A stretch of DNA of 59,719 nucleotides, filler included, from Squatina squatina (Eukaryota): the NCBI GenBank assembly GCA_031763465.1. It is 4 parts of 4 records of this genome, joined end to end, with 100 filler letters (N's around TTAATTAATTAA, not from the genome) between each part and the next. Parts side by side here need not be neighbours in the genome. Positions count along the whole stretch, not along the records: positions 29,852 to 45,369 come from JARFOE010000222.1; 3 more parts are not named here. One strand, written 5' to 3'. Positions 1 through 59,719 of this stretch are shown here, in pieces; position 1 is the stretch's first letter, and every line of letters starts with the position of its first letter. The position numbers were made by a program, and so were the translations under genes. The notes beneath the pieces are model-generated. The model was not told the origin of the DNA. It saw only the letters and a program-made list of their open reading frames with translations, and searched no databases.

Positions 1-14
1 TTTCCTGTCTCTTA

Positions 15-132
15 CTTAAAACATGTTACATCTGTAACATTTTCCAGTTCTGACGAAAGGGCATTGACCTGAAACCTTAATTTTGCTTCTCGCTCCACAG
101 ATGCTGCCTGACCTGCTGAGTATTTCTAGCAT
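15..132 (+). mobile_element. Penelope-like/MER6-like repeat 3' segment carrying a degenerate minimal hammerhead ribozyme core
   Basis: CTGACGA (50-56), stem AGG..CCT (58-70) and GAAA (71-74), followed by CCACAGATGCTGCCTGACCTGCTGAGTATTTC, a motif recalled from fish/shark Penelope-derived repeats. Confidence 0.6.
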
Positions 133-654
133 AATAGGGGTGAATTTGCTGCAACTAGAATAAAGTCATGATGTGGAAGCACTTGCGTTTTGTTCTGCAC
201 TATAAATAAGATATTCATGTTTTCCCATAGCTGAAATTTTACTTAAATACATCAAACGGATTGCCACCATATGATAAGTCATGCAGGAATAACCCATGAA
301 ACATCCATCAAACATCTATGTCTATTTTGATTGCATTGTTTAAAAGGTGTTGCATGTCGTTTACAAGCTCTGTGCTGGTATAGAGGACAAATATCAGAAT
401 AAAAAGTATCACATAGTTTAATTGGGATTCGGTCTGTCTCGTTTATGTTCAGGTTAAGTGTATTTGAATGTTTGGTGCTGTAGTTAGGAATTTGAAATTG
501 TTTCCGAGAAAGTTCAACGATCTGTCAACATTGGGTGAGCTTCAGTGACTGGTTCTCCCTCACCTAGTAACAAAGTTTGGATAGGTGCCAATGCTAGGAA
601 TTTATCTCCAATCCTGTGGTTGCTTTATTTCAAATGCTACTCAGTCACCCCACA

Positions 655-770
655 GTTATTAAGCAGAATTAAAAGGGTATGGGGAGAGGGCAAGAGAATG
701 GAAATAAATGGATAGCCCTCTGAGAGTTGCCACAGGTGCGATGGACTGAATTGCCTTTTGTGTTGTAAAA
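655..770 (+). mobile_element. CR1 LINE 3' tail remnant
   Basis: AAAGGGTATGGGGAGAGGGCA...GATGGACTGAA resembles the CR1 3'UTRs seen at 41960-42060 and 55570-55685. Confidence 0.55.
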
Positions 771-2294
771 TTTTAAATTACTGTTTTAGTTGAATCAAAA
801 TTTAAATGACCAACCTACAGTATATGTTTCTCTCAGTGAATCTTTGAAGAGGTGGGTGTCTGAGTAGGGATATATACATTCCAATGTTTCATTTGCCTTC
901 CTATAAATGTAACAAGGTTTTGAGATTTATAATATAATCTTGTGGAATCTTAATTTGAAAAGTAGCTCTGAGCAAAGCAAAACAATTTAAAGCTGCACCT
1001 GTGGGCAATGTGTTTATCTGGCTGAGAGTTATTGCTGTAATTTTAGAAGATAGTTTTAGTAAAAGGAATTGTCTGACTGCTCCCAATTAGGTGGAATGAG
1101 ATTAAGCTAACATTACACAATAATGACTCTTATTGCATCATGTTAGTTTGCTAGCTAAGTGCAGTCACAAACAATATGAAGATTATATAATCCATTTAGC
1201 ATTCTCTGTACTTGTATTTCTGATTGTTAGCAAGCAAAAATAAGTGAATTTGAAAATTTGCAGCTACAGTTAGGTGTCTACAGTATTCTCATTTACATTA
1301 ACTGTGTCTTAAATATCACATCAGCCTTGTAGTGTTACAAGAGATTTGGCTGTGCTAGGAAGCCTGTTGGAGTTGTTAGGAATTCAAGAAAAAAATTTTG
1401 GAACAAGTGCATCTTAGTGACTCATAAAACAAAAATGGTGCATAAATGATTTTAAGGAATATATCTACTCAAATTTAAAGGAACATGATCACTCGTGTCT
1501 TTGTATCAATTTTTGAAAATGTGTTCCTGTCTGTTCAACTACATTCAGAAAAACGGTGGCAGGCTATTCCATGACAGCTGTCATCACTTTGTTTCTATGG
1601 TCCACTCTCTGGGCTTTTTATTTCCAACAATGAGACCTTCTGCAGTATATATTAAAACACTGGCCAAACCCTGCGCTTTGTGGCTGGTTAACTGAAATTG
1701 CACCCACAGTTGAGACTTGAGTCAGCAACTAGATGGGAAGCAAATACCTAAATGTTGCACTGTGGCTCTCTTGTAGTGATGTAGTAGTGTCCAGTTCTTG
1801 CCAGTCAATTCAGTCGATAAATCTCTTCTGCAGTCAGGTATTTATGGTTTGTAAGCCTTAGGGCGCAACTTTTACATCAATGTGACCTGTAACATTTATG
1901 CTATGCAGGGGAAGAGTTTATATGGTCTATGCAAAGATGCATGGCTGATTAGCCAGGCCTACAGTTTAGACTCGTTAGTTTCATGATTGTATTTGTTTCC
2001 AGAAAGTTTTTTTTCCTAAATTAAGTGAAAATTCTGCCTGTCTTATTGAAAATTAGTGTTATGGTCTTGGGATCTGGAAAAACGCTGATCTGAATGGTGC
2101 CTTTCTGAGTTTGGGAACATCAGTAAATCAAGATGAAATTACTTTGTGTTGCTGTACTACATCAGCCAGGTACACTGAGTACAGGTTTAATGGTGATGCA
2201 GGAGGAAAACCACTGCGCAATCACCTTGCTGTTCAGTGGAGGAGTGTAGAGCTCCAAATTTACCCCTTTCAAATTAAAATTTCATATGAAGTAC

Positions 2295-2523
2295 CAGCTT
2301 GGCTCAGTGGTGGCTTCCTCTCCATATCAGAAGGTGGTGGGTTCAAGCCCCACTGCAGGGAATTCAGCACATAATCTAGCCGCACTTCCGTGCAAAACTG
2401 AGGGGGTGCTGCATTGTTGGAAGTGCTGTCCTTTGGATGAGATGTTAAACAGAGGCCCGATCTGCCCTCTCAGAAGAGCAGGGGAGTTCTCCCTGGTGTC
2501 CTGGCCAGCAGTCATCCCTCAAC
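2295..2523 (+). mobile_element. SacSINE1-like tRNA-derived DeuSINE, 5' part (truncated by gap)
   Basis: A box TGGCTCAGTGG, B-box-like GGTTCAAGCCC, body GATGAGATGTTAAAC...GAAGAGCAGGGGAGTTCTCCC; colinear with 42062-42483. Confidence 0.8.
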
Positions 2524-3349
2524 NNNNNNNNNNNNNNNNNNNNNNNNNNNNNNNNNNNNNNNNNNNNNNNNNNNNNNNNNNNNNNNNNNNNNNNNNNNNN
2601 NNNNNNNNNNNNNNNNNNNNNNNCGACAACACAGTTGATTTTTATCTTCTAAATCCATTAATATTTTTAGTAAACCCAAATGCTTTTAAAGTCTCCATTG
2701 TTCACCATCTTTTTCTCCCACAATATATTACTGAATTAATAGGAAAAAAAATCAATTAACCATTCTGTATTAACTTTTTTGTTTGAATTTTATACAATAG
2801 TGTACATTGCAACAATAGTAGCCAGGATTTTGTTGCATTCAAACCACCCTATAAATATTGTGATTGGAGCACAGGAAATGCACATAGGTGAATTGTAGAC
2901 ATTCATTTTGATCGAATTACAAACAATAGTATAGGTGCTTCAATTCCAGCACCTTTTTATTTTAATGTATGTTAAAAATTGAAATCTTGACTTATGTGGT
3001 CATGTTGTGAACGCGATATTTTCTTTAACGTGATAAAAGATTGCTTGGTGCCTTATCCCTAATCCCCTACCCTTTAAAACAGTTTGTGGTATGTTCCAAA
3101 GTGCATGGCTGCTACTACTGTGTAGCTTGCAAATCTCTTGACAGATCACGTTTAGATTTTGGATGGGCTATCTGCGCAAGCTGTGGAGAATTGGCTTTCA
3201 GTGTATTGTGCTACGCCTGACAACCGTAGTCTTGTCTCGGTTTGATCTTGTATTTAGAAGATGCAGATTGCCAGAGCAGCTTGGTAACTGGGGTTGTCAC
3301 TCGACCAATACTGTGCTTCTGTTTACTTTCCTTCCTGCAATAATGTCAG

Positions 3350-3385
3350 CTCCAGGATCTACAGAGAGCAGTAAGAGGAACTCCC
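3350..3385 (+). other. Candidate microexon (21 or 36 nt), host gene unknown
   Basis: Pyrimidine tract plus CAG acceptor ending at 3349; alternative donors GTAAGA (3371) and GTAGGT (3386), both giving lengths divisible by 3. Confidence 0.3.
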
Positions 3386-4065
3386 GTAGGTTAAACTCGT
3401 TTATGCCAAATTTTTACTGTGGGTGTTAAACCTTGGTCTGTTTACAAGACTGCTGTATTGTATTAGCTTAGTCTGAATAGGGGAAGTTAGTTTAATTTCA
3501 ACTCCTTGCAATTTGTGCAGTTTAGGGAATGCATATTTGAATAGAACAAATATTGTAACTCAAAATGTCAATACTGTATTCATGTACATTCTCTTCTCTT
3601 GTATATTCCTTTGGTACTGATTTAAAAAAAAATAACCTACATACAACTCTCAGGTTATGTAATATACTGGAGCTGTTTTTAATTCCGATCTGTCATGGAA
3701 CCTTGGTAGTGTTGTCTGTACAACTGTATAGTTGTAGATATTTTCTAATTGCTATTCTAATTTAATCAATGAACATTATTAATTCAGCAAGTAAACATGA
3801 CTGACAGTATTCGATTTGCTGAAGACTTCTCTTTTATTTAGAGAAACATTTAGAAGCATTTGTCAATGTAAAGGACTGTAGAGTCACTTGTGAGTATTGG
3901 AAAGTGACGAGCTGAAAATTGATTTTTTTATATTCAGTGACGGAATGGACTGACACTTCAGTGTGTATTATATAAGCTTGACTGCTACAGCAACAAAAGA
4001 AACTGCACTTTGGAGATCTGGTTATTGGATCTTGAAGGCATTTAATTGGGGATGAGGGGCTATAG

Positions 4066-4197
4066 TGTCAGCTGTGGCTCAGTTGATAACACTCTCGCCT
4101 CTGAGTCAGAAGGTTATGGGTTCATAAACTCCAATATCCCACTCCAGAGACTTGAACACACTCCAGTGCAGTACTGAGGAAGTGCTGTGCTGATGGA
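4066..4197 (+). mobile_element. SacSINE1-like SINE head
   Basis: TGGCTCAGTTG...CTCTCGCCTCTGAGTCAGAAGGTT...CAGTGCAGTACTGAGG matches the other copies in the window. Confidence 0.75.
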
Positions 4198-4297
4198 NNN
4201 NNNNNNNNNNNNNNNNNNNNNNNNNNNNNNNNNNNNNNNNNNNNNNNNNNNNNNNNNNNNNNNNNNNNNNNNNNNNNNNNNNNNNNNNNNNNNNNNN

Positions 4298-4435
4298 CAC
4301 CCCCCTTTAGGCAGTGCATTCCAACTCGCTGTATAAAGTTTTTTTTCTTATATTGCCATTGGTGCTTTTGCCAATCACCTTAAATCTGTCCTCTGATTCT
4401 CGACCCTTCCGCCAATGGGAACAATTTCTCTCTCT
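4298..4435 (-). mobile_element. CR1 LINE 3' fragment
   Basis: Similar to the reverse-oriented CR1 3' end at 40177-40440 (CCCTTT.AGGCAG.GCATTCCA, TTTTG.CAAT). Confidence 0.55.
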
Positions 4436-5342
4436 CGACTTCTGCAAATAAGTATATTTGTTTCATTCTTGAAAATTTGATTTGAGTTTAATATCCACCA
4501 TTCAGAAATTTTTGTGTGAGCATAGTTTGAGAATACTCTGTTGAACAATGTGGGATAGAAATAATTTCTATAAAATCCAAAATGGGAAACCAGTCAATCT
4601 GTAGTGTTGCATATTGTCTTTTATACCAAACCATTTTTGTTGCAGTACATAGAGCTCACCTTGACCTAATGTAATATGCAAGCATTAATGAAAACCGGAT
4701 ATTTCTGCATCTTCACATCTGCGTATGCATAATCACTTAACAATACTTAATAACTTGCGTATATGCAACACTTACTTCAAATTGATGTGGCCCTCGAGAT
4801 TTGATCACTTTTTAAGAGGACTCCAGTTTTGTGTGTGCTTTATATGCATGGATGGCCTGTATGTGTGCTAGTATGGTATTATCATTCTGTAGCAATTCTC
4901 TTCTGAGGAACACTGATCAATTCATTTAAGACTGCCATTAGCAAACTGAATTCAGAGGCATTGTAATATAATCAAGCAGAGATGTGACATTATATAAAAG
5001 GAGCATTGGTTCAATTAGCATTTCCAGCTTCATGCTGGACAAAATAGCATCTGCAGAACTCTCCGTACACAAGACAGAACCATTATTTATTAATTATTCA
5101 AGTGAGAAGCAGCTAAATGTAGACGTACGATTCCAGCATTGCTATAGAACAGACCAGCTTCACAGTGGGAGCCAATTTAATCCATGAAACAAGCCTTCAG
5201 TACCAGGCTATACCCCAGAAACAAAGATTATATAAACAACGGACGTTTTTATTGCAACAGTGGGCCCCCGATATTCAAAATATAATGAGCAATTCTAGGC
5301 TTAGTGATTTTCAAGCTGCACATTGTATTTGANNNNNNNNNN

Positions 5343-7779
5343 ATATTAATACAAACAGATGGTTTACAAAAAAACAAAAATAGGATATATGATAAATCTG
5401 CCACAGTAAAAATACATAAAGTTTAAAAGGATCGGGAAAGACTTGCTTTTAAGACACTTACGCTCTAGGCATGCATTTAAGGGGAAGTTAGATAAACACT
5501 TGATGGAGAAAGGAATAGAAAGTTATGCTAGTCGGGTCAGATGAAGGGGGTGGCAGGGAGCCTGTGTCGAGCATAAACACTGGCATTGGCCAGTTTCTGT
5601 GCTGCACATTCTATATAATTCTTTGCCATTTTCAGTAATTGCTTNNNNNNNNNNNNNNNNNNNNNNNNNNNNNNNNNNNNNNNNNNNNNNNNNNNNNNNN
5701 NNNNNNNNNNNNNNNNNNNNNNNNNNNNNNNNNNNNNNNNNNNNAGCATGTATTGCTTATATACTTAGACATAACACTGGCTACCAGTACTGTCATGTTT
5801 TTCTTAAATATATAAAGAAAAACATCAAACATGACAGTACTGGTAGCCAGTGTTAAGTATCAATTTCTTGTTTTATATACACACACGAACCAATACTGTA
5901 TTATAGTAAAAAAAAGTCATTCTAGGCTGGTCCAATGAAGACCCAGACTCTTGCTGCCTCTCCTATTTAAAAAAAAAACATCAATACATAGCAACACCAA
6001 GCCCCACTCAATTTACTGTACTGGACCAGTGTCTTTAATGTGAACAGTTACAGAGTAACAACTCAACTTCACAGGAAACTGCTCAAAAGTTTTATTAAAC
6101 TTTTAAGTACAAACCTGAAAAGTAAAAAAAAAACTCGCAATTACAACGTGAACTCTTTCCGCACAGAAATGAAAGGTGCAGAGCAGCACTAATAAATTAA
6201 ATGTCAATCAGTAAGCAATAGTCAAATATGTCTGCTCTCAAAGAAGAAACAAAAAATACATAGTAAGGCCATAAAAACTGGACAACCACATTTGAAAAAC
6301 ACTTGAAATCAGTTATGTTGTTAAATACTCCAAACAGTTCAGTCTTCTGCAGCAACAACAACCAACCAACCAACTAACAACTGGGAAAAAATAAAATGAC
6401 TTCTTGACAGTCACCACTGGCAAGCTCAGTGCAACATGGGTAGCTACAATTAATGTTGCATTTTCAGCAATGAAAACTAGTTATAATGAACAACGTTTCC
6501 CTTNNNNNNNNNNNNNNNNNNNNNNNNNNNNNNNNNNNNNNNNNNNNNNNNNNNNNNNNNNNNNNNNNNNNNNNNNNNNNNNNNNNNNNNNNNNNNNNNN
6601 NNNNNNNNNNNNNNNNNNNNNNNNNNNNNNNNNNNNNNNNNNNNNNNNNNNNNNNNNNNNNNNNNNNNNNNNNNNNNNNNNNNNNNNNNNNNNNNNNNNN
6701 NNNNNNNNNNNNNNNNNNNNNNNNNNNNNNNNNNNNNNNNNNNNNNNNNNNNNNNNNNNNNNNNNNNNNNNNNNNNNNNNNNNNNNNNNNNNNNNNNNNN
6801 NNNNNNNNNNNNNNNNNNNNNNNNNNNNNNNNNNNNNNNNNNNNNNNNNNNNNNNNNNNNNNNNNNNNNNNNNNNNNNNNNNNNNNNNNNNNNNNNNNNN
6901 NNNNNNNNNNNNNNNNNNNNNNNNNNNNNNNNNNNNNNNNNNNNNNNNNNNNNNNNNNNNNNNNNNNNNNNNNNNNNNNNNNNNNNNNNNNNNNNNNNNN
7001 NNNNNNNNNNNNNNNNNNNNNNNNNNNNNNNNNNNNNNNNNNNNNNNNNNNNNNNNNNNNNNNNNNNNNNNNNNNNNNNNNNNNNNNNNNNNNNNNNNNN
7101 NNNNNNNNNNNNNNNNNNNNNNNNNNNNNNNNNNNNTGTGCTGGTAAGGAGAAAAATATCACCTTTACTTTACTTTCAAAATCACCATTTTTATACTTTG
7201 TAAACCAGATCAAGTATCAGCTGCCATGACTCTAAAAACAATAGTACAATTTTCTAAATAGAAAAGCAAACTTTTCAACTTACACTTAACCAAAAACAAC
7301 ATAAAACTTAGCCAAACTGAAGCAGTTTCTTTCAAGTTTTACCTCCCCACTTCCTCCAAAAAGCTGCTCGCATGACTGAAATTGCAAGATAAAAAACACA
7401 GCACTCAACTTCAACCTAGTTCAAACGGGTTTAAAACATCCCACCTGTTCACAGTAACAAAAAAAAATCAAATGCAAGAGGTTTGCTTCAGCCAAAAGGG
7501 CAAATGCAAACTTGGATTACTGTTCAGCCCTTTGACTTGGTTTTTAAACAGTGAATGAAAACACTACTACTGCATTCCAAGGAATACTACCAATCGCAGC
7601 GTCTGGTGTTCCTAAAAGAAATAAGCCAACATTTTAATGCTAAAACAAACTGCTTTTTTTTTCTAAAAACAAAAACAGAAGTCATCTTTAGAGCTAGTGC
7701 AAAGACAGCTTGCATTCTTCTAGCAAGTACTCACAAATTATAGTACAAAAAAAACAACTGAGTACAAGACTTGGCAACT
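5343..7779 (-). other. JARID2: Putative JARID2 3'UTR (interrupted by gaps; distal limit uncertain)
   Basis: Directly follows the JARID2 stop codon; U-rich on the minus strand, several miRNA seed matches, and AATAAA on the minus strand near 6091-6096. Only 7136-7779 is contiguous with the CDS. Confidence 0.55.
5772..5855. repeat. Perfect 29-bp inverted repeat with 26-nt loop
   Basis: TAACACTGGCTACCAGTACTGTCATGTTT (5772-5800) is the exact reverse complement of 5827-5855. Confidence 0.95.
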
Positions 7780-7956
7780 TCATGGGGAACTTGTAGCACT
7801 TCTGGACAAGGACGAAAGTCGCGTTGCTGGCACATCGATGGTCGCTCGCTTTCGAGGTCCTCTTTTCAGTGCAGGCTTGCTGGTACTGGTATTGTTGTTG
7901 CTGCTCTTAGCTGCTGCTTTTCCACAGATTTGATTGACTAAATTGTTTATTTGATC
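7780..7956 (-). CDS. JARID2: JARID2 (Jumonji) last coding exon
   Basis: AG acceptor at 7957-7958. Translates [19 protein letters not shown]...[18 protein letters not shown]...SP*, matching the recalled JARID2 C-terminus ([13 protein letters not shown]...[18 protein letters not shown]). Confidence 0.93.
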
Positions 7957-8824
7957 CTGTAATGTTAAACCATTAAAAATTACTACACTACCACAAAAAA
8001 CAGCAAAAATGTTCAAATACATTTGCACTGACTACTCGCCCCCCACCCCCCAACCTTGGCAGCATGAAACCCAGGTGATTTTAACAGGCCTCATCTGCAT
8101 GCCACCAGTCGGCTGCCCATGCAAAACAAAAATTTGGGCAACAGAAGACTGCTGCAGGGGCCCTGGGCATGGGAGACCTAAACTTTCCTTGTCGGCCTCA
8201 GAGAAACACTGCTGCATTCTTCACCTGGTGAGAAAGCCACAATGGTTTAAGTTAAAATTGCAGTCGGGGCCCCATGATGTCATCGAACCCTGATCTGCAT
8301 ATTAAAGAAGGACCCTGCAGGATTNNNNNNNNNNNNNNNNNNNNNNNNNNNNNNNNNNNNNNNNNNNNNNNNNNNNNNNNNNNNNNNNNNNNNNNNNNNN
8401 NNNNNNNNNNNNNNNNNNNNNNNNCTGTTAAAGACAGCCCAGCATATTTTCTTAAGCATTGTTGCAAGACACTTCAGTCACCAGGGAAACCTGGAAAAAA
8501 AAACTTGGCCGGGCCAGTTTAAAGAACAGTCTATTTGATGCTCTTGACTGTCTAATCAAAGCTAATGCTGTAGGTTTTACCCAAGCTTTAGTAACAGAGA
8601 ATCTTTAGCTTGTAAAAAAGAAATAGTACAGGATCCTGGGGTTTGATACCATGCAGGAGTAGATCACCTGCAGCCTATCGACAATACCATGACGACATTT
8701 TTGCATGGATCCTTGATACTACGGTTTTCCCAGAACCTGTCAAGCTGGGTGATGCATCTCCACTGTGAGGAGGATACACAAATGAGGCAGAATCAGTTTG
8801 TAACTAGAAACATATCTACCATCA

Positions 8825-8968
<144 letters not shown>

Positions 8969-10799
8969 TTAAATTAGTCAACCTGCAATTCTATTGGAGT
9001 TGTGAAGTGGTACAGTTACACAGTATTGCTGGTGTAATATTTGCGTGACTGTTGTGTAGGCAGAAATGGCCATCGTACCCTAACTGAGGTATATTTACTA
9101 GCCATGCGTATTTGATTTTAAATTTATTCCCATCTCTCCCAAGGATAAATCCATGTTCACTACATATTATTGGCTCAGAAAACCCCAATATTCTTTCCTG
9201 CCCCTACAGGCCATCACCCAGATATTCTTTCCTGCCTCTATAGACCACTGCCATACAGGAGCAGTCCACCAGAGATTTCCTGTCCTGGGCCAATAATATG
9301 GGCCATGGGCACCTCCCTGGGCAGTCCTGCCCCTAGCAGGGCCTAGCATCAACAGAAGGGGCAGGCTATTTCAACACATTGCAAGCCTGTCAGGCCACCG
9401 AGATCAGAGCCTCCTGGCTATTGCTGCAGATCACCCTCAATTGCCTCTAAAAAATCCTGAAACAGATCTACCTACCTTATCTTCCTGTCTTCAGCCAAGG
9501 GGCGGTCTGGTTGTGATTGTCCAGGAACAGGCCATGTTTCAATGGGCATCCTTGCTCTGGGGTGTTCAGCTAGCAATGTTCCAGGACAATGAGGTGGGAA
9601 ACCAGGAACTCCCCTTCCCATCTCATTCATAAATCTGTGGAGGACCAGCTCTGTGCACCCCCTCCCCCATCCCCCGATTTCAGTGAAGACCATGAAATCC
9701 TGCAACAACAGGAAATCTGGCAAATTGGGTCTCCATATTTTTTTCATGTCCTTTGCACCTGGGGAAATGGCTGTTCCCTGGGGCAAGGAATAAGAAAATC
9801 TACCCTGCTATTTCTAACTCTATTCCTTATAATTACCTCTGATCAGCTCATTCTTTCCACGTTCCGATTTGCATTTCAGAACTGCACGTTGCGTCACCTA
9901 TCAGAGGCTTTAAACTTTGGGCCTCTTGTCCAACTGGAATTCCCGCTGCTTTTTTCTGCTACTATCGACACCACAAATGTCACTTTATCCTCCTCACTTG
10001 CTTGACTCATCAGTTGCACTGTTGTCCACCCAGCTGTTGCCAACCCCCACCCACTTCTGTGAAGGACCATCTAACAGCGGGAGCACTTGTTGCTGGCAAC
10101 CTTGGTCCTTCCAACGATGGCAGCCAGAAATAACTGAGGGGACCAGATAAGAATTCCACCGGTTTTGGGGGCTTTTCAAAAATATACACCTCATCCCTCT
10201 GAAGAACAAAAAAAAAAGTGTATTAACTGTAAGTTTTTGTTTTGAGCTCACCCCTTAACAGGTCTGGCAGGAAAAGAAGTTGGTTTTGAGCATGGGCATT
10301 CATCGACCTCACCGGAAGAATGCCCATTGATCACCTGGCACTGCCCATTTGCTGTTGTCTCATGTTTTTTCATTTGGATGCGTTGGGCTAGTGGGGATGC
10401 TGTCTCTAGCTTTCATTACAGTGCGATCCTCTTGAAACAAAATCTCTCAAACCTTTACGGCAGGCGTGAAACCGGGAGCAGGAACCCAATCATTTTGTCC
10501 CTAATGGTTATCCAAAATCTTTACAGTNNNNNNNNNNNNNNNNNNNNNNNNNNNNNNNNNNNNNNNNNNNNNNNNNNNNNNNNNNNNNNNNNNNNNNNNN
10601 NNNNNNNNNNNNNNNNNNNNNNNNNNNNNNNNNNNNNNNNNNNNNNNNNNNNNNNNNNNNNNNNNNNNNNNNNNNNNNNNNNNNNNNNNNNNNNNNNNNN
10701 NNNNNNNNNNNNNNNNNNNNNNNNNNNNNNNNNNNNNNNNNNNNNNNNNNNNNNNNNNNNNNNNNNNNNNNNNNNNNNNNNNNNNNNNNNNNNNNNNNN

Positions 10800-11025
10800 G
10801 GCCAACGACACTGGGGAGAACTCCCCTGCTCTTCTTCAAAAAGTGTCATGGGATCTTTTACGTCTACCTGAGATAACAGGGTCTTGGAGTAACGTCTCAT
10901 CCAAAAGTGCAGCACTCCCTCAGTACTGCATTGAAACGTCAGCCTAGGTTATGTGCTCAAGTCTCTGGAGTGGGGCTTGAACCCATGAACTTCTGCCTCA
11001 GAGACCACTGAGCCAAGGCCGACAC
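10800..11025 (-). mobile_element. SacSINE1-like SINE
   Basis: Reverse complement of the head and body (GGGGAGAACTCCCCTGCTCTTCTTC, CCATG/TCATGGGATCTTTTACGTC, GGGCTTGAACCCA). Confidence 0.8.
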
Positions 11026-11439
11026 TTAACCAATTAAGGTGTCAGTCTCAGACTTAGGCTTAGGCTTAGGCTTTAACTAACAAACAACAGTAGCAGAGAC
11101 ACACAGTAGACTTTACAATATGTAGTTTTTTTTAAACTTAAGTATCTTCTTGAGTAAATAGCAAATAACTAAATAGTTGTGACTGCTCCTATGGGTGCTA
11201 AACTATGTATTCTTACACAGTGACCCTTTTCCTTTTCTCACTGTCTTGATCTATGAAGACTTCAGTCAAAGTCTCACATTTGAACCAGCCCTTGCTGAAT
11301 TTTCTCCTCCCAATCCTGGGAAAATTGTAGCTATCCACCTTGGTTGTAATTTGCCAACTTGGTATAGATCATTCAAAGCTGGGCTTTCCTGTCTATATGG
11401 TTATTTACTAAGACGCAAGGCAATCCTTCTTTCACTTAA

Positions 11440-11805
11440 GGACGTACACTTATTTAGTATCTTTCATGTTCCAAGGACGTCCCAAAGCAGTTTATGTTGA
11501 ATAGATTACTTTCGAAGTGCAGTCACTTGTTGTTCCATAGGCAAAGACAGCAGCTAATTTGTGCATAGGTGGAATAACCAGATGATCTGTTTTGGTAATG
11601 TTGATTGAGGGAGGAATGATGGCCAAACATCAGGAAAACGGCTTTGCTTCCTGTTGAATTGCGCAATATAATCTTTTTTATCCGCCTGATCAGGCAGACA
11701 GGAACCTCTGTCTCATAAAGAAGATGGAAACTCCTATTATTTCAGCCTAGATTGTGTGCTCACTCAAGTCCTGGAATGATTCTTGAACATTGTTGGCTCA
11801 GAGGC
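11440..11805 (-). mobile_element. Diverged DeuSINE copy
   Basis: GGACGTCCCAAAGC, TTTCGAAGTGCAGTCAC, GTTGATTGAGGG and CAGCCTAGATTGTGTGCTCA are reverse complements of the SINE body and tail. Confidence 0.6.
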
Positions 11806-12159
11806 CAACATTCATCCAGCAATCAGAAGTAATTAATGGTTCTAAAGTGCTTTGGGGCAGCCAGAGGATGTGAAAGTCAGTGATGAATGCAATTCCTTTC
11901 TTTTCTTGATCTATATACCACACCATACATTGCATTTACCCTCCCCTACTCCACATCAAAAATGTAATGCATTTTGATGCAGTATTGCAGGCATGCAATA
12001 TTCCCTTGGTTTGGCTGGGCACACGAGAATCTTTAGCAAGAGTGGAAGATAGTAAGAAACAAACCTAAAAAAAAACTTGCTTTTGCTGGTTAGTGACTAA
12101 AGTACAACTGCTCAGATACTGAACATTCCTATTCCCACCTTGACCAGCCTTCTACTCAC

Positions 12160-12343
12160 CATGGATAGGTAGCACAACTGCTGGCAGATCTGACACCTCC
12201 TCTCTGACGTTTCAGATGCTAACCACTTCCGTGATTTCTTCTTCATATCCATCATGGACAGGTGGCTGTCATGGCTACCGTAGCGAGCTGACGAATGCAA
12301 ACCCGCATCAAGCAGCTGTTGCCGTTGTCTCGACTCTGTATCC
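12160..12343 (-). CDS. JARID2: JARID2 internal exon (start of C5HC2 zinc finger)
   Basis: 184 nt, CAG acceptor and GTGAGT donor. Translates [25 protein letters not shown]...[28 protein letters not shown], close to recalled JARID2 ([13 protein letters not shown]...[18 protein letters not shown]). Confidence 0.95.
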
Positions 12344-12821
12344 CTGAGTAAATATTGGAAATGTTATTACTTTCAGAGTTCAAAGACTGAGAGCATTATT
12401 AAGTGTATTATTACTTTATTGCGATTTAGTGGAAAAACAATTCGGCATTTTTAAATTCATCATTCAATAATGCAGCCATGAGTAATGTACATATTTTGGA
12501 CATTACTGTAATACCATAGAATAGCAATGAGGAGAGATCGCAATACAAATATGAAGACTTGCTCTTATTCAAATGTACAGTGGCTATACTTCCTTTTAAA
12601 GTGGACTAGAACATTCCAAAAGAAGAATTAGCTCCTTAGCAAAAGCTGCTTTTTTCCTGCTGTACGGGGCAATTTTCTGGTGCACAGCCGTGCATACTGG
12701 AGAAGTGAATCGACTTCCCAGCCTTTCATGTAGGATTCTTAATGCTCGCTGAGAGGGACTGTCATCCCATCAGTCTTGGCTGCTTTGAATACCAGGTCCC
12801 AGAGGGGAAAGAACAATGAAA

Positions 12822-12920
12822 GGAAGAAAAACTTGCATTTATAAAGCGCCTTCCACAACTTGAAGCCATAACCTTCTGACTCAGAAGCAAGTCTGCTTCC
12901 CACTGAGCCACAGCTGGCAA
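12822..12920 (-). mobile_element. Mini-SINE: tRNA head fused directly to SINE tail
   Basis: The minus strand reads TGTGGCTCAGTGG...TCTGAGTCAGAAGGTTATGGCTTCAA, then GTTGTGGAAGGCGCTTTATAAATGCAAG. Confidence 0.65.
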
Positions 12921-14705
12921 TGTGCCAAACCACTGCGCTGCCAAATTCTCCAAATATGCTTAGTGCTTGCTTTCATTTCACAACAGCTGCTCACTGTGGA
13001 TCTTATGTTTACATTGCCACTATTTGGGCTGGCATTTGAAGAATGTCACCCTAATGGTCAGGTCCTCGTGTGCTCCCCCAAACCTTTAAGATTCGCAACT
13101 CAAATGTCTCCAGCCATGCCTCATCATTTCACTTTCATCCAGTACTGACGAGTTGATATAGGATTCAGAGCAGGAATGCATGAGCAGAAGCCCAGGTTTG
13201 CTGCTATAATAAAACAAGGATTTTTCATTTGTGCATACAGTCAATTCTGTGTATAGCTTTGCTGAAAGGAATCAAGCATCATCTGTGAAAACCATCTGCT
13301 GTTCTTAAGACAGGTTAACCAGGAGTGATGCAACATAAATCTGCCTGAAGACACTACTGTCCAAATTCTGGTCACTATATTGTCAAAAGTACCCACTAGA
13401 GTCCAGAGCACTCCCCATTCAGAACTTTAGGTGCATATTCTGTACCGTATAAAGGTCATTTATATGTAAAAATCTTCCGCATGCACCTCCAGTCAATTTC
13501 TAGCCTTACAAATTCCTACATATACATTTATACTAGAAACTGTATGAACTTGGCATATGCTGCAAGTAAAACCTCCCACCAGTGCAGGTACTACAGCATC
13601 ATCACTGGCAAGAGGGTGTAATTACAAGTATGAAAAGTTTACATAGGCAGTTTTCATTATAAATGTAGACATAGAAATTTAGAAATATAAAAACAGCAGA
13701 ATGAATGACTTTAAAATGGAAACTGAATTACCTCTGCACGCCCTGGCCCAATTAAAGCTATGCCCTCTAACCCCACCTCACCTGAAGGCTAAACCTAAGT
13801 GTTGACTTCCCACACATAAGGTAGCAGGAGACTGGCTAATGTTATAAATTCTTTGATCAGTTTTAAAACCATTGGTCCGGAATTTGCAGTCAGCGGCAAA
13901 GTCTTCGCCGCTGACTCCAAAGTAAGCTTCGTACAAAGATNNNNNNNNNNNNNNNNNNNNNNNNNNNNNNNNNNNNNNNNNNNNNNNNNNNNNNNNNNNN
14001 NNNNNNNNNNNNNNNNNNNNNNNNNNNNNNNNNNNNNNNNTTTTAAATTATTTGCAGTTATATTAATAGTGACCTATTACAATAATTGAACACATAACAT
14101 TTTGAAGAAGTATCTGCATTTCTGAACAACACCTCTAATTGCATCTTACTACAGTGAGGTCAGTCAAAGTTTGTCTACACCATAATTGTCAATCATTTCG
14201 TTTGCAGTTAGATCAGGAGTTTCCTCATGCAAATCACCTCACCATGATTGATACTGAGCTACATGTTCAGTTCCAAAATTACCTGCATGGCCCCCAAATT
14301 AGAAGAAAAAGTAGAGACCAATAAATACTATGAAGTTTGTTTTGATGGCTTAAGAAAAAGCAGTACTTATTTTTTTATAGTTACAGATCAAATTAATTTA
14401 CCAATAGTAGTTGTATTTTTCAGGCACTTTTATTTTTAAAAAGCCAAATTAAGATTGCCAGAGATGCTATAATTACACCAATAGGGCATTGTCCAGGCCC
14501 ACAGTTCCTCAACACAAGATTGGGGCATTGGCCAGGCACACCATCCTTCACACAGTAGGACTGAGCCGTGCCCACCATCCCCCACACAGCAGATGGCTTT
14601 GCCTACCATTCCTTCTTACACAGCACATCCCATCTCAGCAGCACCAAAAATCTCATTAAAAAGTAGTCATTTTACTCGGCATACACAGTAACTTGAGTCT
14701 GTTAC

Positions 14706-14803
14706 CTTAGCAGCTTCATAGCCCATATTTAACCACTGGGTAGTTGCAAAATGTACAGCTTCTGAAACACTGTAGCCACAGCANNNNNNNNNNNNGGAGA
14801 GAT
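14706..14803 (-). CDS. JARID2: JARID2 JmjC-domain exon, interrupted by an undersized gap
   Basis: TTTTTAG acceptor, then ATC TCT CC (ISP), 12 N, then [26 protein letters not shown] and GTAAC donor; matches recalled JARID2 ISPEVL...[17 protein letters not shown]. Confidence 0.92.
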
Positions 14804-14977
14804 CTAAAAAGACAAACATTTACCAGTTAGGAACAAAAATACATTAACACAGTATAGTGTTAGTCTATAGTCATCATTGTTTTTCACTATAGAAAACTCG
14901 TGTTAACTGGAAAACAAGTGAAGTAATATAGTGTGACTAACTCAATCCAGTTCACAAGTATGTTATTTTTGTATTGC

Positions 14978-15197
14978 AACAATAACAACTTGTATTTATA
15001 TAGTGCCTTTGACACAGTAAAACGTCCCAAGGCACTTCTCAGGAGCGTTATAAAACAAAATTTGACGCCGAGTCACATAAGGAAAGATTAGGACAAATGA
15101 AAGAGATAGCTTTTAAGGAGCGTCTTAAAAGGAGGAAAGAGGTAGAGTGGTTTAGGGAGGGAATTTCAGAGCTTAGGGCCTTGGCAGCTGACAGCAC
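14978..15197 (-). mobile_element. L2-like LINE 3' end
   Basis: AACAAC-type tail plus TTTATATAGTGCCTTT, GTTTTAAGGAGCGTCTTAAA-like and AGGGAATTTCAGAGC motifs; homologous to 18063-18260 and 34350-34790. Confidence 0.7.
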
Positions 15198-15297
15198 NNN
15201 NNNNNNNNNNNNNNNNNNNNNNNNNNNNNNNNNNNNNNNNNTTAATTAATTAANNNNNNNNNNNNNNNNNNNNNNNNNNNNNNNNNNNNNNNNNNNN
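15198..15297. other. Synthetic scaffolding spacer 44N-TTAATTAATTAA-44N
   Basis: Identical 100-bp structure at 29752-29851 and 45370-45469; the 12-mer gives stops in all six frames. Confidence 0.95.
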
Positions 15298-16518
15298 TGA
15301 GTGTTTTTGTGCAATATATCTAGTTAACTCTTCGGCTGCTGATATTTATATAGCAAAGCATTGAATGTCCACAAAATGTTCGAGCATTCAGGCCACTGAT
15401 AGGAAGAGCCTTAATTAATTGGCTTCTCGCTTGTTTGTAAAATACACAGGATTCTGAACATTTTTTCAAATGTAGAAGTGGAGTAAATTGCTGCAAAGAA
15501 AATCACATGAAAATAGAACTTTTAAAAAATGACCATTGGGAAAACCTACCCCTTAAATATCTCTGGATATGATGTATGAAGTAATAACTGGGTGTGATTA
15601 ATCATTCAAATAGAAGGTAATTATGCCAATGAACTCCTTTTTGGCAGAAAAGATTAAAAACTTAATTAGTTTAAAAAGTAGGCCACCAAGGCCCATCAGG
15701 CATTGATCACATCTCGGGGGAGATGGTTTAGCTGCATCCGACATTTTATTTAGAATGTAAATGTCACTGAATGCATCATTCATCTTGTTTATTTGCTTTA
15801 AAGNNNNNNNNNNNNNNNNNNNNNNNNNNNNNNNNNNNNNNNNNNNNNNNNNNNNNNNNNNNNNNNNNNNNNNNNNNNNNNNNNNNNNNNNNNNNNNNNN
15901 NNNNNNNNNNNNNNNNNNNNNNNNNNNNNNNNNNNNNNNNNNNNNNNNNNNNNNNNNNNNNNNNNNNNNNNNNNNNNNNNNNNNNNNNNNNNNNNNNNNN
16001 NNNNNNNNNNNNNNNNNNNNNNNNNNNNNNNNNNNNNNNNNNNNNNNNNNNNNNNNNNNNNNNNNNNNNNNNNNNNNNNNNNNNNNNNNNNNNNNNNNNN
16101 NNNNNNNNNNNNNNNNNNNNNNNNNNNNNNNNNNNNNNNNNNNNNNNNNNNNNNNNNNNNNNNNNNNNNNNNNNNNNNNNNNNNNNNNNNNNNNNNNNNN
16201 NNNNNNNNNNNNNNNNNNNNNNNNNNNNNNNNNNNNNNNNNNNNNNNNNNNNNNNNNNNNNNNNNNNNNNNNNNNNNNNNNNNNNNNNNNNNNNNNNNNN
16301 NNNNNNNNNNNNNNNNNNNNNNNNNNNNNNNNNNNNNNNNNNNNNNNNNNNNNNNNNNNNNNNNNNNNNNNNNNNNNNNNNNNNNNNNNNNNNNNNNNNN
16401 NNNNNNNNNNNNNNNNNNNNNNNNNNNNNNNNNNNNNNNNNNNNNNNNNNNNNNNNNNNNNNNNNNNNNNNNNNNNNNNNNNNNNNNNNNNNNNNNNNNN
16501 NNNNNNNNNNNNNNNNNN

Positions 16519-17432
16519 CTATTTGCAAAAGTTGGAACATTGCCCTTTCACCTCTGTGACCTGGATTTTAATCCACCCCCTCCTTCTCCTCCAGGCATAT
16601 GGAAAGAGTGTCTTTTCAGATTGTAAGGATGCCATATGAAATAGCTTTAGGCCGGTTCTTGATCTGCACAGGGCCACAACACATGACTATTCCTAATTTC
16701 ATACTAGTTGGCACAAAACTGTCAGCCTCATTCAGTTAGGCCACAAAGATAGCTGATGTGGAAAATTGAAAATTCTACTTATCGAGGTTTGGATACTGAG
16801 TGGTGCAGAGCATAAGAACGATTAACGTGGCAATTGATATCCTTTGCTTTAATTAATTAAAAAAAACTATGCATTAATTTCATCACGATGTTTCATGTAA
16901 TGGATAGAATGAAGTGTTTTTAATGCAATTTATATTATGTCCTCTTTGTAAATAAGCTCTGTGGAACTTATGTTTTCATCACAAAGTTTAAGTATGCTAC
17001 TCCATTGATCATATGTGGTATAAATGTTTTAAAACAGGAGGTGCCCTTCCCATGGGCAGCCTGGCAGCAGTTGGTCATGGGTACAGCTTTAACTAAGCAA
17101 TCTGCCACAGTTGAGGAAGTTTCATCAATTTGCAGTCCCACTGGATGGCCTAATTACTTATATCAAATGAAGAAGTATCAGCCTAATCACTGTATCAATT
17201 GATGGTGGTCAATACCCACGCTATACCACTGTCCCAAATAGAAAAGCATATGCGTTGGTGAGTAGCTTGTCAAAGAATGAAAATGGGAAGGATTAAGAAC
17301 ATTTTGCAATTTCATATGGCATCCTTACAATCTGAAAAGACACTCTTTCCATATGCCTGGAGGAGAAGGAGGGGATGGATTAAAATCCAGGTCACAGAGG
17401 TGAAAGGGCAATATTCCAACTTTAGCAAATAG
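16519..17432. repeat. 124-bp inverted repeat pair (3 mismatches) around a ~670-bp spacer
   Basis: 16519-16642 is the reverse complement of 17309-17432. Confidence 0.95.
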
Positions 17433-17444
17433 GCAATTGACATC

Positions 17445-17682
17445 TGTTTTGCAGTTTTGGTCACCTTATCTGAGGAAGGATGTTCTTGCTATGGAGGGAG
17501 TGCAGCGAAGGTTCACCAGACTGATTCCTGGGATGGCAGGNNNNNNNNNNNNNNNNNNNNNNNNNNNNNNNNNNNNNNNNNNNNNNNNNNNNNNNNNNNN
17601 NNNNNNNNNNNNNNNNNNNNNNNNNNNNNNNNNNNNNNNNCCAAAGATTCGCCACCCTGAGCGTGAAGAAATTTCTCATTTT
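17445..17682. mobile_element. CR1 ORF2 C-terminal fragments on either side of a gap (opposite orientations)
   Basis: Plus: QFWSPYLRKDVLAMEGVQRRFTRLIPGM. Minus: RNFFTLRVANLW. Both are characteristic CR1 ORF2 motifs. Confidence 0.85.
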
Positions 17683-18062
17683 GTGGGAAGGTGCCTGTCA
17701 CCTATCTCATTAAACGGAAAGAATGTGATACTGTGACGTCTCTCCATAGTGTCTGTCTTGTGCTTGTCAAGAACATTCACAGTAGTGTGTAATTTGCTTG
17801 GCTTCCTCTTGGATGTTAGGATGATTCCGCTGCCACCAGGAGCCTTGTGGTGAGTAGTCATAGTTCCGCTCACAAGTCAAGTTGTCAAAAAAGTTGAGGG
17901 TTTTATTTTGTTGCGAAACAAACATCTCTACGATAGAGGGATCAACTCTTGGAACTTGCTACCCACTACTGCGGTCCTTCCCGTCCAAGTCTCACTGATC
18001 AGCAGCAGTGCAAACCAGCTACTGTCATTTCTATAAAACGCCCTGGGCATCGATTACTCCAG

Positions 18063-18260
18063 ACAACAATAACTTACATTTATATAGCGCCTTTTTAAAT
18101 GTAGTTTGACACCGAGCCATACAAGGAGACATTAGGGCAGGTGGCCAGAAGCTTGGTCAAAGAGAGAGGTTTTAAAGAGCGTCTTAAAGGAGGAAAGAGA
18201 GGCAGAGAGGTTTAAGAAGGGAATTCCAGAGCTTCGGGCCTTGGCTGCTGAAGGCACGAC
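18063..18260 (-). mobile_element. L2-like LINE 3' end
   Basis: Homologous to 14978-15197. Confidence 0.7.
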
Positions 18261-19527
18261 TGCTTGTCCTGAAAATCCTGTGTGAGGGTTGAGGGTGCTA
18301 GGCATTTCTGCCTTAGCTGCGGGTTAGGATTGATGTGCTTGTCGACTTCTGGGTAATCAATCTTCCAGCTAGCCCAACAGGTTCCAGCCTTCAAATATTG
18401 TACATGCACTGTGCTTCTGTCAACCACGTGAGACAGGAGTTACAGCTGGTTCTCTTGCTTGTTGGGATTCTGAAGGAAACTACAGTATCACTGGGTTCTC
18501 TATAATGGAATTGCTTTCAGTGTTTCTGTGGCATTTGAGTTAACAGAGAGGATGAGGAAATAAGCAGACAAGGGCTGCCATGGATGTCATATGGCACCAA
18601 AGGTGTAGTGTCTGGGCCCATCTATCGACCCAACTATCTTATTATGACTGCCTCTAGAGGCTGAGGTTTAGCCAGGTGGCAGTTCCAGACCCATGTGATC
18701 TGCTTCAGAAAGATATCTGGACAACATTGCACTGAGGGACAAATCTGTTGGAGGCCGTTGTCAAAACTGGTTATTCACACTCTTCCAGCAGGCACTTTCC
18801 AGGCATTTTGCTGCATAAATTCCTGGCCTGCTCTTCCCTGTCCAAATGGAAGACTTTCAAATGCTGTCCTCAGCTGTTCTGCCAGTTAATAAGTTCTGCC
18901 ATTCCATTTGTCAGCCCTCCACTCAGATGATCGACCTAGCTATTTACTCCTGCAGCTAAAAATACCAGTATTGGGGAATAATTGGCAAAAGAAAATTCTC
19001 CTGAAAATTTTCAGAAGCCCACTGTTAATCCTCAAATAGTCATTTCTTTACCTACATTAACAACAATGATTGTAAGTTAAAATCATTAATTGGCTTTACA
19101 GCACTTTGAGTGATCTTGAGGGCATGAAAGGCACCATTTTGGTTGCCAAGGTTAGTGACTGAAGAATATGTGCAGATATCTTAATAGGTTATTCTTCAGG
19201 TTTATTTATTGATCCTCACTGTAAACTTGGTACACCATCTCAGAGGGAGAAGGCAGGGAATTTATTAAATGTAGCTCATCAGACACTTCTTTCCTTCCCA
19301 CTGTGGCATGTTGTCATGAGTGGAGTGGAGGAAGGTGAAGTTGGATACCTTCCCAAAATTCATGGCTAGTATTCTTAGCTTTTCATTATGTATTTAGTCC
19401 ACCCTTTATTTCCCATATACAGACCCNNNNNNNNNNNNNNNNNNNNNNNNNNNNNNNNNNNNNNNNNNNNNNNNNNNNNNNNNNNNNNNNNNNNNNNNNN
19501 NNNNNNNNNNNNNNNNNNNNNNNNNNT

Positions 19528-19779
19528 TCCTGTCACTGCTGACTCCAATCAGGCCTGCGCTGTTCCCTCGCTCTCTGTTTAATGCCCTGCTCCTGTCACT
19601 GCCGACTCCAATCAGGCCTGCGCTGTTCCCTCGCTCTCTGTTTAATGCTCTGCTCCTGTCACTGCCAACATCAATCAGGCCTGCACTGTTACCCCGCTCT
19701 CTGTTTAATGCACTGCTCCTGTCACTGCCAACTCCAGTCAGGTCCGCACTGTTCCCCGGCTCTCTGTTTAATACTCTGC
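19528..19779. repeat. 63-bp minisatellite, 4 copies visible (continues into gap)
   Basis: TCCTGTCACTGC recurs at 19528, 19591, 19654 and 19717. Confidence 0.95.
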
Positions 19780-22018
19780 CGTCTGTTTGCAGGCTGAAAA
19801 TCTGAGATTGCATAGCACTGCAAGGTTTGCATATGTGCAGGTTTACAGAGTGTATTCAAATTCCACTACAGTGTTGCCATAAAGGAGTATCTGAGCATTT
19901 GCACACCACCTCTCTTGAAGGTGCTTGACCCTTGAGAAGGTACAGTTCTGCAAGCATTAGCAGACCTTCAGTAGCACATCAAAGTAGCCGCCTTCATATG
20001 TGACCCTAGACAGTGAGTTTCAGCAGGCTATTTAACCATGTGTGGCATGACAACGAAGCTCAAACCCGGCATTATCTGAAGCAGTTACTGGATCGTAGGT
20101 ACCCTGCCTGATGTTTCCCTCCAGATGCCAGGATGCTGTTGCAAGCTCTAGCGCTATTACTGCCACTCAGATGCAAATCGCAAAGTCAACACAGAGTAGC
20201 AATCAAACCTGGGACTTCCTGCTCTGTATGAGCTCCACACTGGACAGTTGCTGGGAACTTCCTTGCCGTTTCTGCTGACCTTCCATCAAAGTTACAGCCA
20301 CAGATTAGGGGAGGCCTCCCCTCCCGCAACCCTGAGGAATTTCCCGGTGAGGGCCTTTACCACTTAAGCCACTGGGGGAGCTCGAGATCTTGTATATTAC
20401 CAGCAGAATCGTCTCTCACTGGTGAGATGTGAAGTAATGAAGCTGAGTAAATAATTCAAATCTCCCTCTGGCTCATTGCCAGCAGCCTCCTGCCAGCAAA
20501 TGGGCACATTGTTGGGACTCATTTCATTACAAAAATAATTATACTGAATTTGTAGCTGCTGAATAACTGGTCACACCTGAGTATGTCAGATACAGCTTTG
20601 AAAGGGTTGTGTGATGAATAGGGGTGGATGCTTTGCATTCTATGTCTAAATAGATTAGGATTACCTGAATTAAAGTGAACATTTTAAAACAAGACCCCAT
20701 TTGCAGTGCACTCCCTGCACACACATGCAGTCATCCCGTGCTTAAAGTCAGTGCAATTGTCTACAAACATACACTCACTGCGAGATTTATTTTCAGATTT
20801 GACATCTCTGAATTGTTTTATTTTAATGATTAAGTAAATCCATTTTCTCCATTTCTGTCAGACCTCTGCCCTCATCAGGAGATTATTTTCCAGCAAAAGA
20901 AATTCAATTCAATTTGATGGAGAAAAAAATTCTGAGGAAGGATTTTATTTTTTAACAACACAAAGAGATAATCAAGGAGGTTCATCAGCATTAATAATAG
21001 TTTATAAACAAAGCTTAATTCTTAGTCTTAAAGACACTGCAGAATAATATAAACTACGGGTTAGAGACAAACAGAAACCTCCGAGTATCAAAGCTGTGGT
21101 CACTGAGAATTGTGATTTTTAAGAGCAGTAAAGTATCTTCAGTATCGAAGGACTGATGACATCCTCTTCTCCTTGAGTTACAATTAAATGTTATTCAAAA
21201 TAAATTGTAACATTTGTTATTANNNNNNNNNNNNNNNNNNNNNNNNNNNNNNNNNNNNNNNNNNNNNNNNNNNNNNNNNNNNNNNNNNNNNNNNNNNNNN
21301 NNNNNNNNNNNNNNNNNNNNNNAGAGCATTTACAGGGAAAAAATAGAATAAATGAGAAACACAACTGAAAGAGCTTTAAACCACTTATGGTGGTAACTGC
21401 TTACTGCAGCAGTTAACTGGTGTGATTAAAAGTGCTGCTTAATCTGTTACAGAGGGTTTAAAAGATATACAGCATCCCAGGCACTTTTCAAACTGCTGGG
21501 CAAAAACTGCTTTCAATAATATCAGGAGACATTCTTTCTTCACATTTTGCAAATGAGTGCTTCTTAACTCTGAAAATGTCTTCCATCAAAGACTGAAAAT
21601 AGGAAACAACATTTAGATTTCTTGGCCACAGATAGACATTTTTCCTCTTCAGTATACCATTCTGAATTTATTGTTAAAAATAAGGATTCTTTGACCACAA
21701 TCAATTGGCCCCTTTTTTCCATCACTAGAATGATATCAGGATGATTAAATCTCCTGGGCAACATCAAATTGGTTATAAAGGTCACAATGAAATATTTTTA
21801 CTTGGAAAATGGAATTACATTTTCAACAGAAATGACATGAGTAATGGCAGTTTACGGTCGAATGATTTTATATCTGTGGGTGTATGTGATTTCAGTTCCT
21901 CCTGCTCTCCATGTTATNNNNNNNNNNNNNNNNNNNNNNNNNNNNNNNNNNNNNNNNNNNNNNNNNNNNNNNNNNNNNNNNNNNNNNNNNNNNNNNNNNN
22001 NNNNNNNNNNNNNNNNNA

Positions 22019-22086
22019 GTCCGGGCTGGATTTGAATCTGGGCCCAGAAGTGAAAGACTAGTGTCTAGCCACAATGCTATCCACTT
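22019..22086 (-). mobile_element. tRNA-derived SINE head, LF-SINE-like
   Basis: The minus strand has CTTTCACTTCTGG...ATTCAAATCCAGCCC (B-box-like), resembling the recalled LF-SINE head. Confidence 0.4.
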
Positions 22087-23486
22087 TTCCATGGTACAGT
22101 TTTACATGATTTGTGCCAGCATACTGTGTAAACAAAAACAGGTTCACTGAACTTCTGCTTTAAGTGGCAGGAATTCTGAATGTTAATACTCCCTTACCTT
22201 AAATGTGGGAAGGGGTTTTGTAGTTAAATGTAACACTAGGGATCCTTGATCAGAAACGAAGGTCATGTTTTACAAAGCTGTAGTATAAATACAAGTTAAG
22301 CATTAGGGGCTCCATAGGACGTAAGGACTGTAGCTTTAATTAGTACTTCGGTGCCATCATTTCCTGTACGTACTCATTAATTAGGTGAACAAAAGGTGGG
22401 TCATTTCTACAAAATAATGCGGACAATCAATTCTTTATGTGTAGAAAGACATGTTCAAGTCCCTTTAGGGCACAGTTATCCTCTCGTTTTGGGTCCCAAA
22501 CAAAAATTGGAAGCCCATGTGTAATTGTGGATTCGAGACATCAGGGCTACTGGGGTCAGGCTACTGAGCTGAAAGAGTTGATATCACTTTTGTTTCCATG
22601 AACTAAATGTGAAAGATGCTAGGAAATTCAAACTACTGATTATTTTCTTTATTTAAAAATCATTCCANNNNNNNNNNNNTAAGGTCTTTCAAAGAAAAAT
22701 GATAAAATGGGACAAACAACTGGTAGGCTTTTTCGCATTTGTTAACAACTGTTTGTTAGCATTTTCTGAAGTAATTATCCTAAACTTCTTCAAAGTAGAA
22801 TGGGTGGAATGTGGTCAGAGTACAGGAAGTGGGCGAAACAAAAATGCGTTCCACTCTGATAGCTGTCATAGTTATGCAGTTTAAACCCTTATTTCATGTC
22901 CACCAGTACTTCCATTTCATAAATACTGCTTGTCAGCACAATGAAATGTTTCATTAGAATAGATTAAAAGGTCTTAATGATGTAACTTAATATTTATTAC
23001 TGAATGCCATGAGTGATTTCCTTTATCATATATAACATCTCACAGTGACTGATTGAAGAATTGTATCCCTCATCATCTCATCAGAAGATATTTTAACTTT
23101 TATTTCTACATAAGCTGAAGATGAATACTGTCCACACTCTGACAGTTCACCTCATACTCATAATATTCTCTGCACACATTAACGACCAGTTCAGACTCAC
23201 ATTAATGTGTGCTCTGGCATGGTTTTCAATACACTTATATAAATCTTACCCACAGTACAGTGATTGGACTACTTTAGAGACTGTAAAATTGACTTTAAAA
23301 TGCTTTCAATCTTGACAGGCTTCATGTTCTGAAATCACTGAACCATTTGCAGCTCTGTTTAAATGTACAGCTATTACTTTAGCTANNNNNNNNNNNNNNN
23401 NNNNNNNNNNNNNNNNNNNNNNNNNNNNNNNNNNNNNNNNNNNNNNNNNNNNNNNNNNNNNNNNNNNNNNNNNNNNNNNNNNNNNT

Positions 23487-23650
23487 TGTGAGTAAGTGCT
23501 GCTTGATTGCACTGTTGATGACACCTTCCATCACTTTGCTGATGATTGGGAGTAGACTGATGGGGCAGTAATTGTCCTGCTTTTTGTGGACTGGACATAA
23601 CTGGGCAATTTTTCACTTTGTTGGATAGATGCCAGTGTTGTAGCTGTACT
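23487..23650 (-). mobile_element. LINE reverse-transcriptase fragment (non-LTR, decayed)
   Basis: The minus strand gives YSYNTGIYPTK.KIAQLCPVHKK and, after a frame break, NYCPISLLPIISKVMEGVINSAIKQHLL, the NYRPISLL motif of LINE RTs. Confidence 0.8.
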
Positions 23651-24570
23651 CATTATTCTCATGCCGGCTCCTGGAATTTAAGAAAAAAATATGAATATCT
23701 CCTTTAAGAACTCCCCATAGGTATGCCACTGGCAGCAGACTCTTAGCTCAGGAGTTCCTTCACTTTGTTGCCAAAGCTCATTAAATAGAAAGGCTTTCTC
23801 TCATGTTCTTCATTGACTTNNNNNNNNNNGAGTGAAGCTACTCCCCCCACTGGGTAGAACCCATAAATAATTATATCCGCGGTCAGTGATATTTTATAAA
23901 ATTGCTAATTTTATAATACATATAGATATCGCCTGAACATTTGATCTCCGTGTTTTGATGTTGAACTATGTAGATTATTCTCTTGTGAACTGCACATCGA
24001 ACGTCAGACATCCATTGGTGTTGTTTTACCCATTGTGGCTCAGCCATCGCTCTTCATTGCTAATAGCTTAATGTCCGCCCCCCTCCTTTTTCGTCTAGTT
24101 TGAGGCATGAGACTGGAATGCCCTCTGTCATCATTTATCATCATTATTTACTCTTGTAAATTTAAACAGCCAAGTATGAACACTGGTAAATATATGCCCC
24201 TAATAAGCATGCTTGCAAACAAATAATTATTTCTTATTTACTTTCTGGTTCCTACATTTTTTCAGATTTAATTAGAAAATTAGTCAATTCACTAAGTAGT
24301 CTGTAAATACAGTCATTGTCAGTCAATAAAAACTGTATGTAGAAGATTTAAGTTATTTTTAATCCAATAAAACATTACAACTATTTTTCCTATCTTTCAA
24401 CAGAAAAATGGGCACCTCCACAGTTTCTAGTTTTATGCAGTTCCACTACTCAATTGATAGGCCATGGAATGAGATTTATAGCACTACTTCTGAAAAGTAG
24501 CCCAACAACCATACATGAAAACATTTTACTTAAACGGTAATTCTCAAATGTAATGATATTAAACATTTAC

Positions 24571-24730
24571 CTTGTTTTGCCGACTCTGAAAGTTTCTCAA
24601 ACTTTTGACAACATAACTGCTGGTTGGTCTCAGCTTGAAGCACATCTTTGTTTTTAGCTCTTGATCTATCCAGTAGCTTGTTTGCATTTTCATAATCCAC
24701 TAATGACCTTGCTCGTCTATAAAGGAGGTC
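24571..24730 (-). CDS. SNX6: Sorting nexin SNX6-like BAR-domain exon
   Basis: 160 nt, CAG acceptor and GTAAA donor. DLLYRRARSLVDYENANKLLDRSRAKNKDVLQAETNQQLCCQKFEKLSESAKQ is closer to recalled SNX6 than to SNX5 or SNX32; paralog assignment untested. Confidence 0.85.
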
Positions 24731-27700
24731 CTGTACACAGTCACGCAGCATGAATAATAAGTAACTTTTTTTTTAATAAAGTATACAAAGTCCATGAAAA
24801 TTACACACGATTATACAAATTGAACTTGTGCATATGACTGTTTGAATGTTTCCACTGCAACTGCTGCTTAATGTTTCGCAGTAAGTAAAATTCAAAAGCA
24901 AGCCAATGGGAAAGCATAAACATTGCTGCAATATTTTCACGATCAAAGTAGTTGGAATGTCACCAACATTTAGATTCAATTATTTTTAATATAAAAAGTG
25001 TTCCTCAGCAGCTCCAGCTTTGGACATCTATTCCTTGTTGGGATATGGCCCTGTAACAACTTGGAACCCTCTTGAATCTTGCCCAAGTGGCTATCATTCA
25101 TGAATGATTCTTAAGTGATGCGTGACTTTTTCTCCAGCTTTACAATAGTTTTGGGTAATTCTGGGATGGCCAATGGAGGAAAATGGGGCAGGGAGGTCTA
25201 CCAATGAATCCCTGCCAAGAAACTAAGAATTTTCTTTCATCCCCACTACATGCCAGTCATACCAAATGCAAATGACAGAAGGCAGGCAGGGTTTGCTTGC
25301 TTGCTCGCTCCCTTTCCTTTTACTAGCACCCATGGAAAATATCTTTGTAAAAGAGGCACTGGGGCAAGGAAAAATAATTCTTCTAAACTACTTTGAAGTA
25401 TAACAGCACTGCAGAAGGTATCCTGTAATCTTTTTCAATTAAACCCAAGTGAGGTGACTTCAAGCTGACAACTTGGCAATGCTCAAGACTGCATTTCATC
25501 ATGAGGCAATAATCAAGTTGTGCTTTCTGCTAGATAGCAGAGGTTCAGCTCACAAGCGAGACTTCAGGTAACTATGATCTGAGAACACTGCAAAGTGAAT
25601 CCTGCCATATTGGCCCGTTTAGCAACTAATTTCCTTTCCGACATGTAGTTTTCCCCAAAGCTACCTTTTAGAAATCATTCTGCTACTCCTTCATACAGGT
25701 CTTCCCTGAACTTGGTTCAAATCATTACGACATATCCGGTCATTGAGTAAAACATTTTACCGAAAACAAATGTGACAACCTTCCCACTGTTTATGATCCT
25801 TGCTGCCTATTTTTGAGTGCCTGTACAATCTTGGCGTTGTACTTTTTCTGTGGCAGAAGGTTCTGAGGAATCTGATGATTTGCAGAAGTAACCTTAGGGG
25901 ATTGAGGTGACCCTTCCATGTCTCTGGCTGTGGGCTGCTTCCCTTTTAAGAAAGTAAAGAATGTGAAACCATTCTGTATGGAATGCAATTGAGATTTCAG
26001 AAGGCATTCCTTAATGGGGGAAGAAAACAGGTGCAGAAATGAGATACATATGGTGTATTCCATTGCTTCTCTGCATGCATGTCCAGTTGCGAGTAAAGGT
26101 CACCTGTAGAAGAAATGAGGTGCGGCCACTATGTTCCACTTGGCCTGAATCATGCCTTCCCTCGGGGTTAAAAAGCTGGCTCCTCCTTTCCCAGATCAGA
26201 CAATTAATCCTCAAATTTAAAAGTTTAAAGTGCCCTGACGAGCCATGACACAATGTTGCGCCAAATTGGTAGACAAAAAAAGCTGCCTTGGCCCTTACAG
26301 CTGCTGCAGCCTGTATAATGCTGCAGCAGCACCAGATTTCCCACTCTCCCAAAAGCAGACACTCTCTATGGGTCCCAGTAGAGCCAGGTACCCGCCGTGA
26401 ACATACACCAAGGAAAATAGAGCAGGTGCTCAGCATTGTACATCACACTGGGATCAGGAGCAGGGATCCTGGCTGATCTTCCCCTTTGTAACGCAATGTC
26501 GCAATCCCTACTTCTTGGTTGAAATCAGCTAACTCAGCACCGACTGGATATCTAGGGGGGGGGAAAAAAAAGAGAAAAAAAAGGGAATATTTTTAACCCT
26601 ACCCGTCCACTGAAACCAAGCAGGTGGGCAGTTAAAATGCCCTGGGTTACTTACCCACTGGAATGCCGCCCAGATTCCAAAGTTCCCAATTTTAATGGAT
26701 ATTAAGCTGCCAGCCCAAAGCTGGGAGACTCCTAACCTAATTCATATGCTAATTTGGGTCCGATGATGTCATCGGGGTCCCGACAACTATTCTAATTTCA
26801 ACTTTCCCACCAGGTGAAGGCCAGAATTGAAGGGGTCAGGAAGCGGAAGATGCCCTCCAAATAAGTTTATTTACTTTCCTTTGTGTGGCCAGAAGTAACA
26901 AGAATCATCGTCCACGACCCACAAGGAAAATTTAGCCACCCTCCCCGGCCCCAGACTATCCCCTTAACTCCCGTGAGACCCTTCCCATTCCCCACAGATT
27001 TCTAGTTGTAAATGATTGCTGTTATAAGGATAAATCCCTGAATTAAAAAGTACGTTCTGCAAAAGGAACTTTAAGAAGGGTGGTAAATTTTACTTTCTTG
27101 TGATTGCTGGCAATAACCATTGAATTTCATAATATTTGGACCAATCAAGCAATGAAATTTCTGGCACAACCATCCAAAACAAATCCATATATGTTATTTT
27201 TGGGGGTAATTCTTCAATTGAAAGAAAGAATTTTGTTTTACAAATGGATCCAGGCTGCACAGTGGCAGTTTCTATGAAAATCCTAAACAATCACACATTT
27301 ATTTTGTTTCTACCTCCACAAAAATGATTATTCTTGGTTATTCTGATCTGTGTAAAGACGTTAATGGGTTTCCAATAGTAAATAAAGCTTCCTTAGCGGA
27401 TGGCTGTCTTAAGTGGCAGATGGTGATTAAAAGCGTCTGGTGGTGAAGAATTGCACTAATCAGAGGCAATTGAAGTCTGATGAAACTGATGTAAAGCAGC
27501 AGTGAGGATTTACAACAGCAGATAGCAGTGATGCTGGCAGAGCAGAAATTACTTTTTTTTTATGGGAGTCATTCTTCCTGTGGGAGTTGTTAATGACCAC
27601 CAGGAGTCAATTTGGAACTCATTCAAAAGGCCCTTTGTTCACTTGACACTAGGAGTGAGGTGTCAAATACCAGCTGGCACCCGCAGTGTCACAGGAAGAG

Positions 27701-29851
27701 CACTGTGTGACACGCAAACCAGAGGCTGTGATCTCATTTTCACTTCAAATGAATGGAAATCTGCTTACTTGTGGCTGGATGCCGTGCAATTAAATCATGC
27801 AAAAGGTCACCTACCGGTTGACTAATGTCAAAGTGCAATAATAACGTTGTTTGAAAGAAATTAGATTGTCCAACCAGGGAATAAAATTGCATTTCTACAT
27901 CCAGTTAATCAATGTGGTAAGTTTTTATCATCTTTTCGTATGTTCAAAGACCTGATCCATGAACCAAATACTTTTCACAAAACTCCTCCAGTAGAAACGG
28001 GAAGGTTCATAGAAATAGACTCTTTGATTATGCACACAGCAGGGTAGAAGTTAATTAGAACAGAAGGAGCTCAACCATGGATTTGAGGCCACCTTGAACC
28101 CGGGTAACCCTCTTTATCTTTTTACAATATTTCCTGTGTCAGATACCTTTTACACCGCTCTGCAAAATTATAGAAGAGTATACCCATGTTCTGTGATTTG
28201 ACCTCCATGAATCTAGCCGGCTTCCTGGGTACTTTGGATAACTAATGGAGACTCATTCTTGGCTGCGTTGCTGTTATAACTAGGCACAGCTTTGCGAACT
28301 GAAACTCCACAGATCCAGTCACTGTTATCCATGTCACAGACACAATGATGAATGTGAGAGGAAGCCATCAAGGAAATGATTATCAGCTTCCTGTGCAATT
28401 CTCACACTTTTGTTCCACTTGAAATTGGCAACATGTTACTAGTAAAAGTCGACATGGGGGATGAAAGACTGCATCTCACAAAAAAAGACTAGATGTGAAA
28501 TCCATAAGTGGAGTGTCGTTCATTCATCCAATTTTTCCTCCAGTTTTGGCACACTTTCCTCTGAGCCAGAAGGTTGTGGGCTCAAACCCAAGGTGATCAG
28601 ATTTTGGGAAGGCCAAACCAGGACAAAACTTACCTGCCAGCTGCGTTGAGAGACTGCGCATGCACAGTCTGGGCTCCATCTCAAACTNNNNNNNNNNNNN
28701 NNNNNNNNNNNNNNNNNNNNNNNNNNNNNNNNNNNNNNNNNNNNNNNNNNNNNNNNNNNNNNNNNNNNNNNNNNNNNNNNNNNNNNNATTCAAAAGGCTC
28801 ACTAAATGACCTAGAAACAGAGCTGGGTTAAGGTATATTAATGTAAATATCGGCTCTGTTTATTTGTATTGAGAAATGTAGATGAAAGGCCAAGGCTTAT
28901 AGTGTGGGACACCAACAAGGTTGAAAAGAATAGGAGAGGAGATGAAATAAATCAATTAGCAGTGATAGGTGATGACCAGCTTGGGGTTTAAAAGCCTATC
29001 GATCGCACAAGGTAGGGAAAGAGTTCAAATTTCACAGTTTTGAAGTCCTGGGAAAGATTGAGTCTGTTAACCTGTCGCCGTATTGCTTTGCAGTCACCCC
29101 CTGCACCCTACATAACTAAACACACAGGGGATGGCACCTTGGTGTGAATTTCATTCTGTTTATGCTAACTGCTGTTGTCACCTTTCGCACTGCAATCTCC
29201 TGTGATAAGCTTTACCTTTCCCACAGCTCCAATCCTTTTCTTATTTTTGTTTGGACTGATGGTGATAGGAACCTTAGACAGCAGCCTGTACAGATGAAAG
29301 CATTTTTGGATCCCTTTAAAACATCTGAGGTTGCACAAAAACAGCTATTGATACTGTTTAGTGTGTTTCTTTCTGGCTCTAGCTCATTTCATCTTGCAGA
29401 AAGAAATACTTTGTGCAGTGAGTGAATCTCTGGGGATTTGAAGGAGTGCATTGTTCATCACAATACATTGTTCATCGTGAGAGAGCAGCGAACACTCACA
29501 TCTGAGGCACTGGAAATGAAGTGCATTCTGGGTAAATGGGGAGCTCATCAATTTCTGTCAGGCCACTTTTGTACACTCACAACTGGATTAACAACTCTTA
29601 ATGGCATTCCTACCGGTTAAGCATCTCCTTAGCGAAACAAAAAGCATTAAGAAATTGTTACTGGTGAATTTTAGTTAGCTTTTTTTTAAATTCATTCACA
29701 GTATACAGGCATTGCTTGCAAGGCCAGCATTTATTGCCCATGAGAAGGTGGNNNNNNNNNNNNNNNNNNNNNNNNNNNNNNNNNNNNNNNNNNNNTTAAT
29801 TAATTAANNNNNNNNNNNNNNNNNNNNNNNNNNNNNNNNNNNNNNNNNNNN

Positions 29852-29956
29852 GTTATTTATGATTAGTCAACAACTCCATTATTGTTGCATGTGACTACCA
29901 GGATGGTAGAAGGTAAACTAGATGACTCGTTGATCGAGCAATTCCTATGCTTCTAA
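29852..29956 (+). mobile_element. CR1-type 3' tail variant; second copy at ~39340-39530 (minus)
   Basis: ACTACCAGGATGGTAGAAG...GCAATTCCTATG is the reverse complement of motifs in 39341-39445. Confidence 0.6.
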
Positions 29957-31944
29957 TTCATAAGAATGACAACAGGATGAGATGCAATTTGTGACCTGAC
30001 TAAGCTTAAAGATTTTGGGGGGTGGGGCAGGGGGAAGGAGAGGGGGGAAAAAAGTTCCAAAATTGTGAGGACACTATAGCAGAAGTGTTACATTGGTGAG
30101 ATCAAACTACTACCAAAACAAAAATGGAAGTTATTCCAAGAATTAGCAACAAAAAGGACTGAGTTTAAGAGTTATTAGACCATGTCTTAATTATCACTTG
30201 CAGATAGCATTCCAAAACAGAAGTCATATTTGAAGGATATCAAAAAACACAATAGGATGGAAAAAAATTGATGGCTCCAATTGAGCACCTTCACAAGCTA
30301 GACTGACTCAAAGGCAACAATTTTTCTATCTAAAAACTACATAAAATAGCTACCATCAATCCTAAACAAAGCTTTCATTTGCCACAAGATTTAAAAAAGT
30401 ATTTGTTCCTCTCATGAAACTGCCTCTTGAAATGTGTAAAGTGAAACTGGCGAACACAAGTTAAAATATTCTGCAGGGAGTAAGAGTGCCAGAGAATTCA
30501 GCACAATTTCTTAATTCTTGAAGTGGTACACTGCATTCCTTACCCTTGGAGTATATGGCATCCCAGGGTACTCTCTATTTGGAAAAGGTCCATATGTTCC
30601 ATTGCCAGGTATGGGAATTCCTCTATAGCCGTCAAATCCTGGCAATTAAGAAGGAACAGTTTAGCGTTCAAGCTTCCTTAAGCAGAATACAGTATACTTT
30701 ATACAAAATGTGCAAAGCAAGATTGAAGGGCTCCCAATTAAGTTGAGGCCAAATNNNNNNNNNNNNNNNNNNNNNNNNNNNNNNNNNNNNNNNNNNNNNN
30801 NNNNNNNNNNNNNNNNNNNNNNNNNNNNNNNNNNNNNNNNNNNNNNNNNNNNNNGTGCAAACTCAAGACAGCATTTCTGGTCAGGAGTCAAGATCTCCTA
30901 GTTTGGTGTGCAGTCACCCTAAACTGCTGTCACTAAAATTCAATTTATATAATAGGTACCTCTAGAAGGATGAAACAGATCGCAACCACCATTTTCCCTA
31001 GCAAAAATGGTATGGGCAATACTTGCTAAATGTCACTATGCAAGGACAGTGAGAAAAGGACAGCAATTTGTCCAAGTTAAAACCAGTTCTCAGCCACTCA
31101 CAATCTGTGTAGCCTGAAAGGGTGTGGTCTTCATGCTAATTGGAGAATTGCTTACTGGAGTCTGGAGTACCCGTCCTTGGGATGCTGGAGTTATTGCTGT
31201 GCTTGAGGCAGCCTGGTCATTAGGCAGAGCAGTCACCTGATGGAATGGATAGATAAGGAATTGTTACTTGACACAGATGGAGCAATAAATTGGTTTCAAA
31301 TCCAGCCACTTGAGCATAACTGCCAGAAGTCAGCATTTTTAATAGGACAAGTCATTAGTCAGAGTGCTGAAACAAGTCTATGCTGACTGCAGGACAACCA
31401 GCCAGTAGATTTAATGCTGAGCCAGGTTTTTTTTTTAAAAAAACTGAACAGACTTGTGGGGGAGGGGGGCATTCTGGTGTGTCTGAAGCAATTCCATCTC
31501 ATGAAATGCAGAAGTATTTCATGGAGATGAAAGTCGAAGGGAATAATTTGTGTTCTAAGTATTTCTCCCTTTGCTGCCCCGGAATTATTTTTTGTTATTA
31601 ATAATGGCAGTTTTATCTTGGATGCAGTCCTTTTGAGTTGGGTCTTGACTCCTTCTCTCTGCCAGATTTGATGCTCCACAATGGATTGCGCCTTCTGCAT
31701 CCTGGAGTGAGGCACTATTGCAATTGGGTGGCAAGATTGAGAGTCACTTTGGAGTAGATCTGACCCAGGAAACCATTATAAATCTGCTCCTGCCTGCTGT
31801 GTGGCTTCTGGGTGTGTGCTCCTCGCAGATAGATTGTTGCACCCTGTCAAGACAATAATCATCATTTTAACCCAGCTCATCAGATGCCCGCACTTGCCAA
31901 TAAAACAGCGTTCACAAAAAAAAATCTCTGTTCTGGAGTTATTG

Positions 31945-32282
31945 ATCTGGTCAGGAAATTGGCTGAGCGGCAGTAGACAGGCTGAGGGGATAATGGATGG
32001 GTACTCAAATTGGCAGGAGGTGACTAGTGGTGTCCCACAGGGATCTGTGTTGGGGCCTCAACTATTCACTATTTATTAACGACTTAGAAGATGGCGAGAA
32101 AGTCATATCTAAATTTGCCGAAGACACAAAGATAGGTGGAATTGTAGGCTGTGCAGATGGAAGTATAAAATTACAAAGGGATATTGACAGATTAAGTGAA
32201 TGGGCAAAACTGTGGCAAATGGATTTCAATGTAGGCAAATGTGAGGTCATCCACTTTGGACCTAAAAAGGATAGAACAGGGG
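31945..32282 (+). mobile_element. CR1 LINE RT fragment (frameshifted, degenerate)
   Basis: GVPQGSVLGPQLFTI / INDL / SKFAEDTKIGG / LQRDIDRLSEWAKLWQMDFNVGKCEVIHFG; the catalytic FADD is mutated to FAED. Confidence 0.92.
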
Positions 32283-32513
32283 NNNNNNNNNNNNNNNNNN
32301 NNNNNNNNNNNNNNNNNNNNNNNNNNNNNNNNNNNNNNNNNNNNNNNNNNNNNNNNNNNNNNNNNNNNNNNNNNNNNNNNNNCATCTCCATGAACAAGTG
32401 CCACTAACCACCACAGTTTGTCCTTCAAAGCAAAAACCATTTTACCCACTTGCTTTACTTCAGGTTTTGATATACGATCCCGTTTCTAAATAGAGAACAA
32501 GAAAAAAGGACGG

Positions 32514-32984
32514 TCAGTCATGACGTGCAAGCGTTTCTAGTCCACCAAAGTTGGCTGGTCTTCTCACCTCTTTGGGCTCGGGCAGAATTCTCTTTGGTTC
32601 AGCAGATTCCTTTGGGACAGATCCAGGTTCCCAACTTTTCGTCTCTTGTACGTCAGAGTACGGCACATCCCACTTTTTGGGTGGCTCCTCCTGCTTCCTA
32701 TTTACGTACTCTGTGTCCCACTTTTTGGGCGGCTCCTCCTGCTTCCTATTGACGTACTCTGTGTCCCACTTTTTGAGGGGCTCCTTGTCCTGTTTTCTAT
32801 CGATGTACTCGTCATCCCAATTTTTAGGGGGAGAGTCCTCGTGCTTTCTACTGATGTAGTCAGTGTCCCACTTTTTGGGAACCGCCTCTTGCTTCCCGCC
32901 AACATACTCTGCTTCCCAGTTCCTTGTTTTTTCTGGCTGTTTCACAGCGTAGTCAGTTTTGTTCAGGTACTGCCTATTCAAAAA
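32514..32984 (-). CDS. Terminal coding exon of an unidentified gene, 156 aa with ~16-aa W-D-x-E-Y repeats
   Basis: Strong acceptor CTCTCTCTTCCTCTTCCCAG, phase-0 open frame to TGA, and two 48-bp units differing only at synonymous third positions. Confidence 0.75.
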   Translation of the reverse strand, partial: FLNRQYLNKTDYAVKQPEKTRNWEAEYVGGKQEAVPKKWDTDYISRKHEDSPPKNWDDEYIDRKQDKEPLKKWDTEYVNRKQEEPPKKWDTEYVNRKQEEPPKKWDVPYSDVQETKSWEPGSVPKESAEPKRILPEPKEVRRPANFGGLETLARHD

Positions 32985-33249
32985 CTGGGAAGAGGAAGAG
33001 AGAGTTCTGGCAACAAACTTTATACTTTGCCAGCACATTAATTTCACTTATTGCTAGGAGCAAAGCACCAAAAGAAAGACTATTACACACTTCCAATTTC
33101 TGCTCAATTATATTAAAGTGGAAAAGGCAAGTGCTCCAGGGAACCTATCCTCCAGTTACGAGCTACAAGTCAACACTGCTCAAGGAGAGGTTACTGTTAG
33201 TGCAAACTCTGATCAGAAACATGGTGTCCCCACAGTGCGACAAATTTAT

Positions 33250-33410
33250 ATAAGAGCGTAAGAAATAAGAGCAGGAATAGGCCATTCAGCCACTCGAGAC
33301 AGATCCACCATTCAATTAGACCATGGCTGTCTTTGACCAAGACAACACTATTCCTCCCTGATCCCCAAAGCCCTCATTCCTCTGGACTCCAAACATCTAT
33401 CGATCTCTAA
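33250..33410 (-). mobile_element. CR1 3' tail
   Basis: ATAAGAAATAAGAGCAGGAATAGGCCATTCAGCC-type motif, the reverse complement of the CR1 3' end. Confidence 0.7.
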
Positions 33411-34349
33411 ACCAACCTCTTTGTCCAATCTTTTGGGAACTGGCTCGAGTTTCCCCAGATGTGGCTTGCTGTCAATTTCTGCTGTCTTATGATACTCCCC
33501 TTACCCGCTTTGTGACGTTGCACTATTTAACTGCACTATTTAAATAGGTGTCGCTATTGTTGTAATGTTAATAATGGTAATATTCTAGTGCTAGTTTTGA
33601 CACTGTTGTTAAATTGATGATCATTCTGACAATTATGCAGATGAAATGCTAGAGGCTAAGGAGAAAGGTAAGGTTAACACATATTACAGGAGATATTTCT
33701 ATTAACGCAGGTTTACGCAATCTCCTTCACTGTGCTNNNNNNNNNNNNNNNNNNNNNNNNNNNNNNNNNNNNNNNNNNNNNNNNNNNNNNNNNNNNNNNN
33801 NNNNNNNNNNNNNNNNNNNNNNNNNNNNNNNNNNNNGTATCAAATGTGCCCACACTTGAAACAATTTTGTTCAGGTGTTCGTTCACTGATTCTCCAGCTC
33901 AGGTCTATTCTATGCAACCAGCAGGTTTAGTTGGCTTGGGCATAGCAAAGGCACACTCAAGGGAATTTAATGAATGTAACAAGATTAGTTTCTTAGTGTA
34001 CTATTTGAATGGAGCTTTCAAAAGTTAGAGCACATTGGCAAGTGGTGCTGAAATACACATCAGTTAGGGCCAGGTCTCATTCATGCACTCAAACACTTGC
34101 ATGGCAGTGTATTTATAATGGTAGTTGGTCAGTTTTATTAATTCACACAGCTTCTGCTACAAATGGCAAATAACTGGACCAAGAATTGATCATGGGCTGT
34201 CCTCCATACATAATGGAAGTTAAAAAAAATTCAGGAAAAAATTAAGTTTCAGAAAGCAGCTACATGCAATTTTTACTCCAGTTCACAGGTAATCAAATAA
34301 ATTTCTCACCTTTGCAAAATGTCAAAACAATGACAGCATGAAGGCCAAG

Positions 34350-34785
34350 CAACATTTATTTATATAGTGCCTTTAATAGTAAAATGTCCCAAGGCACTTN
34401 NNNNNNNNNACAGGAGCATTTTCAAACATAATGGTTATCAAGCCACTAGAGATAGTAGGACAGGTGATCAAAAGCTTGTTCAAAGATAGGTTTTAAAAAG
34501 CTTCTTAAAAGGAGGAGGGGTAGGGAGACAAAGAGGTTTAGGGAGGCAGATACCAAGTGAGGGGCGATGGCAATAGGAAGTGCAAGAAACCAAAATTGGA
34601 GAAGTGCAGAGATCTGGAAAGTTTGTCAGGCTGGAGGAGTTAGAGAGATAGGGAGGGGTGAAGGCGAGACCATGGAGGAATCTGAACACAAGGATGAAAA
34701 TTTTAAATTCGATGTGTTGCCAGACAATGTAGGTCAGTGAGTATTGGGGTGATGGGTGAACAGGACTTGAGTGGGAAGGGATGGA
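34350..34785 (-). mobile_element. L2-like LINE 3' portion
   Basis: The minus frame contains IEFKIFILVFRFLHGLA...PPYL and FKKLFKTYL, typical L2 C-terminal motifs. Confidence 0.75.
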
Positions 34786-34789
34786 CCAC

Positions 34790-35505
34790 ACCATTACCTC
34801 AGTAGTCCAAGGATTTGTCCTTGGCTCAATCCTATTGCTCATCTATATGCTGCCTCTTGGTGACATCAGAAAACACATCAGGTTCCACTTGTATGCTGAT
34901 GACACCCAGCTACCCCACTCATTGCCTCAAGTCATGCTGTTTGTCTGACATCCAGTACTGGATGACTAAAACTTCCCTCCAACTAAATAGTGGGAAGACT
35001 GAAGCCATTGTATTTGGCCCATGACTCAAAATCCACTTCTGGGCCACTGACTCCAGCAGTCTCCTGGCTCCTGTGAGGATGACTAAAACTGTTTGCAACC
35101 TCAACATTCTATCAGACCATAAGCTCTTGTAACAACCCTCATCCATGCCTTTGTTACCTCTACACTTCACTATTCCAATGCTCTCCTGGCCAGCCTCCCA
35201 TCTTACACTCCTACAAACTAGAAGTCATCCAAAACTCTCCTGCCCATATCCCAACAGTCACCATCCCATAAACGCATCATGGACTAACAATGGCTTGCAT
35301 TCCAGCAACACCAATTTTAAAAATTCTCATCCTAGTTTTCAAATTCCTGCATAATCTGATCTCTTCCCCCATCCATCTCCAACCTCAACTCTGGTTATCT
35401 ATCCCAATTGCTCATGTGGCTCAGTCAAATTTTGTCTGATTAAGCTCCAGTGAAGTGACTTGGGAGGTTTTACAGCCTTAAAAAAGGTGCTATATTATTG
35501 TTGAT
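34790..35505 (+). mobile_element. L2-like LINE RT to 3' end, decayed
   Basis: QGFVLGSILLLIY, LYADDTQL, LSDIQYWMTKTSLQLNSGKTEAIVFG, and the tail AAAGGTGCTATA. Confidence 0.8.
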
Positions 35506-36817
35506 ACAGGCAGAAGCGTTTCGGATGAGCTGAAGTTTGGAGAGTAGAAGGCTAGCCAAGAGAGCATTGGAATAAGCAGTACATAAACAATTCTGACTAG
35601 TTTCATGCTAGCCTCAAAAGTACCCAATCTACACTTCCACACAGCAAGATCATAGCTGTAGTTCCAGTAGCTGTTGTGAGCACATGCAGTTTGTATCTCA
35701 AATTCAATATTTTAAAAATGCCATATAGCTACAAAGTGATCTTGGAGTGCAAAATGCTCATTTCACTTCTAGTTTAAGCTAGCAATTTATTAACTCCAAA
35801 GCAAGACTGCAAAGTGAATAGTACAAGCCTAGGTTAAGTGGGAAGCTTATTCAAAATTAGAGGCATGATGTTAAGCAAATGAGGTTCAAATTGAATCACA
35901 TACAGGCAGCAACTAAGGACACAAGGAATGTTCAATTTTTCCAGCTTAATTAGTTTCTTAGTAATAGGAGAGAATATAACAGTGTCGATTTGAACAGCTC
36001 TTCAGTGTCACAATAGCAAGTCTTGTAGAACCTGACAACTGCAGGTTTGCGAGGTTACCAACCACTAGGATTAACCAATTCAAAAATGCATACCAATTGA
36101 TCCTGATTAAGTTCTTCTCGTTTTAAGCGTTCTTTATAGTCATCCAGTTTTGCCTTGGGGGAACAAAAAACAGCAACACCACAGGGTTATGCATGCCGAT
36201 TCACATTCGCCATATGCACAGTATTAGAATTCATACTAAATGTTTTATCTATAACGATTTAAACTCGTGAGTGTTCCATATGGCTGGAGAGAGGAGAAAT
36301 AATGTAATGTGTACTGACTAAAGTATTGGCTTGCCTTAAACAATGTTGTGTTCAGCTGTTTTCCATTGATACACTTGCAAAAGAAAAATATACCAATATT
36401 GGTTTTAGCAAAAAAGTTTTTTTTTTTAAAATGTTATCCTATACCAACAGACGTTTCAATTTCACAGCAACCTTGTTTGGTGAAGCCGAGAACTCCCGTT
36501 ATCCACTGAAGGTTAAGTTGCAAAGTGCTGCATAAAACAAGTTATATTCCAAGCTTTAACCCAAGAGGGCAACGGTAGGTCAATTGCTGCGTGCATTCGA
36601 ACAGAACACATGGAAGAGCCAATTCATGCACGTCCGACTTCAAATATGAAGCCGCNNNNNNNNNNNNNNNNNNNNNNNNNNNNNNNNNNNNNNNNNNNNN
36701 NNNNNNNNNNNNNNNNNNNNNNNNNNNNNNNNNNNNNNNNNNNNNNNNNNNNNNNGTTATCTGACAGTTCCATTGTGCAGCACAAGTTCCCCCACTCGGC
36801 CCTGTCACTGTACTTAC

Positions 36818-36917
36818 ATGATTCCAGTTCTTTTTGGAACCCACAGGGAGCTTCTTCCACCGTTTCACCAGGAGCACACAGGCGTTGCAGATCTCTCCTG
36901 AACGGGCTTCATTCAAC
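36818..36917 (-). CDS. SINHCAF: SINHCAF/FAM60A second coding exon
   Basis: 100 nt, AAG acceptor and GTAAGT donor; LNEARSGEICNACVLLVKRWKKLPVGSKKNWNH, in phase with the preceding exon. Confidence 0.95.
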
Positions 36918-37039
36918 CTTTGAGAAGTGAAAACACCATGAGGGAATAATGAGCGATCAATCTGACCTGAGCGTCCATAAAAAGATTACAATGTTTTTGC
37001 TTTTGTTTTTTTTGGTGGGGGAAGTTTCCCCCTCCTTAC

Positions 37040-37167
37040 CCAAAGCAGCTCTGAAAGTCTTTCTCGTAGCGCTTGCTGTCAGTAAATCGTGAACTCGACG
37101 ACTTGGCCCTGCAGATACAGCAGCCGTCCAAACTCCGGTACATCTTAGGCTTGTGGAAGCCGAACAT
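37040..37167 (-). CDS. SINHCAF: SINHCAF/FAM60A first coding exon (exon starts at 37198 with 31 nt of 5'UTR)
   Basis: ATG at 37167; MFGFHKPKMYRSLDGCCICRAKSSSSRFTDSKRYEKDFQSCFG; GTAAGG donor; CAG acceptor at 37199-37201. The ORF track lists a different frame here. Confidence 0.96.
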
Positions 37168-37491
37168 CTTCTGGACAATTTAAAACCAAACACACGACCT
37201 GTAAACGGGAGAGCTGAGCCATTTACACTTGAAACATAAAACTACGGCCAGTGCCAGGAAAAGTGGCTTCAGATTGAACCATCGCCAACATCAGTGCCCA
37301 GATGAGCGCTCGTATTTAATGTAAACTAGGAAGCTCCACACAGAGCTTAAATTCTGCATGACAGACCTGCAGAACTACCCCACAGGCTGTGCGAGTTAGT
37401 AAGCGAGAAACTGGGTTTTCGTGTTATTATGGTGTGACCGAGACCCAAAATGCATCATTGGGACAGTTAATTGCCCCCGGCTCACCATAAA

Positions 37492-37675
37492 GAAAGACTC
37501 TGCGTTTCTATAGCGCCTTTCACGGCCTCAGTATGGATCTGGACATTATCTCATTGTTATCTGGGAACCTTGTGTGCAAATTGGCTGCCGTGTTTCCTAC
37601 ATAACAACAGTGGCTACACTTCAAAAGTACTTCATTGGCTGTAAAGAGCTTTGGGATGTCCTGAGGTTGTAAAAA
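37492..37675. mobile_element. DeuSINE fragments: inverted tail followed by plus-strand Deu domain
   Basis: TATAGCGCCTTTCACGGCCTCAG (minus-strand tail), then AAATTGGCTGCCGTGTTTCCTACA...CTTCAAAAGTACTTCATTGGCTGTAAAG. Confidence 0.7.
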
Positions 37676-37874
37676 CTCAACCTTCAATGCAAAAGCTTCA
37701 AAATAGGTGGCACTGGGAAGCAAGGTTTAAATGACCGCCTCCCTACTGAAGTTCCTGCTTATTGCTGGGATAGCTCACCATACTATCTACCAGACTAGCA
37801 AGGTCTTGGAAGTACCATTAGCTCCCAGATAGCACAATACTCTGATTTGGGCACTGTTTCTTAGTCATCACTGG

Positions 37875-38189
37875 TCATTTATTGTCCATCCTTAGTTGCC
37901 TTGAGAAGGTAGTGGTGCGCTTTCTCCTTGTAAGTTGTGTGACTTGCTCGGCCATTTAATTTAAGAGTCAACCACATTGGTGTGGAGCTGGAGTCACATG
38001 TAAGTCAGACCGGGTAAGGGCGGCAGGTTTCCTTTTTTTTAAAAAGCTAATAATCCAACAGCTTCACAGTCACTTTACAGATACCAGCTTTTCACTTATC
38101 TACCTAACAGCACCGTGGGACCATCTTCACCACACGGACTGCAGCGGTTCAAGAAGAAGGCCCACCGCCACCACCTTCACAGGGCACCT
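37875..38189. mobile_element. Second tRNA-SINE family copy (minus, ~37875-38090) and partner LINE 3' end (plus, ~38100-38189)
   Basis: The minus part matches 56298-56748 in reverse. The plus part encodes LPNSTVGPSSPHGLQRFKKKAH and shares ACTGCAGCGGTTCAAGAAG with the SINE tail. Confidence 0.7.
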
Positions 38190-39924
38190 NNNNNNNNNNN
38201 NNNNNNNNNNNNNNNNNNNNNNNNNNNNNNNNNNNNNNNNNNNNNNNNNNNNNNNNNNNNNNNNNNNNNNNNNNNNNNNNNNNNNNNNNCCCCTACATCT
38301 GTTTATTGCAAATATTCCTCCCTCCTTGCCTTAACCTCCTTTAGCAGCACTTCAAAGCCAGAACCACAAAGTAGGGGACTCTGTGCCCTCTCTAATAATA
38401 CTGCAGCGGCTTGCTATTTCCCACACCCCCAACATGCAAGCTCCCAGTCAGAGGTGATTCCAAAGCCACAAACTCGCCCTAATTATTAAATGAGCCTAGG
38501 AGTTACAGTGGGTTCAATGCTTGTGGCTTCCAGCTGGTGCCATTCTGACCATGCTGTACATCCAGCAGGGATCACGCTCCATCAGAATATCTAACGTTGA
38601 TTGTTTCCAGCCTTGAATGATCCATGTTTCTATCTTTTGGAGGGTGACTGTCATGACTCATGTTGTGAGGTAGCTACAGTTAATTTTGGAGGCATCAGTT
38701 GTAGTGAAGTTAATTAATTGAAATAAGTTCCTGTGGTAAGGACAACTTCAATAATGTAAAAAACACAACTAGACTGTACCACCAGTTCTGTTATAAAACA
38801 AGGGACTGAATGGTATTCCACTTGTGATGCTGATGTAAAACAATAAAAATAGATACCATTACATGAGATTTGTTTTCTTTCTTTCCACTGTCCAATTTTT
38901 CTGATTCCAATTTTCAAGATTTCTGCTGATTTCTGGAAGCATCCATCAGTTTGTGGGTAGATACATGTAAATGGAAGGATAATGGCCATTACGTTTTTGG
39001 GTTTTTCCTAACCTGCTCACCTCAGATAGTTACAGTTCTCCTATTTTAGGACCAATTACCCATACCTGCAAGCGGTTCTCTTTTTGCCTTGTGATGTAGG
39101 TGAGCTTTTGGTACTGTGCACAGGAAACAAACAGCCAACCCCGTTTGATGATTGCTTATCGGTATAGGACTCATCATATGCCTTCGTAGATATTACTTCA
39201 GTCTTCAAAAGCAGTAGCGCATCACATCAGAACTTATTTTAAGTTTAAAATATCGAGCAAATTTATTTTATAAAAAATGAACAAGCACTTCAGTAACAGA
39301 TATATATTCTAATTATGTATTTACAGTACAAATCCTTCGGAACATAGGAATTGCTGGATGAAAAAAAACCAAGCTCCAGCAAATTAGTCTTCTACCATCC
39401 TGGTAGTTGCATGATACAATGATAATGGAGTAGTTGATTAATCATGGAAATCAATTTCTACCAATTAGTCTACAACAGACCCAGACATGAGGCAAGGAAA
39501 CTCTCAGTGGTGGAGAGTTTTGGGAATCACGGGCTAGAAATTGGCTAATGCCGCGCTGGAAACGCTGCAGCAGTGATTAACGTTACAACAGCGCCTGGCG
39601 TTAATAGCACCCGGGAGCTCCGAAATTCAGCTGAGTTTTTGTTTTCACCAGGTGCAGGCGCTGACGGCTGCATAGAGGTGCTGGAGGGTTGCTCTCTTGA
39701 ATTTACCAAACACTTTCAGGTGACCCATCTCGTGANNNNNNNNNNNNNNNNNNNNNNNNNNNNNNNNNNNNNNNNNNNNNNNNNNNNNNNNNNNNNNNNN
39801 NNNNNNNNNNNNNNNNNNNNNNNNNNNNNNNNNNNCCACAGATCTGAGGACTTGAGAAAGGATAAGTGGGAGGCAGAGACTCCAGGAGAGGAGGGGACAA
39901 AATTGAAAAAACAAAATAAACATC

Positions 39925-40176
39925 TTATTTTATTGTACAACGAATGGACTCAGCAGCCAAAGTGACCTCAGTAAAAGTCCTGGGCCTATTGCAGGGAAAT
40001 ACTGAGGATGAAGAGAAGGGAAGTAGTGCTGAGGTGACACCTAGTTTGGGACTTAAAAGCTTGAAGCCTGTAGGAGAAAGGAAAAAGATAAACCGAGAGA
40101 GGTGAGGAGTGTTACAGTTTGGGGGTCCTGGAAATGAATGAGTTAGAGTCGGAGGCAAGGCGATGAGGTTTGATTT
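39925..40176 (-). mobile_element. Old retroposon 3' end; related copies at ~41605-41850 and ~28880-29065
   Basis: Shared motifs CTATTGCAG, GGATGAAGAGA, TTTGGG.CTTAAAAG, CAGTTT.G.GGTCCTG.AAATG.ATGAGTTA; the minus strand ends in AATAAAATAA. Confidence 0.6.
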
Positions 40177-40440
40177 CATAGAATCTTACAGCACAGAAGG
40201 AGGTCATTCGGTCCATGGTGCCTGTGCTGGCTTTTTGAAAGAGCTATCCAATTAGTCCCACTCCCCTGCTCTTTCCCCATGGCACTGCACATTTGTCCTT
40301 TTCAAGTATTTATCCAATTCCCTTTTGAAAGTTACTATTAAATCTGCTTCCAACACCCTTTCAGGCAGCGCATTCCAGATCATAACAACTTGTTGAAGAA
40401 AAATTCTCATTTCCCCTGCTGAAATCTTTTGGCAATTATT
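40177..40440 (-). mobile_element. CR1 LINE 3' end
   Basis: CATAGAATCTTACAGCACAGAAGGAGG.CATTCGG tail and TCCAATTCCCTTTTGAAAG...CATTCCAGATC motifs. Confidence 0.8.
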
Positions 40441-40455
40441 TCAGTCCAGTTATCA

Positions 40456-40576
<121 letters not shown>

Positions 40577-41849
40577 NNNNNNNNNNNNNNNNNNNNNNNN
40601 NNNNNNNNNNNNNNNNNNNNNNNNNNNNNNNNNNNNNNNNNNNNNNNNNNNNNNNNNNNNNNNNNNNNNNNNNNNNNNNNNNNNNNNNNNNNNNNNNNNN
40701 NNNNNNNNNNNNNNNNNNNNNNNNNNNNNNNNNNNNNNNNNNNNNNNNNNNNNNNNNNNNNNNNNNNNNNNNNNNNNNNNNNNNNNNNNNNNNNNNNNNN
40801 NNNNNNNNNNNNNNNNNNNNNNNNNNNNNNNNNNNNNNNNNNNNNNNNNNNNNNNNNNNNNNNNNNNNNNNNNNNNNNNNNNNNNNNNNNNNNNNNNNNN
40901 NNNNNNNNNNNNNNNNNNNNNNNNNNNNNNNNNNNNNNNNNNNNNNNNNNNNNNNNNNNNNNNNNNNNNNNNNNNNNNNNNNNNNNNNNNNNNNNNNNNN
41001 NNNNNNNNNNNNNNNNNNNNNNNNNNNNNNNNNNNNNNNNNNNNNNNNNNNNNNNNNNNNNNNNNNNNNNNNNNNNNNNNNNNNNNNNNNNNNNNNNNNN
41101 NNNNNNNNNNNNNNNNNNNNNNNNNNNNNNNNNNNNNNNNNNNNNNNNNNNNNNNNNNNNNNNNNNNNNNNNNNNNNNNNNNNNNNNNNNNNNNNNNNNN
41201 NNNNNNNNNNNNNNNNNNNNNNNNNNNNNNNNNNNNNNNNNNNNNNNNNNNNNNNNNNNNNNNNNNNNNNNNNNNNNNNNNNNNNNNNNNNNNNNNNNNN
41301 NNNNNNNNNNNNNNNNNNNNNNNNNNNNNNNNNNNNNNNNNNNNNNNNNNNNNNNNNNNNNNNNNNNNNNNNNNNNNNNNNNNNNNNNNNNNNNNNNNNN
41401 NNNNNNNNNNNNNNNNNNNNNNNNNNNATGAGGAAGTTAGAATTGAGAAATGCACTTCAGTCCACTCACTGATCTGACATGGGTGTTCAAAATTATGAGC
41501 CTTGATAAAATAAATCGGGAAAAACTATTTCTATAAATAAATAAATCGGTAACTTGAAGGGCGTAAATTTACCTTGGCAATTAGCACCCTCTTATTCAGA
41601 TGTACGACCTCACTCAACACCCACAATGACTTCAGTGAAGGGCCCAGGTCTATTGCAGCGAAACACCAAGGATGAAGAGAGCAGGAGAAAAGGGAAGTAA
41701 ATCAGCAAGTATTGGTGAGATGACGCCAGGTTTGGGTCTTAAAAGATCGAAGTTTGAAGGAGTAAAGGAAAACTGAGGGAGAGATGTGTTTACCAGTTTT
41801 GAGGTCCTGCAAATGCATGAGTTACAGTAGGAGGCAAGGGGTTGAGAGA

Positions 41850-42060
41850 ATTTAAGTGCAGATTGTTATTAGGCCATGGAATGCCCAACTAGAAATGGTG
41901 GAGCAAGCAGAATCTATAAAAAGGTTTTCACAGAGAAGTGGACAAAATATTTGAAAATGAAAAATGTAAAAGGGCAGAGAAAGGGGTAGGGGACTGGGAC
42001 TAAGTGACTATCCTTTTCAGAGAGCTGGCACAAGCATAGTGGGCGGAATGGCCCTCTCAA
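41850..42060 (+). mobile_element. CR1 3' end, decayed
   Basis: TGGAATG...GGTGGAG...GAGAGCTGGCACAAGCATAGTGGGCGGAATGGCC; interrupted by the following SINE, with the tail resuming near 42483 (CTTCTGTACTGTAGCATTCTA). Confidence 0.65.
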
Positions 42061-42061
42061 G

Positions 42062-42483
42062 TGTCAGCTATGGCTTGGTGGTAGCACTCTTGCCTCTGTG
42101 TCAGAGGTCATGGGTTTAAGCCCCACTTCATGGGATTTGAGCACATAATCCAGGCTGACCCTTCAGTGCAGTGCTGAGGGAGGGCTCCAATGTTGGAGGT
42201 GCTGTCCTTCAGATGAGATGTTAAACCAAGGCCCTGTCTGCCCTCTTAGGTGGATGCCGTGGCACTATTTCGAAGGACAGGGGAGATCTCCCCCTGTACT
42301 GGCTAATATTTATCCCTCAACGAACATCACTAAAAGAGATGATCTGGTCATTATCACATTGCTGTTTGTGGGACCTTGCGTTTCCTATATTACAACAGTG
42401 ACCTCACTTCAAAAGTATTCCTGTAAAGTGGGACATCCTGAGGCTGTGAAAGACAGTAAAGAAATGTAAGTCCTTGCTTTTCC
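42062..42483 (+). mobile_element. Near full-length SacSINE1-like DeuSINE
   Basis: tRNA head, central body, Deu-like domain (GGTCATTATCACATTGCTGTTTGTGGGA...CACTTCAAAAGTA) and L2-like tail (GGGACATCCTGAGGCTGTGAAAG). Confidence 0.85.
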
Positions 42484-43075
42484 TTCTGTACTGTAGCATT
42501 CTACAATTCTTACAGTTTGCCCATGAACAAGAGGGAACTCTTCAACTGTTGAAGATTAAACAGACAGAAGCAAAGGTTCGATCGCTTAAACCTACTTGAT
42601 AAGACCTTGGTTGAACATGAGCTGCTTAAGCTGTTGAGAAAGCACCTTCTTTTCAAGGGACAGCCTAATCCATGCCCGGGCTCGGCCTACATCCGTCTTG
42701 ATCTCACTCATGTGTTGGACGTGCCTGAAAGATTGAGTAACATTCAATTTTTTAAAACAAACATTTCACCCCTCATCCCTCCCATCATCTCCTCGCTTCT
42801 CCAGCCTCAGGTAGCCACTGGCCACAATGTCCTTGGGTTTGCGAGGGGGGGTTGGGCGTGGGAATCAAATTTGGAGCCATGGCTCAGTTAGTGGCATTAG
42901 ATTTTGAAATTCTCATCCTTGTTTTCAAATCCCTCCATGGCCTGAACGCTCCTCCCTATCTCTGTAATCTCCTCCNNNNNNNNNNNNNNNNNNNNNNNNN
43001 NNNNNNNNNNNNNNNNNNNNNNNNNNNNNNNNNNNNNNNNNNNNNNNNNNNNNNNNNNNNNNNNNNNNNNNNNNN

Positions 43076-43495
43076 TTGCAGGGGGTCCCCAGGAATGTGA
43101 GAATAGTTGCAGGGGCTCCCCAGGAATGTGTTAATAGTTGTAGGGAGTCCCCAGGAATGTGTCAATAGTTGCAGGGGGTCCCCAGGAATGTGTTAATAGT
43201 TGTAGGGAGTCCCCAGGAATGTGTTAATAGTTGCAGGTATTCCCCAGAAATATGTCAATAATTGCAGTCGATCCCCAGGAATGTGTCAATAATTGCAGGG
43301 GGTCCCCAGAAAAATGTCAATAATTGCAGGGGGTCTCCAGGAATGTGCCAATAGTTGTAGGGGTTCCCCAGGACTCTGTCAATAATTGCAGAGGGTTCTG
43401 ATGAAGTGTCCATAATTGCACGGGGCTCCTCGGAAACAGGTCAATAGTTGGAGGTGACTCAAGAGTGTGTCAATAGTTAATAATTGCAGGGTGTA
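43076..43495. repeat. ~30-31-bp minisatellite, degenerating toward the 3' side
   Basis: Unit approximately AATAGTTGCAGGGGGTCCCCAGGAATGTGTC, about 13 copies. Confidence 0.92.
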
Positions 43496-44767
43496 CCTGA
43501 GACTGAAAATGTGAAAACCACTAAAGAAAAAGCTATCATCATATAAACGTGACAGGCAAACCTTACTTTCTGCTGAGGTGATAGCAGAACCATGCTTCAT
43601 TCTGTTGCAATGAGGTCAGGCATCAAGTCTCATCAGGCGGTTTTTTCAGATAATTTACAAAACTGCCAGCAGTTTTCATAAACAAAATGAAAAAAAAATG
43701 CCAAACATTTTCACATGGGTGCCGGCTACACCTAATATTCGCCTAGGTTGACTTTCTTCAGGCAGAAGCCTTGAGATTGACTGACAACAAGCACTGTACC
43801 TTGGAGGGATTGTACTCAAACCCTGATTCTCCACTCAAAAGGAGGTCCAATCACATCCAATTTCCAGCAAGGGTCTGCTGGAGAGCGGGCAGGAATGAGA
43901 AATCTGGCTGATCTTCTTTCTCACTGAAGCCAATTACTACCACTGCCCCCCAGCCCGGATCAAATTTAGCACGGAGAGGAGATTGAAGCTGGGACCTTCT
44001 AGTTTGCAAGTATTAGTACAACGTTGGCTCATTCGCCCAATGGGACAACTGATTTTTTTTTGTCTAGTAGATTTTATCGAATATCATTTTGAATGAATGG
44101 AAGTGGAAGGAAACCCATTCAGAGAAACGATCGGTTCACGTTATTCTGGCCCTATTTGTTATCAGTGCTGTTGTTAGACAAGGATGTGAGTCATGCCATC
44201 GCCCACAGGATTAGCTGTGAAAAGGCCAATAATAAATCTATTATTACGTTTGTCACCATCATCCTGGTCTTCTGGACAAAGCATATGAGGCTCTGGTGCT
44301 TGGATGGCGAAGGAACAGTGCCTTTGAGCAAGCCAGCTGTCTGGGAACGAAAAGCACTTGATATGAAAACCTTTCTGTACGAATCTCCTTAGGGATCACC
44401 TTAACTGGATAAACAACTGACGTACGACAGGGCAAACAGAACAGAGCTTATTTCAGCAGCTGAACCACAGCCAGCCACATAAATCTCTGTGATTAAGAGG
44501 GGTATATAAACTGCCCTGTCAGCAAACATTACAGAATACTGTTCACCAATTTTTTTGTGCTGTTAGTCGCGGCAGGCATTAAGGCTTTTTCACAATTACG
44601 TGAACATCTTTAGAGTTACACGTTGCCCTGACGATTAAATATTGTCATCAGAAAACAATTACATTGAAAATCAGGACAAAATATTAGCCTAACATTTCTA
44701 CATTTGCCAAAGCTTTCCTTCATCTAACAGTATCCTGTGGGGCAAAATAACATACAACAAAAATGGG

Positions 44768-45369
44768 GTATGGTAACATAGTGGTTATGTTACTGAACTA
44801 GTAATCCAGAGGCTTGGAATAATGATCCAGAGACATAAGTTCAAATCCCACCATGGCAGCTGTGGAATTTAAATTCAATTAATTAAATAAATCGGAAATC
44901 AAAAGCTAGAATCACTAATGTTGACCATGAAACTACTGGATTGTCATAAAAACCCATCTGGTTCACTAACGTCCTTCAGGGAAGGAAACTTGCTGTTCTT
45001 ACCTGGCCTATATGTGACTCCAGACCCACAGCATTGTGGTTGGTTCTTAACTGCCCTCTGAAATGGCCTAGCAAGCCACTCAGTTGTATCAAACCGCTAG
45101 GAAAAACCAATAAGAATAAAACTGGATGGTCCACCTGACATCGACATGGCACCGGAACTGGACATGGCAAAGGCACACTCAGCCCAGTCAACCCTGTAAA
45201 GTGCACCTCACTAACATGTGGGGACTTGAGCCAAAATGGGAGAGCTGTCCCACAGACTAATCAAGCAACAGCCTGACATAGTCATACTCACAGAATCATG
45301 CTTTCAGCCAATTTCCCAGACTTCTCCATCACTATCCCTGTATATGTCCTGTCCGACTAGCAGGACCGA
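44768..45369 (+). mobile_element. LINE-like 5' end with tRNA-derived head followed by an APE endonuclease N-terminus
   Basis: A box at 44774-44784 and B box GTTCAAATCC at 44839-44848; from ~45208 LTNMWGL.PK / GELSHRLIKQQPDIVILTES (APE motifs, frameshifted). Confidence 0.75.
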
Positions 45370-46261
45370 NNNNNNNNNNNNNNNNNNNNNNNNNNNNNNN
45401 NNNNNNNNNNNNNTTAATTAATTAANNNNNNNNNNNNNNNNNNNNNNNNNNNNNNNNNNNNNNNNNNNNTATCAGAGAAACAGGCTTCTGGCAATTCAGG
45501 TCATTTTTTGCAGTAACAAAGTTTGAAATGGTTAACATTTGAAGAAATGTAAATACAGACCAAAGAGATTGGTGTTAAAAACAATGACCTATTAGACAAT
45601 ATAAATTAACACTGAACTCTGAATAGACTGCAGAGGACTCGGTTCAATGGAGTCAGGTTACAAATCTTCACATCTCAAAAGGCAAAACCCTGCCCGTGTT
45701 GAGTTGAAGAGAATGTACACCACAATGTTAGTGACACAGTCGGTATTTCAGCTCTATTTCATGAGCACTCGACTGTAATAATTTAACAATCACCCACTGA
45801 TTTTGTACCATTGAGACCACAGTTCACTAACTCACTCCACATCTGTTAAATGAATATCCCTGCTAACTGCATAACTCGCTTTGTGAAATGAGGTATGAAA
45901 ATGATATTAGTAGGGATACACAAGAATTAAATAATCCATCTAGTCTCTGCAAGAGTCTTGCTGAAAGCTTTTGTTTTGTAAATATAATGCACAGGCAGGA
46001 GGGGCATAATACATCTCCAACTATCATAATTAAGGATTGTTGTTTCTTTGCGAAAGATGTATTTTTGATTTAAGCTACAGACTTTAATAGAAGTCACACT
46101 CCTATTATACAGCAAAGCTATAACATTCTGCCTTCCCTTCCCCAGTTATGTTGATAGCGTGTGACCTGTCTGAACAATAGGGGACCAGGTGTCACAATGG
46201 GGTCTTATTAAAATAAACCAGCTATAGAAAGCGCAAACTATAACAATTGGGGTCAATAGGC

Positions 46262-46431
46262 GAATCGTTATCACATTTCATACATCGACATTACCGCCCT
46301 GAGTGAGACACGGTGGGCAGGAGAAGGCTCATCAAGGACAGAGGCGGTCAATGATCACTGGAAGGAGCGCTTCGAGGATCTCCTCAACCAACACTCTGTC
46401 TTCGACGCAAGTGTCCTTGGCTCCATCCCAC
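46262..46431 (+). mobile_element. RTE-clade LINE fragment with large internal deletion
   Basis: IDITALSETRWAGEG (endonuclease) joined to HWKERFEDLLNQHSVFDASVLGSIP (pre-RT motif RWxEHFxDLLN). Confidence 0.7.
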
Positions 46432-47014
46432 NNNNNNNNNNNNNNNNNNNNNNNNNNNNNNNNNNNNNNNNNNNNNNNNNNNNNNNNNNNNNNNNNNNNN
46501 NNNNNNNNNNNNNNNNNNNNNNNNNNNNNNNAAGAAAGCACATCACATACTATAGTATATAGCATACAAGTAACTTTGTACTGTTGTGTTATAGCTAAAA
46601 TATACTTGCTAAACAGCAAATAAAATACAACCACCACCTACATATCACCTCCGGATGGTATCCTTGAATTCTACCAATTGTTTAAATTTTATTCAGCAGC
46701 TCTAGCATCATGAATAGTTATGTGGAGGTTCCTATCTGGAGTAAGGCACATTATCCCTACATGAGGACGGGATGAAGCAAAAAAGGCCTTAATGGTTGCC
46801 TGCCTTTTTTAAATGGTTTGAGAAAGTCAAATCCCAAAAAGACATCAATAACAAAGAACTTCGATAAACAAGATTATNNNNNNNNNNAGAAGGGGATGGT
46901 TTGCAAGGGTTCAGCAATCTTGGAATGAGCAACAGTTCCCTTCTTACAACTCTTTGTGGAAGTCTTCACCTTCAAACTGTAACCAATGCAAATGACAAAT
47001 TACCCATCACTTAC

Positions 47015-47044
47015 GGAATCAGAGCTGTTGCAGCATACCTTGGG
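47015..47044 (-). other. Candidate 30-nt microexon
   Basis: TTTCCTACAG acceptor, GTAAGT donor, length divisible by 3. Confidence 0.3.
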
Positions 47045-48469
47045 CTGTAGGAAATTTGACCAGATGGGCCTTTTCACACCCCAGCACAACTTCTACAAGT
47101 GTTTCAGCTTCTAACTATCAATATCAAATCAGTGAGAAATTGTCCTGCTTGTATTTGCCTCCAATTGCATTTAATTATGTTGCTTACTATACCCACAAAA
47201 CAAACAATTTGCATCATTACAGACTGTACCCTGAAAGGAGATACATAAACAGTCAAAGTTTCACAACGTGTTAAACATTTCTTCGACTCTCCTCTGAACA
47301 AAAGATGATACCATGGTGTCAAATATTTAATATTGTCTGAATGTATTTATCTGAGGATTTTTTTGTAACATTCTGCTCTACAAGACATTTGACTATTTCT
47401 ATCAATATGTTCAATCGACCCCAGTTATCCGGCTCACCTTTAAAATGGTATTAACCTACCATCAATTACTTTTAATAGGACTCCATTATAAATTTCTGCT
47501 GTAGTACACAGGAAATCACTAATCACTAATCTAACTTGAAACTTAATCTTATACCCTTGCCCTCAAGTTCTGCAATTAGTCAAAGGGGAAGTACTTTCCA
47601 TAAAAAATTATTCTATTGCTAATTACGACCCCCCCCCCCCCGCCCCCCAAATCAGCAGCATATTTCCTGGTTATTGGGAGAAATTAATGGAGCAAGACAT
47701 TTTCCTATTTGCCATTTCAGCAATGCTGTTTATGGAGAGATCCCAAAGCAGCTCCATTTATTTGTAAAGCTGATTCAGGCATGACTGCAGGACAATCTGA
47801 GACAGAAAAAGCTTGTACTAGTTGGGTATGAAGTTAGTAATGAACCTTCTTCTACTCCGGTGCCTTCAAACTGGATTCCAAGCATGTCCAAAGCACCGAC
47901 TCCAACAGAAAAGAAGGGAAATTCACTGAGATGAGCAGAACGAGTTTTCATTGAAAGAGATCAATGAGAAAGTTAACTAAAATGCTGAGGGACACCAATT
48001 ATGCAGATATGAGCAGGCTATTTGACTTGGCTTATGGGTGCAGAAAGCAAGTTTAAGGTTTAAAGTTAAACAAGCTCCAAGTGAGAGTAAGGATTAGAAG
48101 ACACTCTTCCCCTTCTTTCTACTCTCTCCCGATTTCAACCCTTCCCCGATTAGTGGATATGTGCAGCAGTCTTAAAATTCAGGATTTGAGCTATACGGTT
48201 GAGCAGTGGACAACAGCACCCTTCCCCACAAGTTGTGCAGACAAAAGGGAGCCTAAAACAGAGCACTGCACCCATCTGTTCAAGTTACACAAATCTCCCT
48301 TGGAGGGGGAAGCAACGCCATACTCTATTCTTGTGCAGTATTTATACGACAGGATTGCTCGAGTTTCAGGTGTAAAAGTTAAACTGTGTGCTTAAAAAAA
48401 TTAAATTAAACCAACGAGGTAACGATTGATTGGTTACACACGCTGCATTCTACTGCAGAAATGATTCGC

Positions 48470-48615
48470 TGGTTGTTTATCATAGTGCAATTGGTGGGAG
48501 CTTGCTGCGTGCATTGGTCGGTTGCAGCATTTCGTACAACAGCCGACTACACTTCAAAAAGGTACTTCCTTTGGCTGTGAAGCTCTTCGGAAGGCCGAGG
48601 TTGTGAAAAGCACTG
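48470..48615 (+). mobile_element. DeuSINE 3' part
   Basis: GTGGGAGCTTGCTGCGTGCA...ACTACACTTCAAAA...TTGGCTGTGAAG...GAGGTTGTGAAA. Confidence 0.7.
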
Positions 48616-49749
48616 TCAGATTACAAGTTCTTTTTATTTACGCTGTTTGGCAGGTACGTACTAGGNNNNNNNNNNCCTTTTATTTCATTTACTGAACTCA
48701 CTTTAAAGAACAGGTGATGTCCATTCACCTTTGTTTGGGCAGGAGCTCTAGGCTGATAGCTGGCAGTCAATGGTGCAGACAGCAAACACAGTTCTTCCCC
48801 AACCCCCTCCAATTGCCAGTGGCTCATGGAATAGCAGTTCCGGTTGGAATATTGAATCATGAGGAATAAATTCAACATCCATATTTATAAGATTACTAGT
48901 CACAGCACATTATTGTCCACAGATGCTACATAACAATATATTTTCTAGGAAAACAAGAATTATTTCAATAATTTTTGCAATCTTTAATGCATCGTAACAA
49001 TGAGCACTGCGACACCCATATTCCCCATAAATATAAATTTCAGACACGAATCTAATGAGTAAGGAACAATCGTTCAGCATATTGACACAAGAACTGACAT
49101 TTTGGAAGATGCATGCATTTAAGCCCCAAAAGACAGTCTTTTGCAACTGTCCAGACTGCATGGTGTTGAAACAAATTAAATAACCAGAAACATTATTATT
49201 GCACCAGTTAGCTAGATGCCAGAATATTGGTAGATGTGCCAAATTCTACACCCCCATCTTCCCACAGCTAAGTCTCCTGTGATCCAATTATCTTCTCAAA
49301 AGAAAAGCATTAACAGCTTCTCCAGGAAATCTGCCCCAGATCTGGTCTACTCACATTCCGCCAATAGTAACTGTGGAACAGGTGCGTTCAGGGAATGCTG
49401 GGGTCACGTTTGTAGATGGGGTGGCTTGTCTGATGTAGTCCACTGTTACATTAACCTAATGAACAAGAAAGAAGACTCAGATCAGCTTCAGGCACATCAA
49501 ATTAACCAGCAAGCATGGTGCCAAATTTGGAGAACACTTATAGCTGGTAGAGATGAAAAGGAAAACAGCAAATGCTGGAGATCTGAACAGAAAATGTTGG
49601 ATAGCCACAGGTCAGTCAGCATCAGAGAGAAAGATGGCCACTTCATCCAACCAAATATTGAGAGCAATAAATCACATTTCAGCCAATATAAGCCATATAA
49701 AATACTGACAGATCACAAGTAAAAAATATTTTAAAATGACAAAGAATAC

Positions 49750-50080
49750 CAGGTATTAAAGGATTTGATAGGGTAGCAAGAAAGGAACTATTTCCTCTGG
49801 TGGTGCATGACCTTAAAATTGGAGCTTGGACATTCAGGGATGATTTCAGGAAGCACTTCAGTGTAGTGGAAATCTGGAACACCTTCAAAAAGCTCTCGAG
49901 GCTACATCAGTTTTGAAATTTTCAAAACGGAGAGAGATAGATTTTTGTTAGGCATAGGTATTAAGGGTTACGGAGTCAAGTTGGGTAAAATTAGGCAAGA
50001 TATAGATCAACCATGATCTAATTGAATGGCAGAACAGTCTCAAGGGTTGAATGGCCTACTCCTGTTGCTATGTTCCTATT
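49750..50080 (+). mobile_element. CR1 LINE 3' end
   Basis: GGATTTGATAGGGTAG...GATAGATTTTTGTTAGGC...CCATGATCTAATTGAATGGC...CTACTCCTGTTGCTATGTTCCT. Confidence 0.8.
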
Positions 50081-53000
50081 TCTTTATAGATTTTTCTCAT
50101 CGAGTTAACCGTGGGGAGGTGTCAAGCAGTCCAAGGAAACTCAATTCGCTCCTAACTGATCCCAGTAACTATTTGGACTATTTTGTCACAGGGAGCATCT
50201 GAGCAGCAAACATAGGGAATACAGAACAGGCCAGATTACTAGCTAAAGATCACAATCATGCTCCAGACTACCTGTGAGTTAGTATGTAGATAAAAACCTG
50301 AAGTTGCCACACAATGCATTAACCTCTCTTTCTGGCTGACCTGCTATGCATTTGCAGCATTCTGTGTTTTTAATTTTCGTAATCGTGGATTAGGCATTAC
50401 ACAGTGCATGAGTCAACTGCAGCATTTAAAATTCCTGTTTTCCCTCAACTTATGATTTTGAACAATAATTTAAAGGGCAAAAATCATAGCATACTCAGCA
50501 AGAGACGTGAAACACACCAGAGAGAATCCGTGACCTCCAGGGTACTATGGTAGCCCACAAAAATAAAAAGCTTGACGAGCTTGCGCTCCTATATTTACTC
50601 TTCAACTGTATGTGATTGCTCGTGCTAGTTGAAAATAAGGATGGCAAACTTTACATGGCAAGTGGTTAAAAGACAAGGAAAGTGTGGGGGCTTGGTGGGG
50701 TGGGGTACTTTTTGTTCAAAGCATTCACTCTTAATATTAGGGACATTCTCTTAGCAGATGGTAAAAAAGACAAAATTAAAGCCTCTTTATCTGAATGCAC
50801 ACAGCATTTGTAACATAGATGAAATGACCGCACAAATATGAATAAATAGGTATAATCTGAGTCATCACAGAGACGTAGATGCAAGGTGNNNNNNNNNNNN
50901 NNNNNNNNNNNNNNNNNNNNNNNNNNNNNNNNNNNNNNNNNNNNNNNNNNNNNNNNNNNNNNNNNNNNNNNNNNNNNNNNNNNNNNNNCATCAAAACAGA
51001 TTTGTTTCAAAAAGTAATAAAAAGGACTTGGTAAAAAGCAAGAATATGAAGCTTTTTGGTAAAAGCAGAAATCTAGTTCCTACGACATATAATACACTTA
51101 CATCCACACAATTATACTGAACTATAAATCAATGGTGTTAGTAAGAAAACAGAGGAACATCACTCAACCAAGAACTTGCTGTGGGCCGGACTGACATGCC
51201 ACATCTGTCACAGAATTAAACAGCAAGTATATTTCTGGGTGTTTGATGGAGGCACAGTGAAGGAACCAAATGGCCTGTTTTTGGGGTGGTTTGGGCTGGG
51301 GTGGAGATAGGTGAAGGTTTGGCTTGTTGCATTATTTTTAAATACTGCTGTACAAGTGTTGAGCAACTGTCAATGATATGTTTTTCAGCTTCTGAGTATG
51401 CATACCTGCAACTGCGCCATTAAAAAAAAGGCTTGCGGCGTTCATGCGAGAATGGCTCCAGTATATTGCAGATCAGAACTTTGGCTCTCAGCCAAAAGTT
51501 AAGGATCCTTGCAGTAACTAGTGAACTGTGCAGCCGATTTTCCATTAACCAAATAACCTGCGTTTTAATCTCAAGAATCATTTTAGTTTGAGAATCCATT
51601 TCAAGTGGTTCATTTTAAATTACTGTTCCCAAAAAAGGAGCATCAGAGAGCCAAGGATAAGTAAAGCATCGCGCTCATGTTCAGCCTTGAAAAAAAGAGC
51701 ACAAAGCCAGCTACTATAAACCACTGAATAGTTATGTTAACACTTTAAAAAAAAAAATTCTTTAAATATGAAAAGGCGAAGGTAGGAAGCATATCTTGCA
51801 CAATACTCAAGGGCAGAGTAAACCCCACACACACACAGCAGTGAGGCAACAGTATAACTCCAAGCAGCCCAGTTCAAAAAAANNNNNNNNNNNNNNNNNN
51901 NNNNNNNNNNNNNNNNNNNNNNNNNNNNNNNNNNNNNNNNNNNNNNNNNNNNNNNNNNNNNNNNNNNNNNNNNNNNNNNNNNGAGACTAGGCAAAGGAAG
52001 AATGACAAAACATGGAAATTGTTTATGACTTTTTACAGCTTAGAAATTCAATGTCACCCACACAGCCAGCTCACCACACTCTAGACCCATTTAAAGGTTA
52101 TTGATTCTATACACATACATGTATTTTCCTTCTAAAAGAGTAAACACCAGGTGTTGAGTAAGAGGTTATATCCATCCATCTGCATTACACTTCACCTGAA
52201 CTACAAGGAGAACTCACCACACTGACATTCATTAATCCAGACATGACATCTCTCCACCACCCCCACCCTCCCAAAAAAAGACACAACCACTTGTATTATT
52301 TTTGTCAATTATATCAAAAGCTGGCAGTGGTTTATGGACTATTTATACAGCAGATATCCTTCATACCATTGACGAACAATGCTCGGATTGCTTGCCTTCG
52401 CTATTAATGTGCATTATTTCAGACATCAACTTCATATACAATCTCATTTCTGTTGGTCCCAGGCACATTGAAGAAACTGGACGTCAGTTCTTTGAGATGC
52501 TGCTGAATGTAGCAAATTGGTTTTCTTAGTATTGCACTTGCATTAATATTCCTGTAATACCCTGCAGCTCCTCGTGTAAACCCACTCCGTTTACATCAAT
52601 ATTGGATAGCTGTGGAAGATCCATACAATGCCAGCAACTCGGAAATCATTTCACCTGAGCCCNNNNNNNNNNNNNNNNNNNNNNNNNNNNNNNNNNNNNN
52701 NNNNNNNNNNNNNNNNNNNNNNNNNNNNNNNNNNNNNNNNNNNNNNNNNNNNNNNNNNNNNNTGCACTTGCATTTAGTGATTTGTTCTTCCACAGATCCT
52801 GGTCTTGCTCCACTAATGCAATATTCCAATCCATCTCATGCGGATTCACTGTTTTGCCCACTCACTCACTCTGCAAGTCCCTTTAGATGTCCTGCTCCCA
52901 ATGAGACATTAAAGTGGCTACAAATTGCAAAAGCGGTTTCAATGGAGTCCAAGGGATGTTTTTATTTCAAATGGTCTCAAGCACTAATGAACATTAGGAC

Positions 53001-53579
53001 ATCCTAAAATAATTTTTTGATTTTGAGCATCCTGTTGCAAGAGGACTCATCAGATTTTTATTTTAAAATCAGTTGATTTACATTTTCTGAACAGCATTTA
53101 CAGGAGGGTTTGTTCACATCATAACTGTACATATTCATTCTATATGCTGGAGTCTGCCACAGAAGGGCATCGTCTCAGACTGGTGGACAAGAGCCATCCT
53201 GTTTTTTTCCCCGGAGGCAGTTGAGATGGATCAGTTTTCTGCCCATTTTCCATCTGGCATCAGCCTGCAACTCCCTGCGAAAACTTAAGTTTATTTGTTT
53301 TCTTGTTTGCACCGGTAATGATGGCTTCAAGAAACAATGAGGTGTCTTTAAGTCCGTCAAATAATTAAACCAAGAATGATGTGTTTTAAAAAGACGGGAA
53401 ACAATACTTTTTGTTGGAAAAGGGGAAGAGAGTCAGCCCTGGGGGGAGTTACTGAACCAGTGTCTTGAGAAGGGGGCGTTGGGTAATTTTATTCACAATT
53501 AAGGACCAGATTGATGAAGCACCATCTCACAGGTTAACTCAGCTCATGATCAAGCCCAGTAGCTCCAAGCCAATTTCCA

Positions 53580-53727
53580 TGATGAAATCATCAACGCCTA
53601 CTGCTTGAACAAAAATATTCAGTGTCATCAGCTGCTTCAATGGATAAAATAGCTCCCTCGCCAAGAATGAAGCAGCTGATGACACTGCATATTTTTGTTT
53701 AAACAGTAGGCGTTGATGATTTCATCA
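53580..53727. repeat. 60-bp inverted repeat (3 mismatches) with 28-nt loop
   Basis: 53580-53639 versus 53668-53727; extends imperfectly about 13 bp outward. Confidence 0.95.
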
Positions 53728-55299
53728 AGGCAAATGGCTTTGAGGAGTTACTGCGACATTGACACAACAGCAGCAAGAAATGGATCAGTCATCAAGGTGG
53801 ATGTTATCTCTCTGGAGTCAGAGTCCATCTCCTCACTGAAAAATGCACCCCCAGCAAGGATAAATAATTGATGGGAATACATACTTACAAACACAAAACT
53901 CAATTGATCTACAAGTTTAAAATAAGGGTGAAAACAAAGAAAAACCAGCACCTATTCAAGAACAGAAAAAGGCATGCGAGTCAGTTCCAAGTTACTTTTC
54001 TTTGACNNNNNNNNNNNNNNNNNNNNNNNNNNNNNNNNNNNNNNNNNNNNNNNNNNNNNNNNNNNNNNNNNNNNNNNNNNNNNNNNNNNNNNNNNNNNNN
54101 NNNNNNAGGCAACAGCGGCCAGAGGGTGGATATGGAGTCAGTAAACCCACCATTCCCATAGGTATTAAGTTGAACCAATAGCAACAGGAGTTGCTATCAG
54201 AGCAATCGAAAAGTTATTGATGACGACAATAGTGCATAACTGCAATAGCAGAAGTCAAATATTTTTTTAAGCTACGTTAGAAATTAGAGCACCATTAAGG
54301 ACTGCAAAGGGGTGTTGAAGAGTTCCACAGGGAATATTCATCTGGAATTCCAGGATACGGCAGAGCTTTAAAATAGTTACATTCCAACAATCTTCGCTCC
54401 AACAGACGATGCTCAGTTACCAACAACAGTTGACTCCAAAGTGGGCTCACATATAGTCCTGAATAGAATAAAAGATCTCAGAACAGATCAGGCTGCTGGT
54501 CCGATGGCATTCATCCAAGGTGGCTCAAGGAAATGTGAACCGTGGGACAGGCTCAATGGACCAGCTGGTTGTCTCCTGTCGGTCATCCTCATATTTGTAT
54601 TTATGAAACGCATATTACACTACTTGGTTAGTTTATTCAGTGACAACCGAGTATCTTCACCCAACTCCTTCCAATGTAGAAATAGAAAGTTATTTATTTT
54701 AGCTCCTCCGAGCAGAAAGTGATTTTCAGATTAAATTGCAGGAAACTGAAGTGAGGCTTTCCATGCCTTTTCGTTGATCAAATTCAGGGAATGAAAAATA
54801 TTCACCATTCTTCACTGGTCAAGAACCAATTTTAAAAAGTTTGAAATGCCATTTTAACAAGGTTTCCCGTGGACACATTGCTACTGCCCAGAATATTAAT
54901 GTGAACACTGCAGGTTTATAAGCTTACACAGGCAGCATTCAAATGGGGGAAAAAATCTCATTGTATGCAACCACTCCACAATCTCTTCAGCCTGCAGTTT
55001 TCATGCAATAAGAAAAAACTCAAATTGTGCAACCCCTCCCTGCTCATTTAATGCAATGGCAACCCTTGCACAGTTATTCCCATTAGAGGATTATCCAAGT
55101 TCGGCTCAGACAGAACAAAGATTACAAGTGTCATGTCAGATACGTATTTATTCCAATCTACAAAAATGGCACTCTTAAAATAAAGGACATGCAGGAATCC
55201 TCATTGAAAACAGAAAATTCTGGAAATGCAGAACAAGCCATGAAACCTCTGAAAGACAAAAAGAGGTTAATATTTCAAGTGTGACCCTTGGTCACAGGC

Positions 55300-55685
55300 A
55301 GGTTGGAGAAGGCAGTTTATGATGGGGAGATTTAATAGAGGCGTTCCAAATTATGAAGGGCTTTGATAAGAGCAGATGGAAACTGGCAGGAGGGTCGGTG
55401 ACCAGAGGATACAGATTTAAAATTACTCGCAAAAAAAAAGCAAGGAGGAGGTATGGAGAATTATTTTTTTTACGCTGCAAGCTATGATGATTTCGAATGC
55501 ACCTCGATGGAAACAGATTCAACAGTATGTTTCAAAAGGCAATTGGATTTATACTTGGAAAGGAAAAATTTGCAGGACTGTGGGGACAGATCTGGGGAGT
55601 GGGACATATTGGAGAGCTCTTGGAAAGAGCCAGCACAGGCAGGATGGGTTGAATGGCCTCCTTCTGTGTTGAATGATTCTAAGTG
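55300..55685 (+). mobile_element. CR1 LINE 3' end
   Basis: GGGAGATTTAATAGAGG..TTC.AAATTATGAAGGG.TTTGAT (GDLIE.F.IMKGFD) through the tail GAATGGCCTCCTTCTGTG. Confidence 0.8.
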
Positions 55686-55699
55686 AGGAAGTTGGGCAA

Positions 55700-55940
55700 G
55701 CACCCCGTGGGATGCTTCCAACATCCTCACCATCTATCACACTGTGCGGTCTCCCTCTGGTCATTGCATTGGTTTCTGCTGCTGCATGACTGGTAGCCCC
55801 TTCCAGTTTTTGAGATCTTCTTCCTGTTGTGCGCCAGATCATCCTGCATGAAGTGTGGGAGAGTTTTAGTGTGTGGCCTGTCGAAGGGATTCGAAGGTTT
55901 CTGCGCAGCTTAACATAGTGCGCATGGTGAGGGCAGTAAC
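55700..55940 (-). mobile_element. Possible decayed PIF/Harbinger Myb/SANT-like ORF fragment
   Basis: The minus strand reads CAG|DDLAHNRKKISKTGRG, resembling the K.AHNRRE..KTGGG motif of Harbinger-associated SANT proteins; the match is short. Confidence 0.3.
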
Positions 55941-56297
55941 AGGTGTATGGATCAGAGGGCTATAGCAGGTATAGAGTGCGTGCATGCAAGTAGGAGGAGG
56001 TACCTTGTTGCTGCGGTTGGAGGAAAGAGATGAGAAGCAGGGGAGGCAAGTGTTCATGTTGGGACTACAATGGGGAGATGCAGGGCTGTGTATGTTGTAA
56101 GAAGGCTGCGAATGGGAATCTTACCTTAACAGCTCTGGTCGAGTCATTGAATTTCTTTCTACATCGCAGCCAGCGCTATGGTATCAGATTCCTGGCAGTC
56201 ATGTGCTCAGCTACCTCTGCCCACTTTTGCCAGGCTATCTTGCAGGGCACTCTGCTCCTGTTTATGAGGAACAATGCCTTCTTCCTACAGGGAACTC

Positions 56298-56748
56298 GGT
56301 AGCATAGTGGTTAAGTTGCAGGACTAGTCATCCAGAGGCTTGGACTATTGATCTTGAGTTCAAATCCCGCTGTGGAATTTAAATTCAGTTAATTATAAAT
56401 AAATAATCAGGAATTTTTTTAAAAAGCTCATGTCAGTAATGGTGACCATGAAACAATCAGATTGTCATAAAAACCTGTCTGGTTCACTAATGTCCTTTAG
56501 GGAAAGGAATCTGCAATCCTTACCTGGTCTGGTCTATATGTGATTCCAGTCCCAGAGTAATGTGGTTGACTCTTATCTGCCCTCTGAAATGGCCTAGCAA
56601 GACATTCAGTTGTAAACAACCGCTACAAAAAGTACTGCAGCGGTTCAAGAAGGCAGATCATCGCCACCTTCTCAAGGCAACTAGGGATGGGCAATAAATG
56701 CTGGCCTTGCCAGCGACGCCCACATCCCAGGAACGAATTACAAAAAAA
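56298..56748 (+). mobile_element. Full-length tRNA-headed SINE (head+tail derivative of the LINE at 44768)
   Basis: A box TAGCATAGTGG (56300-56310), B box GTTCAAATCC (56358-56367), body colinear with 44770-45099, LINE tail GGGATGGGCAATAAATGCTGGCCTTGCCAGCGACGCCCACATCCC and an A-rich end. Confidence 0.85.
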
Positions 56749-58059
56749 ACATGATTTTCAAAATCCCTGTCCTCATTTATAAATGCCTCCATCNNNNNNN
56801 NNNNNNNNNNNNNNNNNNNNNNNNNNNNNNNNNNNNNNNNNNNNNNNNNNNNNNNNNNNNNNNNNNNNNNNNNNNNNNNNNNNNNNNNNNNNNGATCAGC
56901 CATGATCTTATTGAATGGCGGAGCAGGCTTGAGGGGCCGAATGGCCTATTCCTCCTATTTCTTATGTTCTTCTGCAAGCAGCCGAGTGCTATGCACACAT
57001 GTATTGCAAGTGTATTTTAAACACTCAGGGCTCATCATGTGACAAAGTGATGCAGCACCTCAAGAAAATAAAACTCAAACACAGGTTCATTTTAAGAGAG
57101 CTGATCAATCAAACGCAAAGGCACTGGGACAGAGTGTCGGAATGAGAAACAGCCATAGTTATAACTTTGTATTCTGGTTTTAACAAGTTGTGGTGCTCCT
57201 CAGGTGTGTAAATGCACTGAAGACAGCACGGTTCCAGATCCAATACTGGGGGGTGGGGCGCAGAATCTCTATACTAGGGAGGGGGACATGCTTCCTATTC
57301 CAGAAGAGCAGTTCGTGGAGAAATTTTGAAGGAGTAAAAGAACAAAAAAAGTGCATAATCTATCAAACTTGCTCCAAAGCAGCTGCTTTGAATAGGCTAT
57401 TTGAAGTGGGAAGAGGTGATGAAAGGTTGCCAAGATGGCCCAATCAAATTTCAGAAGATTAGCAACTGACGTGGGCTGCACTGCGCTACAAAGATACATA
57501 TACCAGCCCCACAGAGGGACCACTGAACAGAGCAACAATTCAACTGCAATTTTGCTTCCTTTTCCATCCAACCCTTTTAATTCCATTCAGGCAATGCAGC
57601 ACTCCAGGCCACTGCCTTCTGCCACTAGGTGGTGAGCAAGCACAGCTTGTTCATTACTGCTGCATTTTATTTGATATAATTCATAGTCATTTGACTGGAC
57701 ATTACAAACCCACTTTGTGACCTCCAGAATTCAGAACAAGGCATATTTCACACCTATAATGAACATATTTCAACAAAACACTGCACAGATATTTCTTGGG
57801 TCCTGCAACTTCACTTTCCAAACATCTGTTTTGACCCAATAATCCACTGGTGTTGTGCCAGTCCTAACCCAAACACCACAATGTATATATTAAAATACAC
57901 ATGCACAGGAAAGCATCAACACCTCCCACTCACAAAGACCTCCTTCCAACATTGGCATTCAGCTTAGGAGATTTTACACTCACGATTCCTTCCAAAAAAG
58001 TGAAAAAATCAGGATTGTAAAGGCATGTAAAAAAATCCTTTTACATTACATATTTGAGC

Positions 58060-58225
58060 ACATAAGAACATAACAGTAGTAAGAGTAGGCCATACAGCCC
58101 CTCAAGCCTGCTCTGTCATTCAATAAAATCATGTTCACCTCTCATTTTGCTGAAATCCACAAAATATAGGCACAAGCTACTCAATCTCTCTTCATAGGTC
58201 AACCCTCTCATCCCAGGAATCAACC
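58060..58225 (-). mobile_element. CR1 3' fragments
   Basis: ACATAAGAACATAA...GTAGGCCATACAGCCCCTCAAGCCTGCTC tail; the minus frame reads RLIPGMRGLTYEERLSSLCLY. Confidence 0.75.
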
Positions 58226-58845
58226 TATTGGATGTCCATGGGTAAGGAGCTGGTGGCGGGCAGGGTGGGTGGAGGAGGCTAGAAGAGATTCCTGATCCTT
58301 CACCTCCATTCCAGATACCAACTTCTTTGGGAACGGTCCAATGTTCACGTTCCAGTACATCATCCAAGTGATTATTCAGGGAGAGGGGAACAGCTGAGCT
58401 TGATCTGATCTTCACCCAATATATACATTCATACACACTTTCCACTGGGACCACAACTGATTATTCCCTCCCTAGCCTGGGGATGCGGAGAACACCTGTC
58501 GTGCCCACTCCAGATACATAACAAAAGGAACATCTGCAGTTTGGGAGTGTAATATCCATGCTCCCTGTCACAACACTTACTTACGATTACATTGCTTCCA
58601 AATTCAGAGCAGAATTCCTCAAGTAGCCCATAAAAACATTTTGGCACCACTTCTACTCTATCTCATCTCATCATTTTGTACAAGCAATTGCTCCCATCAA
58701 AACATGAGGCAGGAAAAGCAATATTATTTTCCTAATTTCTACCCAATGCATTAAACACTCAAATAATTTCAGCATTACATTTCTGGGTGCCTTTTGAGTT
58801 CCACAAAATGTTTCTTATTTCTCAATTGACAGTTATACAGTTTAC

Positions 58846-58952
58846 CTTTCACTAGCCCGGAGTTTTTCTGGACCTTGGGTGTAAACTGCAATCGACCAGT
58901 CAACACAGCGAGCAAATCCTTCACGAAGCAGTAGCTCGGTGATATTACCATT
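58846..58952 (-). CDS. SND1: SND1 (Tudor-SN) internal exon, SN2 domain
   Basis: 107 nt, CCACAG acceptor and GTAAA donor; [35 protein letters not shown](R) is nearly identical to recalled SND1. Confidence 0.95.
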
Positions 58953-59639
58953 CTGTGGATGAAATGAGAGGAATCCAACGTGTTTTTTTAAAAATGCAAA
59001 TAAAACCAAAACAATTCTTCTGTATGTCATAGCACAGAAAAGCAGGCAGTGCCTTCTCTTGCCTGTGCTTGTCGCAGACTCCCGAACGTTACCTTTTAAC
59101 AGCAAAGCCCAAAACAGTCATACTCCGAGCACAAACCAGCAGAAGTCGGAGGCATGCTCCCGTTTACATTTTCTTCACCGGTTAATGAGGGCTAGTGCCA
59201 TAAAGCTGCGCAAGTCTCCCATTGTTTCTCTCCTCCCTCACCCCCCCGCTCCTCACCCTCTTATCCAAAAAGACCTCTTCACCCTATTTTCTTCTGCACC
59301 ACCAGCACTTTGAAGCTGAATATTTTCTTACTGCAGCCAGCAGCTTTCCCCAGCAGATGGCAAAATTGAGTAGCTTCTGCTGGTTTCAATCTTGCTTCTC
59401 AGTGAGACAGCTTCTCGGTCAATCCAACATAGCACATCCACATATCAACATGGTGCACCAAAGGGTGAAAGAACAGGTCCGATCCCATGATTCTTCATGC
59501 AGGAGGGTCCCAATCTTGGGAGATCGGCGAGAGTACCCACCAAGCATGGGTTAAATTCTTCAAAAGATGGAGGAGGAACTGAGAAAGGTACAAAGGACAA
59601 ATCACCCCAGTCGTCACCTGTCAAATAGATGTTGGCAGA

Positions 59640-59719
59640 AACAGAAAATAGGTGCAGGAGTAGGCCATTAGGCCCTTCGAGCCTGCACCGCTATTCAATA
59701 TGATCATGGCTGATCATCC
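59640..59719 (-). mobile_element. Young CR1 3' tail (truncated by window end)
   Basis: AATAGGTGCAGGAGTAGGCCATTAGGCCCTTCGAGCCTGCACCGCTATTCAATATGATCATGGCTGATC; reverse complement of the tail type at 56894-56970. Confidence 0.8.

Follow-up and report, generated by a model that had tools for sequence, protein, structure and literature searches.

A retrotransposon copy that begins like a tRNA gene and runs on into coding sequence lies at positions 44768-45369 of a 59,719-nucleotide stretch of Squatina squatina DNA, the whole of which we call the window. Its order is a tRNA-like head, a body of about 250 bp, endonuclease coding sequence and then a scaffold gap at 45370. With a probability of roughly 0.6 we read it as a gap-truncated elasmobranch Zenon, an element of about 3.3 kb with a single open reading frame, in which the tRNA-like head with its A and B boxes likely acts as an internal Pol III promoter. 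Judged from its sequence, the segment is a decayed 5'-end copy of this CR1-group element, and the comparisons below establish at the same level that head, leader and endonuclease belong together as a unit in five species of sharks and rays. Zenon is a known LINE family; as far as we have searched, its SINE-type head is undescribed in the literature.

Table 1. Features of the Zenon family in the window.
Feature	Position	Strand	Basis
tRNA-like head, cloverleaf with long variable arm, element 5' end	44767..44858	+	Rfam RF00005 alignment; 5' ends of 7/7 elasmobranch Zenon consensus sequences
Pol III type-2 A box (motif)	44774..44784	+	1 mismatch to consensus pattern; exact in paralogue 56300-56310
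Pol III type-2 B box (motif)	44838..44848	+	0 mismatches to consensus pattern
5' leader ('body'), common to full-length element and short forms	44859..45105	+	76% identity to 56298-56631; Zenon consensus motifs
A-rich linker and pre-endonuclease segment	45106..45212	+	P0004 residues 1-35, two frames; uninterrupted in consensus printouts
APE endonuclease, N-terminal part, two frameshifts, ends at scaffold gap	45213..45369	+	P0003 residues 23-84
SINE-sized short form	56298..56749	+	Head and body; from ~56632 on, final codons of the ORF, 3' hairpin, AATAAA, A tail
5'-truncated short form	37876..38034	-	Earlier breakpoint, leader equivalent ~45085
ORF 3' end of Zenon family, separate insertion	38094..38189	+	77% over 52 nt to tail of 56298 copy, E 1.2e-5
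RT-proximal fragment, separate insertion, other scaffold piece	23487..23651	-	P0004 tblastn E 8e-16
3' tail only (AATAAA, A tail), scaffold end	29680..29751	-	79% over 62 nt to 56687-56748

Three weak Rfam matches were obtained on 44760-44870. The best of them was to tRNA (RF00005); its alignment spans a full cloverleaf, with a long insertion in the variable arm, and its score of 13.8 bits (E 1.6) lies below the cut-off of 29. From the long variable arm we presume a tRNA donor of the Ser/Leu type. ARAGORN found no tRNA gene, Rfam returned no match at gathering score and no tRNA on a 770-nt stretch, the paralogous head at 56298 had no Rfam tRNA match, and the head at the 44768 locus folded no better than its shuffles (z -0.21). 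The boxes were scored against general consensus patterns. The window has two pairs of such quality, 44774/44838 and, in the paralogue, 56300/56357, where 400 Markov-simulated windows had 0.0025 on average; at looser stringency the figures are five and 0.23. At the 44768 locus the boxes are 53 nt apart, and the A box is set 7 nt in from the element's 5' end, as it is in tRNA genes. Taking alignment and motifs together, we regard the tRNA likeness as real but decayed. The preliminary description had placed the A box correctly and the B box at 44839, one position too late; in calling the segment a Pol III head it named motifs that are present in the sequence, while the wording went beyond them to promoter use.

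Downstream of the head the body follows, and the two together (44772-45105) agree with the second copy at 56298-56631 in 267 of 350 columns. The shared part ends 108 nt before the endonuclease motif N.WGL (45213-45227), much as first described, with a SINE-like head and body and then some 110 bp before the APE motifs. N.WGL and the second motif, PDIVILTES (45272-45298), are in different frames, and the match to residues 23-84 of the protein P0003 is spread over three (combined E 3e-12). This copy thus carries two frameshifts inside the endonuclease and another just upstream; no open frame at the locus exceeds 110 codons, and none of five short window translations matched Pfam. About 445 nt separate the 5' end of the element from the APE motif. 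The remark that an ORF1 is absent is borne out by this distance and by the consensus length of 2.9-3.3 kb, but the absence is quite ordinary, because it is the norm for Zenon, as it is for Rex1, in the available text of Stuart et al. (2026, PMC13343379). As the copy is cut at the join of 45370-45469, the RT, the tail and a target-site duplication are unreadable there.

Protein relatives supply the same order of parts. The translation across the junction, with X at stops, returned no candidate from a set of 5.8 billion proteins. The endonuclease piece found one protein, the gene model P0003, among two candidates. Its residues 1-14 match leader sequence in each of the three copies in the window, here at 44966-45007, the single matches being weak (E 0.1-4.8), and the rest of it matches the window endonuclease; P0003 itself resembles Exo_endo_phos (Pfam E 0.091; Atlas 0.95) and is 33% identical to the APE of P0056. 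A search with P0003 yielded, among 423 candidates, a single protein, P0004, which joins the pre-endonuclease segment, the endonuclease and an RT with RVT_1 (E 1.9e-12). Both proteins are probably spliced predictions, and we therefore take them as evidence for order and not for distance. At E <=0.001 the RT fragment at 23487-23651 matched 473 proteins, the top matches including about 20 fragments of 65-84% identity; the nearest among 17 long relatives are P0056 and P0131, with an RT identity of 36%. APE and RT in one ORF are thus seen by way of P0004, the 44768 copy itself holding only the start of the APE.

The assignment to Zenon rests on window motifs that recur exactly, as DNA, in sequences which PMC13343379 places in Zenon by RT trees, as far as that source is available to us. 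Every Zenon that this source describes, whether from sharks, rays, coelacanth or hagfish, lacks ORF1 and ends in poly(A); the source adds that the elasmobranch ones were absent from repeat repositories. Of the ten Zenon consensus sequences in its Table S2, three are from hagfish and coelacanth and seven from elasmobranchs (SquAca_Zenon-1, -2 and -3 and CarCar_, RhiTyp_, ScyCan_ and HypSab_Zenon-1; by their labels Squalus three times, Carcharodon, Rhincodon, Scyliorhinus and Hypanus), the latter with 2886-3314 characters. Within the first 400 characters of each Table S2 cell, which our comparison covered, all seven elasmobranch sequences, from five species, open with the head and continue by way of the leader to the pre-endonuclease segment; by eye, the head was not seen in the first 400 nt of the three others. 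Exact matches to three window motifs were found in 4, 6 and 6 rows of the table, all of them within the seven. The table has more than 900 rows of CR1-group consensus, and in their first 400 nt exact B-box strings occur in six, all elasmobranch Zenon, the B box of the Hypanus consensus being imperfect. By eye the window copy is closest to the Squalus set. As the junction is present in every one of the seven, the join of head and LINE is family-wide. The proposal that head, leader and endonuclease form the 5' end of a single-ORF retrotransposon is thus supported, also by the order in P0003; had the junction been confined to this locus, or had full-length copies begun differently and carried an ORF1, this would have spoken against it, and neither was found.

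Some properties of these consensus sequences bear on their weight. According to the available methods of PMC13343379 they were built semi-automatically with inspection by hand and extended outward from RT seeds, not from SINEs. Such an extension could favour the head at the 5' end, as short copies share the leader, yet the tRNA boundary at which they end is the same in all seven consensus sequences. In the legible cells of Table S3 each elasmobranch Zenon consensus stands for 59 to 2313 copies, and the methods as we read them suggest that these are copies of more than 80% length. Table S4 gives Zenon 0.7-6.8% of seven elasmobranch genomes versus 0.018% in the chimaera Callorhinchus, figures that may include short forms.

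The window holds further members of the family. The 56298 copy, of 452 bp, has both boxes exact at 56300 and 56357, departs from the leader at the position that corresponds to 45105, and contains a T7 run at 56414 and a 3' hairpin at 56684-56729 (z -3.74); A tails on family 3' ends are found at 56741-56749 and 29687-29680. A search for its target-site duplication gave a single 7-mer, away from both ends. In the copy at 37876-38034 the leader breaks off some 20 nt sooner and the tail resumes at a later point, an arrangement that a later local deletion could also have produced. As the leader is shared and is followed either by the endonuclease or by the end of the ORF, a single head and leader leads to either the endonuclease or the tail. 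The short forms are SINE-sized with two different breakpoints, consistent with internal deletions. They combine the 5' part of the LINE, the end of its ORF and its 3' UTR, the composition of a SIDE of the Persaeus type, and the SINE2 definition, short and non-coding, describes the 56298 copy and not the 44768 locus with its endonuclease coding sequence. The preliminary description had supposed that the RT fragment at 23487 and the 3' end at 38100 might belong with the 44768 copy. They do belong to the same family, the former because P0004 joins this RT to the endonuclease segment of the 44768 copy and the latter by its match to the short-copy tail, but each is a separate insertion.

Three properties make Pol III transcription likely on the evidence of motifs and boundaries: the position of the boxes, their retention in full-length sequences and the coincidence of the 5' boundary with the start of the tRNA. 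Runs of at least four T, the Pol III terminator, are absent from the 973 nt of window fragments (P 0.16 against mononucleotide and 0.36 against dinucleotide shuffles), as they are from 14 of 646 background windows of 602 nt, and by eye none occurs in the seven printed consensus 5' ends, which make up 400 of about 3300 nt each. Initiation by Pol III would nevertheless be the weak step of the mechanism that we propose; the T-run deficit is not significant, and the T7 run of the 56298 copy and the general difficulty of translating an RNA that has no cap speak against it.

The alternative that survives best keeps the head as part of the element and has Pol II make the translated full-length RNA, either by read-through or from a promoter that lies within the head or the leader, the A and B boxes being kept for short non-autonomous forms or for Pol III templates mobilised in trans. 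Autonomous LINEs generally use Pol II, whose cis-elements may conflict with Pol III (Kojima 2018, PMC5786205), and in Lepidoptera Zenon amplifies without a Pol III promoter, as does Persaeus, which derives from it by deletion (PMC6740152). An AATAAA lies upstream of the A tail, and the requirements of translation would be more easily satisfied. Selection on the short forms alone, however, would not act at the very 5' terminus of the full-length consensus, where the boxes are found in five species, nor does this alternative sit easily with an element 5' end that equals the start of a tRNA; we consider it rather unlikely.

Less probable still is a role of the cloverleaf as RNA, by which RNase P or a similar activity would cut a precise 5' end from a host co-transcript, or the fold would aid cap-independent initiation. 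HDV-like ribozymes give precise 5' ends in R2, RTE and Ingi elements. Every arm of the cloverleaf aligns in the 44768 copy, by eye the stem of the variable arm in the available Carcharodon and Squalus consensus differs by two double, compensatory changes that keep its pairing, and 5' self-processing is described in other LINE clades (PMC5786205). Since the A and B boxes overlap the D and T loops, their conservation does not separate an RNA role from that of a promoter. The pairing of the acceptor stem, however, looks poor by eye in both the Squalus and the Carcharodon consensus as printed, and the folding of the head does not rise above that of shuffles. Chance adjacency, a SINE beside a 5'-truncated LINE with an abundant SINE glued on during consensus building, could appeal to the lack of a readable 3' end or target-site duplication in the 44768 copy, to the abundance of head-bearing short copies (two others in the window) and to a junction-spanning translation without relatives, but it is largely refuted already and hardly credible, as raw genomic sequence runs continuously across a junction seen in seven of seven consensus sequences from five species, P0003 has the same order, and the exit points of the short forms differ while all lie on the long form.

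Under the preferred reading, that of a Zenon with its own Pol III promoter, an element entering or arising in the elasmobranch ancestor would have exchanged its original 5' end for a head taken from a tRNA or a tRNA-SINE. The capture may have happened once, in or before the shark-ray ancestor, probably by template switching of the RT or by a 5'-truncated insertion behind a tRNA or SINE head. TFIIIC would bind the A and B boxes, transcription would start at the first bases of the head, and target-primed reverse transcription from the 3' hairpin and poly(A) end would copy the Zenon RNA into new sites. As this RNA would begin at the start of the head, each full-length copy would carry its own promoter, and internal deletions that keep this promoter and the tail recognised by the RT would yield tRNA-SINEs in one step. 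More tentatively, and at clearly less than even odds, the shark and ray Zenon may be an autonomous 'SINE that codes', with a terminator-free Pol III transcript of 3.3 kb and translation independent of cap and AUG, occupying up to 6.8% of shark genomes and giving rise to tRNA-SINEs by deletion alone.

RNAs made by Pol III are uncapped and poorly translated. To judge from the frames, a Zenon ORF on such an RNA without a visible in-frame AUG would need non-standard initiation. By eye, six of the seven printed elasmobranch 5' ends have an AUG just past the A-rich linker, and this conserved AUG is ATA at 45116 in the window copy. Relative to it the endonuclease frame is -1 in the Hypanus printout, in P0004 and in the window, P0003 being the exception; upstream, the endonuclease frame is by eye open, arginine-rich and free of AUG. 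The puzzle may be solved by an error in the consensus, by a frameshift or by initiation at a codon other than AUG. A start at the AUG in the leader (56560) was rejected because by eye the A-rich linker varies in length from one consensus to another and does not preserve the frame. In the short copy an ORF of 45 codons (56560-56697, +) begins at this leader ATG and passes in frame across the deletion into the last codons of the LINE, a 1-in-3 chance event. Intact ORFs number 0/2313, 1/1419, 3/612, 1/294, 0/396 and 0/59 in the legible cells of Table S3 (PMC13343379), a scarcity that age alone could explain; the seventh cell, that of SquAca_Zenon-1, is corrupt and reads 675852, apparently through a spreadsheet date conversion.

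Among known systems the elasmobranch Zenon of PMC13343379 is the same family as the window copy, with exact motif matches, no ORF1 and a poly(A) tail, and within the first 400 nt of its consensus sequences no sequence feature sets the two apart. The lepidopteran Zenon/CR1B and its SIDE Persaeus (PMC6740152) likewise combine a single ORF with short poly(A) derivatives made of 5' leader, ORF end and 3' UTR, which arose several times; unlike the shark short forms, Persaeus is stated to have no homology to tRNA, 5S or 7SL and no Pol III promoter. Bov-tA, AfroSINE, CoeSINE4 and SINE2_Gav (PMC5786205) share with the shark short form a tRNA head, a LINE 5' part and a 3' tail. In the model of Kojima (2018, PMC5786205), however, the head is added to an already deleted LINE and the contributors are RTE and Vingi only, whereas here the clade is Zenon and the coding element itself is headed. 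The one passing precedent for a tRNA-bearing LINE that we found is RTE-1_DAn, together with elements related to it (Repbase), of the RTE clade, whose tRNA-like sequence is mentioned in a single sentence that gives neither its position nor its role, and which we compare by description only. SolRTE in Nicotiana (bioRxiv 2022.11.04.512097), and mammalian L1 in the work cited there, show that LINEs gain new 5' promoter regions time and again; that paper contains no mention of a tRNA or Pol III source.

The literature searched, thin in subscription papers and with Repbase, Dfam and SINEbase outside its scope, holds no description of a tRNA head on a shark Zenon. The available main text of PMC13343379 has no match for tRNA or polymerase III and its supplement none for tRNA, the sections covered do not mention short Zenon derivatives, and the accessible text of the preprint of Stuart et al. 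has no match for tRNA, promoter or pol III. In the portions available, bivalve tRNA-SINEs (PMC11481361) and butterfly ZenoSINEs (PMC6685494) carry Zenon tails only, and a whale shark preprint (10.1101/443036) names CR1-Zenon once and tRNA never. The elephant-shark SINEs of PMC5499810, CORE and Deu SINEs with an L2 partner in the part available, were set aside as a different element, and a search for BovB with SINE heads gave nothing relevant among the papers listed. Four window motifs had no match in the full texts of papers searched, the leader motif none in bacterial and archaeal genomes, and the head matched phage records once over 24 nt, by chance.

The window also contains features of its own. 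It has 41 N runs, and joins of N44, a 12-base linker with stops in six frames and N44 are located at 15198-15297, 29752-29851 and 45370-45469, with a bare linker at 16849; it appears to be several scaffolds joined, so that gene neighbourhoods across the joins are meaningless. Two open frames may be exons, the one at 24533-24772 (-) resembling a sorting nexin of the SNX5/6 type and the one at 58845-59117 (-) SND1, with no Pfam support at either position, and 36761-36985 (-) is a FAM60A/SINHCAF exon (Pfam PF15396, E 1e-20). The repeats include a second family with copies 77-82% alike at 2289-2473 (+), 11003-10900 (-) and 42059-42249 (+) and an A/B pair at 2300/2340, presumably the Deu-domain SacSINE1. 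A further A/B box-like pair with one mismatch each at 22091-22028 (-) is probably the head of another SINE. A fragment at 46266-46430 (+), without a Pfam match, is one that we take to resemble an RTE-type endonuclease start, and CR1/L2-type RT fragments lie at about 31939-32280 and 34733-34924. Self-inverted, MITE-like stretches, 68-81% complementary, are found at 53557-53753, 5769-5858 and 13510-13680, and tandem arrays of 63, 48 and 31 bp at 19528-19779, 32668-32879 and 43076-43454, respectively.

SINEs and LINEs are usually divided by their promoters, the parasite having a tRNA head and Pol III, the coding host Pol II. A coding LINE with a tRNA head that is kept across sharks and rays blurs this divide. 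It offers a second route to the birth of SINEs, head first and deletion second, which would reverse the usual order if true, and a natural test case for the translatability of a long Pol III RNA. For the annotation of shark repeats it means that Zenon will be split between SINE and LINE labels.
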